A stretch of 43,036 nucleotides of DNA from a virus (Duplodnaviria > Heunggongvirae > Uroviricota > Caudoviricetes). This document shows, piece after piece, positions 1 to 43,036 of this stretch (the first letter of the stretch is position 1; each line of letters starts with the position of its first letter). The DNA is taken from positions 1 through 43,036 of IMG/VR virus record IMGVR_UViG_2671180804_000003, one strand, 5' to 3'. The translations under genes were made by a program, and so were the position numbers. The notes beneath the pieces are model-generated. The model made no database searches. It saw nothing but the letters and a program-made list of their open reading frames with translations, and had not been told where the DNA came from.

Positions 1-333
1 GGTTTGGGAGAAGCGGCAAAACGGAATGTGGGAACAGGGGAAAATCAGATACCTGATATGTCAGCTTATTCATCAGGATCTGGCTGGCAAAAATTGCCTG
101 ATGGTTCAATTGAACAGTGGGGAAGAATTAATTTCCCGAATAACGCCGCGGCGGTATCTACAAATGTGACTTTCACCATTCCTTTTACGCAGGAGCCAGA
201 CGTAGTGATTGTATATGACGGCGGTTTTGGTGGTGGGAATATGTGGGGCGCAACTAACTGGACGAAAACAGGTTTCGTTGCTCATTGTAACTATGGATTT
301 GAAGGTGGAGCCTTCTACGCGAAAGGGCGTTAA
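1..333 (+). CDS. Tail fibre protein, C-terminal variable part (5' end outside window)
   Basis: ORF open at window start; Gly/aromatic-rich C-terminus typical of fibre tips; immediately followed by a tail fibre assembly gene. Confidence 0.55.
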   Translation, partial: GLGEAAKRNVGTGENQIPDMSAYSSGSGWQKLPDGSIEQWGRINFPNNAAAVSTNVTFTIPFTQEPDVVIVYDGGFGGGNMWGATNWTKTGFVAHCNYGFEGGAFYAKGR

Positions 334-335
334 TT

Positions 336-776
336 ATGAAATATTTGTATGTTGATAATCTGGCGTACCCTTATGCCCTCCAGTCTGTTTACGCTGCAAA
401 AGGCCAATGGCCCGAAGGTAAAGGCGTGGATATAGACGAAGCTATTTTCAGGGAATATTTCCATGATACGCCGCCTGACGGTAAGTACAGAATTACCGGA
501 GACGATGGAATGCCAGCATGGGCAGATGTTCCACCGCCAACACGTGAAGAACAAATTGCATCAGCCGAAACTAAAAAGCAGCAATTAATTAATCAGGCCA
601 ACGATTATATGAACAGTAGACAATGGGTTGGTAAAGCGGCTATTGGTCGTCTGAAAGGTGAGGAACTGGCGCAATATAATTTGTGGCTGGATTATCTGGA
701 CGCACTGGAGCTGGTCGATACTTCCAGTGCACCAGATATTGAATGGCCTACTCCTCCGGCAGTTCAGGCCAGATGA
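336..776 (+). CDS. Tail fibre assembly protein (Tfa)
   Basis: 146 aa; C-terminal LWLDYLDALELVDTS..WP motif characteristic of Tfa chaperones. Confidence 0.7.
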   Translation: MKYLYVDNLAYPYALQSVYAAKGQWPEGKGVDIDEAIFREYFHDTPPDGKYRITGDDGMPAWADVPPPTREEQIASAETKKQQLINQANDYMNSRQWVGKAAIGRLKGEELAQYNLWLDYLDALELVDTSSAPDIEWPTPPAVQAR

Positions 777-1350
777 CATCCGGCGCGGTGCTGGTATCTG
801 TTGCCGTCACCGCGTCAATGTAATCCAGCACAGCGTTAAGCCGGGTTGTTTCTGCCTGCGTCAGTTTCCGCCCGGCCTGTAATTTCAGTTGAATCAGACT
901 AATGGAAGCCATTGCAGTATCAATCAGTGACTGACGCTGTGCTTCTGCCGCGTCTACTGCGGCGCGATGCTGTGCCTCAGTATCTGTCACCCATTTCTCA
1001 CCATCCCATTTATCGTATGGCGTTAACGGGGCGATAGTGGTTGTATTTTCAGGGTAATCACCCGGAGCTGTGATTTCTTTGGCGTCTCCCGTTTCGGTGT
1101 TATAGACGATTTCACCGCGATGGTCTGACACATATTCCCATGATTTTAAATCCACAGAACGGCAAATTGTATAACCAGCTTTATGTGTAACTGGTGCATC
1201 TAAACAAGAACATGCCGGGATACCGACGCCAACCGCAAGATATTCAGTTGATGTGGAAATATATTCCCGCGTTTCGCCATCATAGTTATGTACGATGATT
1301 TCCCCATCATTTAAAGCGTAACCGTCTTTTCCCAAAATAGCCTGTTCCAT
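748..1350 (-). CDS. Tail fibre assembly protein (Tfa), second copy on opposite strand
   Basis: 200 aa; C-terminal LNAVLDYIDAVTATDTSTAPDVIWPELP motif; converges on and overlaps the plus-strand Tfa. Confidence 0.7.
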   Translation of the reverse strand: MEQAILGKDGYALNDGEIIVHNYDGETREYISTSTEYLAVGVGIPACSCLDAPVTHKAGYTICRSVDLKSWEYVSDHRGEIVYNTETGDAKEITAPGDYPENTTTIAPLTPYDKWDGEKWVTDTEAQHRAAVDAAEAQRQSLIDTAMASISLIQLKLQAGRKLTQAETTRLNAVLDYIDAVTATDTSTAPDVIWPELPEE

Positions 1351-1842
1351 TTATGCAGCCCTCACAATGTAGTTAAATGCAATGTTTCGCGGGCTACCAT
1401 CACCGGCGCCGGAACTGACATGATTTGTTCTATCCATTCGTTTACTGTCATTTGTTGTTCCACTCCCATCCTTCCACGAATACAATAACCCGCCATCGCC
1501 AATGCTCAACTGCACCGCAAATACGGATGAACTGGATGAATAAACATCTCTAGCCATGAGTGGGTTCCCTGTCCATCCATGCATTTCATGGTTATGTTCA
1601 AGGATAGATGCCGCCTGACTTGAAAGTAGCAGTCTCGCGGAATCAACACCTCGCCCATCATCCCACCCGCGAATAAACTCACCGCGCAAATCCGGTAATT
1701 TTAACTTTGGGTAAGCCTTTGCCAGTTTTGGGTACTCTTCGGCAGAAAAAGGTGCACCGTTGCATTTCAGCCAACCTGTTGGTGGTGTGGCTGAAGGCCA
1801 CGGAACAGGCACACCAACGGGTAACGCTGAGCCTTCTCCCAA
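1351..1842 (-). CDS. Tail fibre protein with phage tail-collar domain
   Basis: PVGVPVPWP...GWLKCNG...LPDLRGEFIRGWD...HNHEMH matches the tail-collar domain pattern; TTG start in this frame, with an ATG ORF in another frame upstream. Confidence 0.65.
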   Translation of the reverse strand: MGEGSALPVGVPVPWPSATPPTGWLKCNGAPFSAEEYPKLAKAYPKLKLPDLRGEFIRGWDDGRGVDSARLLLSSQAASILEHNHEMHGWTGNPLMARDVYSSSSSVFAVQLSIGDGGLLYSWKDGSGTTNDSKRMDRTNHVSSGAGDGSPRNIAFNYIVRAA

Positions 1843-1982
1843 ATCAATGCGGCAATACCACCAGCAACACTTCCATCAGTATATTTGCCATCCTGCGTTG
1901 CAGTGGCTTCGACTTGCCCGATTCGGAGCATAGTTAATCCTCACTTAGTGTTAAGCGATAAAATCAGAGGGGGAAATATCAG

Positions 1983-2576
1983 TTATGAATAATTGAAAAT
2001 GATGTTCAGATGGGATGGGGCAATTTTGTTGATTGAACACTCCAGTTGTTTATTGCCCCACGATGCGAGCGGATCTCCGCAGTAGGACGCGCCAGCAAGC
2101 GAATACTTGATCGTTGTTTGTGGCGCATTTATCCGCCAGGTAAATGGCCACTCGTCACCGTTAAGCGCATCACCGCATACTGACATGCCACTCATAGCGG
2201 GCCGGAACTGTGTGATAGTGATGGTATAACCAAGAGCTGCAGCCACCCGGATGTAATAATCGCGGTTCAGGCCGCCGGTGCTGATTAACTTTGCCACCAC
2301 GGCGCGCTGGCGATCGCTGACGCCACCGGATTCACCAATCGCACAATCATCTGGTAACCCCAGAGAGCTTTCCCATTCTGACAACATTACCGTCGCTGTA
2401 GGGGGAAAAGCACCAGTAATCAGGCTTTGCGCATCGTTGTCAGAACGCTGAAACGCGCTGCCCAGTGCCCGTAATACCGCAGCCTGTACCGTTCTTTGCG
2501 ACCGGGGCCACGCCCTGCCCGTCGGTAGCAGCGCACCAAGCGCACCGGCATAATCATTTTTTGAAAAGAGGCTCAT
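1983..2576 (-). CDS. YmfQ/DUF2313-like tail protein (Mu gp48-like)
   Basis: 197 aa; position between baseplate J-like gene and tail fibre; sequence family recalled from Mu-like and e14-like tail modules. Confidence 0.6.
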   Translation of the reverse strand: MSLFSKNDYAGALGALLPTGRAWPRSQRTVQAAVLRALGSAFQRSDNDAQSLITGAFPPTATVMLSEWESSLGLPDDCAIGESGGVSDRQRAVVAKLISTGGLNRDYYIRVAAALGYTITITQFRPAMSGMSVCGDALNGDEWPFTWRINAPQTTIKYSLAGASYCGDPLASWGNKQLECSINKIAPSHLNIIFNYS

Positions 2577-3715
2577 ACAAAATTCACCCCGCCAAGCACC
2601 GGAATTTCGCCAACAGCAAAGGTGATATTGGCCGTCGGAGAGTTAAGAATATAGCCCGTCGTGCCGCTAACACCGCCGATACTCCCGTTAATATCAGAGA
2701 GGTAAACTTTCCCGGAACCATCAGGGTTAGCTTCATCAAAAAACAGCGCCGTCAGCGCGTCTTTTATCCCCTGAACTGTGGTGCTGTCGGCATTTTTGAT
2801 CCCAGAGATTTCAATATTGATGACTTTCTTGATCGGGGAACATACGAAAACAATGGCAGTGTCTGTCTGCTGCGGATAGATGTGGTCGGCGACAGCGAGC
2901 TGGTCTCCGGTGGCTTTAACAGCCCCCCAGTCCTCAAGTTGGGATATTCCGTCGGTACCGACCGGAAACCCACCATTGTCATTCCGATCACACATGATAT
3001 ACACGCCAACGGTCCCGGCCCCGTTCAGACGCCGCTTTACCCACGCGCGGGTGACGCCCGAAACCTCAAGCGCCCATTTTTTATAATCGGCGTCGCTTCC
3101 ACCCTGAGGCGGATTCTGCCATGCCAGCAAGCCACGACTGCGAAAATCCTCTTCCGTTTCAATATCGGCTCCGCCGGTCGCAGCGGACAGTAACGTTACC
3201 TGTGGATCCACGCCAGCAATATTCGCGTCCAGGGTCATTATGGTCCCGGCATCAGCGTTACCGCGCGCGCCTCCACCCGTTACATCACTGGTAATATCCG
3301 GCAGTATGGCCGTCACCGCGACGATACCAAATCCATCTGCCTGAATTTTAAGATCTGCATCCGTCCGGTACTGGTATCCGTCCCCGCGGTTAATGATCGA
3401 GCCAACAGGGATAATACAGTCAACACTGCCACTAGCCTGTACCGCAGGCGACTTCGCCGCTGCAGCTGGTTTTCTGAATACCTGCTTAAGGGCCATCCAC
3501 CCGGCGAGATACTCATCGGTAGAGGTAAACGGGTTTGTCTGCAGGGCAATATAGTCAAGGTAGGCGTAATGCAGATGCCCCATCCCCGCATCCATGTCAG
3601 CCAGTACCTTCAGGTTCGCGAAGCGCAGGAGCGCACCAACATCCTCAAGCTCCGCCTGCATAAATTTCCGGTTTCCGTCGCGGAGTTCGCTCAGCGTCGG
3701 TCGTTTAAACGGCAT
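2573..3715 (-). CDS. Baseplate J-like protein (Mu gp47-like)
   Basis: About 380 aa from internal ATG (MPFKRPTLSEL); synteny in Mu-type baseplate cluster. Confidence 0.75.
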   Translation of the reverse strand: MPFKRPTLSELRDGNRKFMQAELEDVGALLRFANLKVLADMDAGMGHLHYAYLDYIALQTNPFTSTDEYLAGWMALKQVFRKPAAAAKSPAVQASGSVDCIIPVGSIINRGDGYQYRTDADLKIQADGFGIVAVTAILPDITSDVTGGGARGNADAGTIMTLDANIAGVDPQVTLLSAATGGADIETEEDFRSRGLLAWQNPPQGGSDADYKKWALEVSGVTRAWVKRRLNGAGTVGVYIMCDRNDNGGFPVGTDGISQLEDWGAVKATGDQLAVADHIYPQQTDTAIVFVCSPIKKVINIEISGIKNADSTTVQGIKDALTALFFDEANPDGSGKVYLSDINGSIGGVSGTTGYILNSPTANITFAVGEIPVLGGVNFV

Positions 3716-3716
3716 A

Positions 3717-4154
3717 TTAACGTTGCTCCCATATCCAGTAAAACCTGAATTCCTGCCAGTCCTTCCCCGGTGCCTGATAGCGGATAATGAGATTGAGCCG
3801 GTCAGGCAGGACGATCCTTGCAACAGGAATAACCTCGCTGACAACGCCATCAACCTTTAACCAGTTGAGCGCTTCACTCGAGTATTCCTCCGCTTTTTTT
3901 GCTACATCCGGGGTCAGTTTTTTCCGCCGTAGCAGCCACAGCCGGGATCCCAGTTGGGATTCCTCCCCGGAATCCCCCCACCAGCCGCGGCGATCGCTAT
4001 CCTCATAATCATCGTCAGCGCGCGCCAGCCTGTCGGTAAACAGGCTGTCCAGTATTGCAGTCTGTAAATCGTTCCCCGTGGTGAGTTCACCCAGCCCTTT
4101 CTGCCAGTCAGCAAACATCTCATCCACATTCCAGAATGAAGCGATGTCACTCAT
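3717..4154 (-). CDS. Baseplate protein, phage GP46 family
   Basis: 145 aa; synteny and GP46-like sequence. Confidence 0.65.
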   Translation of the reverse strand: MSDIASFWNVDEMFADWQKGLGELTTGNDLQTAILDSLFTDRLARADDDYEDSDRRGWWGDSGEESQLGSRLWLLRRKKLTPDVAKKAEEYSSEALNWLKVDGVVSEVIPVARIVLPDRLNLIIRYQAPGKDWQEFRFYWIWEQR

Positions 4155-4735
4155 GTCACCTGATCCTCTGTTTTTTGGCTGCGGATATTGTCATTGCCAC
4201 TCTGGGCATTTTTAACCACATGATCATGGTCATTATGTGCATCCCGCAGCTCTTTCAGTGTTCGGGTATTGGTTTCACAGTTATCAACAATGTCACCCGT
4301 GCACCTCAGGATCGGGGTATTTGCAAGGATCCCCTGGCTGGCATTGATGGTCACGTTAGTGGCGTTATTGACCTCAACATTCTGGCCCTTTGCATCCAGG
4401 AAGATCCCCTTCTCCGTCAGGAGAATATTAAGGCCCCACTGGTTATACATGACCGTTTCGCCCGCTTTCAGGCCTGTATGACGGAACCCCTGATGGTTGG
4501 ACGCAATTACCACCGCGCTGGAACGATCACCGCCAATAAAAGCCAGAACCACGTCAGTCCCTGACGGCAGGCCGGATGAAAAGCCAAATTCTGCCATCCG
4601 CGGAGCGCTGGCCACCTCCAGCGGAGTCTGGTACTGGATAGACTGCACCACCCCACCATCTTTCATAGCCGTGATCCGGCCAATCCCCAGCATGCCGGCG
4701 ATCCTGGTCGCTGCATGTTTAAATAGTTGCTTCAT
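4151..4735 (-). CDS. Baseplate assembly/spike protein (Mu gp45-like, gpV family)
   Basis: 194 aa; synteny between hub and GP46 genes. Confidence 0.65.
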   Translation of the reverse strand: MKQLFKHAATRIAGMLGIGRITAMKDGGVVQSIQYQTPLEVASAPRMAEFGFSSGLPSGTDVVLAFIGGDRSSAVVIASNHQGFRHTGLKAGETVMYNQWGLNILLTEKGIFLDAKGQNVEVNNATNVTINASQGILANTPILRCTGDIVDNCETNTRTLKELRDAHNDHDHVVKNAQSGNDNIRSQKTEDQVT

Positions 4736-5817
4736 GTATTGAATCCCGCCAGGTTCTGGTAGAAGGCATATGGCTGAACGGAGAATGCTTCAGGCGGCAT
4801 CAGCGTCATGCGTGCATGGGTGCCGTAGTCATCGCGCATATAGGTGACTTCTGCCAGTAGCAATTCAGTCTTCGGCAACCGTAAGGTGGGAAGATCAACG
4901 GGGATCAATGTGTTTGGTTCCCACAGTTTCCCGTCTTTATCCCGCCAGGAATCGATGGTTACCGAGAGCTGTTTTGAACGTCCGTACCGCCGGTTCATTT
5001 CCCAGTCGATCGCACTTTGTGCCTGTTGAGTAGCCATCAGGGTACTTTCCACAATCGATATATGTTTTCGGTACCGCATGCGGGCGGCCTCCGGATCTCT
5101 CGCCGTTGCCAGAGTCACAGCGTCATAGGCCGTATCAGGCGAATACCCTGCAATTGGAGAAACGCTCATTGATACACCGACATAATCTGAAAACCTGTCA
5201 GCCATCGATTTGCGGTAGTATGCCTGCTCGACATTTACCCCTTCGGCTATCCCACTTGCCGCACGACGTGTTCCCACCCGGGTCAGTAACAGGTTTCCAT
5301 CGGGCTGATCGTAGTAAAGCAGAGCAGACCATCTGGCCACCCGATCGATGACTTCTTGCGGAGACTCACCCCAGTTCAGAGTGAACTGGGGTACCTTCAC
5401 AAGTTCATCAACATCCGTGGTTACGGTGATGCCGTAGTAGGATGCCAGGCGAGAAGCAATTTCAAGCGCATTACTGGCATTGATGACGTTGTTAGGCCAC
5501 TCGGCTGAGCAATCCACCAGGTCCTGACATTTGCTCCTGCCCGTGGCGCGGACCTCATGGCGGGAGCGCGATAGTGCGGGTTCCCAGTCATCAACATATC
5601 CCGTCAGTGTCAGATCATCTCCGATACGAACTTCACAAGACATTCCCTCTTCAACGAGTTGACGATCTTCGTTGCCAGGGAAGTAATCCATTAGCCCAAG
5701 ATCGAAATCAGAGGGAAAACGCTCAATACCCCGCGTTACCCGGACAGAATCCCACCCCTCGATGATTTTGCCGTCGACCGTCAAAGAAACAACATCCAGA
5801 TCGCTGTCTGCATTCAT
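4732..5817 (-). CDS. Baseplate hub / tail protein (Mu gp44-like, late control D family)
   Basis: 361 aa; synteny downstream of DNA circularisation protein. Confidence 0.65.
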   Translation of the reverse strand: MNADSDLDVVSLTVDGKIIEGWDSVRVTRGIERFPSDFDLGLMDYFPGNEDRQLVEEGMSCEVRIGDDLTLTGYVDDWEPALSRSRHEVRATGRSKCQDLVDCSAEWPNNVINASNALEIASRLASYYGITVTTDVDELVKVPQFTLNWGESPQEVIDRVARWSALLYYDQPDGNLLLTRVGTRRAASGIAEGVNVEQAYYRKSMADRFSDYVGVSMSVSPIAGYSPDTAYDAVTLATARDPEAARMRYRKHISIVESTLMATQQAQSAIDWEMNRRYGRSKQLSVTIDSWRDKDGKLWEPNTLIPVDLPTLRLPKTELLLAEVTYMRDDYGTHARMTLMPPEAFSVQPYAFYQNLAGFNT

Positions 5818-7220
5818 TGCCTCAGTACCTTCATGGTTGTCGGCATAAACGCCGGATGCGGTACGCGCGCTTCCTGTACCAGTTCATCTGCACGGGTGGC
5901 ATCCTGGTATAATCGGTTTGCCAGCGTCAGCGCCGGAAGCGGCTGAGCGGTAGTAACCTGCAGAAGCTCGCTCAGACCAGAAGCACGCTCACTCATCGTA
6001 GAAAGGAATGCCGATCTGACGGCGAGAAGCGCGTTATACATATCATCGTCTGCGCGGTCTCCAGCCAGAACCAGCGCCGTATCAAGTTGCACAGAAACTC
6101 GTTGAGTTAACTCTTCTGCCTCGTCTGTACTGGCTGGTCTGGAGTCCGCAGCGGCACTGGTCATGGCACCAGTACATAGCACAACAATCAGCGTGTTCAT
6201 GGTCGCCGAAATCGCTTTGCTGCTGTCGGACTGCTGGTACTCCGTGCTGATTGAATTAGCCAGTTTTTCCAGCGCTGTGATTCGGTCATTAACGCTGCCG
6301 GCGCTGTTAAGAATTGCGTTTACCACGTCGGCGACGCCCTGGACAAACTCATCAGGTGTGTTGGAGCTGCTAAGCTGGCTCGACCTGTCGGTAACATTTT
6401 TCCGGTCCATTACCGACTGGGCTGTTACCTTGTCAGCCAGTGCTCTCTCATCATCCACATCAGCAACTGACGATTTGCCAGCAACAGCAGAGGAACTACC
6501 GCCCACAGAGCCTTTACTGTAACGTCCGTACCGGGTATTCCCGAACGTGGAGTTCAGGACATTGCTGAGATTCGTGACCTGACTGATGGTGCTGTCAACC
6601 ATGTTAGTCCAGAACGTGACCGTGCCTCTGATGGTGTTTATAGCCTGTGTGACACCGCGGATTTCACTCTTAACTCTGGCAATCGTGCTCAGCACAGCAG
6701 TGCTGACCAGTTTCAGATAGTTGGTTTTCACCGTGGCGCCTGCAACGGTACTGCCCGTGACAGCAAACACTTTAAGCCCTGATTCAATTGCCATCAGGGT
6801 AAATTCAAATACTCGCCCGTTCTCCATCGAACCGGAAATACGCAAACCATTCTCAGGGATGGAAACCGTTAATTCGCCCAGTGTCGGATGGACAAGCGTA
6901 CCGCTACCTTTTTGTTCACAGGCTTCAATCAGTGACTGGCGCTGCGTGATAGCATCGCCGCCGCCGTAAACCTGGCTGTTCTGGATCAAGAAACCGCGAA
7001 TAACAAATCGCCGTGTTGCCCGCCCGATATCCTCTATCCAGGCTGTATCACGGTAGGGATATTCATGTACCGCCTGGCGTCGGCCGTGGCTCCCTTCCTC
7101 AGCAACAATTGCAAATGGCACACCTCTGAATGAGCTGGGCCGTAACTGCCCCTGCCAGTCATCGCTGGTATCTCCCCCCAAAAGAGAAGTTATTGCGTCC
7201 TGGATAATTGACGGCATCAC
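5814..7220 (-). CDS. DNA circularisation protein N-terminal family tail protein (Mu gp43-like)
   Basis: 468 aa; follows tape measure gene; GTG-ATG start preceded by GGAGG. Confidence 0.65.
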   Translation of the reverse strand: MMPSIIQDAITSLLGGDTSDDWQGQLRPSSFRGVPFAIVAEEGSHGRRQAVHEYPYRDTAWIEDIGRATRRFVIRGFLIQNSQVYGGGDAITQRQSLIEACEQKGSGTLVHPTLGELTVSIPENGLRISGSMENGRVFEFTLMAIESGLKVFAVTGSTVAGATVKTNYLKLVSTAVLSTIARVKSEIRGVTQAINTIRGTVTFWTNMVDSTISQVTNLSNVLNSTFGNTRYGRYSKGSVGGSSSAVAGKSSVADVDDERALADKVTAQSVMDRKNVTDRSSQLSSSNTPDEFVQGVADVVNAILNSAGSVNDRITALEKLANSISTEYQQSDSSKAISATMNTLIVVLCTGAMTSAAADSRPASTDEAEELTQRVSVQLDTALVLAGDRADDDMYNALLAVRSAFLSTMSERASGLSELLQVTTAQPLPALTLANRLYQDATRADELVQEARVPHPAFMPTTMKVLRQ

Positions 7221-7232
7221 GCCTCCGGAAAT

Positions 7233-7257
7233 AAAAAAACCGCCATGTCGGCGGTTT
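7233..7257 (-). terminator. Rho-independent terminator-like hairpin (CCGCC-loop-GGCGG plus T7 on minus strand)
   Basis: Forward AAAAAAACCGCCATGTCGGCGGTTT; on the minus strand the GC stem is followed by a T-run. Confidence 0.45.
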
Positions 7258-7560
7258 ACATATGCACTGAAATGACTTATCTATTTATCGCTGGATCCAT
7301 TACGGTCAAGAGATTCGGCGATCCTGTAAAGATGCTCAGTCGCCTTGAATGAGTTCATTAGGAACTCATAAAGCACACGTAAAAGCAATGCACTTACCAC
7401 CGATATCGTAATCGCCGTGAAATTCATTGAGACAACAGAAAAAACGAGGAAAATGCCAATTACCAGGTAAACAAGCGCAAAAACCTTTGGAGTCTAAATG
7501 GCTTTTGCTCCAAAAACTTTTTCATTCATAACTTCTTCCTTAACGAAATGACGACAGTGA

Positions 7561-9489
7561 TCAGTAATTCATGGCCGTTGTTATTCTGCCATTATTTTCC
7601 GCATTATAGGTTTTTCGCTCACCCTTATCATTAACCATTGTGATTTCGAGCTTAAGTGGTTGTTCTGACATTGCCTCTTTAAGAGACTTAGCCAGATTGT
7701 CGCCGAGTACACTTTCATCACTTTTCTTACCCGTATCACTCAGAATGATGGATTCCCGATTTCTGTTCTGCGAGCCTGAGAGAATATCAGTTTCATCACT
7801 CGGGTTACTAAGAGTGCTGGAGTCACGATTTCCAGTTTGCGAACCTGAGATAATGTCATACCGCTGCTGGGCCAGCACATCCGGATTTCTCTTCCCTGAC
7901 CACCGATCATCAGTAATGGCGGTCTGGATGGCGTTTAGCAGTTGTTCCTCAGTATAAGGTTGTGCGCCATTCTCATGTTTAATCATGGCTGCCATTATCG
8001 TTTTTAATGTTTCCGGATCGTGCAGATTTACTTGCTCTTTGGCTCCATATCCAGTGGCTTTTGAGACGGAGTCAATATATGCACGAGTATTATTCTCTGA
8101 TTGCGGAGCATAGGTATGAATAATCCCATCCAGAGTATTATTCCCCCTGTCACCATACAACATCAGCTGTCTCGCCATTGCAGTTCTTCCGTCGGCATCA
8201 TTCGCAAAGGTAGAAAATCCGCCATTTTTACCCGTTGCGTTTGCTGCAACTCTCAAATTACCGGGATTATTATTTCTGAAGCCAATTGCGTTATTCCTTG
8301 TTTCCCCGTAAGGAACATTGCCGCGTGCAACGTTGGATTGTGGCTGGCTGATAGCGGATAAGTCATTCTGCAATTGAATCGCAGAATCGGTCGCGCGGTA
8401 ATTCGCATCGTACCGCTTTCTTACAGCATCAGTCATGAAACCCGAGTCAACCTGCCCACGTTCACTGCGGGGTAAGCTGTTATAAAGTTCCTTATCGTTC
8501 TGAATGCGCCGTAGTTTCTCAGCATCATTGCTGTTGATAAAACCGAGAGCATGAGACAGCCCAGTAAAATCACCATTAGTGAACAGATCGGTAACACCTT
8601 CAAGGCCGTCTTTGACTGAACCATCCGAAAGAATGGTCTTAAGTGCCTTGTTTTTTGAACGTTGCCACAGACCATCCCAGGATGCGCTGAGCTCATTCAT
8701 AGTGCCGTTCACTTCACTCAATTGCTGATTTAGTGCCGGATCCACAGTCAGACCAAATTCATCCGATTTCGCCAGCAGCTTTTTCATGCGCTCACCGTCA
8801 CGCATTAGCGCCAGCAATTCGGGCGTCAGCCCAAGTGCATCAGCGGCGGACTTCTGCTGTTCAGGTCGCAAGGTTGGAAAAATTTTTGCGATAGACTCCA
8901 GTGTTTTAAGGGTATTTACTGAACCATCGCTGTTTTTTTGGATTTGAGCACCAATTTGCGCCATCGCTGCCATAACCCCCTCGTTTTTACCACTGGCAGC
9001 CTCATTGAATGCTTTGAAAATACCTTCTATTGATGCATTAGCGCTCTCGCTGTCTGCCCCAAGAATACGCATTGCCCCGGAAAGTCGGGTAAAATCGTCA
9101 ACGCGCATTCCCGCATTTTTTGCCGAGACATCAAGATTATAGGCCTGACGGGATGCCTCCCGAAATCCATAAGCGACCTGTTTCAGTCCGTAGCCGGCAG
9201 CACCGGCTAACCCCAGCGCCCCCATCTTCCCCGTGAGCTCCCCCACCATTTTCAGAGGGGGAACCATGTCGCCAATAAACTGCACGTTATCCCGCGCGCT
9301 CTTCGACATATTCTCGAGGCGAGAAATAAAACCGCTCAGTCCGTCGGCTGTTTCCTGACCGCCTAACTTGAGCCCTTCTTTAGTTTTATCTAGCTTCGGC
9401 TCCAGGTCACGGACAGCCTCATTAATGCGGTCTATAGCCTCGCTAACCTGGTCGCTGGCCACCAGCTCAAAATCAAAAGAATTACTCAT
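7561..9489 (-). CDS. Tail tape measure protein
   Basis: 642 aa, helical/Ala-rich, directly downstream of the chaperone frameshift pair; tandem duplicated segment near C-terminus. Confidence 0.8.
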   Translation of the reverse strand: MSNSFDFELVASDQVSEAIDRINEAVRDLEPKLDKTKEGLKLGGQETADGLSGFISRLENMSKSARDNVQFIGDMVPPLKMVGELTGKMGALGLAGAAGYGLKQVAYGFREASRQAYNLDVSAKNAGMRVDDFTRLSGAMRILGADSESANASIEGIFKAFNEAASGKNEGVMAAMAQIGAQIQKNSDGSVNTLKTLESIAKIFPTLRPEQQKSAADALGLTPELLALMRDGERMKKLLAKSDEFGLTVDPALNQQLSEVNGTMNELSASWDGLWQRSKNKALKTILSDGSVKDGLEGVTDLFTNGDFTGLSHALGFINSNDAEKLRRIQNDKELYNSLPRSERGQVDSGFMTDAVRKRYDANYRATDSAIQLQNDLSAISQPQSNVARGNVPYGETRNNAIGFRNNNPGNLRVAANATGKNGGFSTFANDADGRTAMARQLMLYGDRGNNTLDGIIHTYAPQSENNTRAYIDSVSKATGYGAKEQVNLHDPETLKTIMAAMIKHENGAQPYTEEQLLNAIQTAITDDRWSGKRNPDVLAQQRYDIISGSQTGNRDSSTLSNPSDETDILSGSQNRNRESIILSDTGKKSDESVLGDNLAKSLKEAMSEQPLKLEITMVNDKGERKTYNAENNGRITTAMNY

Positions 9490-18188: not shown

Positions 18189-20318
18189 TTATTTCGGCAG
18201 GAGTTGCGATATTCGCTTACGTTTGACCGGCGCTGGTTCTTCAATAACCGCACCCGGCAGCTCGTAATTGATTTTTTCTTCCTGTCCAACTGGCGCTGGC
18301 AGGAACTTATCCGGATCGGCTTCGAGGTTGGCGGCCCGGACGTTGAGTTTTAACCCCATATGTTTGAGACCGCACAGCGCGGCATAGCTGTAAACGAGGC
18401 AGTCAAGCGCTTCGTTAGCTCGTCCTGGTATTGCTTCCCAGATACTGTACCGCTGCCCGGAAATGACTTTGTAAACCAGTCGCTCCGCCAGCAGCTGATT
18501 GAAGTACCCGAGATCGCGATCGTCAGGAAAATGCATATAACCCGCAGCGGCGGCGCCAGGTTTGGGTGGCTCAAGATGCAGGCGACCGCGTATCACGTCT
18601 TTCGCTGAGTTAACCCCCAGAATGACAGGGCGGAAACTGGCTTTGCTTTTCGATGATGGTCGTTTGGTCGGCCAGACAGGATTGCGTTTACCTCCCTGTG
18701 CAGACTCCCCCTTAATTGCCCAGACACGACGGCCAAGACGCTCTTTGGCGAATTCGTATACCTTCTGCGTATGGTGGCCACCGGAGTCCATGCACGTTGC
18801 CATGATATTCAGGCCGCGCCCGTCACCACGTCGCCAGATCTGTTTCAGGTATGCATCCAGTCGCTTCCAGGGTTCTTCCGTCTCAAGGTCACCATAAATA
18901 ACGTCATGCGCGACCGACCACGATTCTTCATCTCTCCCCCAGCCGGTGATCGTAATTTCGAAGCGATCGTCCTGGGTATCAACTCCAGCTGTTAACAATG
19001 CCACCCCGTCCGGAACGACGGCCGGAAATATTTCCCGGCGCGCCAGCAGAACATCAACAGGGAGCTGTTTCCCATGATTAGGTCGGTGCGGAAGCCCCAT
19101 CTGGGTATTCCACCACGCCTGTTCCTTATCCGGATCGCCCTTCGCATCGATATATTTTTTCGCAATATCCGACGGCTTATCTTTTTGCCAGGGGCTGAAA
19201 AGCTTGGATGCCTGGTACCCCGCGTGGTGGTTATCGACTGCCTCCTTTCCACAGGAGGGGCAGATTGCGCGATAGACCGCATGCCGTTCCGACTCTGACC
19301 ATTGCCAGACCTTTTCAACGCTGCCCTCGTCTGCCGCCCGCCAGGCAAGGTCATAATCCATCAGCGGTGAGTGCCGCTCCCCGCAGCACTCAAATGGGCG
19401 CGTCTGATGCCATCGAATAGTTTGCAGAGCTCTGAGGCGCTGTCCTTCGGACCAGCCACTACCACAGCATTCGCAATAGAGCATCGCCGATTTAGTCAGG
19501 TGTTTATCTCCCTCTTTCGGCCACTGAACGTGTTTGAAAAAGTCGGGGAACTGGCGGTGGCCACAGTGCGGGCAAACCACAGATGCCCGGCGCTGATCGG
19601 AGTCGGCGTAGCTGTCAGCAATGCGGCTCTCATCCTCCACCGTCGGCGAACAGGCGCGTACAGACAGCCAGGTCAGGCCAAATGTCGCTGTACGCTCTTC
19701 GGCCAGCGCAATTGGATCGCCTTCGCGGGTTATCGGGTACTTGTCCACTTCATCCGCCAGCAGGACACGAATCGGACGACGCGCAAGGTTATCAGGGCTA
19801 CCAGCACCCGCCAGCGCCAGAAATCCGCCAGTGAACGCCTTGTAAAGAATGGTTTCTTTCGAGCTTTTCTGTTTCGAATCACCGATGATTTTACGCAGTA
19901 CCGGCGTCACCCTTACCAGCGGGCTAATACGCTCTTTCGAAAACTGTTCAGCGGCTTCTTCTTTCGGCTGCAGCAGCAGTATCGGACAAGGATCGAGGTG
20001 GGCAAAATAGCCAAAAAGGTTTTCCAGCAGTGCTGTCTTCATCAACTGGGTACAGCACATTACAGTGATGATATGAACCCCGGACTCCGTCGCGGCAAGC
20101 ATCGGTCCGCGGGCAATTTCTACCGTCGATGTTTCCCAGTTTCCCGAAGTGCTCCCAGCCTCTTTTGCCAGCTTACGATAGTCATCTGCCCACTGCGGCA
20201 CACTGATACGCGGCGGGGGTGTCCAGCCTTTGCGGACGCTTAATTCAAGACGCTCAATCTTCTGCCGGGTTAAACTCTGGCTCTCCGAGGACTGAGATGT
20301 GTTTGTGGACATGTTCAA
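18189..20318 (-). CDS. Terminase large subunit (lambda gpA-like)
   Basis: 709 aa; ATPase and nuclease regions; follows Nu1-like gene. Confidence 0.9.
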   Translation of the reverse strand: MNMSTNTSQSSESQSLTRQKIERLELSVRKGWTPPPRISVPQWADDYRKLAKEAGSTSGNWETSTVEIARGPMLAATESGVHIITVMCCTQLMKTALLENLFGYFAHLDPCPILLLQPKEEAAEQFSKERISPLVRVTPVLRKIIGDSKQKSSKETILYKAFTGGFLALAGAGSPDNLARRPIRVLLADEVDKYPITREGDPIALAEERTATFGLTWLSVRACSPTVEDESRIADSYADSDQRRASVVCPHCGHRQFPDFFKHVQWPKEGDKHLTKSAMLYCECCGSGWSEGQRLRALQTIRWHQTRPFECCGERHSPLMDYDLAWRAADEGSVEKVWQWSESERHAVYRAICPSCGKEAVDNHHAGYQASKLFSPWQKDKPSDIAKKYIDAKGDPDKEQAWWNTQMGLPHRPNHGKQLPVDVLLARREIFPAVVPDGVALLTAGVDTQDDRFEITITGWGRDEESWSVAHDVIYGDLETEEPWKRLDAYLKQIWRRGDGRGLNIMATCMDSGGHHTQKVYEFAKERLGRRVWAIKGESAQGGKRNPVWPTKRPSSKSKASFRPVILGVNSAKDVIRGRLHLEPPKPGAAAAGYMHFPDDRDLGYFNQLLAERLVYKVISGQRYSIWEAIPGRANEALDCLVYSYAALCGLKHMGLKLNVRAANLEADPDKFLPAPVGQEEKINYELPGAVIEEPAPVKRKRISQLLPK

Positions 20319-20823
20319 TCAGCACCTCTGTCATCCTGTCCGCCGGTACATCCAGATCAGCAGCCATTAGCGGCGCCACCCTGGACGGCCAGTTAAGCCA
20401 GGCATCACGCTGTTGGCGAAAGGCGTTGAATAAAACCTCCTCGGCTGCTGTCAGCTCAATAAGCTGGCCGCTGTATTTTTCATACTGCAGCTTTGCCTGC
20501 AGGGCCATGTAATTCTCGCGGATACGTCCCGCTTCCTCTCTCGAAAGATCTGCCCCTTCAGTGAGCATTATCTGGCGGACAGTTTTATTGATTTCATCAC
20601 CGTCATCATCGTTATCGCTAACGACGGGAGTTTTCTTTTTCTTCGCGTTCGAGGCGCGCGGGTCTTTGCCATCGCGGTTTTTCTTCAATGCCGCATCGCT
20701 GGCCTCTACGTCAATCAGGTCTCCGTCCATCACAATGAAGCGCCCGGCTTTAATCCACCGACCAATTGTTTTGCGATCCACACCTGAATGTTGTGCGTAC
20801 TGACTCTGGTTCATCGTGGTCAT
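20254..20823 (-). CDS. Terminase small subunit (Nu1-like, N-terminal HTH)
   Basis: 189 aa; N-terminus MNQSQYAQHSGVDRKTIGRWIKAG resembles Nu1 winged HTH; adjacent to repeat array. Confidence 0.8.
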   Translation of the reverse strand: MTTMNQSQYAQHSGVDRKTIGRWIKAGRFIVMDGDLIDVEASDAALKKNRDGKDPRASNAKKKKTPVVSDNDDDGDEINKTVRQIMLTEGADLSREEAGRIRENYMALQAKLQYEKYSGQLIELTAAEEVLFNAFRQQRDAWLNWPSRVAPLMAADLDVPADRMTEVLIEHVHKHISVLGEPEFNPAED

Positions 20824-20970
20824 GGGACATCACCTGGGACATTTTCTGGGGTGGGACATTCGCCTGGGACATTTTTGCCATGTCCCACCAGAATGTCCCA
20901 CTGGAATAAACTGGAATAGCCAGAGCTGGCGAGGTGTCCGTAATGATCGCCAGAGGTGGGACATGGGACA
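20823..20970. repeat. cosB-like array of TGGGACA(T) repeats upstream of terminase small subunit
   Basis: At least 5 direct copies of TGGGACAT, 2 inverted copies (ATGTCCCA) and one shorter TGGGACA within about 150 bp. Confidence 0.5.
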
Positions 20971-21062
20971 CAAATCTGAAAGTTGTAGCTAGGAAAACAC
21001 CGCGGCGCGCAATGCCCGTGCCTTACAAAAGGCTCAGGAAGGACCCAAAACCCCTGGGGGGG

Positions 21063-21716
21063 CTATCTGGCCGAGCTGATCGCCTCAGCAATCGCCTGGT
21101 GCAGCGCTGAGGGTAACAATGCGTTGGCCATGGTGTTTGCCCTGTCCATATAGCCGAGCGTTGGTTTGACTGGAAGCGCGTCTCCAAACCGAATAAGCAA
21201 TTTTGGTGCAGGTTGCTTAATCTTGTCTCTGCGCGTGCCGTTCGGAGAACGTTTTGCCCGTTTCTTCCCTTTTTTGGTTTTCGGCTTTTTTCTCTGCCAC
21301 ACGGCATTCACGCCACCAACGTCACCAATAAATACGTTTGGCTTTGCTTTGAGCTGAGAGAGCTTATTACGCGGCAGGTTGCCGTATTTATTAAGCTTTA
21401 TGTCTTTCGGGTTAAGCAAAGCACCACCATTAAGCTTGTGCGCTCCGCCGAACTCGAAGGGTTCAAGGTAGCCAGCAGCAGTATCACGAACAAACACCTT
21501 CGCACGAAGGCTGTTTTTCCTGGCACCAACTGACCCTACCGATTTAACTGTAAAAGGTGTTGGATTATCCAGATTCTGCTCAAATGCTGTTTTTTGGGCC
21601 GCTTCTATCTGGCGAACCACTTTAGTCATAGCCTGGGCAGTCGCAAACGGTATTTGCTTCTGCAGCTGTCTTAACTGACTGGAAAGGTCCTTAAGCGTTG
21701 CCATATCATTGACCAC
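21063..21716 (-). CDS. Hypothetical protein (basic C-terminal half)
   Basis: 217 aa ORF between lysis cassette and cos region; no family recognised. Confidence 0.4.
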   Translation of the reverse strand: MVNDMATLKDLSSQLRQLQKQIPFATAQAMTKVVRQIEAAQKTAFEQNLDNPTPFTVKSVGSVGARKNSLRAKVFVRDTAAGYLEPFEFGGAHKLNGGALLNPKDIKLNKYGNLPRNKLSQLKAKPNVFIGDVGGVNAVWQRKKPKTKKGKKRAKRSPNGTRRDKIKQPAPKLLIRFGDALPVKPTLGYMDRANTMANALLPSALHQAIAEAISSAR

Positions 21717-21759
21717 CTAGTTACAGTAATTAAGATCAGTTTGCTCATAAAGTTGACAA

Positions 21760-21783
21760 TAAAAAACCGCCCGTAGGCGGTTA
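21760..21783 (-). terminator. Rho-independent terminator (CCGCC-cgta-GGCGG plus T-run on minus strand)
   Basis: Forward AAAAAACCGCCCGTAGGCGGTT overlapping the stop codon of the upstream minus-strand gene. Confidence 0.5.
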
Positions 21784-22184
21784 GTCGAACATTTTATCAA
21801 GTTGCTTAGCAAGAGCTCGGTTAAACAGCTCCTTCGAAACTGTCATCAGCGTGCCCATACTGGCATCTTTGAATCCGGTTTTTAATGTTGCCCAAACCTC
21901 TTTGTTACGGAGAGCATCCAAGAAGTCAGCCCCATCGCGGTCAATCGCAAGGGCATTACAGCCCAGTGAGTCATTCCGTCTAAAGACTGAATAGCACCAA
22001 AGCCGGGCTCTCCATCACTCCTGATAATCAGCCCTCTATCCTCAAGCAAACGCATATGAAACACAAATGTGTCAGTTTCACAATTGAACCCTAAATCATT
22101 TAATCGAATAATATCGGTATCAGGTGAATCCGATGCCTCGAAAGCCTCGAGCAAACCTTTAAGGTATTCTTGATCTATTTGCAT
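21781..22184 (-). pseudogene. Hypothetical protein gene with apparent internal frameshift
   Basis: N-terminal part in ORF 21882-22184; protein-like C-terminal continuation ending at 21781 is in another frame, switch near 21960-21990. Confidence 0.4.
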
Positions 22185-22216
22185 AACCCCTCCGTATGTA
22201 AAAGGTTAATTTAACA

Positions 22217-22678
22217 TCAATTTAAGCACTGCTCTTTGATGTATTCCTGCAAATATCCAACCTGTTTCGTCACTGTGACGATTCGCTCTCTGAGGGTGAA
22301 ATAATCCCGTTCAGCGGAGTCAGTAAGTCGGGGGCCGGTAACATCGCCCAGGCCGCCGGTGCTGGTCGCTCCGTTCGCGGGACATCTGGCGTTGACGTGC
22401 AGCCCACACTTGCCAGTGCGAACACAACGCTGCAAATCATCAAGCTGCTTTTTAGCATCAGCTAAGTCCTTCGTGTATTTGGCATCCAGCACCGCTGCAT
22501 CACGCTGGCGGATCTGCATGTCTTTGATGGTGGCGTTCGCCTGGTTAAGATTCTTAATGGCTTTATCGCGCTGGTCTTTGTAGGTGATGGCGTTGCCGCG
22601 GTAGTGGTTAATAGCCCAAGCCATGGAAACCATCAGGCAGATAACGACAGCACAGATAATTGCTGTTAATCGGCTCAC
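22217..22678 (-). CDS. Rz: Spanin inner-membrane subunit Rz
   Basis: Close similarity to lambda Rz ([23 protein letters not shown]); GTG start overlaps endolysin stop. Confidence 0.8.
22270..22458 (-). CDS. Rz1: Spanin outer-membrane lipoprotein Rz1 (embedded in Rz, +1 frame)
   Basis: 62 aa, lipobox-like SVGC, Pro-rich, C-terminus [11 protein letters not shown] as in lambda Rz1. Confidence 0.75.
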
Positions 22679-23214
22679 TAATCTAACCCCCAACACGCCA
22701 GCGCGCTTTCCTGGTCCCGTCTCTCAACCTGACCATAGCAGCCATTCTTCTGGCCTTTGGTTAGTCGGCAATCGCGGCCACCGTCTTTGATCCACCAGCG
22801 GATTGCTTCACATGCCCCTTTACGATCACCGGCGTTGATGCGTTTATAAAAGGTAGAAGGGAAGCATTTACCAGGACCAATGTTGTACGGGCAGAATGAG
22901 GCAATCCCCGCTTTCTGCGGTTCGGTCAGTGGTACCTGGATATTGCGGTCGACCCAAGCCAGCGCCTTGTTCAGCTCGCTGGCGTTCACCTGATTACATT
23001 TCTCTGGCGATAGCCTCATACCTGGGGTAACAGGCTTGCCGTCAACCGTGGTAGCTCCCCGGCAAATCGTCCAGATACCGCTGCCATCTTTGTACGCTGT
23101 AAGGCTGTTTCCCTCTTTCTCATTCAGAAACTGATCGAGAATGACGGATGCTGGCGCACCAGCAAGTACCAACCCCAGAACAGCAGCACTTAATTTTGCT
23201 CTGGATCCCATCAC
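22678..23214 (-). CDS. SAR endolysin (T4-lysozyme-like muramidase with N-terminal signal-anchor)
   Basis: Hydrophobic Gly/Ala-rich N-terminus then E..YKD..G.WT.C.G catalytic region; resembles phage 21 R. Confidence 0.8.
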
Positions 23215-23513
23215 TCACCTTCCTTTTGTAATGCCTCAACGACCACGCTTGCAGCCGCAGGACGTTCGTGAAGGGGTTTATCACCAACGCCTTTCAGGTA
23301 GTCATTAACCATTTTTGTTCGCTTCTCGTCCTCTCTACGCCTGCGGTGGGCATCCACGCGACCATTGACATAGGAGGCAAACGAGATAAGCAGACCAGCG
23401 GCGCCAAAGAACATGAACACCATATCCTGAGTGGTAAAACCAATGGCTGACGCCAGAGCTGCTACCCACGCGAAGAACTGCGTGAAAATGTTCCCTGAAT
23501 CATTCATTTTCAT
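23211..23513 (-). CDS. Holin (likely pinholin partner of SAR endolysin)
   Basis: 100 aa, two hydrophobic segments then charged C-terminus; first gene of lysis cassette. Confidence 0.65.
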   Translation of the reverse strand: MKMNDSGNIFTQFFAWVAALASAIGFTTQDMVFMFFGAAGLLISFASYVNGRVDAHRRRREDEKRTKMVNDYLKGVGDKPLHERPAAASVVVEALQKEGE

Positions 23514-23581
23514 GGTCTCTCACCTCGCTGTGTGCGGGTGTTATTGAGGTAATAAAAAAGGCCGCTTGAGCGACCTCACGT

Positions 23582-24634
23582 TTATTCCCCTGTTAACGCC
23601 CTTATTTCCTCCACCGTCTGGCTAAACCTGTCCTCCTCGAGTTCAACGCCGATAGCCTGGCGGCCAAGTTCCAGCGCGATTTTCACGGTCGAACCGGACC
23701 CCATAAAGAAATCAGCCACCACATCACTAGGCTTACTGCTGGCGTTGATGATCTGCCGCAACATGTCAGCGGGTTTTTCGCATGGGTGTTTACCTGGGTA
23801 AAACTGAACGGGTTTATGTGTCCAGACGTCGGTATAAGGAACGGATACGGAAACAGAGAAATGCCGCCGAAGCGATTTGTACTCTTCGAGCAGCTCTGAA
23901 TACTTGCGATTTAACGAATGCCACATAGCCACCAGCTGGTGGTGTGGTGTTGCCAGTTCGCCGTTCTGGTGCTTTTCGATGGCTACCTGCGTGAAAAGGG
24001 ACTGAAGATTCCGGTAGTCTGATTCATTCGGTAATTGCCACTGGCTACCGCTGAACCAGTGAGACACCATGTTCTTCTTTCCAGTCGCATCGGCTATTTG
24101 TTTTGAGGTTATGCCAAGCGCTTCACGTGCATCCCGGAAATAAGAAATTAGGGGAGTCATTACATGCTGCTTCAGCTCGCTTCCCTTCTCCGCGTAACCG
24201 TCGCTCTTTGGTTTATACGGCCCCTGGTAATGCTCAGCGAAGAGGATGCGCTCTGTTGCAGGGAAGTAAGAGCGCAGACTCTCTTTATTACAGCCATTCC
24301 AGCGGCCCGACGGTTTAGCCCAGATGATGTGGTTCAGGACGTTGAACCGCTCACGCATCATGATCTCAATGTCTGCCGCCAGGCGGTGACCGGAGAAAAG
24401 ATAAAGACTGCCAGCAGGTTTAAGCACTCGCCAGAATTGTGCGAGGCACATATCAAGCCAGCGAAGATAATCCTCATCCCCTTTCCACTGATTGTCCCAG
24501 CCGTTGGGTTTCACTTTGAAGTACGGCGGATCCGTGACTATCAGGTCAATGGAGTTATCAGGGAGAGTGGCGATGTATTGCAGGCTATCAGCGTTGACTA
24601 ACTCAACACTGTTTATATTTACAGTATTTTTCAT
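23582..24634 (-). CDS. DNA methyltransferase, beta-class amino-MTase (N6-adenine or N4-cytosine)
   Basis: DPPY motif near N-terminus (LIVTDPPYF) and FxGxG (FFMGSGST) near C-terminus. Confidence 0.85.
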   Translation of the reverse strand: MKNTVNINSVELVNADSLQYIATLPDNSIDLIVTDPPYFKVKPNGWDNQWKGDEDYLRWLDMCLAQFWRVLKPAGSLYLFSGHRLAADIEIMMRERFNVLNHIIWAKPSGRWNGCNKESLRSYFPATERILFAEHYQGPYKPKSDGYAEKGSELKQHVMTPLISYFRDAREALGITSKQIADATGKKNMVSHWFSGSQWQLPNESDYRNLQSLFTQVAIEKHQNGELATPHHQLVAMWHSLNRKYSELLEEYKSLRRHFSVSVSVPYTDVWTHKPVQFYPGKHPCEKPADMLRQIINASSKPSDVVADFFMGSGSTVKIALELGRQAIGVELEEDRFSQTVEEIRALTGE

Positions 24635-24803
24635 AGATCAATAAGCGTAACTCTGATAGGCTCTCTTTGCTTTTGCGCTAAAGCAATGGGCCTTGGTTAG
24701 CTTGTGACCTGAAAGCATGAGCTGATGGCTGGTGGGTGCTCCAACATCCACCAGCCGCCCATTTTCACAGCAAAATACCTCCGAAATGGAGGTGCGAAGG
24801 CAT

Positions 24804-24826
24804 AAAAAAACCCCGCTTAAGCGAGG
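24804..24826 (-). terminator. Rho-independent terminator ending the two-gene cassette
   Basis: Forward AAAAAAACCCCGCTTAAGCGAGG; on minus strand a GC stem followed by T7, about 20 bp after stop of 24844-25248. Confidence 0.5.
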
Positions 24827-24843
24827 TTATTTCGAATAGATAA

Positions 24844-25248
24844 TCAAGCAGCAGGTTCGGATGGATAAACCTGCTCATACATCTGCTGAAGGGTGTCAAT
24901 AGCTTTGTTAGCCATTATCAATATAGCTTCCGCATCAGCCTTACTTAAAGTTCTATCAAGCTCGTAATCTGCCCATTTACGTCGGGTATGCAAATGTCTC
25001 AGCATTGTTCCCATAGAAATGAGTTTCATTTTTTCAAACGGCTCATTTCCTTTTAACCATGCATCATTTGTAAGATAGTCGCGAACAGCTTGGTGTGACG
25101 ACTTGTTTGGGCATTTCTCAAGCTTATCAAGCGTTTCATGATAAACTCCATAATACGCTCGACCAATGGCGTTTCTGTAACCGATTTCATCGTTGTGAGA
25201 AATGCATTTACCAGCAAAAACAATAAAATCTTTCCCCGATACGCTCAT
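24844..25248 (-). CDS. HEPN-like small protein (putative RNase-type toxin/effector)
   Basis: 134 aa; RAYYGVYH (R-x6-H) in a predicted first helix plus RRKWADYE, resembling HEPN hallmarks; AT-rich; start overlaps upstream stop (ATGA). Confidence 0.5.
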   Translation of the reverse strand: MSVSGKDFIVFAGKCISHNDEIGYRNAIGRAYYGVYHETLDKLEKCPNKSSHQAVRDYLTNDAWLKGNEPFEKMKLISMGTMLRHLHTRRKWADYELDRTLSKADAEAILIMANKAIDTLQQMYEQVYPSEPAA

Positions 25249-26003
25249 CAGTAAATCCCTCTTTTTTCATCGCTTTGAAACCAGGATGTAAAAGGGCTGT
25301 TCCGATAACTATCATCTGAGAGCAAAACCAACAGTTCCATGTTCATTTCAGCTAAAACCTGCGGATCAGCAGTTTGGGCTCTAACGATGAATGCATTGTC
25401 ATCATCTCCACCAAGATAATAGCTAACACTTGAACAGTTAATACCGCGCTTGTTCGCAATCTCTTCAGCTTGATCGCAAAGGGCTTCTAGTTCTCGAGAA
25501 GAAAGACGGGTAGCGTTTTTGAAATCAACAATCTGTTCAGCCATATAATTTCCCTGATTGATTATATCCTCTCGCTCTTGGCCATCATAAAGAGCAGCCA
25601 TTTTGAGGGAGAACTTTTTAACCAACTTGTCGTTGCCGATACAAAATGCAGCGTTTCTTGCTACAAGCCTCAGTTCATGTGAAGGGAAAAGCTCAACTAT
25701 TCTAAACAACTCAACGCGATGCTCATAGTTATGAGCCGAACGAGAAAGATACGCCAAGTAGTTTTGTGCGATCGTTGGACTCCCAGAGCTCATCGCGTCT
25801 TTGAATAAACGTACTGCATCAGAGTGACGCCCGAGAGTTCCATTAAGCCATGCATACGCATGTGCGCGCTCACTTATTGGAAGTTTAGCAATGTCGCGCT
25901 CAATTTCCGCAATAGTGTCTGTATCCGGGACTTCTCCCTTCTGGAAGTAATCGAGGATTGTTGCAAGCAGTTCTTGTTCTTTTGACTCAGGCTGTCCTGA
26001 CAT
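25248..26003 (-). CDS. Hypothetical helical protein, partner of HEPN-like gene
   Basis: About 251 aa from MSGQPESK; no recognisable catalytic motif; translationally coupled to downstream gene. Confidence 0.55.
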   Translation of the reverse strand: MSGQPESKEQELLATILDYFQKGEVPDTDTIAEIERDIAKLPISERAHAYAWLNGTLGRHSDAVRLFKDAMSSGSPTIAQNYLAYLSRSAHNYEHRVELFRIVELFPSHELRLVARNAAFCIGNDKLVKKFSLKMAALYDGQEREDIINQGNYMAEQIVDFKNATRLSSRELEALCDQAEEIANKRGINCSSVSYYLGGDDDNAFIVRAQTADPQVLAEMNMELLVLLSDDSYRNSPFTSWFQSDEKRGIY

Positions 26004-26124
26004 AATTTTCCCGAAGAAAACCAAATTCTGTATGTTTTCAATAGCTTCACTGGATAGGTTTTTATATTGCTGTCATCAGTATTGAAGCTTTTACGGGATT
26101 GTACAGGACCATCAGCGTTCTACT

Positions 26125-26228
26125 TGTGCATAAGAATTTAATAAACCTACAGACTTATCCACAGAAAAAAGAGTTATCAACAAAAAAAGTTATTCACAAC
26201 TTAACTAATAGCAAAATATTGTTGATAA
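26125..26228. promoter_or_regulatory. Cluster of DnaA-box-like 9-mers in cassette upstream region
   Basis: TTATCCACA (26155-63), TTATTCACA (26190-98), TTATGCACA on minus (26125-33), plus two TTATCAACA variants. Confidence 0.4.
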
Positions 26229-26350
26229 GCTGTGCGTAATTATCATATCCATCAAACTTACGCACATTAGAGCCTTGTGTTGCCTATCCATCGTTTTTTC
26301 CTATCAAAACGAAACGACATGCTTTTCTGCGATTAAAAAAGTATTCCGCA

Positions 26351-26378
26351 AAATTAAAAAACCCGCTCACTGGCGGGT
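26351..26378 (-). terminator. Rho-independent terminator downstream of Q-like gene (tR'-like)
   Basis: Forward AAATTAAAAAACCCGCTCACTGGCGGGTTT; on minus strand a CCCGC/GCGGG stem followed by TTTTTTAATTT. Confidence 0.55.
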
Positions 26379-26472
26379 TTATATACTGTTGGCAACATAT
26401 CAAATTAGCTTCAAATATCGCTTATTTTGTTGCATTTTGCAAGCCCAATTGAGGGAGTTAGTGAAAGTTATC

Positions 26473-27165
26473 TCACATTTCCGCCACTTTGAGTTCTTGG
26501 TACTCTTCGTACCGTGACAAAATTTCGCTTAGTGCCTGGCTGTCCATTTCTGCAAACGACGCTTTGAAAGCCGCCCAGTGGCCTGAATACACTCTGAGCC
26601 AGGTGGAACGCTCAACGCTGACCATGCGCGCCAGAGCTGCTCCAGCATACTCCTGATAGGTATCGTTATTACGCGAGGCAGCAACTTCTTGCGCCGCCAG
26701 CCAGACAAGCCCTATCAGTTTTTTAGTGACACGGCCCTGTATTTTTTTGCCGCTATGCTGACGCTGAAATTGTTCCCACACGTACTGGCACATTAACGTC
26801 TGGTACCGGAAGGTCAGGTCATACCCATAGCAATACCGCACCCATGCCTGCAAATGCTCCCCCAGACCATTCACCGACCGACGCCATGCTGAACAAGCGA
26901 ACTCCGTATCCTTAATAGGCGGTAAAGGTCGGCGACGGCTCCTTGTCTCAAGAACATAAAGCGGAGTGGCCAGAGTTTTTACAACCTTCGATCCACAACC
27001 TTCCCCACCTTCCATGACGATTTCAGGATGGTGCCGGGGGTATTTGTTCTTATCTGCTGGTGGATGCTCACTGAACGCCTGCAGCTGTCCTTTTGTCGAA
27101 CCTGATAAATCCGCCAGCGCTCGGCGCAGTTCAATCCGCGTATATTCCAGTTCTTGTAAATTCAT
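26473..27165 (-). CDS. Putative late-gene antiterminator (Q-like)
   Basis: Position immediately upstream of terminator and late genes; Cys-containing 230-aa protein; family assignment tentative. Confidence 0.45.
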   Translation of the reverse strand: MNLQELEYTRIELRRALADLSGSTKGQLQAFSEHPPADKNKYPRHHPEIVMEGGEGCGSKVVKTLATPLYVLETRSRRRPLPPIKDTEFACSAWRRSVNGLGEHLQAWVRYCYGYDLTFRYQTLMCQYVWEQFQRQHSGKKIQGRVTKKLIGLVWLAAQEVAASRNNDTYQEYAGAALARMVSVERSTWLRVYSGHWAAFKASFAEMDSQALSEILSRYEEYQELKVAEM

Positions 27166-27186
27166 TATGCTCAGCGCTCCATACAA

Positions 27187-28248
27187 TTACGCTTTTGTTA
27201 TTACGCCGATCGCCAGCGCTCGATTCATAAATCGGAATAGCAGCTCCAGCTGGGTACCGTGTTTTTTCTCGAACGCTGCAACATCAGCATGTAATTTGTC
27301 GTGACACTCTCTGCACAGAGGGATCACGAACAAATCGTGGGCTTTAGTGGCGGTACCGCCCATGCCGTGACCAATGACATGGTGTGGATCATCCGCTGGC
27401 CGCCGGCAACCTTCACAGGGCTGGGTTTTAGCCCACCGGGTATAGTCCTCATTCACCCACCTGCGGTGTTTTGGGCGCAACATGAATGATTCAGGGGATT
27501 CAGGATCCGCATGCAGAGCCAGAACCTGTGGCTGGTCATAGGCCACTTCCTGATTTGTTCCATGCTTTAAATGCGCAGCCGTGACCGCAGGGGTGACCTT
27601 CTTCTGCAAAATGTTTTTTGTCGGTGGCATCGGCACAATGTCACTTTCGCGATATACGGATAAAAACGGCTCATCCGGTAAGCGAAGCGCATGCTGGGCC
27701 ATCCTTTCCGTGATTGCATCAGCAATGCCTGAGTAAACGGCCCACCAGCACAATTCACCGAGGGATAGTTCACGCTCGTTGTTGTAGCCAAGCGAAGACA
27801 GGATAGAACTGATCAGCCAGTTAATGAGATTACGCCGGGCCAGTTCTGCCAGCGCCGCGGTGGTTTGCTCGCGCAGCTGGTTATCGCAATGCCAACAGAG
27901 CAACATTGATCCAGGGGGATGTCGCATCGTTACCAGCTCATGATGGTGATAATCAGTGTGCGGGTACTGGCATTCCTTCACGTTACGCTCTAGCCAGGAT
28001 TCCAACCCGGACAAACCGCCTGCTGCACGGATAACTCTCTCGTCGGTGAAGAATTCCTCGAGGGACTTATCTTCTGCCAGCGGCTGCCGGGCATCAGGGA
28101 CGAGCCCCGACGGAAGCCCAGCCATGCTTTTTGGCTGAGGCTCCACCAGCACACGCCCCTGTTGAAACAAAGACATCAGTTCGCTACCCGGCTTTAACAG
28201 CACAAGCCCAAGGCGCGGAACAGTCTCGGCTGTAAACAGTCCTCTCAC
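27187..28248 (-). CDS. DUF968-like protein with C-terminal HNH-like Cys/His motif (YdfU-like)
   Basis: 353 aa; C-terminal HHVIGHGMGG...CRECHDKLH; typical lambdoid nin-region gene. Confidence 0.55.
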   Translation of the reverse strand: MRGLFTAETVPRLGLVLLKPGSELMSLFQQGRVLVEPQPKSMAGLPSGLVPDARQPLAEDKSLEEFFTDERVIRAAGGLSGLESWLERNVKECQYPHTDYHHHELVTMRHPPGSMLLCWHCDNQLREQTTAALAELARRNLINWLISSILSSLGYNNERELSLGELCWWAVYSGIADAITERMAQHALRLPDEPFLSVYRESDIVPMPPTKNILQKKVTPAVTAAHLKHGTNQEVAYDQPQVLALHADPESPESFMLRPKHRRWVNEDYTRWAKTQPCEGCRRPADDPHHVIGHGMGGTATKAHDLFVIPLCRECHDKLHADVAAFEKKHGTQLELLFRFMNRALAIGVITKA

Positions 28249-28937
28249 GCGGCATGCCCCTTAGCGATGTGTGCCGTCCACAGGCCGCCGATCCACTCGA
28301 TGCCTTTGGGTGTAAAACGTGCCTGGCTAAAGGCGTAGTTTGTTTCGCTCGTAGTGCCAGTTTTCACTTCAAACCGCCCGGCAGCAATGTGCTGGTGCCG
28401 AGGTGTCAGCACTCCACTGAGCCGGTACAAAATGCCGCTCTCAATGAGGAACAAGCGGAAATCGGTCTCTTTGGCCTGCAACAGCTTTGCCACCTGGCGG
28501 AAAGACATTGAGCCTTTGGCAGTACAATATCGATCGACAAACTCAACTTTCGGCGCGGCAGCGGCTAACTGCTGGCTGAGTTGTTCTTTCTGCTCGGCCA
28601 GATCCGCGGCGAGACGTAATGCCTCCGGCAATGTTTGCGGGACACTTACGGCCTGGCTGTTCTCCAGCTCTTGCCAGCGATCGACAACAGCGGCGGTAAA
28701 TTCTGGCGACAGCCTGGCGACGATCACCAGAGAATCACGTTTGTTAAACCAATACTCCTCGTAGGTTTGCCCGTTTTGCGGGTGTGTGTAGGGGGTGTGC
28801 GCCAACGGCGCGGTTAAAATACCAGCAGATGCAAGGCGCTCAGCTGAGCGCTTCACATCACCATGTTTGCTCTGCACCAGCCTGGCAATTTCACGGCTGG
28901 ACATTGTCACAACACCCTTAGCGGTTAACTGATTCAT
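28245..28937 (-). CDS. Rha-family phage regulatory protein / antirepressor
   Basis: N-terminal MSSREIARLVQSKHGDVKRSAERL matches Rha family; start at MNQLTAKG. Confidence 0.7.
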   Translation of the reverse strand: MNQLTAKGVVTMSSREIARLVQSKHGDVKRSAERLASAGILTAPLAHTPYTHPQNGQTYEEYWFNKRDSLVIVARLSPEFTAAVVDRWQELENSQAVSVPQTLPEALRLAADLAEQKEQLSQQLAAAAPKVEFVDRYCTAKGSMSFRQVAKLLQAKETDFRLFLIESGILYRLSGVLTPRHQHIAAGRFEVKTGTTSETNYAFSQARFTPKGIEWIGGLWTAHIAKGHAA

Positions 28938-28951
28938 GCTATTTCTCCATA

Positions 28952-30889
28952 TCAGGCGGCTGCACCCGCCTTTTGATTTGCACATAATTCAGGAAGATTT
29001 GCTTCTACCAGCGCACGAGCGAACGGCGGCGGTACTGCGTTACCACAGCGCGCTACCTGCTTGTCTTTGGCGTAACGATTGCCGCGATAGTCCTGATCGA
29101 TAACGTAGCCGTCAGGGAAGCCCTGCGCCTTATAAAGCTCATGCGGTTGCAGCATGCGCATTCCGATATCGACGATCTGGTACTTAACCCCCTCGATCGT
29201 CACCAGCCATTCATCCTCGCTATCACCGCAGTAGGTTTCGAGGAATGTCCGGACCTCGCCAACGTGCTGGCCACCAGCGGTAATCGTCGGCATAGGTGTA
29301 TCCATGGTCTGACCGTCGCGGCAGGTTCCGCGCAGCTTCACCAGGTGCGACGCAACTACCGCGTGGTGATCAACAGTAGTGACTGAGTGGGCAGGCTCAT
29401 CCATACCAACACCCGGCCCCGTGTAATTCCCACCATAGTGCTTCGCCAGGAACGCGCTCACCGTTGCAAACTTATTACCACCAGCAGTGACCGTGCCGAG
29501 CGGGTTATTCAGTTGAAGAACACGCGGTTCTTGCCCTGGGCGTTCGCCGTACCCCATCTGGATCAGTGTTGGAGTTACCAGCTGCGACTTACCGCCACCA
29601 CCTGCAGTAATCGTCGCACTCGGTTCGTCAGCCCTGTGCCCAACACTGGCTCCAAACTGGCGGGCGATGACCGGCGCAACCACGCACGCGCGGGACTGCT
29701 TGAGGATTGTATGAGCGGGTTTATCCAGCGGGCGCGGCTTTGCCTGGTACTCACTGCCGCCATTGCCAGCCAGGAACGGTGTCAGGGCGGCCTCAACTAC
29801 GCCAAGCGCATGCCCATTCCCGCCCGGGCGCGCCGACGTACCAGCGGTGACAGTTGGTACCGGCTCGGTCACTGGCTGCCCGGTGGCCCCGGTGCGGAAT
29901 TTAGTAAGATGCGGTACCGCCAGTGCGTAGCCATGCTTTTTAGTGATGGTCTGCAATGGCTCTAACAACGATTGCCCGCGGAAACAGTCATAACCTCCTT
30001 TCGTCGTGGTGTGGTTACACTTCACGATGAAAGGTGATGCGCTTTCGATAACAAAGCGCTGGATGCCGCGCGCGATACGTTTGAGCGTATTTTCCGCCAG
30101 CGGCTTTTTGCGGTCGAAGATGGACCGGGCCGGGATATTCCAGTCAATGCACTCCGCCGCGGTACGCCATGGCGCCAGCTTGCCGCTTTGTACTTCCAGT
30201 GATTTTGGATCCCCATGAGTCGCTTCAGGCCAATGAATCTTGCGGCCGTCACAGCGCATGACCATGAAGAAACGCTTTCTGATCGTCGGCGCGCCGTAGT
30301 CACATGCGCGCAGCTCCCGATAATCAACCTCATAACCAAGCCCGGCGATCAGCTGTTGCGCCTGCTGGCCGTGCGGCTCAATGGCAAGGAATTCACAAAC
30401 CTCAGCCAGCGCAGGGTGATTCGCCGCGATCCCCGTCGACAGCATGCCGACAAATGCCTCGAATGTTTCGCCAGCACGCTCAGGATCTGGGCGTAATTCT
30501 TCATCCAGCAGCGGGCCCCATGTCTTAAACTCTTCGACGTTCTCCAGCATCATGACGCGGGGACGTACTGCCAGCGCCCAGCGCAGGACAATCCACGCCA
30601 GCCCGCGAATCTCTTTCTTAACCGGCTTAGCGCCCTTCGCCTTGGAAAAGTGGCGGCAGTCAGGGCTAAACCAGGCCAGACCGACAGGTTTACCGCTGGT
30701 GGCTGCGCTTGGGTCAACGTCAAACACCGACTCGCAATAATGCAGCGTGTCAGGGTGATTCGTCTTATGCATCGCAATAGCGTTTTCGTCGTGGTTGATA
30801 GCGATATCCACGCTACGCCCGATCGCCAGTTCAATGCCGGTACTCGCGCCGCCGCCACCAGCAAAGTTATCAACGATAATTTCACGCAT
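28952..30889 (-). CDS. DNA (cytosine-5)-methyltransferase
   Basis: Motif I DNFAGGGG, PC motif FSPDCRHFS, ENV motif MLENVEEF; start at MREIIVDNF. Confidence 0.85.
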   Translation of the reverse strand: MREIIVDNFAGGGGASTGIELAIGRSVDIAINHDENAIAMHKTNHPDTLHYCESVFDVDPSAATSGKPVGLAWFSPDCRHFSKAKGAKPVKKEIRGLAWIVLRWALAVRPRVMMLENVEEFKTWGPLLDEELRPDPERAGETFEAFVGMLSTGIAANHPALAEVCEFLAIEPHGQQAQQLIAGLGYEVDYRELRACDYGAPTIRKRFFMVMRCDGRKIHWPEATHGDPKSLEVQSGKLAPWRTAAECIDWNIPARSIFDRKKPLAENTLKRIARGIQRFVIESASPFIVKCNHTTTKGGYDCFRGQSLLEPLQTITKKHGYALAVPHLTKFRTGATGQPVTEPVPTVTAGTSARPGGNGHALGVVEAALTPFLAGNGGSEYQAKPRPLDKPAHTILKQSRACVVAPVIARQFGASVGHRADEPSATITAGGGGKSQLVTPTLIQMGYGERPGQEPRVLQLNNPLGTVTAGGNKFATVSAFLAKHYGGNYTGPGVGMDEPAHSVTTVDHHAVVASHLVKLRGTCRDGQTMDTPMPTITAGGQHVGEVRTFLETYCGDSEDEWLVTIEGVKYQIVDIGMRMLQPHELYKAQGFPDGYVIDQDYRGNRYAKDKQVARCGNAVPPPFARALVEANLPELCANQKAGAAA

Positions 30890-32216
30890 TGACGGCCCCC
30901 TGCATGCTGTTGAAGAGACCACCAGCGGTCGTGATAATTTCACTCGTCGGCATACGTTCGAGCCACAGCTGGTTGATATTGGCTTTCAGCTTGTTCTGCT
31001 GCGAAACAGGTAGAGCGTCAGCCCCTTCAATCTGGTTAAACACCAGTCCAACCTCAAGAGGCCAAACGCGCGATTCGTTTAACGCCTTGTCCTTTGATTC
31101 CTGCGTCTCACGGACATGGGCGCGGATCCCCCGAATATTTGACCATTTGGCTTTATCCAGGCTTTCCATGGTCGCGATGAATTCACTGTGGTTAATGCCG
31201 TATTCTTTCGCAGACTCAACGGCAACCGTGCGTAACCGCTCTGACATGTCTTGTTTCACGTCATCGCTATCAAAGGGCAATGTTTCCAGCCATGCATTAA
31301 CACCCACCAGGATGCTCTCGCTGATCAGCTTTTTCGCTCTGTCGATCGTCAGCGGTGAAACATTGGTAAATTCAGGGTTTTCCAGAGAGTCGGCAGCCCA
31401 GGTATGACCAAACTTTGACTCGCTGAAGGTGTACTCGTCTTTCTTGCCGAACGCCGCGACAACACAGGCCCAAGCCTCTACACCGCTGGTTTCCAGAATG
31501 GCTTTTTGGGTTAATGGCAGTTCTGCCTCTGATTTCTCCGGCACTACCTCAGCGTCCAGCTCCGGCGCCGCATCAGTTTGCGTTCTTCCCACGGCAAATT
31601 GGGCCAGCGACATCGCAGCACGGCCTTTGGCCTCCAGGTCGGTGCGGTTGATGTAACTGAAACGCTCACCCCGCCATGTTTTGTCGAAGACCACGATAGC
31701 GCCAGCAAAAAATGCGCTGGTGGGCTGCTGCTTTTCGTCTTTCGGCACGAACCATGTAGGAAGATCGAAACCAATTCGGCCACGGATGAATGTGACGTGA
31801 TCTGCCTCTACCGGCCACCACGTTTCACTCGTCGCAGACTTAATGAGAAAAACGTACCGACCACCCTTTTCTCGCATGGCCATAGCGTGGTTAATGATGT
31901 GGGTCATTCCGGTAACGGCCTGCTTGTCGTGGTACTGAGAGCGGCTGTAAGGCGGGTTGCCAAACCCGGCACCACCGAGTTCTGCCAGCCGCTCTGACCA
32001 ATCCTGCGTCAGGGCATTATCTTCAGCCGTGTACCATGCTGGGCACTTCGCGTTGCTGTCGTCGGCAAAAAGGTCCAACACCAGAGGGCCGAACATCGCA
32101 TTGATCCCCCAAAACAACAGATCCGGAGTGCGCCATTGATCACCGACCTCTTTCAACTCGTGTGCTGGTTTTGAACGGAGTTCAGCCAGTGCACGGCAGT
32201 ATTTATTTTCCATCAT
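30882..32216 (-). CDS. Phage Dam-type N6-adenine methyltransferase with about 250-aa C-terminal extension of unknown function
   Basis: N-terminal W.TP..LF and GFGNPPYS motif typical of phage Dam family; C-terminal half unassigned. Confidence 0.65.
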   Translation of the reverse strand: MMENKYCRALAELRSKPAHELKEVGDQWRTPDLLFWGINAMFGPLVLDLFADDSNAKCPAWYTAEDNALTQDWSERLAELGGAGFGNPPYSRSQYHDKQAVTGMTHIINHAMAMREKGGRYVFLIKSATSETWWPVEADHVTFIRGRIGFDLPTWFVPKDEKQQPTSAFFAGAIVVFDKTWRGERFSYINRTDLEAKGRAAMSLAQFAVGRTQTDAAPELDAEVVPEKSEAELPLTQKAILETSGVEAWACVVAAFGKKDEYTFSESKFGHTWAADSLENPEFTNVSPLTIDRAKKLISESILVGVNAWLETLPFDSDDVKQDMSERLRTVAVESAKEYGINHSEFIATMESLDKAKWSNIRGIRAHVRETQESKDKALNESRVWPLEVGLVFNQIEGADALPVSQQNKLKANINQLWLERMPTSEIITTAGGLFNSMQGAVNA

Positions 32217-33067
32217 CCTCTGAACCCCTCTGGAATCTTGCTATCAACCGGACCGAACTTCATCGGGTCATGTTTCTTTTCACCCCAGCTGTCACGCGGT
32301 GGCCGCCCCTTCTTGTCCCAGCGGATCCCGCTTTGCAGATAACCTTCAAATTTTTTCGGACCGAAGAGCGTTTCAGGACGCATGTACTGGTACTGCACGT
32401 CATTGCCGTTCCAGTGCTCATGCTTAAGGTCGATCACCAGCTGTAAGTCGCTAACGGTGTAACCTTCACGCAGACGAGCACGGATGTTTTCCAGAGAAGT
32501 TTTTGATTTTTGGTATCGTGAGCCACTAACCAGGTTCAGATGATTCAGAACCAGGATGGCGTTATCGGTGATCATCACTTCAGGGTCTGGTTGCGGCGCA
32601 ACCGGACAAGAAGGTTTTTTAACTGATGGATCAGTAGTTGTATTTACTGACGGATCCCCCCCAGATTCTGACGGGTGAAAACCGCCTTTTTCATCGTTTT
32701 TTGATGCCTCAGATTTTGACGCGTCGGTTTTTGAGGCATCAGATTTTGATGCGTCAGAATCTGACAGGTGAGAAAAGGCAGCAGCCTGCAATTTCGCAAC
32801 ATTGAGCTGGTAAACGTTCGATGCATTTCGGTTGCCTTTACGGCGCTGCTGGCGGGTTAACCAACCATCTTTTTCCAGCTGAGATATGGCTGTACGAACC
32901 GTGCTCTCACCAGCACCAATCTGGCGCGCGATGGTAGCGATGGAAGGCCAGCTAACCCCTTCATCACTGCTGAAGTCTGCCAGACGCGCCATGATGGCAA
33001 CGCTGGATAACTTCATGCCTGACGAAGCGCATGCATCCCATACGTAACCGGTTAATTTAGTGCTCAT
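32213..33067 (-). CDS. Replication initiation protein (N-terminal HTH, O-like organisation)
   Basis: N-terminal HTH (WPSIATIARQIGAGESTVR); central SDASK repeats encoded by tandem DNA repeats; C-terminal conserved phage region. Confidence 0.55.
   Translation of the reverse strand: MSTKLTGYVWDACASSGMKLSSVAIMARLADFSSDEGVSWPSIATIARQIGAGESTVRTAISQLEKDGWLTRQQRRKGNRNASNVYQLNVAKLQAAAFSHLSDSDASKSDASKTDASKSEASKNDEKGGFHPSESGGDPSVNTTTDPSVKKPSCPVAPQPDPEVMITDNAILVLNHLNLVSGSRYQKSKTSLENIRARLREGYTVSDLQLVIDLKHEHWNGNDVQYQYMRPETLFGPKKFEGYLQSGIRWDKKGRPPRDSWGEKKHDPMKFGPVDSKIPEGFRG
32661..32770. repeat. Tandem 15/30-bp repeats inside replication gene (iteron-like, candidate ori)
   Basis: TTGATGCCTCAGATTTTGACGCGTCGG / TTGAGGCATCAGATTTTGATGCGTCAG with flanking partial copies. 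Confidence 0.45.
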
Positions 33068-33076
33068 GGTCGTCCT

Positions 33077-33415
33077 TTAATTCTGTAAATTTACGCTGGA
33101 ATTGTTCAAGAGGGCTGAAGCACTCATGATCGTACCCTTCGCGAAGGTATATAACGCGCTGTGTATCTGGCTCCCAGCGGACAACTCTGACGGGAACTCC
33201 GTAGTGATCTCTGAACCGCCGGTTAACTTCAGCCATTCCTCGCGCCCCTTCTCGTTCATCTGAACAAATGCTTCTACCATCAAGTCTGCTGGCTGGTAGT
33301 TGCCTCCATCAGCCGCGTTATTTATGATTTCCACATAGCCGAACTGGGCATCTTTACCCACCAGCGGCAAACATCTGAATTGCTTAGCTGGTCTGAATCG
33401 GTTTACACTGTTCAT
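33077..33415 (-). CDS. Hypothetical protein
   Basis: 112 aa ORF between CII-like and replication genes; no family recognised. Confidence 0.35.
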   Translation of the reverse strand: MNSVNRFRPAKQFRCLPLVGKDAQFGYVEIINNAADGGNYQPADLMVEAFVQMNEKGREEWLKLTGGSEITTEFPSELSAGSQIHSALYTFAKGTIMSASALLNNSSVNLQN

Positions 33416-33975
33416 GCGTTAGTTTCTCCACTGATACGACACGCCAAGGCGCCCGGAGCTGCACACTCGCGGGCGTCACCTTTTCTGCCTGTTGAAACGA
33501 ATACGTCAATCGCCTGATCTGAAACACCAACCCCATAAAGCGCCATAAATCCCAGGAACCCGTGAATCTGGTGGCGGAGCTTCTTACTGAATAATTCTGA
33601 AAGCGTTTTGCGCTCTGATGAATCAATTACCCCATCAGCCGCTGCTGCCATCTTGGCATTAGCCAGCTCACCAGATGCTGCTGCCGCTTTCATCTCAATG
33701 CTGTACAGCTCAACGTTATCCAGGCTCTCAGCAGTTGGAACATCCACCAGCCATTTCCCTTTTCGGTTCGCCTGGTACTCGGCCAAGTAACAAGAACCAG
33801 ACAGGTCCTCCATCCGTTCCAGTTCTGCCAAGGTAAAGAACCGACTGCCACACTTCTGGTACAGGTGGTTGTGGAACTGGTCGATAGTCATCCCTAAATC
33901 GGAAGCCATACCTAAGCGACCATGCTTGTGTGCCTTACACATCAGGCGGATTGCTGTATTTATGCTGTCTACCAT
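33412..33975 (-). CDS. CII-like / YdaT-like regulatory protein
   Basis: Start at MVDSINTAIRLM; position directly after Cro-like gene as in Rac-type immunity regions. Confidence 0.45.
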   Translation of the reverse strand: MVDSINTAIRLMCKAHKHGRLGMASDLGMTIDQFHNHLYQKCGSRFFTLAELERMEDLSGSCYLAEYQANRKGKWLVDVPTAESLDNVELYSIEMKAAAASGELANAKMAAAADGVIDSSERKTLSELFSKKLRHQIHGFLGFMALYGVGVSDQAIDVFVSTGRKGDARECAAPGALACRISGETNA

Positions 33976-34001
33976 GTTGATTTCCCTCTGGTAGTTAATA
34001 A

Positions 34002-34016
34002 TCAACTTAAAGTTGA
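34002..34016. promoter_or_regulatory. Palindromic operator-like site TCAACTTAAAGTTGA
   Basis: Perfect 7-1-7 inverted repeat between Cro-like and CII-like genes; related to the sites at 34296 and 35169. Confidence 0.4.
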
Positions 34017-34264
34017 CTATTGTTGTTAGCGGAAGGTATGCCGTCATTTTTGTTCGGATAAATATCAGGTCGTAATTGATGGGGAGTTACTACCCATCCG
34101 CCCCATTGGCAGAGTTGAATAACTCTTTCAGAAGGTACTCGGTTCTTTGCAATCCAGTTCGCAACAGATTGAACTGATTGGAATTCAAACCGCCTTGATA
34201 CCTCTGAAATCGACCCGATCGCCTTCACAGCTTTAGCTGTTACATTCTTGTGTTGAGATGACAT
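34007..34264 (-). CDS. Cro-like repressor (YdaS/Cro family HTH)
   Basis: Start at MSSQHKNV; VANWIAKNRVPSERV...LRPDIY matches the YdaS/Cro pattern; divergent from cI-like gene. Confidence 0.7.
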   Translation of the reverse strand: MSSQHKNVTAKAVKAIGSISEVSRRFEFQSVQSVANWIAKNRVPSERVIQLCQWGGWVVTPHQLRPDIYPNKNDGIPSANNNSQL

Positions 34265-34295
34265 GTGTTCTCCTATGACTAAGCCTGCATCAATA

Positions 34296-34308
34296 CTACT
34301 TATAGTAG
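34296..34308. promoter_or_regulatory. Operator-like inverted repeat CTACT-TAT-AGTAG in cro/cI divergent promoter region
   Basis: Located between Cro-like start (34264) and cI-like start (34334); shares half-site with 35169 site. Confidence 0.45.
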
Positions 34309-34333
34309 CAATTATTAGCAACTTAAAATAGAA

Positions 34334-35053
34334 ATGACAACTATGCCTTGTGCGCTTAATCTTCTACTTATGGTGGAAAATGCTAAATACAAAGACTTTG
34401 CCGAAAGGCTAAACAGGTCTCTCCAAGAGCAATCTATTGGAGTTAAAGAATTGTCAGAGTTCAGTGGTGTCTCGTATGAGATGGCGCGGCGCTACACTCT
34501 TGGTACTGCAAAGCCGAGAGATGAGAAGATGATTCGAATTGCAGAAAGACTTGCCGTCTCACCGGCTTATCTTGATTATGGTGTGCCTGTTAATGGTGGC
34601 GACGCGCCAGCCAAAGGCACGGTCAGAATAGAGCAATTGGATGTTCATGCTTCAGCCGGTTCCGGATATATAAACCAACCATTCCCTACAATAGTGAGCT
34701 CAATAGAGATTCCAGAAGAGAGGATCTTCGAGTTGTTTGGTCGTAGAAGCCTTGATGGCATCGTCATGATAAATGTTGATGGCGATAGCATGATGCCCAC
34801 GCTTTGCCCAAAGGACCTGCTTTTCATAGACAGCAAGGTTGAACAATTCAGCGGCGACGGCGTTTATGTGTTCAATTTTGAAGACAGTACGTTCGTTAAA
34901 CGTTTGCAGAAGGTAAAAGGGCGCCGACTGGCAGTTCTTTCAGACAATGAACATTACCCGCCCTTCTTCATAGAGGAGCATGAAATGAATGAACTATACA
35001 TATTCGGCAAGCTAATCAGATGCTTACCTCTAAAAATGATAGAGTTTGGCTAA
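34334..35053 (+). CDS. CI-like repressor (XRE HTH plus S24 LexA-type autopeptidase domain)
   Basis: N-terminal HTH; C-terminal GDSMMPTL and FVKRL (Ser/Lys dyad); no SD upstream, consistent with a leaderless start. Confidence 0.85.
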   Translation: MTTMPCALNLLLMVENAKYKDFAERLNRSLQEQSIGVKELSEFSGVSYEMARRYTLGTAKPRDEKMIRIAERLAVSPAYLDYGVPVNGGDAPAKGTVRIEQLDVHASAGSGYINQPFPTIVSSIEIPEERIFELFGRRSLDGIVMINVDGDSMMPTLCPKDLLFIDSKVEQFSGDGVYVFNFEDSTFVKRLQKVKGRRLAVLSDNEHYPPFFIEEHEMNELYIFGKLIRCLPLKMIEFG

Positions 35054-35070
35054 TAATTAATTCATCAAGA

Positions 35071-35094
35071 AACCGGCGAAAGCCGGTTTTTTTT
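35071..35094 (+). terminator. Rho-independent terminator after cI-like gene
   Basis: AACCGGC-GAAA-GCCGGTT followed by T8. Confidence 0.65.
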
Positions 35095-35168
35095 ACGCCT
35101 CCAATTCCTCACCTCATAACACTACACTACTAAAAATTTCATTTTCTACTTTTTGTTGTTGCAATTAT

Positions 35169-35181
35169 CTACTTAAAGTAG
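35169..35181. promoter_or_regulatory. Operator-like perfect palindrome CTACTTAAAGTAG (OL-like)
   Basis: 6-1-6 inverted repeat upstream of the plus-strand early operon. Confidence 0.45.
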
Positions 35182-35297
35182 CTATAGTCATTGCATCGAA
35201 AGCGAACAGGCAGGACGCCCACGAAGTAGCCGCCGGTGGCATATGAATAACCGGATGATTCGCTGACAGAAAACTTAGGTTGGGGGTAGAGGTTTAC

Positions 35298-35663
35298 ATG
35301 AATCATTTATTCACATGCTCATTTTGCGGAGCAACCGAACTGGGAGCGATAAAGATCGTCGCAAAAGGTGGTAAGGACGAACCTGCCATCTGTTCGGAAT
35401 GCGTAGTCACATGTGTAGAAAAAATGATCCTGACTAAAAAATCAGAGGCTGAAAAACCAACCTCTGATAACGAAATAATATCAGTCGATAAAAAACTATT
35501 TAAAGAGCTTCTTCAGCTTGTCCTCAACCTTCCTGATTTCGGAAGTAAGCTGGCTGCTGTTGACATTGATAGTAGCTCCACATCGACAAGTGAAACTTTT
35601 GTTCGACTTGAGCCAAGCGATTTTCTTCTTCGTCTTAGTGCCGCACTTAGGGCATGCGGGTAA
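35298..35663 (+). CDS. Small protein with ClpX-type zinc-binding-like N-terminus
   Basis: CSFCG-x19-CSEC resembles the ClpX N-terminal zinc-binding domain; AGAGGT 4 nt upstream of ATG. Confidence 0.45.
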   Translation: MNHLFTCSFCGATELGAIKIVAKGGKDEPAICSECVVTCVEKMILTKKSEAEKPTSDNEIISVDKKLFKELLQLVLNLPDFGSKLAAVDIDSSSTSTSETFVRLEPSDFLLRLSAALRACG

Positions 35664-35693
35664 CGTAATTTCCTGGTTATCAAAAGCGCCCAT
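35496..35693 (-). CDS. Small zinc-ribbon-like protein, antisense and overlapping the 3' half of 35298-35663
   Basis: CPKCG-x17-CRCG motif; AGAGGG 6 nt upstream of second ATG. Confidence 0.3.
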   Translation of the reverse strand: MGAFDNQEITLPACPKCGTKTKKKIAWLKSNKSFTCRCGATINVNSSQLTSEIRKVEDKLKKLFK

Positions 35694-36005
35694 AAACATC
35701 CCTCTTGGTTGTGTGAGAACACCAAGATACCACCGCGCCTGATGTGGTTAAAAGCAGGCTAAAGCAATAACAAGTAACTCCCTGTTCTGGCGGCCCGGTG
35801 TTTTCCCGTGTATTTCCGGTAACCGCCAGCCTTTTTCAGGGCACAACAGAAAAGGGCATCACCGGGCGACGGGCTCATAACCCAATCCACCCGGGCAAAA
35901 AGAAAGCGGTCTCTGCAAGCCGCCGACCAATGCAGGTGCCCTTCTCTGTTGTGTATGGAGAAACTAACTTTTTAGCGTCTGTGCAGATGCGCTGAGGAAC
36001 CGAGA

Positions 36006-36923
36006 ATGAATAATCCGTTTTTCAAAAATATGTTGGTGTATCGCATTAGTCGCGATTTCACCATCAACCAGGAAGAGCTGGAACAGCAGCTTGAACTATT
36101 TCGCTTCACTCCATGCGGTAGCCAGGATATGGCAAAAACCGGTTGGGTATCACCACTTGGTCAGCTGTCAGATCGCTTGCATCACACTGTCAATAATCAA
36201 GTGTTGTTGGTTATTCGCCGGGAAGAAAAAATACTGCCATCTCCTGTCATTACTGAAGAACTGCGCAAGCGTGTGTCGCGTCTGGAATCCGATCAGGGGC
36301 GTCGCCTCAAAAAAACTGAGAAAGATTCGCTGCGTGATGAAGTGTTGCACTCCCTGCTTCCTCGGGCGTTCTCCAAAAACTCGACTGTTGGTTTGTGGAT
36401 CAACGTCACCGACGGTCTGATCATGGTTGATGCAGCCAGCGCTAAACGTGCCGAAGACTCACTGGCCCTGCTTCGTAAAACTCTCGGTTCTCTCCCGGTG
36501 GTACCGCTGACTATGGAAACGCCGATCGAACTAACTATGACCGACTGGGTTCGTTCCGGTAGTGCGCCTGCTGGCTTTGGCCTGGGTGATGAAGCCGAAC
36601 TGAAAGCTATTCTTGAAGATGGCGGTATTGGACGCTTTAAAAAACAGACTCTGGTCAGTGACGAAATTCATGTGCATCTGGAAGCTGGCAAAGTAGTTAC
36701 AAAGCTGTCTATCGACTGGCAACAGCGCATTCAGTTCGTTCTTTGCGATGACGGCAGCATCAAACGCCTTAAGTTCTCTAATGAGATTACAGAACAAAAC
36801 GACGATATCGACCGTGAGGATGCGGCTCAGCGGTTCGACGCTGACTTTGTTCTGATGACCGGCGAGCTTATCTCTCTCATTAACGGATTAACAACCTCTC
36901 TCGGCGGCGAAGCCAAGCGATAA
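36006..36923 (+). CDS. rdgC: Recombination-associated protein RdgC homologue
   Basis: 305 aa collinear with E. coli RdgC throughout ([60 protein letters not shown]). Confidence 0.9.
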
Positions 36924-37031
36924 ACACCAGGCAACAATTACCCCCATAAGCATGGGTTGGGTTGCTGCACGCTAAATTCAGCAATTCATTAATTTAATGG
37001 CGCGGTGCAGCGCGCCAATATGGAGAAAACC

Positions 37032-37571
37032 ATGAGCTACATTCAGACATTATCCGGCAAACACTTTAATTACCTCGATATCCAACAGGACGATATCGTC
37101 ATCGAGGATATTGCTACTGCGCTGTCTCATATCTGCCGTTTTGCTGGGCATCTTCCTGAGTTTTACAGCGTCGGCCAGCATAGCGTTTTAACCAGCCATC
37201 TCGTTCCGCAGGAGTTTGCCTTAGAAGCACTGCTTCATGATGCCGCCGAAGCCTACCTGCAAGATATTCCCTCACCGCTTAAGCGCCTGTTACCGGATTA
37301 CCAGGTGATCGAAGCTCGCGTAGACGCTGCTATTCGCCAGAAATTTGGCCTACCGACGGAGCAACACCCAACAGTGAAATATGCCGATCTGGTGATGCTC
37401 GCCAGCGAACGCCGCGATTTTGAGATTGACGAAGGTTCCGTGTGGCCATGCCTCGATGGCGTTGTCCCGACGGACCTATTCATCATCAATCCAGTTCGTC
37501 CAGGCCAGTCATACGGCATGTTCATAAATCGCTTTAATGAGTTGATGGAGCAGCGTCAATGCGCCGCATGA
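37032..37571 (+). CDS. HD-domain phosphohydrolase (YfdR-like)
   Basis: HD motif LLHDAAEAY; start MSYIQTL preceded by GGAG; resembles prophage YfdR-type HD proteins. Confidence 0.75.
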   Translation: MSYIQTLSGKHFNYLDIQQDDIVIEDIATALSHICRFAGHLPEFYSVGQHSVLTSHLVPQEFALEALLHDAAEAYLQDIPSPLKRLLPDYQVIEARVDAAIRQKFGLPTEQHPTVKYADLVMLASERRDFEIDEGSVWPCLDGVVPTDLFIINPVRPGQSYGMFINRFNELMEQRQCAA

Positions 37572-37735
37572 AGGTAAAAGAACTCGTGGCGGAGGCGTTT
37601 GCCTCCGTGGCTGAATTGCCACCAAAGCATGCATCGCTTATGCGCGAAGTCGCTACCAGGCTTGAAGCTACGTTCGCAGCATTAACCGAATCATTGGCGC
37701 AACTGGAACAGGAACGTAAAGGTAAAACGCAATGA
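37568..37735 (+). CDS. Small hypothetical protein (55 aa), translationally coupled
   Basis: ATGA overlap with upstream stop and with downstream start; below the 60-aa cutoff of the ORF track. Confidence 0.4.
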   Translation: MKVKELVAEAFASVAELPPKHASLMREVATRLEATFAALTESLAQLEQERKGKTQ

Positions 37736-37986
37736 CCGTATTTGAATATCTCCAGGGCCACCCGAACGCCACCAGCGGTGAAATCGCAAGGGCGATGGGT
37801 AAAAAGACGCCAGCCGTAGCCAGCGCACTATCTCAGCTTTATGCAACAGGGAGAATTGTTAAGTCTGGCGCACGCGGTGGGATACCGACATACCGCGTCA
37901 ATGATCTGCCGTTTGGATGCAGCAATAACTTAACGCTGATATTTAACCAGCTTCTGCGAAACGTCCGCAAAGGAGCAGCCCAATGA
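37732..37986 (+). CDS. Small putative winged-HTH protein
   Basis: 84 aa; TSGEIARAMGKKTPAVASALSQL helix-turn-helix-like segment. Confidence 0.45.
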   Translation: MTVFEYLQGHPNATSGEIARAMGKKTPAVASALSQLYATGRIVKSGARGGIPTYRVNDLPFGCSNNLTLIFNQLLRNVRKGAAQ

Positions 37987-38300
37987 GCAAATTTACGGCA
38001 TTACCAGTAGAACGCGACCAATACGGCTACTGGACTCACCCCGTCTATGAGCAATTTTGCGATGGTCGTGAATTTATCTCACCTGATGAGTTCAACGCCT
38101 GGCTGGATAAAAACGGCCTCGAATGGACGGTAGTTTACCGGGATGAAGAAGACATCGATCCTGAAGTTGATGGTTACGATATTTCAGCCTGGCAGCCAGA
38201 ATCGCCAGCCGGTGAAGGTTGGTTTGTCGGTTCAATTCACAACACCGAAGATGGCGCGGTATGCATCTGGTTACGTAACGTTGAAGGCGGTGCAGCATGA
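37983..38300 (+). CDS. Hypothetical protein
   Basis: 105 aa; overlapping start/stop with neighbours in early operon. Confidence 0.45.
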   Translation: MSKFTALPVERDQYGYWTHPVYEQFCDGREFISPDEFNAWLDKNGLEWTVVYRDEEDIDPEVDGYDISAWQPESPAGEGWFVGSIHNTEDGAVCIWLRNVEGGAA

Positions 38301-38653
38301 GCAAATCATTAAATGCACGCTGTATCCGCCGCTGGGAAGTTGAGTTCAAAGGCCTTTGTGATTCGAAGGTGAGTCCGTGGTGGAATAAGCGCGATCTCCG
38401 CGGCTATATCCGTGAATGCGCCCTGACAACTGCTGAATGCATGGTAGAGAGCCTGGCCTATAACAACGCAATGCATGATTTTTTTGCTGAAAACGGCGAT
38501 GACCGTGGCTGGTCTCCAGAATTCTCAGTTTGGTACGACAGCAGCCGTCGTGAGCAGTACAGGAAAGAAGCACTGAGCTACCTCAATGAAGAGGCCAGCA
38601 ACGACGAAATAGACGAAGAGATTCAGAACGAGCTGGAGGCCTGGAATGACTAA
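38297..38653 (+). CDS. Hypothetical protein (acidic C-terminus)
   Basis: 118 aa, coupled to flanking ORFs. Confidence 0.45.
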   Translation: MSKSLNARCIRRWEVEFKGLCDSKVSPWWNKRDLRGYIRECALTTAECMVESLAYNNAMHDFFAENGDDRGWSPEFSVWYDSSRREQYRKEALSYLNEEASNDEIDEEIQNELEAWND

Positions 38654-38915
38654 CTGCCCATCAACACCTAAACCTTTTCGCGCTGACGGCGGCGATATAA
38701 GCACTGGCCGCCTCAAAGAAATAGCGGACAATCCATACGGTGACGAAGAGAAATGCTGTCTGGCTAAGCGTGTGCTGGCGTCACTTGAAGTGGAGCCTGT
38801 GGCGTGGACTGATGCGGATGAATTGCGTGATGTAAAGAATGGAGGCAGCGGCTATCTGTTTGCTATTGGTGGTGAGGCCAATAAATTTGCTGATCCGCAC
38901 CGCCAACGCCGGTAG
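38646..38915 (+). CDS. Hypothetical protein
   Basis: 89 aa ORF in operon. Confidence 0.4.
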   Translation: MTNCPSTPKPFRADGGDISTGRLKEIADNPYGDEEKCCLAKRVLASLEVEPVAWTDADELRDVKNGGSGYLFAIGGEANKFADPHRQRR

Positions 38916-39343
38916 TGCCAGAAGAAATGCCAAAAGGTCTGGCTGGTCAGATTGTCAGTCTTCTGGCGCATAACATCGGGGATAAATTTTTGGCACAGAA
39001 AATCTGGAACGCCTGCCGCACCGCCATGCATCTGGGTGCCGAAAACACCGAGTCGCGCTGCACCATGCAGCCCGCGTCAGCATTAGATTCTTTGCCCTCA
39101 AATGCCGATTCGCGCTGCAGCAACTCTCCGGTGATTCCGGATGGTTGGAAACTGGTACCGATTGTGCCGACGGAGAAGATGGTTATCGAAGGCTTCGAGT
39201 CGGAGCCAGACGAATTCTTCAGTAAATCTGAAGTGTGGGAGGCGTATCAGAAAATGAGTGGCTGCGAACAAGCGGCGCATCGGGCCAAGTTATGCTGGGC
39301 AGCGATGATCTCAGCAGCACCACAACAGGAGGTGAAGCTGTGA
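38915..39343 (+). CDS. Hypothetical protein
   Basis: 142 aa ORF in operon. Confidence 0.4.
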   Translation: MPEEMPKGLAGQIVSLLAHNIGDKFLAQKIWNACRTAMHLGAENTESRCTMQPASALDSLPSNADSRCSNSPVIPDGWKLVPIVPTEKMVIEGFESEPDEFFSKSEVWEAYQKMSGCEQAAHRAKLCWAAMISAAPQQEVKL

Positions 39344-39579
39344 CTAAATCAGAATTCCTCCAGAAGGTAGCGGTGCTGGCCGGTGAATGCCATAAGTTGG
39401 CCTGTGAGCTGGACATAGGCGATGAACGAATAGAGATGTTCGAGATTTATGAAGTGCTTCGCCGAATCCAGCGGAGTGGTGCAGCCGGTGAAATGCTGGC
39501 TGCAACAAACCCTTTACTATCCCCTGGAATACCTGAGGACACTGAATGGGTAAATTTCCATAAAGAGGATGAGGCCTGA
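39340..39579 (+). CDS. Hypothetical protein (GTG start)
   Basis: About 79 aa from GTG overlapping upstream stop. Confidence 0.35.
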   Translation: MTKSEFLQKVAVLAGECHKLACELDIGDERIEMFEIYEVLRRIQRSGAAGEMLAATNPLLSPGIPEDTEWVNFHKEDEA

Positions 39580-39755
39580 TGCCTAAGACAATCATCATAA
39601 CCATCGAAATTGATGTTCCGGATCACGCTACCGATAGCGACATATCAGATTGGGTAGACGTCGAGTACGGGCAGTGTGGTGGACAAAAATTAGATAACCC
39701 CTGCCGTGGCGATGCCACTGAAGTAATAAACCATTCATGGAAATTTGAGAGCTAA
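39579..39755 (+). CDS. Small hypothetical protein (58 aa)
   Basis: ATG overlaps upstream stop; ends 3 nt before exonuclease gene. Confidence 0.3.
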   Translation: MPKTIIITIEIDVPDHATDSDISDWVDVEYGQCGGQKLDNPCRGDATEVINHSWKFES

Positions 39756-39757
39756 CG

Positions 39758-40330
39758 ATGAACGATTTAATGATTGACCTCGAATCAATGGGGAAAAAGC
39801 CAAACGCGCCGATCGTCTCAATTGGTGCCGTCTTTTTTAACCCTCAAACAGGTGAACTTGGCCAAGAATTCTACACGGCCGTCTCGCTTGAAAGCGCAAT
39901 GGCTCAAGGCGCGGTACCGGATGGAGATACAATTCTTTGGTGGCTAAAACAAAGCCCTGAGGCGCGCTCAGCTATTTGCGTTGATGATGCGATGCCTATC
40001 ACTGATGCACTGTCGGAACTTAGCCATTTCATTCACCGGCATGCATATAATCTCAAATACATGAAGGTCTGGGGTAACGGGGCCACCTTTGACAATGTGA
40101 TTCTGCGCGGAGCTTACGAACGCGCCGGACGCATTTGCCCGTGGGAATTTTGGAACGATCATGATGTACGCACGATTGTTACCCTCGGTCGCAGTGTTGG
40201 TTTCGATCCGAAGCGTGACATGCCTTTCATTGGCGATGTTCATAACGCCCTGGCTGATGCGCGCCATCAGGCAAAATATGTGTCAGCAATTTGGCAGAAA
40301 ATTATCCCTGCCACCAGCACCAACGAGTAA
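39758..40330 (+). CDS. 3'-5' exonuclease, DEDDh (DnaQ/RNase T-like) family
   Basis: MIDLES (Asp/Glu motif I) and HNALADARH (H-x4-D motif III). Confidence 0.7.
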   Translation: MNDLMIDLESMGKKPNAPIVSIGAVFFNPQTGELGQEFYTAVSLESAMAQGAVPDGDTILWWLKQSPEARSAICVDDAMPITDALSELSHFIHRHAYNLKYMKVWGNGATFDNVILRGAYERAGRICPWEFWNDHDVRTIVTLGRSVGFDPKRDMPFIGDVHNALADARHQAKYVSAIWQKIIPATSTNE

Positions 40331-40374
40331 ACCACTCAGCCCGGGTGCAGCCGGGCTTTATGGAGAAGGAAACC

Positions 40375-40584
40375 ATGGCAAAGCTAATGAAAGCGAGTCT
40401 CTGGAGTAAGCGCGAATTTACCAAAGACTCCATTCCTGACAACCGTACAATTAAACGTTGGGTCGAAAACGGATTACTCATGGGAAGGATTGTAGATGGT
40501 TCAGTTTTTGTCTATGAAACCGAAAAGTGGGGAGTTGACTCAATTGTTAATCAGGCGGTACGTCAGTTAATAATTGAGGGTTGA
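40375..40584 (+). CDS. xis: Excisionase (Xis)
   Basis: 69 aa; TIKRWVENGLLMGRIVDGSVFVYE resembles lambda Xis winged helix; GGAG before ATG; stop overlaps int start. Confidence 0.7.
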   Translation: MAKLMKASLWSKREFTKDSIPDNRTIKRWVENGLLMGRIVDGSVFVYETEKWGVDSIVNQAVRQLIIEG

Positions 40585-40586
40585 CC

Positions 40587-41768
40587 ATGGCAGCAAGGCC
40601 ACGAAAAAAAGAATACCGCCACCTTCCTGATTATCTTTTTTTTGATAAAGATCGTGGCGTGTATAAGTTCACGCTTATAACTGGGAAAAAGAAAACTCTC
40701 GGTTCGGATCGAGTAATGGCTATCGCCATCGCCCGAGAATATAACCTGAGGATGCGCCCTGAAAATACACCATCGATAGATTCATTAATTCGGGAATCGG
40801 GAGGGCTGAATGGTGAAGCCCACCCGTTTTCTGAACATGTTGATCGCATTATGGAGAGAGCGATCAAAGATGAGCAGCCGTCTAAAAGCACACTTGACGA
40901 TTGGAATAATGATGCCATCAGGGTTAAAGAATTTTTTAATAACATACCCGCATGCGATATTGAGCTTGAGCACGTAAATGCCTACATACGAAATTACCAT
41001 TCTGAATCGTCGGCCAATGTTCAGAACCGAAAAGTTAGCTTCCTGAAAAAGCTATTCTCTTATGCTGTTGATGAATCGCTAATGATGGATAACCCTGCAA
41101 CACGGAAAAAAATGCGGCGTGTCGATAAAAAGGTCCGCCGGCGACTCACTTTGGAACAGTTCTTGGCCATACATGCAGCTGCTGAACCTTGGCTGAAGAC
41201 TGCAATGGACCTTGCCATACAAACTACGCAAGCGCGCCTGGAAGTTTCCCGGATCCGGTACTCGATCAAGGAACCTCAAGAAGGGGTTTGCGGCTGTGTA
41301 TGGTTCGATCAGGAGGAGGCTGGCATATTCGGAACGCTTTACATTCACCGGCAAAAAGTGCAGCACAAAGAGGCTTCACACGTCGCTATTCCGATCGGCA
41401 GGGCCCTGAAAGAGATCATCGACAACAGCAGAGACAATGTGGCCAGTCCTTATGTTGTTCACCGGCTTCTGGAAAAGAGAAGCAATCCGATAAGTAAGGA
41501 AGTTAACCACCCAACACAGGTGGCCCCTGATTATTTGAGCAGGGCATTTTCAGAGCTGCGGGACCGGATAGGTGTAGCGGCAGAATTACCTATCAAAGAA
41601 AGGCCAACTTTCCACGAAATTAGAGCGCTGGCGGCTCATATTTTCGAAAGACAAGGTATCGATCCGCAGGCAAGGATGGCCCATAGTGATGCAAAATCGA
41701 CAAAAATTTATACCCAGAATCATGTTGAATGGGTTGAAGTACCACATGCAGAAATAAAAATGGCATAG
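40587..41768 (+). CDS. int: Tyrosine integrase, lambda Int family
   Basis: About 390 aa; N-terminal arm-binding-like region; C-terminal R...HxxR...Y region (HEIRALAAH, KIYTQNH). Confidence 0.9.
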   Translation: MAARPRKKEYRHLPDYLFFDKDRGVYKFTLITGKKKTLGSDRVMAIAIAREYNLRMRPENTPSIDSLIRESGGLNGEAHPFSEHVDRIMERAIKDEQPSKSTLDDWNNDAIRVKEFFNNIPACDIELEHVNAYIRNYHSESSANVQNRKVSFLKKLFSYAVDESLMMDNPATRKKMRRVDKKVRRRLTLEQFLAIHAAAEPWLKTAMDLAIQTTQARLEVSRIRYSIKEPQEGVCGCVWFDQEEAGIFGTLYIHRQKVQHKEASHVAIPIGRALKEIIDNSRDNVASPYVVHRLLEKRSNPISKEVNHPTQVAPDYLSRAFSELRDRIGVAAELPIKERPTFHEIRALAAHIFERQGIDPQARMAHSDAKSTKIYTQNHVEWVEVPHAEIKMA

Positions 41769-41792
41769 AAAAAGGCACCTGATGGTGCCTTG
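41768..41792 (-). terminator. Hairpin terminator at int stop (AGGCACC-tgat-GGTGCCT; T-run on minus strand)
   Basis: On the minus strand the stem is followed by TTTTTCT; also closes int on the plus strand. Confidence 0.45.
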
Positions 41793-41887
41793 AATAAAGT
41801 CTTGAATAAGACACCCGAAGGTGCCTTAAGTGGTTCTCTTAGCAACGAACTAAGAACGCCCACGCCTCATACCCATAATCATGAGCA

Positions 41888-41992
41888 TCAAGGACTTTTG
41901 CGGATTTCCCACGTACCTTGCGGTAACGGCAGAAAACCCAACGGAACCCTTTTGGTGCCGCTTTCGAAGCGATAGATTTCAAACTCATTCAT
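41888..41992 (-). CDS. Small ORF (34 aa) with strong Shine-Dalgarno; possibly a truncated gene at the attachment site
   Basis: TAAGGAGGTG 5 nt upstream of ATG; short ORF ending within the putative att region. Confidence 0.25.
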   Translation of the reverse strand: MNEFEIYRFESGTKRVPLGFLPLPQGTWEIRKSP

Positions 41993-42146
41993 GTAACACC
42001 TCCTTACCAAGAGAGATTTTTCCCTTGAACATCTTCCCTGAAGGTGTTAGTTTCAGGCTGTCTATTGAAGCTGTTCACGGTGGTGACGCCTCTCGGATTC
42101 ATCACCTTAAGACCCCTTGCATTGGTTGGCGCCAAGCAGGGGGTTT

Positions 42147-42668
42147 TTACATTTTGTCTAACTGATATCGTGCGGCCACTAATGATACTCCGCATGCCTC
42201 AGCTACATTTTCAGCACTCATACCTTTCAGAACATTGGCATGAATAGCCGGTACTAATAGCTCACCACTGAAACATTTGGCTTGCCACTCACTACTCTCA
42301 AAAGGGCGGATTTTTACCCCTGGAGCAGAACGCGCGAAAGCAATGTTCCTGTGCATGAGAAGATGTCCCAGTTCATGTGCGGCAGTCATCCTGTCACGCC
42401 CTACCCCATTCAAAGCACCCTCGTAAATGTCTTCACGAAGAATCAATAAATGTTCCTGTGGGTAGGTGAGACCGTGCGTCTCCCCCATTTCCTTCATCCC
42501 ACCGATATGGAGTTCAAAATCTGGGATCAACTGAGGCAATGCGAACTCAATCACCTCCATAACAGGAAACATCAGACCTGTAATACCGAAGGTGCTCCGC
42601 AGAGATCTGACGATAGAACGTATTGATTCGCGGTTCTGCGGGGGTACACGATAATCTTGTCCGCTCAA
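42147..42668 (-). CDS. ImmA/IrrE-family zinc metallopeptidase
   Basis: HExxH motif (AAHELGHLLMH); immediately downstream of XRE HTH gene. Confidence 0.8.
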   Translation of the reverse strand: MSGQDYRVPPQNRESIRSIVRSLRSTFGITGLMFPVMEVIEFALPQLIPDFELHIGGMKEMGETHGLTYPQEHLLILREDIYEGALNGVGRDRMTAAHELGHLLMHRNIAFARSAPGVKIRPFESSEWQAKCFSGELLVPAIHANVLKGMSAENVAEACGVSLVAARYQLDKM

Positions 42669-42676
42669 AATGCCTC

Positions 42677-43036
42677 CTACTGCTGTTTTCGATTCAAAAT
42701 CTGTCGTAAATTCCGGAAGTCTTCTTCATTTAACTCATCAAAACTACGAGCGAACGCAATTGCGACTTCACGAGCATGGTCGTTCTTACCTGACAAGCTG
42801 ATCTCTACTGATTGCTGAGAGTCACGAGCTGCACTGATAAGCTTTTCTTTTTGTTTTTCATCCGCATTCAGATAGCCAATGATGCTATCAAGCACGGGTT
42901 TAGTGACCGCCCTTTTACCAGTTTCGATTGCTGAAAGATAAGACGAGGTCATACCCATAGCCTCAGCCATGCTTTTAAGCGTAAGCCCCAGGTCTATGCG
43001 CATTTTTCTTACTGTCTTACCAAACGGCGTTAACAT
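42677..43036 (-). CDS. XRE-family HTH transcriptional regulator
   Basis: N-terminal HTH (LTLKSMAEAMGMTSSYLSAIETGKR); ATG at window edge. Confidence 0.8.
   Translation of the reverse strand: MLTPFGKTVRKMRIDLGLTLKSMAEAMGMTSSYLSAIETGKRAVTKPVLDSIIGYLNADEKQKEKLISAARDSQQSVEISLSGKNDHAREVAIAFARSFDELNEEDFRNLRQILNRKQQ

Follow-up and report, generated by a model that had tools for sequence, protein, structure and literature searches.

A putative e14 P-type invertible tail-fibre segment in a prophage with a Mu-like baseplate, probably disabled by a 199-bp loss at one crossover site

The exchange of tail-fibre tips by DNA inversion is known from several phages. Phage Mu has a G segment of this kind (invertase Gin; S/U versus S'/U') and phage P1 a C segment (Cin). 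In both, the constant N-terminal portion of the fibre is encoded outside the segment, and two C-terminal parts with their chaperones are opposed within it; the 26-bp sites, with a 2-bp core, lie inside the coding sequence, and the gene of a serine invertase is adjacent. A further element of this class is a recombinational enhancer to which Fis binds, located as a rule within the 5' portion of the invertase gene. The segment measures about 3 kb in Mu and 4.2 kb in P1. The Hin/hix flagellar phase switch of Salmonella employs the same recombinase family and 12-2-12 sites, and it flips a promoter, not coding cassettes.

In Escherichia coli K-12, the P segment of the cryptic prophage e14 is bounded by TTGGTTTGGGAGAAGG and CCTTCTCCCAAACCAA and is inverted by PinE, PinQ and PinR (PMC12529663). 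In E. coli EC958, the prophages Phi1, Phi2 and Phi4 contain invertible segments of 2-3 kb with 26-bp sites, collar-domain tips and a minor fibre/chaperone gene (PMC4134206). One of the EC958 invertases is truncated, and inversion in trans was suggested; the 12-2-12 site architecture and the 26-bp consensus were tabulated in the same report (PMC4134206).

This study concerns a window of 43,036 bp, namely the whole stretch of DNA analysed (IMG/VR record IMGVR_UViG_2671180804_000003), which lies at the very end of its source contig (GCA_001268765.1, CXYF01000006.1, 260,250 bp). The left end of the window very probably represents an invertible segment of the e14 P type (Gin/Cin/Pin/Hin) in a prophage with a Mu-like baseplate; this copy of the segment has probably become defective through a 199-bp loss, and its allele has been exchanged at the crossover cores. 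At about 41 kb, the host prophage looks complete and occupies the interval from tRNA-Pro/yejM to yejO; the same prophage was found in several E. coli, either at this place or adjoining yciI-tonB. It is not transposable: its integrase is of the tyrosine type, and its module for head and terminase is lambda-like. A megablast search of its backbone against INPHARED gave no match to a named phage. Positions 1-7220 form the distal end of the phage late operon on the minus strand (Table 1). The Mu gp48/YmfQ-like gene provides the context that fixes the direction of this operon.

Table 1. Features at the left end of the window, with positions counted from its first base.
Feature	Position	Strand	Profile match or remark
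Left crossover site, inner half GGTTTGGGAGAA	1-12	+	core TT just outside the window; contig starts TTGGTTTGGGAGAAG
gp53-like fibre tip (C-terminal cassette)	1-333	+	Gp53-like_C, PF21882, 1.3e-08
Tail-fibre assembly chaperone of the gp53-like tip, 146 aa	336-776	+	Caudo_TAP, 4e-32
TfaE-like tail-fibre assembly chaperone of the collar tip, 200 aa	748-1350	-	Caudo_TAP, 1.3e-32
Collar-type fibre tip, variable part now facing the constant part	1351-1847	-	PF07484 Phage Tail Collar, 4.6e-15
Frame-shifted ORF opened by ATG 1931, 54 aa	1767-1931	-	
Right crossover site remnant: inner half TTCTCCCAAATC (1834-1845) and core AA (1846-1847)	1834-1847	+	
Fibre constant N-terminal part, remnant (first 28 codons from ATG 1931)	1848-1931	-	
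Mu gp48/YmfQ-family baseplate gene, directly upstream of the fibre gene	1983-2576	-	PF10076, 1.2e-32
Mu gp47/J-like	within 2573-3853	-	
Mu gp46-like	3717-4154	-	
Mu gp45-like	4151-4735	-	
Mu gp44-like	4732-5817	-	
DNA-circulation protein	5814-7220	-	

The window contains two alternative C-terminal fibre parts on opposite strands, each with its own chaperone, which is a feature of the class. All open reading frames of the first-pass annotation exist where it had placed them, and profile matches agree with the families it had proposed; the converging and overlapping tfa genes that it described share 29 nt (748-776), just as tfaP and tfaE do in e14. The e14 P segment has the same order (ymfQ-stfP-tfaP-tfaE-stfE-pinE), convergent cassettes and a 29-nt tfa overlap. 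At the protein level, TfaE, StfE and YmfQ of e14 share 85%, 52% and 35% aa identity, respectively, with proteins of the window, and TfaP shares 73% aa identity with the 336-776 protein over the C-terminal half.

Concerning the two tips, the gp53-like one has no start of its own and is silent, its expression being expected only after inversion; in the relative L003 it continues the constant part in frame, and in L012 it forms part of a 205-aa fusion. The collar tip corresponds in alignment to residues 97-259 of the L001 fibre, which is intact at 259 aa, and the TTG that appears to start its ORF (1351-1842) is the Leu codon of a conserved LGLGE motif. An ATG near 1931 had already been suspected to be the natural N-terminus, out of frame with the collar ORF. 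This ATG is indeed the true fibre start, as positions 1848-1990 are 100% identical to the intact fibre-gene starts of relatives, and it opens the frame-shifted ORF at 1767-1931.

The pix-type half-site GGTTTGGGAGAAG occurs exactly twice in the 43 kb, in inverted orientation, at 1-13 (plus strand) and 1833-1845 (minus strand, one mismatch), where 0.05 copies are expected by chance and none of 100 shuffled sequences gave two matches. The e14 repeats TTGGTTTGGGAGAAGG and CCTTCTCCCAAACCAA were confirmed on NC_000913.3; they agree with the contig start in 15 of 16 bases (15/15 of those present, 13 of them inside the window) and with positions 1832-1847 in 15 of 16. The half-sites of the window also conform to the 26-bp consensus of PMC4134206. 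Together with a TfaE/StfE-like cassette and an upstream ymfQ-like gene, the pix repeat TTGGTTTGGGAGAAGG identifies the locus as a homologue of the e14 P segment. The inverted repeat sought over 1840-1940 by the first-pass annotation is in fact about 13-16 nt long and lies at 1832-1847. The second site, which had been expected to the left of the window, is divided by the window boundary: its inner half is present at 1-12, and its outer half lies beyond.

In relatives, the intact left site on the invertase side reads TTATCAAAAACG TT GGTTTGGGAGAA, and the intact right site inside the fibre gene reads CTCTCACAAACC TT GGTTTGGGAGAA. The sites fall in the codons for ..N-L/V-G-L-G-E.., and both tips thereby join the constant part in the same phase. 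Two complete inverted 26-bp sites (12-2-12) are found as pairs in the relatives, and the window retains the inner halves. The outer half of its right site is absent, with TGCGGCAATACC (1848-1859) standing in its place. On a weight matrix for half-sites, derived from 18 natural examples, the present right outer half, GGTATTGCCGCA, scored -25.4 bits; that of the intact L001 scored +13.7. In IMG/VR, 118 natural sites adjoin the same tip, of which 111 scored at least 8 bits and the lowest -2.6, and core-anchored broken sites as bad as that of the window were found at none of the 118. A G-to-A change in the inner half-site (T variant) was considered as a mutation specific to this junction and was rejected, as the same variant occurs in the intact sites of L008 and L009.

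The source contig extends 2 nt further left than the window, and these two bases are the left site's core TT, with window position 1 being contig position 3. Nothing therefore lies left of the segment in this record, and both the outer half of the left site and an invertase gene are missing from the contig. A tblastn search with the L001 invertase detected no serine invertase in the 43-kb window (best E = 1.7). An ORF at the right end was examined as a candidate recombinase and proved to be an ImmA/IrrE peptidase. Circular permutation, with the invertase at the far right end, was likewise rejected, since that end carries the integrase and flanking genes as in the relative L010. In relatives, an invertase of 183-186 aa (Resolvase + HTH_7) lies 40-55 bp beyond the left site and is transcribed away from the segment; this was counted in every relative whose record or contig passes the left site (L001/L010, L003, L004, L011, L012). 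We infer that in the present genome the invertase sits just past the contig end. A neighbouring contig bearing it (186-aa resolvase/DinI/tRNA-Pro/yejM) would end in ...AAAACGTT; a homologue search with the invertase for such a contig of the source assembly returned only representatives of at most 98% identity.

Based on these features, window positions 1-1847 plus the two preceding contig bases very probably constitute an invertible segment of 1849 bp at the far end of the late operon. In the intact form, a constant part of 96 codons lies outside the segment, and the two 26-bp crossover sites fall within the ..N-L/V-G-L-G-E.. codons. The segment is turned round by the neighbouring 186-aa invertase, and the constant part is then joined in frame to either the collar or the gp53-like tip, each served by its own Tfa chaperone.

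The relatives provide examples of both states. L011 and L012 encode a protein identical to the 642-aa product of window positions 7561-9489; in L011 the collar tip is fused to the constant part, and in L012 the gp53-like tip is fused to it. When the 1849 bp of L011 were inverted in silico from core to core, the result equalled L012 with zero differences within the segment. L003 and L004 form a second pair of isomers, occupying one chromosomal site in opposite orientations. Intact relatives have in-frame fusions in both orientations, of 259 aa and 205 aa, and both orientations are thus represented at the level of the prophage family. These inversion isomers, together with the invertase in relatives, indicate that the prophage family has a working invertible system. 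The first-pass assignment to the Gin/Pin/Cin type agrees with the e14-like half-sites and gene order and with the invertase and both orientations in relatives.

Alignment with intact relatives revealed that the window is without 199 bp, the gap lying at the junction 1847/1848. One edge of the loss follows directly on codon 28 (GCA, 1848-1850), and the other lies precisely at the right site's core TT, where the junction reads GGTATTGCCGCA joined to TTGATTTGGGAGAAGG (..GCCGCA followed by TTGATTTGGGAGAAGG). The fibre gene of intact copies comprises 780 nt (259 aa), and 581 nt remain here from the ATG to the stop. Since 199 equals 66 x 3 + 1, the frame is shifted, and the 28 of 96 constant codons that are left are out of frame with both tips, so that this copy has no in-frame constant part.

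The missing 199 bp are present in all ten complete E. coli genomes spanning the junction (10/10). The constant region was detected in 33 of 5426 genomes, with a median of one place per genome, and continues uninterrupted into the 199 bp in the 32 complete E. coli genomes with at least 80% of the query; the 33rd genome has a match of 70% only and is outside the 32 counted. The exact junction had no match in IMG/VR or in the GTDB representative genomes, and an exact-protein look-up found the 54-aa junction ORF on only one contig of the whole collection, the source contig.

The frame break at the constant/variable junction would also suit a fibre that is out of frame merely in its present orientation, the segment then acting as an ON/OFF phase switch and not as a choice between two tips, and the first-pass annotation had allowed for a fibre out of frame in this orientation. 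This is highly improbable. At the site the two tips are in phase with each other, so inversion would leave the fusion out of frame too; when the remaining 28 codons plus TT were joined to window position 1 onward and translated, the flipped product was indeed still out of frame. Relatives are in frame both ways (259 aa and 205 aa), and this copy has lost two-thirds of the constant part along with the outer half-site. The break is the 199-bp loss in the constant part, and it is the same for the flipped tip.

The fibre gene is, as predicted from its reading frames, frame-shifted, leaving a 54-aa stub. We see hardly any chance that a functional short fibre is made from the unaltered collar ORF, whether translation were to start at TTG 1842 or ribosomes to shift frame out of the 54-aa ORF. 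An open frame of 163 codons with a complete collar domain speaks for such a product, but the TTG belongs to the conserved LGLGE motif, the 12 nt upstream of it hold no Shine-Dalgarno-like sequence, and inspection of the overlap revealed no X XXY YYZ slippery heptamer. In addition, the product would lack part (residues 29-96) or all (1-96) of the baseplate-proximal constant region, a region kept by every relative. As the outer half of the right site is gone, normal inversion should no longer be possible, and the switch should be defective or locked in this genome.

The segment itself differs from its surroundings. Against L011, positions 1848-19489 of the window have 1 mismatch in 17,642 bp (99.994% identity), whereas positions 1-1847 have 107 mismatches in 1,847 bp (94.2%), distributed along the full segment as far as either core. 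The switch in identity to the closest relatives falls at 1847/1848, exactly at the core. The nearest segment allele, with 29 differences, adjoins pinE in another prophage context (L002), and at least three further segment alleles occur among close relatives whose backbones are 99.8% identical or more. The segment allele is, by these alignments, foreign to an otherwise identical backbone and swapped exactly at the crossover cores.

Prophages of the e14 locus, P2-like prophages and other prophages with a Mu baseplate carry a Tfa protein identical to that encoded at 748-1350, on quite different constant parts. This identity across prophage families and the allele switch at the cores indicate that cassettes are exchanged between families at the crossover sites, in keeping with the reported action of several Pin enzymes in trans on a single segment (PMC12529663). 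Cassette exchange between prophages is an old idea, credited to Sandmeier (1994) as cited in PMC4134206.

The loss is known from a single draft assembly, and its boundaries resemble those of assembly nodes; together with the allele switch and the contig breaks in drafts of relatives, this means that a chimeric join must be considered. The 1849-bp segment may have been a separate node of the assembly graph that was misjoined, the real prophage retaining an intact fibre and switch; an inverting culture, or a second copy of the segment in another prophage, would supply the branch points at the cores. The contig begins at the core TT and the junction follows right after the core AA, which are both of the node boundaries expected from such an error, and the allele switch falls at this junction. 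Draft contigs of relatives often end at or near the crossover site, one chromosome record was linearised at such a site, and E. coli EC958, when assembled from PacBio reads, gave alternative contigs at segments of this kind (PMC4134206). The junction ORF, moreover, occurs in one assembly only.

Against such a misjoin, the window has zero Ns, and the junction offers no overlap or microhomology for a merger. From the workings of assemblers, a contig could be traced through a de Bruijn graph only if real k-mers bridged the junction. The missing 199 bp are single-copy and specific to the prophage family, as the genome counts given above demonstrate; nothing would therefore have prompted the assembler to break at codon 28 or to leave the 199 bp out, and the same counts dispose of the idea that the constant region or the 199 bp are a multi-copy repeat that confused the assembler. 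On balance, an artefact is unlikely, and we consider with good, though not full, confidence that the 199-bp loss is real.

As for the origin of a real loss, quasi-site recombination has been described for Cin in papers cited in PMC4134206. The far end of the loss ranked 822 of 875 positions on the matrix, with no better site within 15 nt on either side, and inspection of the alignment found no bases common to both ends, as a slipped-strand or microhomology deletion would leave. The lack of both site likeness and microhomology argues against quasi-site recombination and replication slippage. One end of the loss is, to the nucleotide, the cleavage point of the invertase, a coincidence that a random deletion end would reach in roughly 1 in a few hundred cases. 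From this coincidence we infer, with low confidence, that a recombinase had a part in the loss, for example through abortive cleavage followed by illegitimate joining.

A more specific proposal, that a Pin-family invertase reacted illegitimately and left the junction 1847/1848 as a scar, is speculative, and we think it improbable as a full account. The enzyme would have cut the core of the right site, and the end bearing the inner half-site would have been ligated to DNA 199 bp distant that is not a site; during that event the foreign cassette may also have come in, core to core, from a co-resident prophage. If this were true, the contig break at the left core would reflect continuing recombination at the surviving site, and the locus would be a natural record of serine invertases driving cassette exchange and occasionally ruining their own switch. 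A deletion truly initiated by the invertase would document a cost of carrying such recombinases.

The present findings are of use mainly for annotation and assembly practice. Fibre 'pseudogenes' in E. coli prophages, collar ORFs started at TTG, and contig ends are often by-products of Pin-type invertible segments and should be interpreted accordingly. The locus and its relatives also offer clean examples of a core-to-core swap of cassette alleles on an otherwise identical prophage backbone, of one cassette pair serving e14-like, P2-like and Mu-baseplate prophages, and of the decay of a switch through loss of one half-site.

Compared with the known systems, the segment is close in size to that of e14 (1849 bp here versus 1797 bp). 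The constant part and the gp53-like tip differ in allele from those of e14, and the segment resides in a prophage other than e14; in the window, the constant part is truncated and one outer half-site deleted, and the invertase is not on the contig. In comparison with Mu G and P1 C, the segment is short (about 1.85 kb), the constant part is very short (96 aa), and the phage is not transposable; the baseplate genes, being gp44-gp48-like, do resemble those of Mu. The EC958 segments differ from the one described here in that their constant parts are long and P2-like and contain Phage_fibre_2 repeats; no deleted crossover site was reported for any of them. This type of switch is already known, and our findings leave the understanding of how such switches work unchanged. 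Judged from its sequence, the element is best regarded as a switch of known type that has probably decayed or become locked; it is homologous to the e14 P segment and belongs in kind to the class of Mu G, P1 C and e14 P.

The quantitative comparison of the window with its closest relative, the near-identical prophage L011 of another E. coli, demonstrated that the tail-fibre segment and the backbone differ in their degree of identity. Window 1-1847 carries 107 mismatches in 1,847 bp (94.2% identity), and window 1848-19489 carries a single mismatch in 17,642 bp (99.994% identity), with the change-point in identity falling exactly at the crossover core. On the evidence of this sequence comparison, the invertible segment is an allele swapped into an otherwise identical prophage. 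Further segment alleles were also observed on other backbones that are near-identical to that of the window.

The 200-aa Tfa chaperone encoded at window 748-1350 was found as an identical protein in e14-locus, P2-like and other Mu-baseplate prophages (L139-L147), where it is accompanied by the collar/gp53-like cassette pair; in the P2-like prophages, the cassette is fused to a 514-aa H-like fibre. In the collection, 386 blocks index the identical protein.

The sequence GCTGAGCCTTCTCCCAAATCAA, comprising tip and half-site sequence, has a 22-nt exact match at positions 951-972 of IMGVR_UViG_3300001446_000005 (L007), in a context that is otherwise unrelated, with flanks that differ on either side.

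Several records begin or end at or near crossover sites. The source contig CXYF01000006.1 starts exactly at the left site, just left of window 1, its positions 1-2 being the core TT, and the draft contigs of relatives (L014-L018) stop at or soon past the right site. Further, the linearisation point of NZ_CM169492.1, a chromosome record designated as complete, is a crossover site of the same type. These contig and record ends suggest that the assembly graph branches here, owing either to inversion or to cassettes held in common.

Other features of the window were compared with L010, a relative located between tRNA-Pro/yejM and yejO (see the table).

Other features of the window
Feature	Position	Strand	Remark
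642-aa protein	7561-9489	minus	tape-measure position
ORF	23582-24634		corresponds to "DNA methyltransferase" of L010
Two ORFs, 134 and 258 aa	24844-26024	minus	between DNA methyltransferase and Q antiterminator genes
Two large neighbouring ORFs	28952-32216	minus	align with genes that the L010 annotation calls DNA cytosine methyltransferase and phage N-6-adenine methyltransferase
Integrase	40581-41768		
IrrE/ImmA-type metallopeptidase (Peptidase_M78) and XRE HTH genes	within 42147-43036	minus	beyond integrase

The protein at the tape-measure position, which had no Pfam match, is 23 aa longer than its 619-aa counterpart in L010, and the alignment has a gap inside its gene at window 7726-7841. 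The 134- and 258-aa ORFs gave no match with Pfam or PADLOC; at the corresponding slot, L010 carries different genes, namely a Clp-fold serine proteinase and a hypothetical protein, and by its gene content this slot looks like a variable cargo position. The methyltransferase names of the three ORFs are carried over from the L010 annotation; on these names, the prophage would possess three putative methyltransferase genes.

Concerning the right end, the metallopeptidase and XRE HTH genes, a pair also present in L010, show similarity in PADLOC to CapP/CapH, the paired regulators found in defence systems (1.1e-10 and 4.6e-10); the targets of such a CapP/CapH-like pair, if any, would sit outside the window.

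Follow-up and report, generated by a model that had tools for sequence, protein, structure and literature searches.

Does a short non-coding gap crowded with copies of one heptamer mark the point at which a prophage genome is cut for packaging, and if so, does the phage carry a packaging specificity of its own? The question is raised by the 240-bp gap at 20823-21062 of a 43,036-nt virus record (IMGVR_UViG_2671180804_000003; this whole stretch is hereafter the window), in which an array of TGGGACA repeats lies between a 217-aa ORF and the terS gene. Lambda-type cos sites, TerS-specific R sites and the distinction between complex and simple cosBs are established (PMC4669245), and the cohesive end of the family concerned has already been published for Serratia phage vB_SspM_BZS1 (BZS1), in a paper that leaves the cosB of that phage undescribed (PMC7556043). 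What is new is the cosB specificity based on TGTCCCA (the repeat as read along terS), and none of the isolated phages of the collection was found to carry a cosB of this type.

The prophage and its terminase

The window represents a prophage of E. coli; over a test stretch it shows 99.9% identity to prophages of ABWA45, AW1.7 and other strains. A complete window-type cos, which ABWA45 and AW1.7 carry as well, was present in 47 of 5426 complete E. coli genomes, strain HS included. Among isolated phages, no close DNA match to the window was found, and a distant DNA search matched only the cosQ-cosN part of Citrobacter phage phiNP. The nearest isolated phages by TerS and TerL are BZS1 and phiNP, with identities to the window of ~48% (TerL) and ~30% (TerS).

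All genes around the array lie on the minus strand. In order of transcription they are the DNA methylase, holin, lysozyme and Rz genes, a DUF2513 gene, the 217-aa ORF and, past the 240-bp gap, the 189-aa terS, a gpA-type terL, gpW, portal, S49 protease, decoration and major capsid genes and those of a contractile tail. The element that hosts the array is a lambdoid prophage whose head is of the lambda type and whose tail is contractile. TerL (18189..20318, minus strand) is a gpA-type large terminase with ATPase and endonuclease parts (Pfam GpA_ATPase PF05876, 2e-64; GpA_nuclease PF20454, 2e-78). On the other side of the gap, the 217-aa ORF (21063-21716, minus strand) matched PHROG 1924 ‘minor tail protein’ and nothing in Pfam or NCBIfam; its stop, at 21063, stands 16 nt before cosQ in the window. 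Homologues with 64-88% identity, among them BZS1 p72 and phiNP_029, lie upstream of cos in most of the related loci examined, whichever the cosB class.

Two further features of this prophage group were observed. A terminator-like hairpin (AACCGCC-TACG-GGCGGTT followed by a T run; 21765-21782, minus strand) is located between the DUF2513 gene and the 217-aa ORF, within the expected late operon. The early region of the ABWA45 prophage (L001, 28163-32262), which is otherwise nearly identical, holds five tandem copies of a two-gene unit (WP_000939115 plus WP_157698506); the tandem-repeat scan of the window covered periods up to 500 bp, which is below the size of this unit.

The gene beside the array had been taken for a small terminase in the first-pass annotation, and its product (terS, 20254..20823, minus strand; 189 aa) indeed matched PHROG 57 ‘terminase small subunit’ (E = 5e-35). 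The protein has a predicted N-terminal wHTH (~residues 4-51), whose recognition helix spans ~residues 16-26 (DRKTIGRWIKA), followed by a linker of low complexity and a helical C-terminal part. Searches against Pfam, NCBIfam and PDB sequences returned nothing significant, and no Nu1 match appeared in the PDB sequence search (matches to RecA in that search were spurious, arising from six-fold fusion chains). Nearly all of the 120 closest listed homologues are unnamed or ‘hypothetical’, a single UniRef entry being called ‘Terminase small subunit’, and none has a Pfam domain; in RefSeq the family is annotated as ‘hypothetical protein’. Because of these labels and of the missing Pfam and NCBIfam models, terminase-based phage annotation misses this TerS family.

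Structure modeling predicted the N-domain to be a wHTH. The AF2 model (36 sequences; mean pLDDT 66, ~75-78 in the N-domain) placed there a strand, helix 6-13, helix 17-25, a beta wing and helix 39-51. Foldseek returned no significant match for the TerS model (E 0.15-1.4); the best local matches were MerR-like wHTH proteins, namely Pukovnik Xis (4j2n) and BldC (6ama/6amk), and the DNA-binding domain of lambda gpNu1 (1j9i) was matched with a probability of 0.96 and an rmsd of 2.6 A over 54 columns, at a weak E of 0.65. Another match, 6hn7, is a TerS N-domain chain from a study of PICI redirection of helper-phage packaging. In a plausible register, hhalign (E = 0.0065) paired residues 4-60 of TerS with 3-60 of Nu1, so that W23 falls on Nu1 W22 and K25 on Nu1 Glu24, a residue implicated in the discrimination between lambda and 21 (PMC4669245). 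The class-specific differences of TerS (D16, I20-R22 and the extra residue I24) fall in the recognition helix.

Anatomy of the gap

Within the window, TGGGACA occurs 12 times on the two strands, compared with 4.86 +/- 2.22 expected, and none of 100 shuffles reached 12. Eight of the 12 heptamers are located within 148 bp (20823-20970), where about 0.017 would be expected for a stretch of that size. At least five direct copies, two inverted copies and one shorter copy had been reported upstream of the terS start from the letters alone, and all were recovered: five 8-mers TGGGACAT on the plus strand at 20823, 20835, 20852, 20865 and 20957, the shorter copy as TGGGACAc on the plus strand at 20964, and the inverted ones (ATGTCCCA on the plus strand) at 20880-20887 and 20893-20900. 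Read along terS, the boxes have the consensus ATGTCCCA, and their flanks are not conserved. A single T, at 20823, begins one box on the plus strand and is paired with the A of the terS ATG on the minus strand.

Numbered from the first base of the cohesive end (21015 = bp 1), the boxes form three blocks. A proximal tandem pair, TGTCCCA-TGTCCCA (20957..20970, minus strand; bp 46-59), whose members abut and start at bp 46 and 53, is the equivalent of R3. It is separated by a 56-bp spacer (20901..20956, minus strand; bp 60-115), in the position of lambda I1, from two inverted boxes (20880..20900, plus strand; bp 116-136; starts at bp 116 and 129), the equivalent of R2. The third, R1-like block (20823..20872, minus strand; bp 144-193) holds four direct ATGTCCCA boxes at 20865-20872, 20852-20859, 20835-20842 and 20823-20830, which start at about bp 145, 158, 175 and 187; the ribosome-binding site of terS, AGGTGA (20830-20835), falls within this block, as does the first base of the start codon (ATG, bp 193-195).

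The proposal that the array is placed like lambda cosB was supported, with the first boxes at bp 46-59 and the direct, inverted, direct order corresponding to R3-R2-R1. Since the positions and orientations of the boxes and the start of terS (ATG at bp 193, compared with bp 191 for lambda Nu1) all agree, the array reproduces the lambda layout almost base for base, though its recognition elements are different and greater in number. Published work places R3 of N15 at bp 48-59 and names base pairs 56, 58 and 59 as the critical ones of R3 in lambda and 21; it also reports that function depends critically on how far R3 stands from cosN, and that R2 of complex cosBs is opposite in orientation to R3 and R1 (PMC4669245).

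In the spacer, two direct TATTCCAG repeats (20901-20908 and 20911-20918, 10 bp apart) stand just before the inverted boxes. These repeats and a GATC (Dam site) are kept in nearly all TGTCCCA-type variants, while the remaining spacer drifts; they may represent degenerate boxes or be bound by some other factor. The IHF consensus WATCAANNNNTTR was searched with up to one mismatch and was found neither in the cosB of the window, the 56-bp spacer included, nor in close variants; therefore no I1 site is claimed, and an IHF site is not universal in the lambda-type cos group, as N15 illustrates (PMC4669245). A 7-bp inverted repeat in the spacer (CTGGCGA...TCGCCAG) was dropped as it is not conserved in the variants, and Rfam, tRNA and tandem-repeat scans of the cos region gave no match.

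A nicking site had been suspected in the GC-rich stretch of the gap, and precisely there lies the exact 12-nt cohesive end mapped from BZS1 virion DNA. The predicted 12-nt 5' cohesive end, GCATTGCGCGCC (cosN core; 21004..21015, minus strand), equals the annotated cosL of BZS1 and occurs once in the window, at the homologous position. The BZS1 end was obtained with PhageTerm on virion reads and with PCR across the prophage cos, and for this 12-mer the BZS1 paper was the single relevant one found in the literature (PMC7556043). In ~90 related loci the 12-mer carries 0-2 mismatches.

Upstream of cosN, a cosQ-like heptamer GGGTCCT (21040..21046, minus strand), extended as GGGTCCTTCC to 21037, starts 31 nt before base 1 of the cohesive end. 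The identical heptamer of lambda starts 30 nt before base 1, as part of the GGGTCCTTTCC that the lambda right end carries from that position. In lambda, cosQ is required for the terminating cut. Almost all related loci have GGGTCCTT 31 nt before the cohesive-end 12-mer. The cosN flanks are also lambda-like, with ACGG before the end and (C)GCGGTGTTTTCC after it (lambda, CGCGGGTTTTCG), and their alignment suggests a 1-nt offset between the BZS1-derived register and that of lambda. Compared with the lambda cohesive end GGGCGGCGACCT, GCATTGCGCGCC agrees at five of 12 bases in register and at six of 12 with a 2-nt shift; it does not show the significant identity to GGGCGGCGACCT by which lambda-like phages sensu Feiss are recognized. 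Between cosN and the first boxes, a conserved linker (20971..21003, minus strand; bp 13-45, ...CTAGCTACAACTTTCAGATTTG) aligns with bp 13-45 of lambda, and its CTAGCTA...TTT(T)GAAATTT is common to all box classes.

Box classes and the TerS N-domain in related loci

Related loci were collected in two ways: a TerS alignment run against one genome per species yielded 44 loci, and an IMG/VR scan for GGGCATTGCGCGCC yielded further loci, 56 of them with cosQ in place. Nearly all of these loci conserve cosQ, the 12-mer and the linker at bp 13-45, and the classes diverge from ~bp 45. The first boxes stand at bp 44-62 in every class, at the same position beside the same cosN.

Each box class comes with its own version of the TerS HTH. 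TGTCCCA is paired with YAxHxxV[D/N]RKT[I/V]xRW[I/V/M]K, GGTAACA with FAxLxxVSRKTVTxWKARGW, GGTAACG with VSKKTVTxWK, GTTCGCAC with SDTLVR[K/R]A, GTCCGCAC with CDEKQVRRA and GTTTCA with VSHTAVSKWHKAG, while TTCCTTCC was found with one lambda-Nu1-like protein. GGTAACA loci with a long cosB share the architecture of the window: the spacer separates a tandem pair from two inverted boxes, after which three or four direct boxes precede the ATG. The first-pass annotation had supposed, from the difference between the repeats and lambda R sites, that this phage probably has its own packaging specificity. The comparison of sequences bears this out, as the boxes differ among relatives whose cosQ and cosN are the same, and each kind of box comes with a TerS recognition helix of its own.

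A 2x2 mosaic of loci separated the components. The Edwardsiella locus L014 has 89% identity to the window in TerL and 82% in TerS residues 90-189, but only 50% in TerS residues 4-45, and its boxes are GGTAACA. Conversely, in L076, L115 and L159, TerL is 47% and the TerS C-terminus 25-27% identical to the window, while the N-domain is 67% identical and the boxes are TGTCCCA. In E. coli Ec1117 (L171, 915-1142), the stretch between cosQ and bp 45 is near-identical to that of the window, and GGTAACA boxes and the matching N-domain follow. Across these sequences, the box class follows the TerS N-domain with its recognition helix, and not TerL, the TerS C-terminus or the upstream gene. Since TerL, the TerS C-terminus and the 217-aa gene do not track with the boxes, the TerS N-domain is the sole component that changes with them. 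The covariation of boxes and N-domain is partly linkage, because the two are adjacent DNA and a single recombination event moves both. Separately, the Ec1117-type sister specificity, with a 2+2+4-like layout and a recombination boundary at bp 45, was seen in some E. coli genomes.

Variation among the boxes themselves was restricted. Across 15 distinct TGTCCCA-type cosB variants, only five of 56 columns in the boxes are variable, compared with 63 of 129 elsewhere (Fisher p = 6e-8), a distribution which indicates purifying selection on the boxes.

A second architecture was found in BZS1-type relatives (BZS1 itself, L003, 217-303, and about 30 related loci, e.g., L018, L032 and L035), where part of the array is intragenic. 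In these ‘short’ loci the start of terS is at bp 75, a single inverted box is found at ~bp 217 in the codons for RKTVTR, and 4-6 direct GGTAACA boxes with a spacing of 12-15 bp (mostly 12) follow within terS at ~bp 245-310. Translated, the direct boxes yield Gly-Asn-x-x repeats in the linker of TerS. Every one of the 144 linker Gly-Asn pairs in 30 distinct genes is encoded as GGTAAC, followed in 143 by A. Selection on the protein cannot explain such uniformity, which therefore points to selection at the DNA level; as judged from this codon choice, it is the DNA signal that dictates the peptide repeat in BZS1-type terS.

Elsewhere in the window, four copies of a 15-bp repeat (TTTTGATGCGTCAGA-like; 32694-32758) were observed inside a replication-initiator-like ORF (33067..32213, minus strand), where they encode DASKS-type peptide repeats. 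They resemble the iterons of an origin that lies within the initiator gene, the arrangement of lambda O, and share with the terS boxes of the relatives the principle of a site inside a linker.

Function of the array and comparison with known systems

The anatomy of the site, its conservation, the covariation of box and recognition helix, and the identity of the 12-mer with a mapped cohesive end are established by comparison of sequences. On these grounds the gap at 20823-21062 is very probably a lambda-type cos site, in which the boxes form a cosB read by the TerS wHTH and make up, together with the TerS N-domain, an exchangeable specificity cassette.

By analogy with the lambda system, we infer that the TerS wHTH binds the boxes and that the DNA of the window prophage is cut at this cosN. 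TerS seated on the proximal pair would anchor the gpA-type TerL, which would then nick cosN twice, at points 12 bp apart. The inverted and distal boxes would allow a TerS oligomer to fold or wrap the 56-bp spacer, and the folded or wrapped cosB could stabilize the post-cleavage complex on the left DNA end, which would go on to dock on the portal; cosQ would serve the terminating cut. Box sequence and TerS N-domain would jointly act as an exchangeable cassette that decides which DNA the terminase packages. A more specific version, which we consider unlikely, takes the eight boxes as a template with one wHTH per box for the eight TerS subunits of a [TerS2:TerL1]4 assembly, ~150 bp being wrapped without IHF, and the cassette as freely exchangeable. 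If this template reading were true, the cassette would even be written into the terS frame in some relatives, and the family would offer a natural TerS-DNA recognition code.

Other functions of the boxes have to be weighed against a cosB. The boxes, at least the six distal ones, might be an operator for terS or the late operon, bound by TerS or by another regulator. The last two boxes do cover the ribosome-binding site and the start codon of terS, and the closest fold neighbors of the N-domain include transcription regulators and excisionases (BldC, Xis), but the scan of the coding strand of the gap found no sigma-70-like promoter or terminator, and the distance from the proximal pair to cosN is fixed in all classes. 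Moreover, the distal block of the BZS1-like relatives, which consists of one inverted and 4-6 direct boxes, is found 140-230 bp inside terS, a location from which it cannot gate initiation and which argues against a pure operator role. An operator in place of a cosB is thus a quite improbable reading, and the boxes may have a secondary autoregulatory role.

It is very improbable that a host factor or a different phage protein is the binder of the boxes and that TerS recognizes something else. Adjacency alone could make the boxes and the TerS N-domain travel together, as such a reading would have it; yet only the HTH recognition helix changes with the boxes, TerL and the TerS C-terminus do not track with them, and a host factor fails to explain at least six box classes in Enterobacterales, two of them in E. 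coli. The product of the 217-aa gene was considered as the box binder and rejected, as this gene does not covary with box class and is 64-88% identical whatever the boxes. The mapped ends of BZS1 bear on the remaining possibility, namely that the array is a pac-type headful site or a decayed relic in a dead prophage: this relative has defined 12-nt cohesive ends with the very sequence found in the window, and TerL is gpA-type, although some pac phages such as SPP1 also have multiple TerS boxes around the cut site (PMC4669245). A relic would hardly keep all eight boxes across genera while its spacers drift, nor be found as a full cos in 47 of 5426 complete E. coli genomes. Both forms of this last explanation are scarcely credible.

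With the array read as a cosB, the genome ends and the packaging signal are pinned for a prophage group that is present in ~1% of complete E. coli genomes and in many other Enterobacterales. The family provides at least six natural pairs of a 7-8-bp box and a recognition helix on a constant cosQ and cosN, with two specificities in E. coli. Such natural pairs make TerS-DNA recognition, and packaging exclusion between co-resident prophages, directly testable, and the cos cassettes could serve orthogonal cosmid or transduction systems.

Compared with lambda cos, the window shares the subsite order cosQ-cosN-cosB, the identical cosQ GGGTCCT, a 12-nt 5' overhang, similar cosN flanks, a first TerS site at ~bp 46-59, the direct/inverted/direct order and a gpA-type large terminase. 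The differences are in the recognition element, which is ATGTCCCA and not the lambda R sequence; in the number of sites, eight 8-bp boxes (2+2+4) as opposed to three R sites; in the cohesive end, of which 5-6 of 12 bases are shared; and in the lack of an IHF consensus in the window. TerS itself is 23% identical to lambda gpNu1 and misses every Pfam model, Phage_Nu1 included.

At the level of fold, the best neighbors of the TerS N-domain are the MerR-like wHTH proteins BldC and Xis, and a weak NCBIfam match to BldC was also obtained. BldC and Xis proteins bind runs of direct repeats cooperatively, and binding of this style is a plausible model, by analogy, for the four direct boxes. Unlike TerS, these proteins are regulators or recombination directionality factors and not terminase subunits, and the likeness is one of fold only, with weak statistics.

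The isolated phages BZS1 and phiNP agree with the window in the cohesive end GCATTGCGCGCC, cosQ, the cosN-proximal linker, the position of the tandem box pair, the TerS and TerL families and the 217-aa gene upstream of cos; they differ in that their boxes are GGTAACA, terS starts at bp 75, and the distal boxes lie in the gene and encode Gly-Asn repeats. N15 and Monarch form a precedent for such a difference, as the simple cosB of N15, with an rR2 inside the TerS gene, and the complex cosB of Monarch share one specificity (PMC4669245). Their recognition sequences are unrelated to those described here, and the intragenic site of N15 is single copy. Like N15 and Monarch, the family of the window has two architectures for one specificity: one in which all boxes stand upstream of terS, as in the window, and one in which the proximal boxes stand upstream while the inverted and distal boxes are inside terS, in the manner of rR2.

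Follow-up and report, generated by a model that had tools for sequence, protein, structure and literature searches.

Three solitary DNA methyltransferases of different classes, among them a candidate multispecific cytosine methylase, in a lambda-like Escherichia coli prophage

The window analyzed in this work, 43,036 nucleotides covering positions 1 to 43,036 of IMG/VR record IMGVR_UViG_2671180804_000003, is a lambda-like temperate prophage integrated in E. coli, matched at 99.9% identity by strain MSB1_9D and at 97% by the isolated phage Eeyore. A first-pass annotation made from the letters alone had claimed three DNA methyltransferases of different classes in it, and we found three intact ORFs, all on the minus strand and with family scores well over the cut-offs, that belong to the beta class (PF01555, methylase A), the C5 class (PF00145, methylase B), and the phage Dam type (PF05869/TIGR01712, methylase C). 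Their proposed locations were also right, as A lies in the late operon between the Q antiterminator and the holin gene, and B and C occupy the interval from the replication gene to Q, which corresponds to the nin region of lambda (Table 1). The whole trio on a single element is rare: among 5,426 complete E. coli genomes, 12 had 80% or more of the 8.9-kb region that holds it. Eeyore carries the methyltransferase region at 97% nucleotide identity over >80% of the 8.9 kb, and the isolated phage Flotzy carries the Dam-C5 part at 98% identity, suggesting that this type of prophage can be functional. A B-type enzyme together with one or two adenine methylases is also found in phages ZF40, LPM4, PVP-XSN, and phiNP.

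Table 1. Methylase genes, their domains, and neighboring features in the window.
Feature	Position	Strand	Support
Holin gene	23211..23513
Terminator-like hairpin and T run, directly after the stop codon of A	23558..23577	-	Consensus scan: 8 pairs, 5 GC
Methylase A, beta-class N6-adenine methyltransferase, M.EcoGII family, 350 aa	23582..24634	-	PF01555, M.EcoGII identity, motifs
TRD of A (aa 135-260), helix-turn-helix-like	23855..24232	-
Terminator-like hairpin and T run, between the two-gene insert and A	24809..24828	-	Consensus scan
Two-gene insert, hypothetical proteins	24844..26024
tR'-like terminator hairpin, about 100 nt downstream of Q	26359..26380	-	Consensus scan
Q antiterminator, needed for read-through to A	26473..27186	-	PF06323, 141 bits
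DUF968/HNH protein	27187..28248
Methylase B, C5-cytosine methyltransferase, 645 aa, expanded variable region	28952..30889	-	PF00145, motifs
Seven tandem TL-motif units of B (aa 309-566)	29192..29965	-
Methylase C, phage Dam-type N6-adenine methyltransferase, 444 aa, three modules	30882..32216	-	PF05869, TIGR01712
C-terminal helical domain of C (aa 380-444), conserved	30885..31079	-	Common to 295-aa and 440-aa forms; phrog_16025 match at aa 383-437
All-helical insert domain of C (aa 232-376)	31089..31523	-
Dam catalytic domain of C (aa 1-210)	31587..32216	-	Pfam match at aa 19-199
Replication gene	32213..33067
pR-like promoter, between divergent cI-like and cro-like genes	34311..34340	-	10/12 consensus match

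Methylase A matched PF01555 (N6_N4_Mtase) with 145 bits against a cut-off of 26.7 over aa 29-340. Its DPPY (aa 35) precedes its FMGSG (F-x-G-x-G, aa 310), as in other members of the beta class. Compared with M.EcoGII, whose sequence we took from the supplement of PMC11551740, 272 of 348 residues were identical (78%) over the full length with 2 gaps, and the TRD was 75% identical. Both proteins are encoded by prophages, have nearly the same length (350 and 349 aa), and share the order of DPPY, central helical TRD, and FxGxG; A diverges by 22% in sequence, and its activity is predicted. M.EcoGII and M.EcoGI come from a prophage of E. coli O104:H4 C227-11 and are non-specific N6-adenine methyltransferases (Murray et al. 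2018, PMC5778455); M.EcoGII is unexpressed in its own lysogen and deleterious on expression, and it has been grouped in a review with Mom among the enzymes "silent in lysogens." By homology, A probably has no target motif and methylates adenine in any context, so the check suggested earlier, expressing each enzyme alone to determine its motif, would not suit A. The profile predicted for A, that of a broad-spectrum enzyme which is harmful or shut off in the lysogen and made only in the late phase, resembles the "Trojan horse" self-modification on exit by phage Mu Mom, from which A differs in chemistry and protein fold, and we found no Com-like small ORF or translational regulator of the Mu Mom type upstream of A.

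Methylase C matched the Dam family PF05869 with 146 bits (cut-off 28) and the equivalog model TIGR01712 with 200 bits (cut-off 97), and has NPPY at aa 87. Its first 200 aa and NPPY are those of the phage Dam family, whose members HP1 Dam, T1 Dam, and M.EcoVT2Dam act on GATC, and aa 1-203 are 72% identical to the Dam of SfV and of an Stx2c phage. M.EcoVT2Dam of phage VT2-Sa, which is reported to be GATC-specific and is the sole characterized enzyme that we compared, is only distantly related (41% identity over 75 aa only), although the VT2-Sa dam gene also lies in the nin region. While M.EcoVT2Dam has 175 aa, C adds to the catalytic domain a helical insert of ~145 aa and a C-terminal domain of ~65 aa, neither of which has a recognized fold or family. 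Judging from its family, C is probably specific for GATC, and such methylation would be largely redundant in a Dam+ host.

Methylase B scored 73.9 bits against PF00145 (cut-off 22), with the match broken into three stretches, and motifs I, IV, VI, VIII, IX, and X are readable in canonical order (FAGGGG, SPDCRHFS, LENVEEF, PTIRKRFF, RMLQPHELYKAQGFP, and GNAVPPP); RMLQPHE...GFP is also present. Motif IV reads P-D-C (S-P-D-C-R-H-F-S), with an Asp replacing the Pro before Cys of the canonical P-C, and this is the norm of the family, being found in 165 of the 186 members checked. The 645-aa form is the one used by RefSeq and by a cluster of 1,680 near-identical sequences (clustering at 90% identity), and an alternative GTG start at 30943 would give 663 aa. 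Relatives of B are found in phages of Actinobacteria, Pseudomonas, Vibrio, and Burkholderia.

Between motifs VIII and IX, B carries seven tandem units of 32-48 aa, each with a P-x-x-[TS]-[IV]-[TL] ("TL") motif, at aa 314, 346, 394, 426, 466, 502, and 535, and every unit contains the core of P(STCA)PT(ILV)(TASV), the published TRD consensus. In a leave-one-out HMM test, five of the seven units scored above all 200 shuffles, whereas units U3 and U6 did not. Homologs of B at 85-97% identity, which are widespread, differ by clean insertions or deletions of single modules that leave the reading frame intact, giving lengths of 605, 609, 626/629, 644/645, 659, 662, 680, and 692-695 aa. With modules delimited by these indels, each has its TL motif close to its C terminus, in agreement with the published consensus, and in this register the modules fall into discrete types that recur in varied orders across proteins, shuffled across about 2,000 protein clusters including those of distant phages, where relatives have 3-9 units.

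This architecture is that of the multispecific enzymes of Bacillus phages, M.SPRI, M.Rho11sI, M.H2I, and M.Phi3TI (Trautner and co-workers), in which, as in B, one catalytic core carries contiguous TL-motif modules of 30-50 aa between motifs VIII and IX, and which are likewise phage-borne and solitary, with modules that differ between related phages. When we retrieved and inspected the sequences of M.SPRI, M.Rho11sI, and M.H2I, each had 3-4 TL motifs spaced by 30-47 aa, compared with a spacing of 32-48 aa for the motifs of B. Unlike these enzymes, which have P-C in motif IV, B has P-D-C and belongs to a separate C5 lineage; it also has seven modules instead of three or four, and Gram-negative hosts. 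At the level of single units the similarity to the Bacillus TRDs is marginal (best i-E 0.002 with the HMM of the B units), although one unit visibly resembles a Bacillus TRD (EPAFTVNTIDRHGVA and EPAHSVTTVDHHAVVA, respectively), and multispecificity of B is a prediction from sequence. We found no sequence relative of the module array in the PDB and no description of B as a multispecific methylase in the literature. We therefore advance B only as a candidate multispecific cytosine methylase, an assignment that comes close to an even call. Some TL units of the Bacillus enzymes are reported to be inactive, so seven units need not equal seven specificities.

B could instead be an ordinary C5 methylase with a single specificity, in which the repeated units have a structural role, such as that of a beta-hairpin scaffold, DNA clamp, or oligomerization surface, and only the unit adjoining motif IX reads the target. 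Every member of the family, even the shortest, a 3-unit phi105-like protein, has units immediately preceding motif IX, as this explanation would have it; it is also helped by the poor detection of Bacillus TRDs with the unit profile and by the AlphaFold (AF2) model of the array, which was unusable (pLDDT about 20, from a shallow alignment of 52 sequences). However, whole modules have been gained and lost among closely related proteins that remain intact, and the same types are kept in distant phages while their orders and combinations vary, a pattern easier to reconcile with autonomous modules than with a fixed scaffold. The TL motif is, moreover, the DNA-contacting hallmark of C5 TRDs, and the spacing of the units equals that of proven multispecific enzymes. 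We consider a single specificity rather unlikely for these reasons.

The arrangement of the three genes suggests when they would be expressed. The stop codon of C overlaps the start codon of B in ATGCGTGA, with a coding overlap of 8 nt, and the pR-like promoter is the sole minus-strand site of sigma-70 type that lies upstream of both genes, as a consensus scan found no promoter-like site between it and B/C. The early-right operon that starts there runs through cro, a cII-like gene, the replication gene, Dam, C5, Ant, DUF968, and Q. The hairpin downstream of Q would mirror in its position the pR'/tR' of lambda. A second hairpin precedes A and a third follows it; the context of A is thereby a late operon, between Q and the holin gene, with terminator-like hairpins on either side. 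The same scan gave 12 terminator-like sites for the region, where 2.8 were expected, and detected no minus-strand sigma-70-like promoter in the interval from the second hairpin to A. With three such hairpins upstream of or flanking it and no promoter-like site, A would be silent in the lysogen, and all three genes appear to lie in operons that are off in the lysogen, B and C under pR and A behind Q and the hairpins.

Taken together, homology and context, from which we infer the specificity of each enzyme, when it is expressed, and its benefit against restriction, make it probable that these are three solitary methylases, silent in the lysogen and induced in two waves, that methylate progeny DNA against restriction in the next host. 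On induction, a first wave from pR would produce the translationally coupled pair of C and B, and if the seven TL modules of B act as several independent TRDs, as in Bacillus phages SPR, rho11s, and H2, a single protein could shield several cytosine-containing restriction sites. In a second wave, the late operon would be reached only by Q-modified polymerase that passes the three terminator-like hairpins, and A would then act, shortly before packaging and lysis, on adenines in practically any sequence context, so that the methylated phage DNA survives restriction in the next host. Self-methylation on induction is a known strategy of anti-restriction. E. coli McrA, McrBC, and Mrr are methylation-dependent nucleases that target heavily methylated DNA, and the benefit of methylation would thus depend on the host.

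The first-pass annotation had read the trio as orphan methylases for anti-restriction or epigenetic control. Orphan status and anti-restriction stand, but control of the lysogen is disfavored because all three genes are in operons that would be repressed or terminated there. The annotation had also passed over what is particular to this locus, namely the probable lack of a motif for A, the seven modules of B, and the three-part build of C. A mainly regulatory role, either in Dam-dependent packaging or replication as in P1 or in epigenetic reprogramming of the lysogen, has some points in its favor, since P1 requires Dam methylation at pac, many phage orphan methylases have been proposed in a review to be regulators, C directly follows the replication gene, and the additional helical domains of C have no explanation. 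On the other hand, the structural genes are of the lambda type (small and large terminase, portal, S49 protease, and gpFI), which would imply cos packaging and not GATC-regulated pac cleavage, and in STEC lysogens that carry M.EcoGI/GII and prophage Dam homologs no additional methylation motif was detectable. Site-specific regulatory information would also be impossible for a non-specific adenine methylase, and we regard a mainly regulatory role as improbable. More improbable still is a restriction-modification or toxin-antidote pair in which one of the three enzymes provides the modification and a nuclease hidden in the neighborhood is its partner. Restriction enzymes are notoriously difficult to recognize by sequence, which limits a family-based search, and within that limit Pfam, NCBIfam, PHROGs, and PADLOC identified no restriction-endonuclease family among the neighbors or ten further hypothetical ORFs elsewhere in the prophage, nor does the RefSeq annotation of the prophage contain a restriction enzyme. 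The only nuclease-like neighbor is the DUF968 protein, two genes from B, with a weak HNH match (PF16784, E 0.003; phrog_96 "HNH endonuclease"), but it is an ordinary gene of the lambdoid nin region and is kept in a relative that lacks B. The two proteins encoded just upstream of A (134 and 258 aa) cannot be placed in any known family, yet they are swapped for unrelated genes in relatives that keep A, and neither they nor the DUF968 protein matched any PADLOC model. In general, the methylases persist while neighboring genes vary among relatives, A-type genes occur in about 590 E. coli genomes, and a non-specific methylase would have no meaningful cognate nuclease.

If the modules of B do act as independent TRDs, the consequences would go beyond this prophage. 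We propose, with some hesitation, that B and the ~2,000 related clusters may form an undescribed, phylum-spanning lineage of hyper-multispecific phage C5 methylases, with 3-9 exchangeable TL-motif modules per core. Phages of this lineage would then shuffle, gain, and lose modules, tracking the restriction repertoire of their hosts, and a mechanism known only from a handful of Bacillus phages would be extended, with more modules per enzyme than in any characterized case.

The three DNA methyltransferases of different classes that the first-pass annotation had described in this prophage are indeed present, as their open reading frames (ORFs) are intact at the coordinates tabulated below and each matched its family model and catalytic motifs. 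The surrounding 8.9-kb region matches the E. coli MSB1_9D chromosome at 99.9% identity, and the isolated phage Eeyore covers 83% of it at ~97% identity. RefSeq annotation of the matching locus reveals a complete lambda-type prophage adjoining yejO/narP, with genes for the tail, a lambda-like module for head and terminase, and genes for lysis, together with the antiterminator gene Q, a nin-like region, a replication gene and a cII-like one, cro/cI, early-left genes, and an integrase gene. All late and early-right genes lie on the minus strand of the window; the beta-class N6-adenine methyltransferase gene is found between Q and the holin gene, and the C5-cytosine and Dam-type N6-adenine methyltransferase genes between the replication gene and Q. 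Neither Rfam nor tRNA scanning of the whole window gave a match.

Features of the prophage in window coordinates
Feature	Coordinates	Strand	Evidence or position
Annotated 'Fur-regulated protein'	20640-21368 (L001 17241-17969)	-	PF09327, short match, E 5e-6
Terminator-like hairpin + T run	23577-23558	-	directly after the beta-class gene
Beta-class adenine methyltransferase, 350 aa	23582-24634	-	PF01555, 145 bits; DPPY aa 35, FxGxG aa 310 (beta-class order)
Terminator-like hairpin + T run	24828-24809	-	between two-gene cassette and beta-class gene
Two-gene cassette, 258 aa + 134 aa	24844-26024	-	phrog_17809, phrog_5176
Terminator-like hairpin + T run	26380-26359	-	~100 nt after Q
DUF968 protein, 353 aa	27187-28248	-	weak HNH-nuclease signature, CxxC...H...CxxC...H motif
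C5-cytosine methyltransferase, 645 aa	28952-30889	-	PF00145, 74 bits; motifs I, IV, VI, VIII, IX, X
Dam-type adenine methyltransferase, 444 aa	30882-32216	-	PF05869, 146 bits; equivalog TIGR01712, 200 bits; NPPY aa 87
Promoter-like site	34340-34311	-	between divergent cI-like and cro-like genes
3'-5' exoribonuclease, Rv2179c-like	41280-41852 (L001 37881-38453)	+	PF16473, 241 bits

The C5 enzyme has an unusual variable region. Its catalytic motifs lie at aa 1-215 and aa 575-630, leaving ~360 aa between them, far longer than in ordinary C5 enzymes, and its motif IV reads P-D-C rather than P-C, which is the norm of its family. Within this stretch, aa 309-566 contain seven tandem units, each 32-48 aa long, that fit the pattern x-P-x-x-[TS]-[IV]-[TL]...V...L...G. 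Five of them beat all 200 shuffles in leave-one-out HMM testing; the other two, U3 and U6, did not. Some of the units may be inactive. The TL motif corresponds to the core P-x-x-T-[ILV]-[TASV]; it is conserved, contacts DNA, and lies near the C-terminus of C5 target-recognition domains (TRDs), and Trautner's group used it to delimit the TRDs of multispecific enzymes (PMC2413257). We fetched the sequences of M.SPRI, M.Rho11sI, and M.H2I, multispecific enzymes of Bacillus temperate phages, and found three to four TL motifs at a spacing of 30-47 aa in their variable regions, compared with seven at 32-48 aa here; the modular array of the prophage enzyme is like theirs, and longer. Unit similarity to the Bacillus TRDs is marginal, and PDB searches with a 33-position unit profile and with the whole 286-aa variable region gave chance matches only. 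An AlphaFold2 model from a 52-sequence alignment was good in the catalytic core and uninformative on the structure of the array (aa 244-582, pLDDT ~20).

Natural variation in this family is modular. Homologs with 85-97% identity in the alignment, from Enterobacter, Salmonella, Klebsiella, Citrobacter, and Kluyvera, measure 605, 609, 626, 629, 644, 659, 662, 680, 692, 694, and 695 aa, and they are separated by clean indels of 35-39 aa, one period each, that comprise the C-terminal half of one unit and the N-terminal half of the next. P0026 (609 aa), P0040 (605 aa), and P0002 (680 aa) are natural variants with one module lost or gained. Distant phage homologs have three (a phi105-like record), four (Vibrio PVP-XSN), six (Aeromonas LPM4), or eight units (Burkholderia BgManors32 and Pectobacterium ZF40). 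When the variable region alone served as a phmmer query against 1.84 billion cluster representatives, 1,999 proteins matched at E <= 1e-3, of which 1,081 reached E <= 1e-10, and full-length proteins among the best 150 matches carry three to nine units. Clustering of units cut at the P-x-x-T start was abandoned, as 452 of 544 merged into one cluster because unit halves had recombined. When re-cut at the natural indel boundaries, the modules resolved into discrete types that recur in differing orders: A-E-C-B-A-A in the window enzyme, B-A-C-A-A in P0251, and F-B-C-H-A-A in P0253.

At the least, the protein is a member of a large, apparently uncharacterized C5 subfamily. We tentatively read it, at slightly less than even odds, as a candidate multispecific cytosine methylase whose modules would serve as several TRDs, a model that predicts autonomous, shuffled modules, as observed in this family. 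The same observation weighs against a single-specificity enzyme in which the units are a structural repeat, and we regard that explanation as less likely. A 2025 review credits multiple-TRD arrays to Bacillus temperate phages only, and we found no description of such an array or of a multispecific C5 enzyme in enterobacterial phages in the open-access literature, which is weak evidence. The module array is one testable and potentially new feature of the locus.

The C5 gene travels with its Dam-type neighbor. The stop codon of the Dam-type gene and the start codon of the C5 gene overlap in ATGCGTGA. The C5 ORF stays open for a further 18 codons (30890-30943, minus strand), reaching a GTG at 30943 that lies within the terminal part of the Dam-type gene; the ATG at 30889 is preceded by a G-rich stretch, CAGGGGG, and annotation and homolog N-termini lead us to favor it as the start. 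In E. coli genomes, the C5 gene was found in 13 and the Dam-type gene in 15, adjacent in every full-length match listed, and together they constitute a single module, rare in E. coli and more frequent among other Enterobacteriaceae. The Dam-type protein belongs to the phage Dam family as a domain-insertion variant, and its Dam domain has 72% identity to the uncharacterized Dam genes of SfV and Stx2c phages. M.EcoVT2Dam, reported to be GATC-specific, proved too distant as a close reference, with only 41% identity over 75 aa, so GATC recognition is a family-level guess, slightly more likely than not. The non-specific adenine methylases Hia5 and Hin1523 were dismissed as relatives, since their paper groups them with EcoDam, DpnM, and T4 Dam, a different family. 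The label 'phosphoadenosine phosphosulfate reductase' in phage records PP925821 and PP925827 was treated as an annotation artefact; it comes from phrog_33262, which was probably named after fusion proteins and which our protein matches only at profile positions 283-490 (C-terminal), the Dam part.

By its sequence, the beta-class enzyme adds a new member to the M.EcoGII family. Its identity to M.EcoGII, whose protein sequence was taken from the SUPREM paper's supplement (PMC11551740), is 78% across 348 aligned residues, with two gaps; by region, it is 84% in the catalytic N-terminal part, 75% within the TRD, and 73% in the C-terminal part. M.EcoGII is a prophage-encoded enzyme that methylates adenine in any context, is silent in its own lysogen, and is harmful when constitutively expressed (PMC5778455). 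Its TRD has been modeled as a four-helix bundle likened to HTH repressors, and a weak HTH_3 match at aa 167-197 of our enzyme agrees with that model. A gene of this type is detectable by megablast in ~590 of 5,426 complete E. coli genomes and is therefore common in itself. A homolog with 53% identity in Aeromonas phage phiARM81ld (KT898133) is annotated beside a 'translational regulator Com-like protein', an arrangement that recalls Com/Mom control of Mu; a Com-like small ORF was looked for upstream of the gene in the window, and none was found.

Gene order and the pattern of terminator-like and promoter-like sites suggest that the methylases are expressed at different times. In our scan, terminator-like sites numbered 12 where 2.8 were expected, and no promoter-like site was seen on the coding strand of the beta-class gene in the scanned region. 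Given the terminator-like hairpins around it, this gene would therefore be transcribed late and by Q-modified polymerase only. The site between the cI-like and cro-like genes is the sole promoter-like site upstream of the C5 and Dam-type genes on the minus strand, and we infer that these two belong to the pR operon as delayed-early genes, the beta-class gene being a late one. On induction, progeny DNA would be self-methylated for anti-restriction, receiving cytosine and Dam-type marks while it replicates and near-global adenine methylation just before packaging.

Such self-methylation against restriction, one of the two roles suggested earlier, is the most economical explanation, whereas epigenetic control of the lysogen is disfavored because all three genes should be off there. 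P1-type control of packaging by the methylases is also unlikely, as the head module is lambda-type and, by inference, cos-packaging. The methylases were further described as orphans, and scans with Pfam, NCBIfam, PHROGs, and PADLOC agree, with no restriction-endonuclease family in the neighbors or in ten further hypothetical ORFs. A restriction partner hidden among the neighbors is unlikely because these genes change while the methylases persist. Escape from restriction by orphan methylases is a textbook phage strategy, so the three-methylase finding, while real, is largely ordinary. Other phages with C5 enzymes of this type also hold one or two separate adenine methylase genes, so the theme recurs, and phages seem to combine several methylases repeatedly. 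Examples are the unrelated temperate phages ZF40 (Pectobacterium), LPM4 (Aeromonas), and PVP-XSN (Vibrio); in ZF40 three genes, gp20, gp21, and gp27, are annotated as methylases.

Several neighboring genes deserve mention. The DUF968 gene, between Ant and Q, is the sole nuclease-like gene near the methylases and a common lambdoid gene with no assigned role. The two-gene cassette, placed between the Q/tR'-like terminator and the beta-class gene, has overlapping stop and start codons and a low GC content (0.43-0.44); it matched only PHROG families without assigned function, and Pfam, NCBIfam, and PADLOC gave nothing. Relatives that keep the beta-class gene have different genes at this position, such as an 'SDH family Clp fold serine proteinase', and the cassette looks like a variable moron or defense slot. 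The 'Fur-regulated protein' gene, flanked by the lysis genes and the gene for the small subunit of terminase, is at an odd position for PF09327, a phage tail tip fiber domain, and may be another moron. The Rv2179c-like exoribonuclease gene lies directly upstream of the integrase gene, at the end of the early-left operon.

As a member of the M.EcoGII family, the beta-class enzyme would be expected to leave virion DNA near-globally m6A-modified with no motif, which reshapes the methylome search, and the locus would put this family in a defined regulatory slot that is Q-dependent, terminator-insulated, and directly before the lysis genes. Should the C5 array function as in the Bacillus multispecific enzymes, modular arrays of recognition domains would represent a general anti-restriction device that works by shuffling and occurs in Gram-negative, actinobacterial, and other phages. 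The single-module variants seen in nature would then supply a ready-made map from module to DNA motif, which would aid phage host-range prediction, the choice and engineering of therapeutic phages, and the design of programmable 5mC writers.

Follow-up and report, generated by a model that had tools for sequence, protein, structure and literature searches.

A two-gene cassette between the Q and lysis genes of a lambdoid prophage

The stretch of DNA that we analysed (43,036 nucleotides, hereafter the window) is a lambdoid Escherichia coli prophage. Its minus strand carries two adjoining genes, which we call A and B and which are both annotated as 'hypothetical' in an identical RefSeq locus, that of E. 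coli ECONIH4. Gene A (25248-26003, minus strand) starts with an ATG codon and encodes a TPR-like partner protein of 251 amino acids, and gene B (24844-25248, minus strand) encodes a protein of 134 amino acids, an AF0298/UPF0332-like HEPN protein with a five-helix bundle. Gene A can alternatively be read from a TTG codon (25248-26024, minus strand, 258 amino acids); the ATG is the start used by RefSeq, and homologues start at the same site. One nucleotide, at position 25248, belongs both to the stop codon of A and to the start codon of B (TAC TGATG AGC). The original prediction of two translationally coupled minus-strand genes was borne out by the open reading frames, but the junction that it described as an ATGA overlap is in fact this 1-nt TGATG overlap; ATGA is the form that relatives of the pair do use.

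The gene order in ECONIH4 is Ant, DUF968, Q, A, B and DNA methyltransferase, followed by the lysis part, where a holin-sized ORF, lysozyme and lysis protein precede the terminase and head genes. According to the RefSeq annotation of this identical locus, the window carries the antitermination protein Q gene at 26473-27186 and the DNA methyltransferase gene at 23582-24634, both on the minus strand. The holin-sized ORF, lysozyme and Rz lie downstream of the methyltransferase at 22217-23513 on the same strand; the first of these is annotated as a hypothetical protein in ECONIH4, and its description as holin-sized is our own reading.

The two genes are delimited by two terminator-like elements, each consisting of a hairpin and a T-run on the minus strand. 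One lies just 3′ of B (24801-24828) and resembles an intrinsic terminator, with a stem at 24828-24809 of 8 pairs that is followed by TTTTTTTATGCC. The other (26359-26380) is located 93 nucleotides past the Q stop codon. Together with the RefSeq annotation of the neighbours, these hairpins agree with the predicted position of the cassette between a Q terminator and the methylase and lysis genes, and with its having a downstream terminator of its own. The anticipated AT-richness relative to the flanking phage genes was likewise found: the GC content of the cassette is 0.427, compared to 0.517 for Q, 0.505 for the methylase and 0.511 for the whole window, which places the cassette 20th lowest among 838 equal-sized sliding windows. 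The interval between the start of A and the Q gene (26025-26472) has a GC content of 0.344.

Protein A has a TPR-like fold and few invariant residues

In profile searches, A matched a single family, PHROG 17809, whose function is unknown. Its predicted structure (pLDDT 86.8) comprises eight paired helices (residues 8-136), two long helices (residues 141-184), and a β-β-α-β element (residues 190-244). The N-terminal half consists of helix-turn-helix units of about 34 residues in tandem, which agree with TPR profiles and structures, and a profile of the diverse A family reaches TPR chains with an E value of about 6e-4. A full HMMER scan of 1.84 billion representatives returned only 71 clusters with A relatives, nearly all of which are full-length (about 250-260 amino acids) and none of which is fused to another domain. 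The family has no conserved sequence block.

In a set of 18 diverse members, N81, A183, N221 and F242 are the only residues conserved without exception, and these members display neither conserved catalytic residues nor a nucleotidyltransferase signature. Because of its TPR fold, the lack of a nucleotidyltransferase and the small number of invariant residues, A looks like a binding or scaffold protein as judged from its model and its family, and neither like an enzyme nor like a minimal nucleotidyltransferase (MNT). This agrees with the original prediction, which saw no catalytic motif in the larger partner and, as it is not an MNT, no standard HEPN-MNT pair: no nucleotidyltransferase emerged from the profile and fold comparisons.

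Protein B belongs to the AF0298-like HEPN branch

Taken alone, the sequence of B matched no Pfam or NCBIfam model, and its sole match was PHROG 5176, a family of unknown function. A model of B computed from an alignment of 24 homologues shows five confidently predicted helices (pLDDT 93.7) with a four-helix up-down core and an insert between helices 2 and 3, and it can be superposed on solved HEPN domains. HEPN domains were also top-ranked, albeit weakly, in a Foldseek search with this model. When searched against the PDB, a profile of 18 diverse members of the B family matched 9xbd (E 5.9e-11) and 2hsb (E 5.6e-7), and the Pfam HEPN family PF05168 was reached by 8 of the 24 close homologues of B. 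Relatives of B are named 'HEPN domain-containing' or 'UPF0332' in some database sources, the latter being the name used by JGI; a literature search on 9xbd/9xbc and UPF0332 returned nothing usable. The suspected HEPN-like nature of the small protein is thus upheld by the profile matches to 9xbd and 2hsb, the Foldseek ranking and the PF05168 matches among its homologues, and its sequence places B in the AF0298-like branch of HEPN proteins.

Several comparisons suggest that the HEPN effector of type IX retrons, represented by Retron-Kva2, is a relative of B. The PADLOC HEPN_IX model was matched by 7 of the 18 B-family members (best E 3.5e-7), although the B protein of the window does not itself reach this model. 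In a HMMER comparison with the PDB, the B profile matched the HEPN chain of Retron-Kva2 (36ht_I) weakly (E 0.58). With the residue correspondences described below, it is very probable that B and the Retron-Kva2 protein share one non-canonical HEPN lineage.

A conserved histidine and arginine form the candidate active site of B

The residues that are invariant across 18 B proteins, with identities down to 27%, are E21, R25, R30, Y32, Y33, H37, H52, L83, R90, D94, Y95 and L97. Two segments that contain such residues had been singled out in the original prediction as reminiscent of HEPN RNase domains: RAYYGVYH (residues 30-37; codons R30-AYYGVY-H37 at 25138-25161, minus strand), with its R-x6-H spacing, and RRKWADYE (residues 89-96).

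The first of these segments is not the catalytic HEPN motif. Although RAYYGVYH is conserved, it forms a stripe on helix α2, which spans residues 21-42 of the B model, and it aligns with SRAYYAMFY of 9xbd and STAYYAMFH of AF0298. Both its location in helix 2 and the tyrosine that takes the place of H37 in 9xbd rule it out as the HEPN Rx6H motif. The canonical Rx4-6H site is found at the end of core helix 3, and its counterpart in B is R90-K-W-A-D94-Y95 (codons at 24964-24981, minus strand). The second segment therefore does sit at the HEPN motif position, but the motif histidine is missing from it: no histidine is present 4-6 residues past R90 in any of the 18 diverse B members, which sets B apart from canonical HEPN nucleases.

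This departure from the canonical motif has precedents. AbiV and the AF0298-like HEPN-T proteins lack Rx4-6H, having kept the arginine and replaced the histidine with an aspartate (in the AF0298-like branch, with an aspartate or a tyrosine), and both carry an alternative conserved histidine contributed by the insert between helices 2 and 3 (Anantharaman et al., PMC3710099). The HEPN effector of type IX retrons was modelled on 2hsb, and its motif histidine was noted to be missing (PMC7736814). B displays the same combination of features: the motif arginine is kept, the motif histidine is lost, and an alternative histidine is present. The R90-D94-Y95 segment aligns with RNRSDY of 9xbd, REESDY of AF0298 and R122-GIVDY of the Retron-Kva2 HEPN protein. 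The candidate for the alternative catalytic histidine is the invariant H52 (codon at 25093-25095, minus strand), which aligns with H64 of the Retron-Kva2 HEPN protein and with the histidines of the 'TH' and 'SH' dipeptides of AF0298 and 9xbd, respectively.

The Retron-Kva2 HEPN protein on its own arrests growth and cleaves rRNAs and tRNAs, and either H64A or R122A abolishes its toxicity and its defence activity (bioRxiv 10.64898/2026.07.14.738597). H52 and R90 are of interest because they align with these validated residues, and they likely represent the catalytic pair of B, as in AF0298-like and retron type IX HEPN proteins.

A and B are an obligate pair

A scan of IMG/VR identified at least 201 viral contigs that encode a relative of B, and 80 of these loci were retrieved to count pairing. 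An A-like ORF lies directly upstream of B in 80/80 loci, and the same arrangement, with an A homologue as the gene that precedes B on its strand, recurs in each of 16 other contexts, so the proposed check of co-occurrence gave a uniform result. The junction between the two genes varies from a 38-nt overlap to a 10-nt gap in the 80 loci, a 4-nt overlap being the commonest arrangement, and neither ORF is disrupted other than at contig edges. In 78 pairwise comparisons, sequence identity in A tracks that in B (Pearson 0.87), with A evolving faster. No MNT was seen in about 96 loci with the A-B pair, and the GC content of the cassette is below that of the surrounding host locus in 13 of 13 loci. 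A and B are thus an obligate pair, and this pair is carried by temperate phages.

Close copies of the cassette are rare. At 99% identity or more it is present in only 12 of 5426 complete E. coli genomes. A megablast search against sequenced phages gave a match only for a region of about 100 nucleotides upstream of the methylase, and tblastn with A gave no match in 50,697 phage records. The A partners in three sequenced phages are too distant for BLAST, and their relationship to A was detected by profile-profile comparison (probability 98.9%, E 1.7e-17, 239 columns).

Three disrupted copies were observed. One E. coli assembly has a stop at codon 14 of A, beside which a 224-amino-acid restart ORF remains and B is intact. 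One Enterobacter strain is represented by two assemblies, and in one of them A is interrupted by a 1-nt frameshift at a homopolymer, which may be a sequencing error. In Klebsiella phage ST405-OXA48phi1.3, B is split by a frameshift and A is intact. The stop and the frameshift in A next to an intact B advise caution towards a strict picture of a lethal toxin with an essential antitoxin: if these disruptions are real, B is not lethal without full-length A.

These observations bear on the possibility that A and B are a plain type II toxin-antitoxin addiction pair, in which a labile A would neutralise B and which would only stabilise the prophage, with no sensing of phages. The movement of the two genes as a unit in mobile elements suits such a pair, as does their order, since an upstream partner coupled to a HEPN-T type protein is also the arrangement of the HEPN-MNT module. 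We nevertheless regard it as unlikely. A is about twice the size of a typical antitoxin and has no DNA-binding domain for autoregulation, its TPR scaffold suits the sensing of a ligand or protein, several copies reside in a late-transcribed slot, and the genomes with a stop or frameshift in A have kept B.

The pair occupies accessory slots of lambdoid, Mu-like and P2-like phages

A related prophage of E. coli Nissle 1917 has kept Q and the methylase, but different genes lie between them, namely those of an SDH-family Clp-fold serine protease and two small ORFs. Because Nissle 1917 has other genes at the same place, the slot is a variable cargo position, which corroborates the proposal that the cassette is cargo in the Q-to-lysis slot. 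This slot holds the pair in four lambdoid backbones. In Morganella, the order is Q (which carries PF06323), the pair and holin, and in a second E. coli lineage the pair is found between a PF03589 antiterminator and lysis genes; in Enterobacter ludwigii it is part of a lambdoid prophage. In Mu-like prophages of Aeromonas and Pseudaeromonas, the pair is located between Mor and endolysin.

Other copies are found elsewhere in temperate phage genomes. The pair lies beside int in Hafnia, at the prophage end adjoining the host focA/ccm genes in Erwinia and a related contig, near tail-fibre and umuDC-like genes in Enterobacter SA187, and between tail genes and an Arc/Ant immunity region in a 4.1-Mb genome. 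In Klebsiella phage Chronis, it corresponds to gp57/gp58 in the nin region, and Klebsiella phage ST405-OXA48phi1.3 carries it too. In a Vibrio P2-like phage, the pair is inserted between late control gene B/ogr and replication gene A, which we take to be the old/tin defence hotspot of the P2 map. Hotspots of P2 are reservoirs of antiviral systems (Rousset et al., PMC9122126). Lambdoid, Mu-like and P2-like temperate phages thus carry the cassette as a mobile module of two genes.

Expression of the cassette

The AT-rich leader upstream of A (26025-26358, minus strand) contains no strong σ70 promoter detectable in this copy. The best matches in the window reached only 8/12 (8/13), no better than shuffled sequences, and on this ground a promoter belonging to the window copy itself was rejected. 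In a search of 24400-26600 against Rfam, no family was found at gathering score and hence no non-coding RNA in the leader or the cassette. A weak candidate for pR′ (TTGCAA-N17-GATATT) was found at 26442-26414, ahead of the hairpin at 26380-26359, which is probably a tR′-type terminator overridden by Q, both assignments being putative. With no promoter of its own and a location behind a probably Q-dependent terminator, the window copy may be transcribed mainly via Q-dependent read-through, in which case expression would fall in late lytic growth more than in lysogeny. Its expression is a real uncertainty for any role in the lysogen.

Relatives present a different picture. A strong extended −10 promoter (GTGACA-N16-TGnTAnAAT) is found upstream of A in 19 of 91 regions, at a fixed distance of 98-110 nucleotides and in Q-slot and prophage-end contexts alike. 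Furthermore, the best promoter score is at least 10/13 in 42 of the 91 upstream regions, compared to 8.7% of shuffles. These counts indicate that many copies of the cassette travel with their own promoter, as morons do.

The repeated placement of the pair between a late activator (Q or Mor) and lysis genes in unrelated lambdoid and Mu-like backbones, the window copy's lack of a promoter and the absence of a canonical Rx4-6H motif could all be accounted for if B were an inactive HEPN-fold protein that binds RNA or protein and, with A, serves the phage late programme, for example in controlling late mRNA or lysis timing. Against this stand (i) the copies beside int, at tail-fibre ends, in the nin region and in the P2-like slot, away from lysis genes, (ii) the dispensability of the pair, evident from its presence in 12 of 5426 complete E. 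coli genomes and from the other cargo of Nissle 1917, (iii) the match of the conserved His/Arg pair of B to a validated nuclease site, and (iv) the strong promoters that 19 of 91 relatives have for themselves. We judge this explanation quite improbable.

Besides defence genes, the variable slots of phages also contain anti-defence genes, and in several phages the pair is transcribed with the late genes. Both points could be taken to mean that A and B act in counter-defence or as an inter-phage weapon during lytic growth, for instance as an RNase or decoy directed against host immune RNAs, co-resident phages or satellites. Late expression would be poor timing for such a task, however, prophage-end locations with own promoters fit expression in the lysogen, and no similarity to known anti-defence proteins was found in Pfam, PHROGs, NCBIfam or the PDB, making this role very improbable.

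A model for the function of the A-B module

The folds of the two proteins, the family of B, the conserved residues of B and their match to catalytic residues validated elsewhere, the linkage of the two genes and their accessory-slot locations are established, and on them we base the following model. A and B would constitute a partner-gated, non-canonical HEPN RNase module with a role in abortive infection or as a toxin-antitoxin system. This is our best reading, and we consider it evenly poised between right and wrong. Retron-Kva2, HEPN-MNT and RnlAB served as the analogues from which we inferred the RNase activity of B, its binding and inhibition by A, the trigger and the defence phenotype.

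B would be a dimeric AF0298-like HEPN ribonuclease, whose active site is built from H52 and R90, with D94 and Y95 beside R90. A would be a non-enzymatic TPR-like protein that translational coupling supplies at a fixed ratio to B. In the lysogen, A would bind B and keep its active site closed. A trigger could release B in one of two ways: a protein of the superinfecting phage could be bound by the TPR surface and thereby free or activate B, or A, if it is the less stable of the two, could be lost upon the shut-off of host gene expression. Active B would then cut cellular RNA (tRNA, rRNA or mRNA), as a result of which growth would stop and the infection would be aborted. Somewhat doubtful, yet a serious candidate, is the fuller proposition that A-B is an undescribed two-gene abortive-infection system, in which a TPR protein acts both as a sensor of phage proteins and as the gate of a His...Arg HEPN RNase, and which has spread via the lambdoid, Mu-like and P2-like accessory hotspots of Gammaproteobacteria.

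If B is active, the cassette would represent a compact module of 1.2 kb, for prophage immunity or acting as a toxin, in which a HEPN nuclease is under a new regulator. The model, if true, would also give a function to two 'unknown' PHROG families, 5176 and 17809, with at least 201 viral contigs. It is directly testable because the candidate catalytic residues H52 and R90 and the partner are defined.

Comparison with known systems

Neither A nor B was significant against any model of PADLOC 2.0, and neither the two proteins (WP_000116520 and WP_053266456) nor their sequence motifs were found among the DefensePredictor supplement entries listed.

In the HEPN-MNT module (PF05168; PADLOC candidate PDC-M05), the partner is a minimal nucleotidyltransferase, whereas here it is a 251-amino-acid protein with TPR and α/β parts. 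As there is no MNT, neutralisation by AMPylation is not expected for A-B. The hosts differ too, being mainly archaea and thermophiles for HEPN-MNT and temperate phages of Gammaproteobacteria for A-B. Identity with the PDC-M05 module was rejected since no PF01909-type partner (hG[GS]...DxD) adjoins B.

RnlA-RnlB and LsoA-LsoB have no sequence relationship to A-B: RnlA and LsoA have several domains and HEPN motifs of the canonical type, and the antitoxins RnlB and LsoB are small proteins, not TPR proteins like A. HepS (of Gifsy-1), Tha and AbiV are single self-sensing proteins, whereas A-B has a separate, obligate TPR partner. HepS was set aside as an identity for the cassette because it works as a single protein that lacks a partner, has a canonical RX4-6H motif and occupies a different slot.

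DefensePredictor DS-28, a validated anti-phage system, resembles A-B in being a two-gene E. coli system that combines a small HEPN protein with a hypothetical partner of 252 amino acids. Its HEPN protein has a canonical RNSVAH motif, however, its gene order is reversed relative to A-B, and the absence of detectable sequence similarity in either protein led us to reject identity with it.

The type IX retron Retron-Kva2 bears a close likeness to A-B at the level of the effector. Its HEPN protein also lacks Rx4-6H, its H64 and R122 align with H52 and R90 of B, a DY follows the arginine in both proteins, and 2hsb is the closest structural template for both. The gene arrangement can be likened as well: in the retron, the nuclease is held off by the product of an overlapping gene, and A is proposed to restrain B likewise. 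The winged-helix (WH) partner of Retron-Kva2 wraps around the HEPN protein and, together with msDNA, sterically closes its active site (bioRxiv 10.64898/2026.07.14.738597). There are also differences. The retron comprises a reverse transcriptase, a non-coding RNA and msDNA, none of which is part of A-B; its partner is a winged-helix protein and not a TPR-like one; its HEPN protein is longer (174 compared to 134 amino acids); and the order of the genes is reversed, the partner preceding the HEPN protein in A-B. A type IX retron was accordingly rejected as the identity of the cassette: no reverse transcriptase ORF is annotated among the neighbours, no Rfam family was found at gathering score in 24400-26600, and the A profile gave no match to the Retron-Kva2 WH chain.

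Because prophage defence and toxin-antitoxin modules with HEPN effectors are already familiar, A-B is not a categorically new kind of system. If the model is true, an AF0298-like HEPN core has come under at least three unrelated controls, namely an MNT that acts by AMPylation, retron msDNA with a WH protein that acts by occlusion, and a TPR protein. The novelty of A-B lies in the combination of a known class of HEPN effector with a new, obligate TPR partner.

Conservation and decay of the cassette

Among 5426 complete E. coli genomes, 146 have type I-E CRISPR spacers with 100% identity to a sibling of the A–B cassette found in other E. coli genomes (L022), and none of the 5426 contains the spacer-matched variant itself. 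The two protospacers lie one in each gene, within gene A in one case (PAM ATG) and within gene B in the other (PAM AAG), and occupy L022:5587-5619 and L022:6019-6051. The window cassette differs from them at 9 and 13 of 33 positions and is therefore not matched by these spacers. In the sole CRISPR array examined, which contains 12 spacers (L027:985-1745), spacer 9 is the only one with a match among the phage sequences compared here.

An extended −10 promoter-like element, GTGACA-N16-TGnTAnAAT, is conserved at a fixed 98–110 nt before the start codon of A in the compared loci L005, L008, L013, L014 and L022 and in 14 IMG/VR loci, and is separated from A by a putative leader of about 100 nt. The window copy of the cassette has lost this element or never had it.

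Either gene of the pair can be found disrupted in relatives. In one E. coli assembly (L020:5237-5330), codon 14 of A is a premature stop (GAG to TAG) and B is intact. The two assemblies of Enterobacter sp. SA187 (L012 and L013) disagree near position 5535: in one of them a 1-nt insertion in an A-run interrupts gene A, and B is again intact. Both disruptions could represent genuine loss of A; the SA187 insertion could alternatively be a sequencing error. The decay is opposite in direction in Klebsiella phage ST405-OXA48phi1.3 (L024:3553-3896), where the B homologue is frameshifted and annotated as two short ORFs, and the upstream A homologue is intact.

Neighboring genes and alternative cargo

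The slot equivalent to window positions 24700-26470 is occupied in a prophage of E. coli Nissle 1917 (L009:5086-6564) by an SDH-family serine protease of the Clp fold, with two small hypothetical genes flanking it in this Q-to-methylase interval. These genes form a further, unexplored cargo set of the same hotspot. A Mu-like prophage of Aeromonas veronii has a gene for a TIR_2-domain protein of 271 aa (L018:3212-4027). It lies between GemA and Mor on the opposite strand, roughly 1.2 kb upstream of the A–B pair, and is possibly a further defense gene of the same accessory region.

With one gene for a cytosine methyltransferase and two for adenine methylases, the prophage has three DNA methyltransferase genes in all. 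The 663-aa cytosine methyltransferase reading frame (28952-30943, minus strand) is open in the window, whereas its counterpart in the ECONIH4 RefSeq annotation is flagged as frameshifted. Within the Rz-like lysis gene (22217-22696, minus strand), a different frame of the same strand contains a 62-aa ORF (22270-22458) with a lipobox-like LASVGC motif, which has the classic layout of an embedded Rz1 (o-spanin) gene.

Solved relatives of the B protein

Among solved structures, the relative closest to B in sequence is a "HEPN domain-containing protein" in the PDB (chains 9xbd_A and 9xbc_A), which is unpublished; a literature search found no paper describing these entries. The two deposited chains are the wild type and a Tyr-to-Phe variant (RNRSDY versus RNRSDF), in which the substituted residue is equivalent to Y95 of B. 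This suggests that the depositors regard the tyrosine equivalent to Y95 as functionally important.

Follow-up and report, generated by a model that had tools for sequence, protein, structure and literature searches.

A few chromosomal genes with a connection to replication, dnaA, nrdAB, mioC and iraD among them, are under transcriptional control by DnaA, and at nrdAB activation is reported to turn to repression once the boxes are fully occupied. All of these E. coli genes carry R-type boxes next to or upstream of their promoter, and those of the locus described here lie upstream of a candidate promoter. The dnaA and mioC genes are repressed by DnaA (dnaA by its ATP form), and DnaA-ATP has been described to extend cooperatively over the boxes of oriC as well as over those at the promoters of dnaA, mioC and nrd (PMC5835720); iraD is repressed by DnaA-ATP, and this repression is relieved by replication stress (bioRxiv 10.1101/2021.05.20.444958). 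The number of boxes recognisable at DnaA-regulated E. coli promoters is one or two. In a scan of the K-12 locus, nrdA has two tandem sense boxes upstream of the gene (TTATCCACA and TTATGCACT), and mioC possesses one consensus box, with misfit boxes ~100 bp upstream (PMC5835720).

DnaA boxes also form clusters that are not origins, such as datA and DARS, at which DnaA-ATP is hydrolysed and regenerated, respectively. In datA the boxes are spread over ~250 bp or more, and an IHF site located between the boxes is essential for datA-dependent hydrolysis, as it is for DARS2, which needs a Fis site as well. Neither datA nor DARS is tied to a downstream promoter. A further conserved, non-origin set, of ~8 DnaA/DnaA* boxes, is found in the injection-stop region (iss) of the T5-like phages; consensus boxes are mixed there with variants, most often TTATCAACA (bioRxiv 10.1101/866236). 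In T5 the boxes form pairs with a 3-bp separation, within long inverted repeats of an untranslated terminal region, and a role in the arrest of DNA injection has been proposed for them. Finally, lambdoid phages carry morons between Q and the lysis genes, such as stx with its own promoter, that are inserted immediately after tR', where the short pR'/tR' RNA ends, and before the holin gene; these are self-contained units which are also read through by the Q-modified late transcript (PMC7547250, PMC6266700).

The locus described here occupies the same slot, and combines it with an unusually dense array of DnaA-box-like sequences. The window, that is the whole stretch of 43,036 nucleotides that was analysed, corresponds to an E. 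coli lambdoid prophage, with minus-strand transcription at this locus, as established by annotation, ORF and Pfam checks. Over the 2.1-kb segment that was compared, it is 100% identical to prophage sequence in E. coli ECONIH4 and MSB1_9D. Reading along the minus strand, a DUF968 gene is followed by Q, a putative pR', tR', the array, genes A and B, a strong terminator, and genes for an N6/N4 methyltransferase, a holin, a lysozyme and a lysis protein. The elements that frame the array and make up the cassette are the following:

26473-27186, minus strand: antiterminator gene Q (PF06323)
between Q and tR', minus strand: putative pR', TTGCAA-17-GATATT, identified by eye (8/12 matches)
26359-26380, minus strand: tR'-like terminator, downstream of Q, at the upstream edge of the array module
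25248-26003, minus strand: gene A, 251 aa, predicted TPR-like helical repeats and a small alpha/beta C-terminal domain
24844-25248, minus strand: gene B, 134 aa, HEPN-domain protein
24809-24828, minus strand: intrinsic terminator closing the cassette, with an 8-bp stem (5 GC pairs) followed by TTTTTTT

The profile of gene B matches the solved HEPN proteins 9xbd and 9xbc (E=3e-5), and PF05168 matches 8 of the 24 gene B homologues. The only PADLOC match for the cassette, to PDC-M05B, is weak (E=0.012). Gene B probably encodes an RNase effector or toxin, and the cassette is probably a defence or toxin moron. No DNA-binding fold was recognised in the product of either gene. The cassette terminator starts 16 nt past the stop codon of B.

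The initial annotation had described, upstream of this cassette, five DnaA-box 9-mers (three consensus matches and two near-matches), followed by a separate 9-bp inverted repeat at 26231-26266. All of these 9-mers are present where they had been placed. The arms of the inverted repeat are present as well, but are separated by 18 nt, and not 19. Furthermore, both arms qualify as DnaA boxes in their own right, with a single misfit apiece, so that the array consists of seven boxes, rather than of five boxes and a repeat:

26125-26133, minus strand: b1, TTATGCACA, exact consensus in the cassette-sense reading, promoter-proximal
26155-26163, plus strand: b2, TTATCCACA, R1/R4-type best box
26174-26182, plus strand: b3, TTATCAACA, one misfit (A at position 6)
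26190-26198, plus strand: b4, TTATTCACA, exact consensus, the least conserved box
26220-26228, minus strand: b5, TTATCAACA, one misfit, 2 bp from b6 and in the same orientation
26231-26239, minus strand: b6, TTACGCACA, one misfit (C at position 4), left arm of the inverted repeat (TGTGCGTAA in plus-strand letters)
26258-26266, plus strand: b7, TTACGCACA, one misfit (C at position 4), right arm of the inverted repeat and most distal box

All seven lie within 142 bp. Three (starting at 26125, 26155 and 26190) match the Schaper and Messer consensus TTWTNCACA exactly, and the remaining four, with one misfit each, break the strict E. coli consensus. The boxes are single sites and not dyads, are found in both orientations with irregular spacing, and have T-tracts between them; b3 and b4 together form a 17-nt tandem repeat. 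A hairpin, a palindrome or a dimer operator was considered for the inverted repeat and rejected: b6 and b7 vary independently over the seven lineages described below, so that neither a palindrome nor a hairpin is being preserved.

Three exact boxes in so short a stretch had been judged far above chance, even for AT-rich DNA, and this holds against a local null model. Because the 448-bp intergenic region is AT-rich (GC 0.33–0.34), this region itself was used for dinucleotide-preserving shuffles (n = 5000). The shuffled sequences contained 0.82 boxes on average, the biggest cluster comprised 4, and none of the 5000 reached seven. Over the 43-kb window, exact TTATNCACA occurs 4 times where 1.16 are expected, and three of these four are in the array; boxes with at most one mismatch occur 39 times, including the 7 within the 142-bp array. 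Scattered one-mismatch boxes are also seen at 35242-35751, mostly within an ORF, and do not form a cluster of the array kind. When the same counting rule was applied to E. coli K-12 loci, it returned 4 boxes per 142 bp for oriC (5 in 190 bp), 2 for datA and 2 for the nrdA promoter, all below the density of the array.

Box quality was scored with a matrix derived from 150 sites to which DnaA of B. subtilis, as opposed to that of E. coli, binds in vitro (PMC4447404 Table S3). On this B. subtilis matrix the seven sites score 14.2, 13.5, 13.2, 13.2, 11.7, 7.9 and 7.9 bits, with b2 at the matrix maximum (14.2), b3 at 13.2, b1 at 11.7 and b6 at 7.9. The oriC boxes score, on the same B. subtilis matrix, 14.2 (R1/R4), 12.1 (R2), 10.5 (R5M) and 7.1 bits (R3), which places all seven sites inside the range of functional oriC boxes, b6 being close to R3. 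An A at position 6 is found in 45 of the 150 bound boxes, and a C at position 4 in 9; since A at position 6 is common among bound sites, TTATCAACA scores above both R2 and R5M. The array also resembles oriC in its mixture of high- and lower-affinity boxes, in the use of both orientations and in the close spacing, and in the box flanks, which are similar to those of R1, R2 and R4. In contrast to oriC, it lacks GATC sites and a 13-mer unwinding element, contains neither an IHF nor a Fis consensus, and is not linked to replication genes. It differs from datA and DARS2 in that a consensus search revealed no IHF site, and from the T5 region in that its boxes are single, and located upstream of a promoter in a temperate phage; in both T5 and the array, DnaA binding is putative.

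The array is found at the same positions in every lineage whose protein A shares 73% identity or more with that of the window, seven in all (the window itself, L014, L015, L016/L053-55, L041/42, L047 and L052), and in none of the lineages in which protein A is at most 62% identical. At four-fold degenerate sites of gene A, the major box-bearing lineages are 0.31–0.52 identical to each other. In an alignment of the upstream regions, box positions 1–3 and 7–9 nevertheless show a mean pairwise identity of 0.92 (0.98 without b4), with 0.67 for box positions 4–6 and 0.60 for the spacers. Seven randomly placed 9-mers reach the observed conservation in ~1 in 10,000 trials (permutation p = 1e-4). Most changes are at position 5, the N position of the consensus, and at position 6 (C/A), and strict conservation is limited to TTA-N3-ACA. 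By these comparisons, the box cores are under strong purifying selection. Positions with a higher information content in the matrix tend to be better conserved, but this correlation (rho 0.63, p = 0.07, n = 9) is only suggestive.

Individual boxes differ in how they are maintained. Five boxes (b1, b2, b3, b6 and b7) occur in every one of the seven lineages: b1 is invariant throughout, b2 is exact in six (where it varies, C is replaced by A at position 5, and T by C at position 4), and b3 is kept as TTATCAACA in six. In b6 the TTA and ACA are invariant and the middle positions variable, and b7 conforms to TTA[CT]N[C]ACA in 7/7. Box b5 is semi-conserved, as TTATCAACA, TTGTTAACA, TTACGCACA, TTGTTCACA or ATGTCAACA. 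Box b4 is present in the window, L014 and L015, and degenerate in L041 and L047; L016 and L052 have TTATTGACA or CTCTTGACA at this position, and an extra TTATCAACA ~18 bp away, which appears to compensate for b4 in these two lineages. Every box-bearing lineage retains two or three exact-consensus boxes. From b3 through b1 to the -10 block described below, there is not a single indel in any lineage, although the spacers diverge, suggesting that the helical register is constrained.

The region between b1 and gene A, together with a conserved element on the distal side of the array, comprises the following features:

26078-26106, minus strand: candidate core promoter of the cassette, with two blocks invariant in the seven lineages
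26098-26106, minus strand: block 1, CTGTACAAT, including the -10 candidate TACAAT (26103-26098), 94 nt from the ATG
26078-26090, minus strand: block 2, AAGCTTCAATACT, with the alternative reading TGTACA-16-AATACT
26289-26308, minus strand: 20-mer TTTGATAGGAAAAAACGATG, between tR' and b7, part of the same mobile module

A variable 7-nt spacer separates the two invariant blocks. The TACAAT hexamer possesses no TGn, and no preceding -35 better than 3/6, and a consensus scan of the cassette strand identified no canonical sigma-70 promoter. In all seven lineages, box b1 lies exactly 21 bp upstream of TACAAT. As there are two conserved -10 candidates, TACAAT and AATACT, 20 bp apart, b1 would be centred near -37 (spanning about -41 to -33) in the first case, or near -58 (about -62 to -54) in the second.

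The relatives without boxes have a different arrangement. In 24 of 25, a canonical extended -10 promoter, GTGACA-16(TGn)-TAnAnT, is found 70–90 nt upstream of the gene A ATG, whereas the box lineage keeps only a -10, having lost both the -35 and the TGn. In the lineages compared, the gain of the array thus coincides with the loss of what looks like a factor-independent promoter. This coincidence is the main reason for which I favour a role in promoter control over that of a passenger.

Other candidate elements in this region were also considered. The 20-mer is invariant at 19 of 20 positions across lineages and resembles an SD-ATG arrangement (26308-26289), but a leader peptide starting from it was rejected, as the ORF ranges from 3 to 33 codons and its sequence is not conserved. 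A plus-strand promoter within the array, TTCACA-16-AATATT, is not conserved in the other lineages, and is therefore probably due to chance. Rfam returned only sub-threshold, leader-like matches, located on the terminator, and alifold gave -4.8 kcal/mol for the putative 5' UTR, with no real covariation. Consensus searches identified no site for IHF (WATCARNNNNTTR) or Fis on either strand, and none for CRP, LexA or Fur.

BLAST breakpoints place the mosaic junction of this locus at the tR' hairpin. The Q side is common to phages such as Eeyore and LLS, and the cassette side, together with the array, is common to other E. coli prophages. In metagenomic copies whose upstream sequence differs, the T-run of the same hairpin is the point at which homology sets in. 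The homologues of protein A make up a small family, with 13 clusters; in their loci, which were taken from public assemblies and from contigs of viruses, the A-B pair is located between the antiterminator and the lysis genes. The antiterminators beside the cassette belong to three unrelated Q families (PF06323, PF06530 and PF03589), and the replication genes differ. As judged from these junctions, the array is inherited with the cassette. Since it moves with the cassette behind different Q and replication genes, its constant partners are expected to be host proteins, or A and B themselves.

In viral contigs, the 20-mer and the b3-b2 pair are likewise found only with the cassette, barring chance matches in coding sequence and a single GC-rich contig that is unrelated. 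The array is rare, being present in 12 of 5426 complete E. coli genomes; blastn found no similarity to it in 72,556 plasmids or 50,697 deposited phage records, and pattern scans of genome contigs did not find it. A metagenome scan retrieved four contigs in which the array and promoter region are identical or nearly so to those of the window, and one further match attributed to chance. Distant cassettes, from other Enterobacterales, have no boxes, indicating that the array is not essential to the cassette. The cassette has its own terminator and, in all lineages, a conserved -10 or a full putative promoter, and it occupies the same slot behind the three Q families. The best explanation for the stretch is that it is the regulatory region in front of an autonomous moron of two genes, placed between Q/pR'/tR' and the lysis genes. 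In the case of stx1, the regulatory input of the moron is Fur. The array has no Fur consensus; its cargo is of the TPR/HEPN type, and its regulatory input is apparently DnaA.

Taking these observations together, I propose that the array is a DnaA-responsive promoter region of the cassette, a reading to which I assign a probability of about 55%. A different role for DnaA is that of a ligand to be sequestered, with the array acting chiefly as a sink or as a modulator of the nucleotide state, in the manner of datA and DARS: upon induction, the amplified prophage would remove or convert DnaA, and so alter host initiation, or DnaA-dependent replication steps of the phage or of a competitor. The density of the array (7 boxes per 142 bp, versus 4, 2 and 2 for oriC, datA and the nrdA promoter) is in keeping with this, as is the b6-b5 pair, since the low-affinity arrays of oriC are made of same-orientation boxes at 2-bp spacing. 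In addition, datA is itself composed of two consensus and four one-misfit boxes, and boxes carried on a plasmid are able to titrate DnaA in vivo (PMC5835720). However, the array is tied to the cassette, and to a fixed distance from the -10, rather than to the phage backbone or replication module; it lacks an IHF or Fis consensus; and, compared with the 307 consensus boxes on the chromosome (PMC5835720), the contribution of a single prophage copy is only 3. The correlation with the loss of the canonical promoter would also be left unexplained, and I consider a sink unlikely. An origin of the oriC, plasmid or phage type, whether functional or decayed, is far less probable still. It would account for the box density, the AT-richness and the T-tracts, but the 448-bp intergenic region contains 0 GATC, no iterons besides the boxes and no repeated AT-rich 13-mer, and the flanks of the array are its least conserved part, with no conserved unwinding element. 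There is no linked Rep gene, the array travels with the TPR/HEPN cassette among different replication modules, and the plasmid and phage collections searched above contain nothing similar. That the array is strongly conserved, and not decaying, also argues against a remnant. Of the two roles put forward in the initial annotation, coupling of the cassette to DnaA is thus the one best supported by the comparative evidence, and the remnant origin is not supported.

It is also conceivable that the boxes are operators for another protein reading TTA-N3-ACA (or TGT-N3-TAA on the other strand), either a host factor or a cassette product, and that their likeness to DnaA boxes is coincidental. Only the TTA and the ACA are strictly kept, positions 4 and 6 of the E. 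coli consensus vary, and the non-consensus TTATCAACA is retained at b3 in six of the seven lineages; the injection-stop region of T5, for which binding of DnaA is likewise no more than a proposal, contains this same sequence (bioRxiv 10.1101/866236). Nonetheless, there are three exact boxes in the array of the window and two or three per lineage, the invariant b1 is among them, and b2 has the optimal R1/R4 sequence. An A at position 6 is common among DnaA-bound sites, as noted above. The folds of A and B (TPR and HEPN) include no DNA-binding domain, and the consensus sequences of CRP, LexA, Fur, IHF and Fis are absent. Single boxes, in both orientations and with irregular spacing, suit a monomeric binder such as DnaA domain IV. 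Coincidental likeness is on balance quite improbable. As for a functionless cluster, arising by chance in an AT-rich spacer, the composition of the region and of the motif would both favour it, and the relaxed pattern was in part defined post hoc. The shuffles, the fixed spacing, and the conservation of box cores where synonymous sites are largely saturated all speak against it, and the conservation data effectively refute this explanation.

I return to the DnaA-responsive promoter, for which I infer from the sequence comparisons both that DnaA is the binder and that its binding alters transcription. Host DnaA would bind the strong boxes b2, b4, b3, b5 and b1, and DnaA-ATP would spread cooperatively onto the weak boxes b6 and b7, the resulting oligomer covering ~30 bp to ~170 bp upstream of the -10. 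Through b1, this oligomer would determine how active the core promoter is, which has no -35 or extended -10. The lysogen would then express the cassette according to its level of free DnaA-ATP, and hence to the replication and growth state of the cell. The presence of strong boxes and conserved weak boxes in every lineage would fit a response to DnaA-ATP, as opposed to total DnaA.

The direction of this control can be argued both ways. Because the core promoter looks crippled without a factor, I lean slightly towards DnaA acting as an activator while DnaA-ATP is moderate, with a possible switch to repression once the whole array is filled, by analogy with nrdAB. Conversely, so large an array, and the examples of dnaA, mioC and iraD, suggest repression, which would be relieved when DnaA-ATP falls. 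The DnaA-regulated promoters known so far use far fewer than seven boxes, and this difference hints at an additional or different role for the array. It also sits on a mobile prophage cassette, with a core promoter lacking a -35, whereas the known promoters of this kind belong to chromosomal housekeeping genes.

No description of such an element was found in a literature search that combined DnaA boxes with anti-phage defence, with the antitermination regions of prophages or with the late regions of lambdoid phages. The array offers a handle on how DnaA-ATP oligomers, assembled on strong and weak boxes, control a promoter outside of an origin. Similarly, a 200-bp fragment with a reporter would be a handle on the silencing of defence or toxin morons in the lysogen, and on the signals that release them. 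Should DnaA not be the binder, the conserved TTA-N3-ACA array would point to another regulator.

A more specific, and rather doubtful, extension is that a mobile TPR-HEPN abortive-infection or toxin module has swapped its constitutive promoter for an array of DnaA boxes of higher density than that of oriC, and so uses the host initiator as a sensor of abrupt changes in free DnaA-ATP, which would turn the module on or off. An invading phage may cause such a change by degrading the chromosome, which would release DnaA; by blocking replication, upon which RIDA would lower DnaA-ATP; or by bringing its own clusters of DnaA boxes, as the T5-like phages do. If this were true, a defence system would be wired to the machinery of replication initiation, with the initiator acting as the transcription factor. 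More generally, if the array does respond to DnaA, it would be the first case found of horizontally transferred, probably defence-related cargo that is wired to the host initiator.

The cassette, formed by gene A (TPR-like) and gene B (HEPN), and the DNA upstream of it, where the seven DnaA-box-like 9-mers lie, carry the following features:

Window 26359–26442, minus strand: putative late promoter pR' and the terminator-like hairpin tR'
Window 26289–26308, minus strand: near-invariant 20-mer TTTGATAGGAAAAAACGATG, between tR' and the first box
Window 26040–26092, minus strand: conserved repeated words in the putative 5' UTR
Window 24809–26003, minus strand: TPR-like and HEPN cassette with its own terminator

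The putative pR' reads TTGCAA-17-GATATT, and CTTGCAA does not vary across four lineages; the tR' hairpin follows about 35 nt downstream. With transcription terminating there, the late leader would be a short RNA of roughly 50 nt, similar to the lambda 6S and StxS RNAs; a search of this leader against Rfam returned nothing beyond a sub-threshold, Trp-leader-like match. The 20-mer TTTGATAGGAAAAAACGATG resembles a strong Shine-Dalgarno site followed by ATG, and the ORF behind it, compared across lineages, spans 3 to 33 codons and is not conserved. Among viral contigs, TTTGATAGGAAAAAACGATG is found only together with the TPR-like/HEPN cassette.

Within the putative 5' UTR, AAGCTTCAATA is followed about 35 nt downstream by GAAGCTATTGA, and together these form a TCAATA/TATTGA inverted pair, which might act as an operator or fold into a weak hairpin. 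Support from Alifold for this region was weak (−4.8 kcal/mol), with no covariation detected. I also compared the region upstream of gene A in the box-less cassette relatives (L017–L039, L048, L050), and identified a predicted extended −10 promoter, GTGACA-16(TGn)-TAnAnT, that is nearly invariant (24 of the 25 loci) and located 70–90 nt 5' of the gene A start codon.

DnaA-box clusters were also identified in unrelated viral contigs:

L070 13181–13451: DnaA-box cluster
L073 129–221: DnaA-box cluster
L071 7408–7485: DnaA-box cluster

The boxes are packed much more densely in these, with 14 in 270 bp, mostly TTATCCACA, in L070 (a 105-kb contig), and the three clusters probably serve large phages or phage-plasmids as replication origins. 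In the window itself, one-mismatch DnaA boxes scattered around the following ORF do not form a cluster:

Window 35280–35663, plus strand: small ORF beyond the repressor gene, starting MNHLFTCSFCG, whose CxxC...CxxC spacing recalls a ClpX-type zinc finger

The prophage possesses three DNA methyltransferase genes (window 23582–24634, minus strand, and about 28950–32216). One, for an N6/N4 methylase, immediately follows the cassette; another, for a cytosine methylase, carries a frameshift annotation in ECONIH4; the third, for an N6-adenine methylase, belongs to the early region. The N6/N4 methylase adjoins the cassette in some of its relatives and not in others.

In the loci examined, the cassette occupies a slot with the lysis genes on one side and, on the other, an antiterminator from one of three unrelated Q families. 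Its TPR-like protein (251 aa, phrog_17809) has no Pfam assignment, and its family comprises only 13 clusters among 5.8 billion proteins; the HEPN protein (134 aa) belongs to phrog_5176. The cassette is probably an uncharacterised toxin or defence moron.

Follow-up and report, generated by a model that had tools for sequence, protein, structure and literature searches.

Orphan methylases of phages are usually annotated as single enzymes. Dam-type phage methylases such as those of HP1 and T1 are captured by the profiles PF05869 and TIGR01712, which span just ~165-170 positions; they share residues 16-213 and the NPPY motif with the 444-residue protein analysed here, which has 230 extra residues, divided into three modules (here called M1, M2 and M3) that lie outside both profiles. 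The Dmt protein of bacteriophage P1 is another relative of interest: according to its record annotation, it couples Dam and C5 methylase activities in one product of an enterobacterial phage. However, Dmt fuses the two domains directly and the other way round, the C5 domain preceding a Dam of a different class, whereas the present phage has two separate, overlapping genes rather than one polypeptide; neither M3 nor M1-M2 was found in Dmt by HMM searches or a Rosetta-stone test. In the restriction system EcoKI (PMC3510504), hsdM and hsdS are adjacent, overlapping and translationally coupled genes, the products of which cooperate and may be fused in frame. This arrangement sets a precedent for a module such as M3 that is fused in some phages and free in others, even if HsdS is a specificity subunit with established function and fold, whereas M3 is unrelated to it and has a role that is only proposed.

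The Dam+M3 proteins of related prophages include Sb44 of Salmonella phage ST64B (297 aa) and the 'mtase' of Citrobacter phage phiNP (293 aa). Both share the Dam head, the M3 tail and the place after an O-like gene, and in phiNP a C5 methylase comes next, as in the present phage; both lack M1-M2, and ST64B also lacks the C5 methylase. The window that we have analysed, a phage DNA stretch of 43,036 nt (IMG/VR record IMGVR_UViG_2671180804_000003), contains the features listed in table 1. The 444-aa gene, which comes from an E. coli prophage, is 100% identical to that for WP_077778783.1 in the Escherichia coli chromosome NZ_CM149564.1, where the annotation reads 'phage N-6-adenine-methyltransferase' and nothing more; about half of the protein so named is uncharacterised and modular. 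Unnamed domains and domain-level mosaicism are what sets this phage methylase, otherwise an ordinary one, apart, a clean case of in-frame mosaicism in lambdoid phages.

Table 1. Coordinates of the methylase genes, the protein modules and the adjacent replication gene in the window
Feature	Position	Strand	Basis or remark
C5 cytosine DNA methylase, 645 aa, downstream of the Dam gene	28952..30889	-	Pfam DNA_methylase E 2e-20
8-nt overlap ATGCGTGA, Dam-tail stop and C5 start codon	30882..30889	-	sequence read
Whole gene, 444 aa: Dam head, linker, M1, M2, M3	30882..32216	-	ORF listing
M3, residues 381-444	30885..31076	-	~64 aa, three helices; alignment
M2, residues 283-380	31077..31370	-	four long helices; alignment
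M1, residues 233-282	31371..31520	-	three helices and a short hairpin; alignment
Acidic linker, residues 214-232	31521..31577	-	length and sequence vary among homologues
PF05869/TIGR01712 phage N6-adenine methylase domain (predicted), residues 1-213	31578..32216	-	
O-like replication initiator (HTH_36 and Phg_2220_C), upstream	32213..33067	-	Pfam and PHROG matches

An ordinary methylase head with a modular tail

The head matches Pfam Dam PF05869 over residues 19-199 (E 8.5e-43, 146.4 bits for a cut-off of 28.1) and TIGR01712 over residues 16-197 (E 1.4e-59, 200.4 bits for a cut-off of 97.05). The catalytic (D/N)PPY motif is present as NPPY at residues 87-90, within GNPPYS (86-91), and is conserved in the alignment of homologues, in which conservation within the family reaches approximately residue 213. 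Judging from these sequence features, residues ~16-213 are a predicted phage N6-adenine methylase of the PF05869/TIGR01712 class. The preliminary description had placed the methylase motifs in the first ~180 residues; both profiles confirm the assignment, and the conservation up to ~213 moves the limit slightly further.

The same description considered the region 30882-31650, which corresponds to residues ~190-444, as an unassigned C-terminal domain of 250 aa without recognisable motif. The absence of a motif is borne out, as residues 190-444 have no Pfam match even at E<=10, no NCBIfam match and no sequence match in the PDB. The observation is thereby confirmed; the unmatched tail proper has ~230 residues (~214-444), in three modules rather than one domain. 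A known target-recognition or dimerisation domain of methylases had been named as the finding that would refute this view of the extension; the tail matches none that is solved or curated. AlphaFold predicts residues 229-444 to be all helical, with ten helices and a mean pLDDT of 92.4, after a stretch of low confidence (residues 211-231, pLDDT < 50) that largely coincides with the linker, which has a net charge of -6. Fold searches of BFVD and the PDB were empty, providing no structural homologue with a functional hint. The tail is nevertheless real and under strong purifying selection, with dN/dS values of 0.064 for M1, 0.094 for M2 and 0.088 for M3, next to 0.061 for the Dam domain; read-through junk is excluded.

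The tail is a chain of three independently exchangeable helical modules, not a single domain. Its homologues have the architectures Dam+M3, Dam+M1-M2 without M3 (P0016), Dam+M1-M2+M3, ParB+M1-M2 and free M3. By far the commonest is Dam+M3, with proteins of 295-299 aa in hundreds of clusters; only 47 representatives of the whole tail were retrieved by an exhaustive HMMER search. In the comparison of split with fused versions, which the preliminary description had envisaged, P0017 (166 aa, with only M2+M3) looked like a split form, but was rejected as an artefact: its scaffold has a gap that interrupts an otherwise normal gene for Dam and tail. M1, M2 and M3 are described nowhere in the literature that we searched, the coverage of which was incomplete.

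The M1-M2 insert beside the replication gene

M1-M2 is a rare optional insert, rarer than M3. M1 carries the motif ESKF[GA]HTWAADS, with predicted helices at residues 237-244, 246-256 and 264-276; M2 has a conserved W-x-N-I-R-x-x-R close to its end and predicted helices at residues 288-312, 318-339, 343-351 and 361-382. In a search for deeper homologues, the M1-M2 profile returned just 7 matches from a 5.8-billion-protein index, and it found none in the PDB. Related prophages have M1-M2 also on ParB-like heads, in the equivalent position: the proteins P0125, P0129 and P0130 of CPS-53/ST64B-like prophages have a C-terminal M1-M2 (35-43% identity) and follow a Phg_2220_C replication gene, but their head is ParB/HTH_ParB rather than a methylase, and they have neither M3 nor a downstream C5 methylase. 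M1-M2 would most likely be a helical spacer for protein-protein contacts or self-association; it occupies the place of the C-terminal dimerisation domain in ParB proteins, an equivalence of position only (M1-M2 comes after HTH_ParB in these three proteins). Within 4 kb on either side of M1-M2 loci, the only enriched ORF families were antisense shadow ORFs of M1-M2.

Could the tail act in replication, load a helicase or bind DNA, and so make up for the P- or DnaC-like gene absent beside the O-like gene? The preliminary description had suggested a replication or DNA-binding role, which now appears barely credible. The O-like gene can do without M1-M2, since O-like genes that are 98-100% identical precede a Dam gene lacking it, and M3 accompanies other types of replication modules in other phages, O/DnaC and DnaB. 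Residues 190-444 contain no helicase-loader profile (lambda P, DnaC/IstB AAA+) and no P-loop ATPase in Pfam (E<=10) or NCBIfam, and the tail is acidic, with a pI of 4.7. M1-M2 has no homology with the O-like protein either (hhalign probability ~0.4%). We infer that none of M1, M2 and M3 replaces a helicase loader.

Linkage of M3 with the C5 methylase

M3 is defined by the motifs W-P-x-E-V ... I-N-x-x-W-L-E, in which W, P, E and L are invariant among sequences that are ~45% identical. It occurs in 706 protein clusters restricted to Enterobacteriaceae, most of which are free-standing proteins of ~85 aa, and matches phrog_16025 as well as the tails of phrog_111 and of the PADLOC model PDLC03332. 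No match was found in Pfam, DNA-binding families included, or with the M3 profile in the PDB, and M3 has no internal homology with M1-M2 (hhalign probability ~0.4%). The free proteins (phrog_16025) are 45-50% identical to residues 381-444, and overlap and directly precede C5 methylases of the same subfamily; they differ in being encoded separately, with no methylase fusion, and in having a short leader at the N terminus that resembles a coiled coil.

In the present phage, the 645-aa gene following M3 is already annotated as DNA cytosine methyltransferase and has five tandem TRD-like repeats, which would predict a multispecific enzyme. The end of M3 in the 444-aa protein overlaps the C5 start, the feature defining the M3/C5 cassette; the ATGCGTGA-type junction is present in all Dam-fused loci, and free-standing M3 loci have an ATGA overlap. 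The stop of the O-like gene overlaps the Dam start as ATGA, too, and translation would pass, coupled via these overlaps, from the O-like gene to Dam-M1-M2-M3 and then to the C5 methylase. M3 might then be a leader for translational coupling only, its 3' end providing the ribosome binding site and start overlap of the C5 gene while the peptide has no function. This would fit the stop/start overlap seen at every locus and the fact that the final codons of M3 contain both the ATG and a GGGGG run resembling a Shine-Dalgarno sequence. We regard it as very unlikely, for ~20 nt suffice for coupling whereas M3 has 64 codons, its W, P, E and L are invariant, dN/dS is 0.09-0.125 at dS 0.7-1.6 (0.125 for free-standing M3) and the fold of M3 is confidently predicted.

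The linkage was evaluated from both sides, with loci that often come from closely related phages, so that the following counts exceed the number of independent events. Starting from the C5 methylase (viral loci with at least 78% identity, assessable only), the M3 HMM match stops no more than a few nt from the start codon (ATG) of the C5 gene in 77 of 77 loci, namely 37 with Dam+M3, 28 with Dam+M1-M2+M3 and 12 having M3 without Dam; hence, loss of M3 was seen in 0/77. Starting from free M3, in contigs of one genome per species, a full-length C5 methylase lies directly downstream in 32 of 38 loci, a degraded one in 5 and none in 1. With the M3 of the 444-aa protein as seed, a C5 methylase is directly downstream in 67/80 viral loci. 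The linked enzymes, of 575-660 aa, belong to enterobacterial temperate phages. As negative controls, two loci having M1-M2 without M3 (L004, L005) lack the C5 methylase. More distant C5 methylases (34-52% identity) of Vibrio, Aeromonas and Pseudomonas phages have no M3, which is therefore not a requirement of the enzyme family overall. Among the C5-seeded loci, M3 and C5 were never seen naturally fused. Pairwise distances gave no sign of preferential co-inheritance (rho 0.51 for M3-C5 vs 0.50 for M3-Dam), but the N terminus of C5 varies so little that these correlations carry no information.

Candidate roles for M3

To which enzyme does M3 belong? It could be intrinsic to Dam, with the tail, chiefly M3, acting in dimerisation, DNA clamping or modulation of specificity, and a C5 gene inserted behind it that has dragged M3 along since. 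Dam+M3 is indeed the commonest architecture, to the point of being built into the phrog_111 and PDLC03332 models, and a minority of phages stably maintain it although they have no C5 methylase: in ST64B, Sb44 is followed by RusA, and L112, L114-117, L121, L125 and L129 are similar, several of them with RusA next. M3 may consequently also serve Dam itself. As a general explanation, this is nonetheless unlikely. M3 is mostly free-standing across its 706 clusters, under purifying selection, and is never lost from the assessed C5 loci; moreover, it is fused to three other unrelated heads, each just before a C5 methylase, which are MT-A70 (L190), a small DPPH methylase (L186/L198/L199) and the non-methylase ParB-like head of L253. 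The PF05869 core takes up only ~165-170 positions of the family profiles, and M3 is slightly acidic and matches no Pfam family, DNA-binding ones included.

For the whole of the evidence, the best explanation, which we consider on balance probable, is a modular tail in which M3, tied to the C5 methylase, would most likely serve a methylation cassette by docking or as another kind of accessory. Its contact would probably be the C5 methylase itself or a partner that both share; in the present phage, adenine and cytosine methylation would then be delivered together to replicating phage DNA. More tentatively, M3 could represent an unnamed class of accessory factors, either docking subunits through which the C5 methylase and the protein encoded upstream (Dam in this case) assemble as a single methylation machine, or shields against methylation-dependent restriction that necessarily accompany methylases of foreign pattern; besides M3, methylases and ParB-like proteins would have another unnamed helical module in common, M1-M2.

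Methylation-dependent (Type IV) restriction systems are common in Enterobacteriaceae. M3, and perhaps M1-M2, might accordingly be an anti-defence passenger that inhibits McrBC, McrA or Mrr, travelling with foreign-pattern methylases, as the phage DNA becomes a target through what these produce. The methylases that M3 accompanies, whether in cis or in trans, do come from four unrelated families; M3 is confined to Enterobacteriaceae and appears, from its predicted structure, to be a small helical module that is mildly acidic and folds independently. Yet its net charge of only -2 means that it is no DNA mimic, it is unlike known anti-restriction proteins, its PADLOC match lies only within methylase models, and the fold searches were empty; we thus judge such a passenger quite improbable.

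A module of 64 residues is apparently indispensable beside a widespread C5 methylase of enterobacterial phages. If M3 is a subunit, an adaptor or an anti-restriction partner, the expression, reconstitution and interpretation of such methylases would change in methylome and phage-host studies. If true, one or two new domain families would be gained.

Some annotations deserve comment. The yfdM gene of E. coli K-12, tried as a remnant of M3, was rejected because it is an N-terminal fragment of Dam. Two transferred annotations are misleading and are corrected here: 'phosphoadenosine phosphosulfate reductase' on the 444-aa gene and 'DNA methyltransferase' on free M3 proteins of ~85 aa, which in phrog_16025 are otherwise called 'hypothetical protein'.

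A known methylase head with a modular tail

The prophage is a temperate one of E. coli belonging to the CPS-53/ST64B-like group; a stretch of the chromosome NZ_CM149564.1 is 100% identical to the window, and phages Eeyore and Flotzy share 97.7% identity with it. Its Dam-tail gene, present in 15 of 5426 complete E. coli genomes, encodes a head that is an ordinary member of the PF05869/TIGR01712 family: residues 19-199 match Dam in Pfam (PF05869, E 8.5e-43), TIGR01712 ('phage N-6-adenine-methyltransferase') covers residues 16-197 with a score far over its cut-off, and residues 87-90 read NPPY. Since these profiles end by residue 199 and conservation among homologues by about residue 213, some 230 residues stay unmatched, which bears out the preliminary description of a methylase followed by a region of no recognised motif. 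This tail, which includes positions 30882-31650, finds no match in Pfam even at E<=10, none in NCBIfam and, as a sequence, none in PDB.

The extension is real and functional, as judged from substitution rates and from its structural model. Pairwise dN/dS among related loci is 0.064 for M1, 0.094 for M2 and 0.088 for M3, the three helical modules of the tail, and 0.061 for the Dam domain. When residues 229-444 were modelled with AlphaFold2 from a 24-sequence alignment, ten helices resulted at a mean pLDDT of 92.4 (about 90 for the tail in the full-length model). With a pI of 4.7 and a net charge of -14, the tail is acidic. Foldseek retrieved nothing at E<=0.001 from either PDB or BFVD, and structure comparisons are insufficient for assigning the tail to any family.

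Features of the Dam-tail protein and of neighbouring genes (modules, delimited by homologue searches and alignments, in residues of the protein; genes in window positions)
Feature	Length	Position	Strand	Remarks
Dam-tail gene	444 aa	30882..32216	-	from ORF listing
Linker		residues 214-232		variable and acidic
M1		residues 233-282		motif ESKF[GA]HTWAADS
M2		residues 283-380
M3		residues 381-444		W-P-x-E-V ... I-N-x-x-W-L-E
C5 methylase	645 aa	28952-30889	-	five tandem 'P-x-x-[ST]-[VI]-T-[AT]-G-G'-like repeats
Third DNA methylase	350 aa	23582-24634	-	N6_N4_Mtase PF01555, E 4e-42
Two adjacent ORFs	134 aa + 258 aa	24844-26024	-	between Q and PF01555 methylase

These modules occur in several architectures. 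Dam+M3 is found in Enterobacter, Citrobacter, Escherichia and Salmonella as proteins of 295-299 aa that make up hundreds of clusters; the window protein has Dam+M1-M2+M3; one homologue (P0016) has Dam+M1-M2 without M3; four others (P0123, P0125, P0129, P0130) join M1-M2 to a ParB-like head, HTH_ParB by Pfam; and M3 also exists as a free protein of 81-134 aa (706 clusters). An exhaustive HMMER scan found only 47 representatives of the whole tail among 1.84 billion, and M1-M2 is therefore rare. As to split versus fused versions, an apparent split form of the Dam tail, P0017, proved to be an artefact of a scaffold gap. Some automatically built models (the tail of phrog_111, phrog_16025, PADLOC PDLC03332) silently take in tail modules, which have no curated family, name or assigned function. 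The window protein combines an enzyme of a known kind with an accessory tail that is new, modular and uncharacterised.

M1-M2 as an optional insert and the replication question

M1-M2 is an optional insert: in loci L094, L109, L111, L113 and L120 an O-like gene 98-100% identical to that of the window is followed directly by Dam+M3 lacking M1-M2. The related ParB-like head, a protein of about 265-280 aa in the same genomic slot, was surveyed in 80 loci (L215-L294): it is free-standing in 57, has an M1-M2 tail in 19, and in one (L253), the only one of the 80 with a C5 methylase next, is joined to M3. The ParB+M1-M2 protein of L005 takes precisely the place that Dam has in the window: a replication gene with Phg_2220_C and a PerC-like gene precede it, and RusA, Ant, DUF968 and Q come after it. 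M1-M2 lies where ParB proteins normally carry their dimerisation domain; from this position and its acidic, all-helical nature we propose a role in self-association or protein interaction. A screen for a partner gene co-occurring with M1-M2 found none.

The preliminary description had offered the extension as a replication or DNA-binding module, and it is correct that no helicase-loader gene is annotated near the O-like gene. That the tail fills this missing role is nonetheless highly improbable, for substantial evidence speaks against it: a DnaD-like Phg_2220_C domain is part of the O-like protein itself, which matches 'DnaD-like helicase loader' PHROGs, M1-M2 is dispensable beside an identical O-like gene, M3 goes with the C5 methylase in phages with different types of replication module, and the tail is acidic and has no profile similarity to ATPase, lambda P or DnaD. 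In the O-like replication initiator (32213-33067, minus strand), the HTH_36 and Phg_2220_C domains are joined by a low-complexity near-repeat, SDSDASKSDASKTDASKSEASK, at residues ~100-125.

One-way linkage of M3 to the C5 methylase

What stands out most is that the 64-residue M3 has a one-way obligate linkage to a C5 methylase subfamily of enterobacterial phages: in Enterobacteriaceae this methylase was in no case observed without M3, whereas M3 can occur without it. The stop of the Dam-tail gene and the ATG of the C5 cytosine methylase gene share 8 nt (ATGCGTGA, 30882-30889), the last M3 codons contain a GGGGG Shine-Dalgarno-like run, and the O-like and Dam-tail genes overlap likewise (ATGA, 32213-32216), a chain that implies translational coupling. 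Free M3 is itself under purifying selection (dN/dS 0.125). In E. coli and Klebsiella it also precedes and overlaps (ATGA) C5 methylases of 656-660 aa, in phages whose replication modules are of quite other types (O with a DnaC/IstB-like loader, or DnaB).

Many surveyed loci are closely related, so the following counts are not independent events. In all 77 assessable viral loci seeded with C5 methylases at >=78% identity, the M3 HMM match ends at the C5 start (37 Dam+M3, 28 Dam+M1-M2+M3, 12 non-Dam). Among 38 loci seeded with free M3 on one-genome-per-species contigs, the gene directly downstream is a full-length C5 methylase in 32 and a degraded one in 5, with none in 1; with window M3 as seed on viral contigs, C5 is directly downstream in 67 of 80. 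Loci having M1-M2 without M3 also lack the C5 methylase. The heads fused to M3 just before C5 include PF05869 Dam, MT-A70 (L190), a small DPPH SAM methylase (L186, L198, L199, P0149) and the ParB-like protein of L253. The methylase cassette likely depends functionally on M3, by a physical mechanism that we can only infer. EcoKI hsdM-hsdS offers a precedent for methylase partner genes that are translationally coupled and fusable (PMC3510504). P1 Dmt, a functional analogue, unites adenine and cytosine methylases within one product, but in the opposite domain order and without M3 or M1-M2.

In the remaining 13 of the 80 window-M3 loci M3 is kept without the methylase, some having C5 cleanly deleted with the Ant gene next, others RusA. 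In Salmonella phage ST64B (L296, sb42-sb45), Sb44 (297 aa, Dam+M3) is directly followed by RusA, and a C5 methylase is absent; Sb44 is annotated 'phosphoadenosine phosphosulfate reductase', the same misleading transferred name borne by the homologue in Eeyore. C5 is recurrently deleted, wholly or partly, in otherwise near-identical phages (L058, L063, L077, L078, L080, L094; proteins P0009, P0014), at times precisely, joining M3 to Ant, and in L058 internally; this recurrence suggests that the methylase is often counter-selected. Some database proteins are Dam tail/C5 chimeras. Distant C5 methylases of Vibrio, Aeromonas and Pseudomonas phages (34-52% identity) had no M3, no natural M3-C5 fusion was seen, and in a distance-correlation test co-inheritance of M3 with C5 did not exceed that with Dam.

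Other genes of the prophage

The repeats of the C5 methylase, at residues 343, 423, 463, 499 and 532 between the catalytic motifs, resemble tandem target-recognition domains, and the enzyme may be multispecific by analogy with C5 methylases of Bacillus phages. The PF01555 methylase, encoded in the interval that separates the lysis genes from the Q antiterminator region, brings the DNA methylases of the prophage to three. The two adjacent ORFs have no Pfam match, and NZ_CM149564.1, otherwise near-identical, does not show them in its annotated layout; the pair may represent an insert of accessory (moron) or defence type. In E. coli K-12, yfdO-yfdN-yfdM of CPS-53 (L214, NC_000913.3 2472112-2473246) is a decayed counterpart of the O-like/Dam module, comprising an O-like remnant, a PerC-like gene and an N-terminal PF05869 Dam fragment cut right after NPPY.

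What the first reader, a model, noticed from the sequence alone, without database searches (positions are those of the whole stretch)
32661..32770. Iteron-like tandem repeats inside the replication initiator gene
Two 30-bp tandem units with partial flanking copies, each containing small dyads (GACGCGTC), lie in the middle of the O-like gene and encode an SDASK-type linker. Lambda's origin is a set of iterons inside O, so this is a candidate origin.
Basis: partly seen in the sequence, partly recalled or inferred. Interest (0 to 1): 0.45.

Follow-up and report, generated by a model that had tools for sequence, protein, structure and literature searches.

The report
Replication origin inside phage initiator gene
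The repeats are real and are most likely the replication origin of a lambda-like E. coli prophage, built into the middle of the gene for its own initiator protein as in phage lambda: a well-supported but fairly ordinary kind of feature, in a phage group where it had not been described.

Summary
The repeat array is real, but its unit is 15 bp, not 30. Five tandem copies and one isolated copy share the palindromic core TCARAWTCTGA on the coding (minus) strand, at 32661-32766. They lie in the linker of a 284-aa initiator with an N-terminal winged helix and a C-terminal Phg_2220_C domain.

Comparison of about 160 related loci shows selection on the DNA rather than the peptide:
- Synonymous codon identity is 0.8-0.95 across 32588-32782, against about 0.5 in both flanking domains, while amino-acid identity falls.
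- Ser codons in the linker are 85% TCA or TCT, against 21% in the N-terminal domain.
- One copy survives a compensated frameshift.
- A diverged subfamily with a different recognition helix carries a different repeat, in both orientations.

Downstream, in gene direction, come two GATC-led A+T-rich repeats and a G+C-rich palindrome. This order (iterons, A+T-rich stretch, dyad) matches oriλ.

The GACGCGTC dyad it noted is the variable spacer, not the conserved core. The protein is not in Pfam's λ O family, and the phage has no helicase-loader gene. I rate it a new member of a known kind, of moderate-to-low interest.

The parts
32213..33067 (-). Initiator gene (284 aa). It lies in the early operon downstream of cI (34334-35053, +), a cro-like gene, a cII-like gene and a DUF4222/phrog_1170 gene.
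   Evidence: ORF list. Pfam HTH_36 at aa 23-70 and Phg_2220_C at aa 173-245. PHROG 11896, 428 and 391, 'replication initiation O-like'.
32783..33067 (-). N-terminal winged-helix DNA-binding domain (aa 1-95), the presumed iteron reader.
   Evidence: Pfam HTH_36, GntR, MarR and DnaD_N hits. The recognition helix (G-ESTVRTAI) and wing (RRKGNRNASN) differ in the subfamily that carries a different repeat.
32694..32766 (-). Five tandem 15-bp iterons. Cores on the minus strand: TCAGATTCTGA (32754-32764), TCAAAATCTGA (32739-32749), TCAAAAACCGA (32724-32734, degenerate), TCAAAATCTGA (32709-32719) and TCAAAAAACGA (32694-32704, degenerate). They are separated by variable 4-bp spacers.
   Evidence: Position matrix from 326 units in 67 non-redundant relatives. 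Codon bias TCA, AAA, TCT.
32661..32673 (-). Isolated sixth iteron, CGTCAGAATCTGG, 33 bp from the fifth. It is nearly invariant in relatives.
   Evidence: (column conservation 0.9-1.0 in 67 non-redundant sequences).
32614..32656 (-). Two GATC-led A+T-rich repeats 24 bp apart: GATCCGTCAGTAAATAC (32640-32656) and GATCCATCAGTTAAAAAAC (32614-32632). Candidate unwinding element. The 45 nt after GGGGATCCGTCAG are 66% A+T (range 60-71%) in relatives.
   Evidence: Conserved even in subfamilies that carry other iterons. Present as three copies at 12-bp spacing in Kp4866 and as a 24-bp unit 2.5 times in Proteus.
32585..32607 (.). G+C-rich palindrome GTCTGGTTGCG-G-CGCAACCGGAC at the distal end of the element.
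   Evidence: Inverted repeat I22. An inverted repeat of at least 8 nt is found at this position in 46 of 67 relatives.
32588..32782 (.). Full stretch under DNA-level constraint (aa 96-160), taken as the extent of the predicted origin.
   Evidence: Sliding synonymous-codon identity is 0.73-0.95 here against about 0.5 in the flanks, while amino-acid identity falls to 0.66-0.9.
32333..32551 (-). C-terminal Phg_2220_C domain, presumed to recruit the replisome. It is exchangeable: SfII-type relatives carry a different C-terminus after about aa 165.
   Evidence: Pfam. tblastn coverage patterns. Translations.

Best explanation
The stretch at about 32585-32782 is the vegetative replication origin of this lambdoid prophage. 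It is embedded in the linker-coding part of its own initiator gene.

Proposed mechanism, with its status:
1. Dimers of the N-terminal winged-helix domain bind the six TCARAWTCTGA sites (five at 15-bp spacing, one 33 bp further on) and build an O-some-like complex. Inferred.
2. This complex stresses the adjacent stretch, which is about 66% A+T and holds two GATC-led repeats, so that it opens. The G+C-rich palindrome bounds the element. Inferred.
3. The C-terminal Phg_2220_C domain then brings in the host helicase machinery. The phage encodes no P, DnaC or DnaB homologue of its own. Inferred.
4. Early rightward-type transcription passes through the site, as it does in λ. Inferred.

Shown here: the anatomy, the DNA-level purifying selection, and the co-variation of repeat sequence with the DNA-binding domain.
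For: 1. Architecture and position. The gene has a wHTH domain, a linker and a Phg_2220_C domain, and matches O-like PHROGs. It sits after the cI/cro/cII-like genes.

2. Enrichment. The motif occurs 7 times against 0.5 expected, and 5 of the 7 are clustered here.

3. Selection on DNA.
- In 76 non-redundant relatives, linker Ser codons are TCA 52% and TCT 33%, against 12% and 9% in the N-terminal domain. Lys AAA is 95% against 58%.
- The Asp third base, at the edge of the variable spacer, is free at 50/50.
- At conserved residues the commonest codon has frequency 0.93 in the block against 0.53 in the N-terminal domain (Mann-Whitney p = 2e-7). One Gly third base is free and serves as an internal control.
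- Sliding synonymous identity peaks at 32588-32782, exactly where amino-acid identity dips.

4. Independence from reading frame.
- In StxKH16 (L009) and L160 the last copy is read in another frame (FTRQNLTPDP instead of FHPSESGGDP) but keeps CGTCAGAATCTG.
- In the Erwinia/Edwardsiella/Morganella subfamily the repeat occurs in both orientations within the ORF.

5. Co-variation. That subfamily has a different recognition helix and wing and a different, λ-like repeat CCCCYCAA/TTGAGGGG, at the same 15-bp period. Kp4866 has TCARAATTTGA.

6. Module structure. The N-terminal domain and the repeats travel together, and the C-terminus is swapped after about aa 165.

7. Copy number varies from 3 to 9, as λ has 4 iterons and Stx phages 6 (PMC7466680).

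8. The order iterons, A+T-rich stretch, dyad is the same as in oriλ (PMC3349717).
Against: - No experiment or coverage data shows initiation here.
- The A+T-rich stretch is only about 66% A+T and is not the least stable 40-bp window in the gene. In λ it is a distinct 38-bp high-A+T tract.
- The 15-bp spacing (about 1.4 helical turns) differs from λ's 20-24 bp. Which dyad a dimer reads cannot be decided from sequence: TCARA-W-TCTGA, or TCTGA-N4-TCARA.
- The protein has no detectable sequence similarity to λ O and fails Pfam PF04492.
- No helicase loader is encoded, so the recruitment step is unknown.
- The sequences compared are phylogenetically related, so the p-values are indicative only.
Confidence: 0.72

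Rival explanations
1. The array is a protein feature only. It encodes a flexible Ser/Asp/Lys-rich pentapeptide linker that arose by slippage, and the DNA has no function of its own.
For: - The repeats are in frame and encode (S/T)(D/E)ASK.
- Copy number varies, as expected for slippage.
- The region is low in complexity and tolerates many substitutions.
Against: - Synonymous sites are far more conserved than in the structured domains, while amino acids are less conserved.
- The non-repeated flanking block uses rare codons (GGG, GTA, TCA) almost invariantly across genera.
- The DNA word is kept through a frameshift and in inverted orientation.
- Slippage or gene conversion cannot explain conservation between genera.
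Confidence: 0.04
2. The array is a DNA-level initiator-binding site, but its main role is not origin firing. It could serve autoregulation or titration of the initiator (handcuffing, or an incompatibility-like control), or act as a centromere-like site.
For: - The co-variation and synonymous constraint show only that the DNA is read, most likely by the N-terminal domain.
- Cloned λ iterons do act as inhibitory titration sites (PMC3349717).
- The unwinding element is weak.
Against: - No other candidate origin is shared by the sibling phages. The only DnaA-box cluster (26125-26225) lies in a cassette absent from Flotzy, LLS and Eeyore.
- The array is accompanied by a conserved A+T-rich, GATC-led repeat block and a dyad, in the λ order.
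- The array lies inside the gene, not at its promoter.
- Some relatives have their own partition genes elsewhere.
Confidence: 0.14
3. The constraint acts on RNA, through an mRNA or antisense-RNA structure (for translational control or stability), or it reflects a recombination 'boundary sequence' kept similar by frequent module exchange.
For: - Both strands fold much better than shuffles (z = -4.8 and -5.5).
- The conserved block lies just upstream of the point where C-terminal modules are swapped.
Against: - The folding potential follows automatically from palindromic units.
- The spacers that would have to pair vary freely.
- There is no Rfam match above chance, and no promoter-like site in or near the array.
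- Recombination alone does not explain base-specific conservation with free positions in between (GGN, the spacers), nor the co-variation with the recognition helix.
Confidence: 0.07

Closest known systems
oriλ inside gene O of phage lambda and Stx phages (O-some origin)
   Same: - The origin lies in the linker-coding middle of the initiator gene.
- There are several dyad-symmetric initiator sites, each with an A-tract.
- Iteron number varies between relatives: 4 in λ, 6 in Stx phages, 3-9 here.
- An A+T-rich stretch and then a dyad follow, in the direction of transcription.
- The N-terminal domain and the iterons form one specificity module, and the C-terminus is exchangeable.
(PMC7466680, PMC3349717)
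   Different: - The initiator shows no detectable sequence similarity to λ O and fails Pfam PF04492.
- The core is 11 bp at a 15-bp period, against 18-bp iterons at 20-24 bp.
- The A+T-rich stretch is weaker (about 66% A+T) and carries two conserved GATC-led repeats.
- No P-type helicase loader gene follows.
Replisome-organizer proteins of Gram-positive phages with an internal origin (SPP1 G38P/oriL; lactococcal TP901-1, Tuc2009). Recalled from memory, not tested here.
   Same: - The C-terminal Phg_2220_C domain is shared with proteins annotated 'replisome organizer' or 'DnaD-like' in Streptococcus, Lactobacillus, Oenococcus and Bacillus phages.
- Those systems also place initiator-binding repeats inside the initiator gene (from memory).
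   Different: - Those phages encode a separate helicase loader and often a helicase.
- Their N-terminal domains and repeats are unrelated.
- I did not examine their repeats.
E. coli oriC 13-mer unwinding element (GATCTnTTnTTTT). Analogy from memory.
   Same: Short repeats that begin with GATC and run into A+T-rich sequence lie next to the initiator sites.
   Different: - There are only two copies, 24 bp apart.
- They are less A+T-rich.
- There are no DnaA boxes nearby.
- No evidence of opening was obtained.

Membership tests
Lambdoid 'ori-in-O' origins (functional class) | Several initiator-binding repeats located inside the initiator gene, between its DNA-binding and C-terminal domains | tested here: met
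   Six copies at 32661-32766, between HTH_36 (aa 23-70) and Phg_2220_C (aa 173-245).
Lambdoid 'ori-in-O' origins (functional class) | The repeats are under selection as DNA and match the specificity of the cognate initiator | tested here: met
   Synonymous-site constraint. Frame and orientation independence. Co-variation with the recognition helix. Binding itself was not tested.
Lambdoid 'ori-in-O' origins (functional class) | An A+T-rich unwinding region adjacent to the iterons | tested here: inconclusive
   The adjacent 45 nt are 60-71% A+T in 67 relatives, against 50% for the gene. This is not the lowest-G+C window in the gene.
Lambdoid 'ori-in-O' origins (functional class) | Initiator-dependent replication starts at the site | not testable with these tools
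   Needs a plasmid replication assay, marker-frequency analysis or 2D gels.
Lambdoid 'ori-in-O' origins (functional class) | A partner helicase loader (P, or a DnaC- or DnaB-like protein) encoded next to the initiator | tested here: not met
   The next genes are a Dam-family and a C5 methyltransferase. The complete sibling phage Flotzy has no such gene among its 64 CDS.
Pfam PF04492 Phage_rep_O (λ O protein family) | A match to the family profile above the gathering score | tested here: not met
   λ O scores 123 bits. The window protein has no PF04492 hit at E <= 0.01. BLASTP and hhalign against λ O are not significant.
HTH_36 + Phg_2220_C 'O-like' architecture (the HHpred description of λ O in PMC5509034) | An N-terminal HTH_36 winged helix and a C-terminal PF09524 domain | tested here: met
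   HTH_36 at 37.6 bits (cut-off 25) and Phg_2220_C at 81.5 bits (cut-off 27).

The most novel reading that the evidence does not exclude
This would be the origin of a distinct, widespread enterobacterial 'initiator-only' lambdoid replicon. A single O-like protein reads 11-bp palindromic iterons at a 15-bp pitch, which is off the helical repeat. It opens a conserved pair of GATC-led repeats that is shared by subfamilies with different iterons, and it loads the host helicase without any phage loader. Firing might be gated by adenine methylation of the two invariant GATC sites, since Dam-type methylase genes often lie immediately downstream.
Probability: 0.25. Interest if true: 0.55.

Novelty: new member of a known kind. 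Interest (0 to 1): 0.35.

Why it matters
- The analysis gives a concrete, testable origin and iteron consensus for a common group of temperate enterobacterial phages and prophages: relatives of SfII, SfIV, phiP27, CPS-53/e14 and a Nissle 1917 prophage. Their replication module is currently annotated only as 'O-like', 'primosomal protein' or 'conserved phage C-terminal domain protein'.
- It shows that the λ design (an origin inside the initiator's linker, with an exchangeable C-terminus) extends to initiators outside the λ O sequence family.
- It raises a specific question: how is a helicase loaded when the phage brings no loader?
- In practice, the element could mark replication-module types and possible incompatibility between co-resident prophages.

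Tried and rejected
- 30-bp unit. Rejected in favour of 15 bp, because copy number in relatives changes in 15-bp steps.
- GACGCGTC as the conserved dyad. Rejected, because its centre is the variable 4-bp spacer (matrix). A dimer might still straddle it.
- DnaA-dependent origin. There are no DnaA boxes near the array. The only cluster (26125-26225) lies in a cassette downstream of Q that is absent from sibling phages.
- GC-skew minimum. It coincides with the switch of transcription direction at 34-36 kb and is uninformative.
- Known RNA family or internal promoter. None found.
- Homology to λ O by BLASTP and hhalign. None found.
- Solved structures. Only generic wHTH regulators at E > 0.01.
- Obligatory link to a methylase gene. 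Rejected: a methylase motif in the next ORF was found in only 18 of 64 loci with a scorable ORF. This is a lower bound, but SfIV has none.
- Two extra motif hits at 42514 and 42694. They are isolated, lie in unrelated genes, and are treated as chance.
- Literature searches for a described origin in SfII/SfIV-type phages found nothing. The library lacks most subscription journals, so this is not proof of absence.
- I did not run the large protein-database searches or structure prediction, because they would not change the verdict on the DNA element.

Full report
**What is there**

The finding lies inside ORF 32213-33067 on the minus strand (284 aa). Pfam finds an N-terminal winged helix (HTH_36, aa 23-70, with weaker GntR, MarR and DnaD_N hits) and a C-terminal Phg_2220_C domain (aa 173-245). 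PHROG profiles name the protein 'primosomal protein', 'replication initiation protein' and 'replication initiation O-like'.

The gene sits in a lambdoid early region. Upstream lie a cI-like repressor (34334-35053, +), a cro-like gene, a cII-like gene and a DUF4222/phrog_1170 gene. Downstream lie a Dam-family and a C5 DNA methyltransferase, an antirepressor, a DUF968 protein and Q.

The gene is 95.6-99.9% identical to genes in Escherichia phages Phi06_2987 S, Flotzy, LLS and Eeyore. The full-length gene is present in 9 of 5,426 complete E. coli genomes, and 37 genomes have at least a partial match. PGAP annotates it 'conserved phage C-terminal domain-containing protein'.

**The observation**

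Tandem Repeats Finder reports the array with two periods: 30 bp (2.1 copies, 87% matches) and 15 bp (4.0 copies, 77%). Read on the coding strand, the array is:

CTG TCAGATTCTGA CGCA TCAAAATCTGA TGCC TCAAAAACCGA CGCG TCAAAATCTGA GGCA TCAAAAAACGA ... (22 nt) ... TCAGAATCTGG

That is five tandem 15-bp units and one isolated copy. Each has the near-palindromic core TCARAWTCTGA, and 4-bp spacers separate the tandem ones.

The word TCARAWTCTG occurs 7 times in the window against 0.5 expected. None of 100 shuffles reached 7, and 5 of the hits lie in 32662-32764. It is a spacer with its flanks.

**Is the peptide or the DNA selected?**

I fetched 160 related loci from viral contigs and from one genome per species, plus annotated phages. 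They were reduced to 76 sequences less than 95% identical over the N-terminal coding region. Four results point to selection on the DNA.

1. Codon usage.
   - In the linker, Ser is TCA 52% and TCT 33%, against 12% and 9% in the N-terminal domain.
   - Lys is AAA 95% against 58%.
   - Asp, whose third base borders the spacer, is GAT/GAC 50/50.
2. Codon fixation.
   - At conserved residues of the N-terminal domain the commonest codon has mean frequency only 0.53, so synonymous sites there are well randomised.
   - In the block F-x-P-S-E-S-G-G-D-P-S-V it is 0.93 (Mann-Whitney p = 2e-7).
   - Rare codons (GGG, GTA, TCA) are almost fixed there, while the third base of one Gly codon is free. That free base shows the sequences really are diverged.
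3. Sliding analysis. In relatives that share both domains, synonymous codon identity is 0.73-0.95 from aa 96 to 165 (32573-32782), highest (above 0.8) up to aa 160, and about 0.5 on either side. Amino-acid identity dips in the same stretch.
4. The DNA word does not depend on the reading frame.
   - In Stx2a phage Stx2_KH16-043 and in a Citrobacter prophage, the last copy is read as FTRQNLTPDP instead of FHPSESGGDP. A compensated frameshift accounts for this, yet CGTCAGAATCTG is kept.
   - In the Erwinia/Mixta/Morganella/Edwardsiella subfamily the repeat occurs in both orientations within the ORF and encodes different peptides.

**Co-variation with the DNA-binding domain**

Relatives whose N-terminal domain is at least 70% identical come from many genera: Escherichia, Shigella, Klebsiella, Enterobacter, Yersinia, Providencia, Proteus, Rahnella, Pantoea and others. 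All carry TCARAWTCTGA, in 3 to 9 tandem copies plus the isolated one.

Klebsiella phage Kp4866-6 (61% identical) has TCARAATTTGA.

The subfamily at about 60% identity has a one-residue insertion and different residues in the recognition helix (KSKTTVSAAI against G-ESTVRTAI) and in the wing. It carries a different repeat, λ-like in form, CCCCYCAA/TTGAGGGG. The period is again 15 bp and the position in the gene is the same.

The N-terminal domain and the repeats are inherited together, while the C-terminus is swapped after about aa 165. The SfII/SfIV type has a C-terminus with no Pfam match. This is the behaviour expected of an initiator and its cognate iterons.

In gene direction, the isolated iteron is followed by a block that is almost invariant across the whole family: GGGGATCCGTCAGTAA. 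It continues into a second GATC-led copy 24 bp later. The two copies are GATCCGTCAGTAAATAC (32640-32656) and GATCCATCAGTTAAAAAAC (32614-32632). The 45 nt after GGGGATCCGTCAG are 66% A+T (range 60-71%) in relatives, against 50% for the gene.

These GATC-led repeats are also kept in the subfamilies with other iterons. They occur three times at 12-bp spacing in Kp4866, and as a 24-bp unit 2.5 times in Proteus. They are therefore a common element rather than the specificity element.

A G+C-rich palindrome (32585-32607) ends the constrained stretch. An equivalent inverted repeat is found in 46 of 67 relatives.

In λ, read directly from NC_001416, four 18-bp iterons are followed by the A+T-rich tract and then an imperfect dyad, TTCGTCAGAGAATTCTGGCGAA (PMC3349717, PMC7466680). 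The order of parts is the same.

**Mechanism proposed**

- Shown: the anatomy, the DNA-level constraint and the co-variation.
- Inferred: dimers of the N-terminal domain occupy the six sites and form an O-some-like complex. The neighbouring GATC-led A+T-rich repeats open. The Phg_2220_C domain recruits host helicase-loading factors.

The last step is the least certain. Neither this window nor the complete sibling phage Flotzy encodes a P-, DnaC- or DnaB-like protein.

The register of binding cannot be decided from sequence.

**Rivals**

- A purely peptide-level repeat is excluded by the synonymous-site pattern.
- A titration or regulatory array remains possible (about 0.14), because only binding-type evidence is available and the unwinding element is modest.
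- RNA structure is unlikely. The strong folding scores (z = -4.8 and -5.5) follow from the palindromic units, the spacers vary, and there is no Rfam hit or promoter.
- A DnaA-box cluster at 26125-26225 was considered as an alternative origin. It belongs to a cassette absent from the sibling phages that share this initiator.

**Comparison with known systems**

Functionally this is a λ-type 'origin inside O'. The protein is not a member of Pfam Phage_rep_O, and BLASTP and hhalign show no similarity to λ O. It does have the HTH_36 plus Phg_2220_C architecture that an HHpred analysis assigned to λ O (PMC5509034).

I found no description of the origin of SfII/SfIV-type phages in the searchable literature. 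Their genome papers mention only a 'replication module'. Most older and subscription papers are not covered by that search.

**Verdict**

Three corrections apply:
- The unit is 15 bp, not 30.
- The conserved core is TCARAWTCTGA.
- The element extends to about 32585.

It is a new member of a known kind. Interest is moderate to low at 0.35. The loader-less design and the conserved GATC-led repeats are the parts most worth an experiment.

Noticed in passing
window 26100-26260: Three exact DnaA boxes (TTATGCACA, TTATCCACA, TTATTCACA) and two one-mismatch copies (TTATCAACA, one in each orientation) lie within about 110 bp of A+T-rich intergenic DNA. The region is downstream of Q and upstream of two genes with no Pfam match (25248-26024 and 24844-25248, minus strand). 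It is absent from the sibling phages Flotzy, LLS and Eeyore, so it looks like a moron cassette with DnaA-controlled expression or DnaA titration.
   Followed up: partly
window 28952-32216 and related loci: Two DNA methyltransferase genes directly follow the initiator gene: a 444-aa Dam-family N6-adenine enzyme with a long C-terminal extension, and a 663-aa C5-cytosine enzyme. A methylase motif is found in the next ORF in at least 18 of the 64 related loci that had a scorable ORF, but SfIV has none. The two invariant GATC sites in the predicted origin make a methylation link conceivable but unproven.
   Followed up: partly
L171 (phage lambda) 1160-1185 compared with window 32650-32675: The dyad to the right of λ's A+T-rich tract (CGTCAGAGAATTCTGGCGAATCC, encoding SSENSGES) resembles the isolated iteron block here (CGTCAGAATCTGGNGGGGATCC, encoding PSESGGD). 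The two initiators otherwise show no detectable similarity. This may be chance or a remnant of common ancestry of the linker and origin.
   Followed up: no
L159, L162, L164, L169 (Erwinia, Mixta, Morganella, Edwardsiella prophages), about nt 340-440 of the gene: The diverged subfamily carries 15-bp-period repeats CCCCYCAA...TTGAGGGG in both orientations. They have the same C-tract, A-rich centre and G-tract pattern as the λ iterons (TCCCTCAAAACGAGGGA).
   Followed up: partly
L008 (phage vB_EcoS-716R3) compared with L006 (Klebsiella phage 1 LV-2017): These two phages have nearly identical initiators but differ by two extra 15-bp units (SDTSK), so the iteron number changed recently. Both phages also carry partition-protein genes upstream, which suggests plasmid-like prophages.
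   Followed up: no
window 32213-33067 compared with L001/L170 (Flotzy, whole genome): A complete, viable lambdoid phage carries this initiator as its only recognisable replication gene. There is no P, DnaC, DnaB or primase. SfII-type relatives replace the C-terminal domain by one with no Pfam match, annotated 'primosomal protein I' in some records.
   Followed up: partly
window 42514-42523 and 42694-42703: Two isolated exact matches to TCAAAATCTG lie 180 bp apart on the plus strand. One is inside a gene for a 173-aa protein with an HExxH motif and the other inside the adjacent gene for a 119-aa protein (neither scanned against Pfam). Probably chance.
   Followed up: partly

Follow-up and report, generated by a model that had tools for sequence, protein, structure and literature searches.

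Candidate operators of a CI/Cro immunity switch with an HK022-like layout in a lambdoid prophage of Escherichia coli Nissle 1917

Genes of the immunity region

The DNA analysed here (the window) is a whole stretch of 43,036 bp. It is a lambdoid prophage, and its positions 33900-35350 are identical to the chromosome of E. coli Nissle 1917. A preliminary description had assigned cro-like, cI-like and cII genes to this region, and these assignments hold, as judged from domain matches, an alignment with HK022 cI and a match with PDB entry 3bd1. The cI-like repressor gene (34334..35053, + strand; WP_032140310.1) encodes HTH_3 and Peptidase_S24 domains, and its product is 33% identical to HK022 cI. 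The LexA-type self-cleavage motifs ASAG, GDSM and VKRL are found in the translation and align, at the sequence level, with HK022 cI. The predicted recognition helix, assigned from the HTH_3 topology, is GV(S/T)YEMARRYTLG; it is invariant through the family, and the adjacent helix and the N-terminus are variable. A PDB sequence search with the repressor gave no match at E <= 1e-3. Two start codons come into question for this gene: the annotated ATG 34334 (239 aa), and ATG 34370, whose 227-aa product (MVE...) aligns with residue 1 of HK022 cI, the alignment of the two repressors beginning at the MVE/MVQ methionine. The 12 codons between the two are free of stops in all 26 distinct versions, while the other two frames contain stops.

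The cro-like gene (34007..34264, - strand; 85 aa; WP_024195799.1) is divergent from cI, with 69 bp between its ATG (34264) and ATG 34334, and is the first gene of the PR operon. It matches Pfam family YdaS_toxin (PF15943), and its product matches 3bd1, deposited as 'Cro protein', with E = 1e-5. A cro homologue adjoins that of cI in 67 of 71 related loci; the exceptions are L035 and L043-L045, where the search script detected none next to cI. The second gene of the rightward (PR) operon is the cII-like gene (33412..33975, - strand), which belongs to the Phage_CP76/YmfL family (PF06892, E = 2e-8) and is annotated in Nissle as a YmfL family regulator. The cI intrinsic terminator (35071..35094, + strand) consists of AACCGGC-GAAA-GCCGGTT followed by a T run (-16 kcal/mol, z = -4.95), and its hairpin is kept in relatives with compensatory changes. 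An Rfam scan of 33000-36500 (E <= 1) returned a single match, to STnc370; it falls on this terminator with a sub-threshold score (28.5 bits, the gathering score being 54) and was treated as due to chance.

A literature search for operator sequences and for repressor or operator work on Nissle prophages found no mention of either the sites or the repressor. The gene EcN_1294, called 'phage repressor pr' in Nissle (Bury et al. 2018, PMC5987069), is a different one: none of the four primers shares a 12-mer with the window, and the data of that study are therefore not applicable here.

Candidate operator sites and predicted promoters

Three related palindromes had been reported around these genes, TCAACTTAAAGTTGA (34002-34016), CTACTTATAGTAG (34296-34308) and CTACTTAAAGTAG (35169-35181), together with a half-site CTACTTA (34364-34370). 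All four are present at these coordinates, and the positions ascribed to the palindromes, respectively at the cro/cII junction, between the divergent cro and cI genes, and upstream of the early operon, were confirmed. While the three proposed operators stand, the set was incomplete, in that two sites had been overlooked, CAACTTAAAATAG (34319-34331) and CTACTTTTTGTTG (35146-35158), each located 23 bp from one of the sites already noted. The OR region is tripartite and the OL region at least bipartite. The 'extra half-site', for its part, forms the left half of a complete 13-bp site, CTACTTATGGTGG (34364-34376). From these sites, the operator consensus is a 13-bp sequence made of C-W-A-C, five A/T-rich bases and G-T-W-G, in which CTAC/GTAG is the strong half-site; the secondary sites carry CAAC, CCAC or ATAG.

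Could such palindromes arise by chance symmetry in A/T-rich DNA, or represent plain promoter sequence that no dedicated protein binds? The region is indeed A/T-rich and, when 3 mismatches are allowed to CWACTTAAAGTWG, the count over the whole window shows no excess (29, compared to 24.8 by chance). The operator signal is therefore carried by the near-perfect, clustered sites. With at most 1 mismatch, CWACTTAAAGTWG gives 6 strand matches at 4 places in the window (34003, 34296, 34319 and 35169), all of them inside the 1.2-kb immunity region. In 100 dinucleotide-preserving shuffles, the mean was 0.11 strand matches and the maximum 2, so that none reached 6; near-perfect copies are some 50 times commoner than expected. 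The OR3 and junction copies, moreover, are placed outside promoter spacers.

The comparison with relatives bears on the same question. It was conducted on 71 related loci, in which cI is 53 to 100% identical, and on the isolated Providencia phage PSTRCR_117lys; the non-redundant subset comprised 68 loci, with 55 distinct OR and 65 distinct OL sequences. This immunity group spans six genera, Escherichia, Mixta, Pantoea, Rouxiella, Providencia and Ca. Phlomobacter, a count that takes in the one isolated Providencia phage. OR1, OR2, OR3, OL2 and OL1 appeared as islands of conservation at fixed positions, in flanks that diverge freely, and both the OR1-OR2 and the OL2-OL1 distances were 23 bp, centre to centre, in all relatives. 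In an unbiased scan covering 375 kb, recurrent A/T-centred sites were confined to the positions of OR1-3 and OL1-2 and to the distal site of the cro/cII junction (OD). Fixed positions across six genera are not what chance or plain promoter sequence would produce, and this explanation, to which we give almost no credit, is effectively refuted by the comparative data. As far as can be judged from sequence, the palindromes are in all likelihood the operators of the CI/Cro immunity switch of this prophage, arranged in an HK022-like layout. The full set very probably amounts to six to seven evolutionarily conserved sites, the closest described relative being phage HK022.

In the OR region, CTAC-N5-GTAG is present at the exact position of OR1 (34296..34308) in 68 of the 68 non-redundant loci. 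OR2 (34319..34331), at 23 bp from OR1, has 1 mismatch; none of the 55 distinct OR regions departs from its left half CWAC or from the block AAAATAGAAATGAC. OR3 (34364..34376), which has 3 mismatches, lies 45 bp from OR2 with ATG 34370 at its centre. A site occupies this position in all 68 loci, and its positions 2 and 12 covary (CTAC..GTAG, CCAC..GTGG, CTAC..GTGG). The best-scoring PR candidate (34311..34340, - strand; 10/12 consensus in the promoter scan) has a -35 TTGTCA at 34340-34335, an 18-bp spacer and a -10 AATAAT at 34316-34311, which would place OR1 just downstream of its -10. A comparison of the PL and PR sequences of the relatives suggested by eye an alternative PR of PL-like architecture (34321-34293, - strand), with a -35 TTGCTA at 34321-34316 and a -10 TAGTAT at 34298-34293, and in this case OR1 would lie within the spacer. 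In both versions, OR1 and OR2 cover the predicted PR.

For cI itself, a PRM-like candidate promoter can be proposed at 34334..34362 (+ strand), with a -35 ATGACA at 34334-39, a 17-bp spacer and a -10 TAATCT at 34357-62; judging from these elements, transcription would start near ATG 34370. It was not called by the promoter scan of the region. Among relatives, ATGAC is invariant and the 36-nt distance constant, and the -10 keeps the form TA-NN-CT (TAATCT, TAACCT, TAAACT, TACTCT) despite changes in the encoded residue. This model competes with the evidence for a translation start 36 nt upstream, at 34334.

On the OL side, OL1 (35169..35181) is a perfect 6-1-6 palindrome, found in 65 of 68 loci, and fills the spacer of the predicted PL (35159..35188, + strand), formed by a -35 TTGCAA at 35159-64, an 18-bp spacer and a -10 TATAGT at 35183-88. 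Relatives keep TTGNNN and TATAKT-like hexamers at the same positions. OL2 (35146..35158) abuts the PL -35, so that OL2 and OL1 together overlap this promoter; 66 of 68 loci contain its sequence CTACTTTTTGTWG, at a constant 23 bp from OL1, and the sequence upstream of it is unrelated from one relative to another. A possible third site (35127..35139, CTACTAAAAATTT), at 19 bp from OL2 and with 3 mismatches, has a good left half-site only. Its ACTACT is kept in the E. coli sub-lineage only, with nothing comparable in other relatives, and the spacing varies; this weak OL3 was therefore left as doubtful.

Separately from the operators, a conserved structured RNA was observed in the PL leader (35195-35266). 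It matched no Rfam family. It does not correspond to the svsR sRNA (PMC12803456), which maps to the 3' end of cI, nor to a put-type element of HK022, given that a covariance model found no copy in the HK022 immunity-region segment (L073) and one per locus elsewhere. Coding by a - strand ORF (35169-35306) was rejected as an explanation of the conservation, because the only variable positions are those that covary as paired bases and because the ends of the ORF are not conserved. In the structure, the CGAA/UUCG helix proposed by RNAalifold was replaced by an outer helix (35201-06/35259-64), which covaries. Further along the same strand, at 35787-35836, there is a terminator-like hairpin.

The site at the cro/cII junction

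At the junction, TCAACTTAAAGTTGA extends to a 25-bp palindrome (33997..34021) in which 11 of the 12 arm positions are complementary. Its core, CAACTTAAAGTTG (34003-34015), agrees with the CWAC form of the consensus without any mismatch. The cro stop codon (34007-09) falls within this OD site, the start codon of the cII-like gene is 27 bp downstream of the site, and the centres of OD and OR1 are 293 bp apart. It was found in 23 of the 68 non-redundant loci, all of which have a cI at least 86% identical. In the 17 distinct sequences, the half-sites C-A-C and GTTG are invariant, whereas 7 different centres occur and the flanks are variable. The OD-OR1 distance is 293 to 296 bp in all loci with OD, even where cro is 3-4 codons longer. 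About two-thirds of the relatives are devoid of OD, yet their cro is the same and so, often, is their cII-like gene; OD is therefore dispensable for the basic switch.

The junction palindrome might work as RNA instead, through a hairpin in the PR transcript involved in pausing or termination, in processing, or, jointly with the adjacent hairpin, in the control of cII translation, as an equivalent of lambda nutR/tR1, the interval to which it corresponds in position. When folded, the - strand RNA from 34030 to 33960 indeed forms an 11-bp hairpin over the palindrome and, after it, another in which the cII start codon is paired (-17.1 kcal/mol, z = -4.45). The first hairpin is not conserved, however: four other variants reach only -2.5 to -3.9, compared to -9.4 kcal/mol in the window type, and loci L030 and L031, where the site reads CTAC..GTTG, are without any symmetric pairs. 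The conserved part is the operator half-site, to the extent that the junction site of L030 is the exact OL2 sequence. In addition, no U run follows the hairpin, and no terminator was called there. Since the half-sites are conserved and the stem is not, an RNA hairpin or terminator was rejected as the main reading of the site, and we regard it as improbable, at roughly one chance in eight.

A second alternative is that the junction site is bound by another protein than the OR and OL sites, either by Cro only, which would shut down cII once the lytic cycle is engaged, or by the CII-like protein. Its proximity to the cII-like start codon is compatible with this proposal, and it is the sole site with half-sites of the CAAC type, the weaker one, on both sides. 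OR2 and OL2 nevertheless contain CAAC/GTTG half-sites as well, opposite a CTAC or GTAG, and in L030 and L031 the junction site itself has CTAC on one side. Recognition by a distinct protein seems unlikely, though slightly less so than a role as RNA.

By analogy with HK022, the most likely role of OD is that of an auxiliary operator, placed about 300 bp from OR. Repressor binding at OD, with a part in immunity or in resistance to virulent mutants, would agree with the way its half-sites are conserved. In HK022, a CI operator 300 bp downstream of OR is involved in immunity (Carlson & Little, J Bacteriol 1993, as cited in PMC8053113). A more specific scenario, which we find plausible while giving it somewhat less than an even chance, is that OD was recently acquired in one sub-lineage, where it would loop to OR and serve in 'antivirulence' or in a block to read-through, amounting to an independent re-invention of the far-right operator of HK022. 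The extra operator of HK022 reportedly has such an 'antivirulence' phenotype. Two observations touch on this scenario: the repressor has an unrelated predicted recognition helix, yet the operator core is almost identical to that of HK022; and the cro stop codon is at the centre of the site, with 293 to 296 bp to OR1, that is, about 28 helical turns.

Proposed switch and its relation to known systems

From the sequences, positions, clustering, conservation and spacing of the sites, and from the gene homologies, we infer the following course of regulation. Dimers of the LexA-like repressor would occupy, possibly in a cooperative manner, the pairs spaced by 23 bp, OR1 and OR2 over PR and OL1 and OL2 over PL, and this pairwise occupancy would shut off both early operons. 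Repressor bound at OR2, just upstream of the -35-like ATGACA, may boost the transcription of cI, and OR3, centred on ATG 34370, may provide negative autoregulation of cI. RecA-stimulated self-cleavage, with the Ala-Gly of HASAGSG as the predicted cleavage site, the Ser of GDSM and the Lys of VKRL, would then lead to derepression, after which the Cro-family protein would take the same sites. OD could bind the same repressor and bridge to OR by a loop of about 293 bp; also, or instead, it could prevent transcription from reading through into the cII-like gene.

These findings do not alter the general view of lambdoid regulation. They provide a concrete candidate operator map for a prophage of a strain used both as a probiotic and as a chassis, and the same map is valid for the immunity group in the six genera named above. 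It may be used for predicting homo-immunity among these prophages and for designing clean prophage-cured or non-inducible strains, and may yield an additional repressor/operator pair for synthetic circuits. Among lambda, 434, P22 and HK022, the HK022 repressor should be the first to be checked for cross-reactivity, because its operator core is nearly identical. Finally, few studies have addressed the role of extra operators since that on HK022, and the lineage-specific distal site offers a natural comparison of loci with and without it.

Several known switches share part of this organisation. The c2/CI-like repressors of phages of the P22 type, for instance ST104, ST160 and SE1, are among the nearest named phage repressors, with about 37% identity. 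The operators of 434 have the design ACAA-N6-TTGT, and the present sites resemble them in having short conserved outer half-sites around a variable A/T-rich centre. They differ from the operators of both 434 and P22 in half-site sequence and in length. In phages 186 (FL/FR) and TP901-1 (OD), an extra site is located a few hundred bp away from the main switch, to which the repressor could bridge it, and the one distal site found here could likewise be bridged to the main switch by the repressor. The repressor families, however, are unrelated, and their oligomerisation is different.

The likeness to lambda is more extensive. It includes the divergent cI and cro genes, the tripartite OR, an OL downstream of cI that overlaps PL, pairs of sites about 2.2 helical turns apart, a LexA-like repressor (self-cleaving here by its sequence motifs) and, possibly, a leaderless cI mRNA. 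The operators differ in that the cores are of 13 bp instead of 17 bp and unrelated in sequence, and that two OL sites are well conserved instead of three. Furthermore, the -35 hexamers proposed for PR and PRM overlap here, and the annotation of the Nissle prophage has no N gene after PL. The lambda OR/OL logic put forward initially applies to the OR and OL sites, with their overlap of the predicted promoters PR and PL, but the junction site fits the layout of HK022, and lambda is not known to have an operator between cro and cII.

The closest parallel is with HK022, which has OL1-3, OR1-3 and the extra operator, and whose operator positions were re-derived from its sequence. The claim that the prophage uses a different operator sequence proved to be only partly right: both systems have 13-bp operators, and the core WAC-TTAAA-GTW is identical (GTACTTAAAGTTC in HK022, compared to CTACTTAAAGTAG here). 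The difference resides in the outermost base pair of the half-site, which is G in HK022, where the sites are GWAC-N5-GTWC, and C here. In both, one operator is centred on the cI ATG (GAACTTATGGTTC in HK022, CTACTTATGGTGG here), neighbouring sites are spaced by 23-24 bp, less than 1 kb separates OL from OR, and an extra site is located where cro ends, ahead of the next gene; in HK022 (L073 5448-60) it lies 8 bp beyond the cro stop, and here it covers the stop. In contrast, the predicted recognition helices are unrelated (TPKAISKW in HK022, SYEMARRY here), the Cro proteins have no detectable similarity, and the next gene is a lambda-type cII in HK022 and a CP76/YmfL gene here. The OR2-OR3 distance is 33 bp in HK022, compared to 45 bp here, HK022 has an OL3 53 bp from OL2, and the extra site of the present group is limited to one sub-lineage. 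Overall, the features of this locus argue that it is very probably an ordinary lambda-type switch, a previously undescribed example of a known system.

Operator-like sites in the immunity region

The 1.45 kb around the palindromes is 100% identical to the chromosome of E. coli Nissle 1917 (NZ_CP022686, 462288-463738) and 99.9% identical to Phi06_2987 S, a 14.5-kb phage record without annotation; the whole region is present in just 33 of 5,426 complete E. coli genomes. The genes are arranged as in a lambdoid immunity region seen in mirror image. On the + strand, the gene of a LexA-family repressor (cI; HTH_3 and Peptidase_S24) runs from 34334 or 34370 to 35053; after it come a terminator, then a promoter-like site, then an operon of leftward type that encodes a ClpX-zinc-finger protein, RdgC, further products, an excisionase and an integrase. 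Of the - strand genes, that at 34264-34007 encodes a small member of the Cro family (Pfam YdaS_toxin; PDB 3bd1 'Cro protein', E = 1e-5) and that at 33975-33412 a protein of the CII/CP76-YmfL type; beyond them lie genes for a DUF4222 protein, a replication-type protein, a methyltransferase, RusA, Ant and Q.

The preliminary description had proposed three palindromes and one half-site as operators, and all the sequences it quoted were found where it placed them. With at most one mismatch, the motif CWACTTAAAGTWG gave six strand matches at four places of the whole window (34003, 34296, 34319 and 35169), compared to a mean of 0.11 in shuffled windows, none of 100 shuffles reaching six. With three mismatches allowed, the count over the whole window was not enriched; the signal therefore lies in near-perfect, clustered copies. 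The sole two-mismatch match outside the immunity region, TTACTTAAAGTTC at 24941-24953, one side of which reads as an HK022-type half-site, is probably due to chance. Two sites had been overlooked, namely OR2 (34319-31, CAACTTAAAATAG) and OL2 (35146-58, CTACTTTTTGTTG), each 23 bp from a palindrome already listed (OR1, 34296-308, and OL1, 35169-81). The supposed half-site belongs to a complete site, OR3 (34364-76), of which it forms the left half, and the palindrome located at 34002-16 in fact spans 25 bp (33997-34021).

A comparison was carried out on 71 loci encoding repressor relatives (53 to 100% identical), drawn from Mixta, Pantoea, Rouxiella and Ca. Phlomobacter genomes and from viral contigs, to which the isolated Providencia phage PSTRCR_117lys was added. 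Among 55 distinct OR and 65 distinct OL regions, the conserved blocks were sharp-edged and fixed in position, and the intervening and flanking sequence diverged. The consensus was of the type CTACTT(A/T)AAGTAG for OR1, CWAC-N5-ATAG followed by an invariant AAAATAGAAATGAC for OR2, C(T/C)AC-N5-GT(A/G)G for OR3, CTACTTTTTGT(A/T)G for OL2 and CTACTT(A/T)A(A/G)GTAG for OL1. Spacing from OR1 to OR2 and from OL2 to OL1 was 23 bp in every locus. A relaxed scan for A/T-centred sites over 375 kb (68 non-redundant loci) returned recurrent sites at five positions only: OR1 and OR3 (68 of 68 each), OL2 (66), OL1 (65) and the end of cro (23); OR2 escaped this count because its right half is ATAG.

On the protein side, the repressor segment GV(S/T)YEMARRYTLG is invariant family-wide, and the preceding helix and the N-terminus are variable. 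From the topology of the HTH_3 domain we take this segment to be the recognition helix; its invariance means that a single DNA-binding surface goes with a single half-site. Positions 2 and 12 of OR3 co-vary (CTAC..GTAG, CCAC..GTGG), which fits a dimer site and not a coding constraint. What the computation shows of these sites is their sequence and position, how they cluster, their conservation and spacing, and the homology of the genes around them; we consider the OR and OL sites very probable operators of repressor and Cro. By analogy with lambda, 434, P22 and HK022, repressor and Cro would bind them, paired sites would be occupied cooperatively, the repressor would activate and repress its own gene, and SOS induction would proceed through repressor self-cleavage.

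Promoters and the start of cI

A consensus scan placed a PL-like promoter with its -35 box (TTGCAA) abutting OL2, its 18-bp spacer taken up by OL1, and its -10 box (TATAGT) right behind OL1. The top-scoring PR (-35 TTGTCA, 34340-35; -10 AATAAT, 34316-11) has OR2 within its spacer and OR1 across the start region. In more distant relatives PR and PL are nearly copies of one another, which suggests an alternative PR in the window, with its -35 box at 34321-16, its -10 box at 34298-93 and OR1 in the spacer. Either way, the predicted PR is covered by both OR1 and OR2.

For cI we propose, by inspection only, a candidate promoter with -35 ATGACA (34334-39), a 17-bp spacer and -10 TAATCT (34357-62), starting at or beside the ATG at 34370. 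It would place OR2 just 5' of the -35 box, as in lambda PRM, and OR3 across the start. This proposal fits the invariance of ATGAC, the constant 36-nt length between the ATG at 34334 and that at 34370, and the persistence of the TA..CT pattern despite a change of the encoded residue. Against it counts the reading of the same interval as coding sequence: the 12 codons from the annotated start at 34334 contain no stop in 26 distinct versions (11 sequence clusters), compared to up to four stops in the other two frames, so that translation seems to begin at 34334 on at least some transcripts. Neither in-frame ATG has a Shine-Dalgarno sequence, and the alignment with HK022 cI begins at the second methionine. 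The amino-acid sequence of the interval is highly variable, though its length is always exactly 36 nt. It is possible that two forms of the repressor are made from two kinds of transcript.

The palindrome at the cro/cII junction (core 34003-15) is confined to a sub-lineage whose cI is at least 86% identical (the window and loci L002 and L009-L031); the remaining relatives of the 71-locus set lack it, despite sharing the cro gene and often the cII-like gene as well. Within the sub-lineage it occurs as 17 distinct sequences, with variable flanks and seven centres (TTAAA, TAAAA, TTAGA, TGAGA, TTTTT, TAAAT and AATAA), and the columns C-A-C and G-T-T-G are unchanged in all 17. One version, in L030, is CTACTTTTTGTTG, identical to OL2. 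Conservation of an RNA stem was considered as the basis for this pattern: the window type folds at -9.4 kcal/mol locally and at -17.1 kcal/mol with its neighbour (z = -4.45). The fold is weak in four other variants, however, and absent in L030 and L031, where the halves are non-complementary, which makes this explanation unlikely. Since the half-sites are kept where the fold is lost or weak, selection appears to act on them and not on the stem. Most variants have the site 293 bp from OR1 and three have it 295-296 bp away, a distance unaltered where a stop-codon change adds 3-4 codons to cro. At 10.5 bp per turn it corresponds to 27.9-28.2 turns, and the 316 bp to OR2 to 30.1 turns. On balance, we favour the prediction that the junction site is an operator of the same repressor as OR and OL; going by lambda, 434, P22 and HK022, it might serve in looping or as a roadblock.

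A separate hairpin is found at the cII-like start (33970-33994, - strand RNA, CUACCA-N13-UGGUAG). The start codon (AUGGUAG) pairs with CUACCA 5' of the Shine-Dalgarno sequence, which sits in the loop, and the hairpin is present in the MFE fold. Both GGTAGTTA and CTACCAT are invariant in every relative carrying this cII-like gene, and the hairpin may control cII translation. CTAC is at the same time the sequence of the operator half-site.

Non-coding elements of the PL operon

Directly behind the PL -10 box, at the 5' end of the PL transcript, lies a structured RNA element of about 70 nt (about 35195-35266, +; covariance-model match 35187-35276). It is conserved as DNA in 1,382 of 5,426 E. coli genomes, and occurs in phages whose immunity type differs (ST64B, SfV, SfII, SfIV, phiNP, ZF40, YeP1-3, AH07, mEp460, mEp237 and others). 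In the seven phages examined (ST64B, SfV, phiNP, ZF40, YeP1, mEp460 and AH07) it lies some 100-120 nt past the repressor stop codon. The covariance model found it in 16 of the 37 sources searched, with exactly one copy per element-bearing locus and none on the PR side in the 37; the HK022 immunity-region segment examined had no copy. Further copies were detected in E. coli K-12 e14, between ymfK and ymfJ, and in PR1, a virulent T5-like phage of Providencia, whose terminal repeat carries the element about 10 nt downstream of a TTGCTT-N16-TATACT that by eye resembles a promoter. The genes downstream, including the first PL gene, are unrelated between phages; the element is independent of immunity type and of downstream gene. 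In the window, the product of the first PL gene (35298-35663, +) is 121 aa long and contains a C4 zinc finger of the ClpX type (PF06689), whose match of 26.2 bits falls just under the curated cut-off of 27.

Covariation is strong in two helices, which compensatory changes support (9 of 14 pairs). Among 17 sequences, both sides changed in five of six pairs of the outer helix (35201-06/35259-64) and in four of five of the inner hairpin (35233-37/35250-54). Pairing is kept in 97.9% of cells overall, and the observed covariation was reached in none of 500 shuffles. Almost no variation is seen in the loop GGCAUAUGAAUA or in the stretch CACGAAGUAGCCGC. No Rfam family matched the element, and its sequence was not found in the searchable literature.

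Between the ClpX-zinc-finger gene and rdgC, a terminator-like hairpin (35787-35836, +; CTGGCGG...CCGCCAG then CCTTTTT; -20.8 kcal/mol, z = -2.7) went uncalled by a simple terminator scan because its loop is long. It implies that PL-driven expression of rdgC and beyond requires read-through. This hairpin, together with the lack of an annotated N gene, leads to the hypothesis that the leader element is a putative cis-acting, put-like antiterminator; a putative platform or leader binding a host protein is another hypothesis. Upstream of rdgC (about 35851-35900) stands a CACCGGGCGACGGGCTCATAACCCAATCCACCCGGGC block, and a near-identical one is seen by eye right behind a PL-type promoter in a Mixta locus (L002, about 3380-3420); the block is possibly another leader element that is mobile and non-coding.

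Comparison with lambda and HK022

The parallel with lambda OR/OL drawn in the preliminary description holds for the OR and OL sites, but not for the cro/cII-junction site, which has no counterpart in the lambda design. For HK022, the loopometer paper (PMC8053113) describes cooperative CI binding inside OL and inside OR, a distance of 53 bp between OL2 and OL3, and, citing Carlson & Little 1993, a CI operator 300 bp downstream of OR that is involved in immunity. In the HK022 segment (L073 coordinates) we located GTACTTAAAGTTC at 4325, GTACCAATAGTAC at 4349, GAACTTTAAGGAA at 4402 (53 bp beyond 4349, in agreement with that source), GAACCATAAGTTC at 5124, across the cI ATG, with a second copy at 5181, GTACTATCAGTTC at 5157, and GTACTTTTAGTAC at 5448, 8 bp past the cro stop. 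These sites give GWAC-N5-GTWC as the HK022 operator, which is that of the window apart from the outermost base pair. The layout is likewise common to both, with one site centred on the cI ATG and one at the end of cro. Resemblance is weaker between the proteins: identity of the repressors is 33% and their predicted recognition helices are unrelated, no similarity was seen between the two Cro proteins, and the genes after cro belong to different families. We conclude that the locus belongs to the lambdoid CI/Cro type and resembles HK022 in layout, and file it outside the HK022 immunity group.
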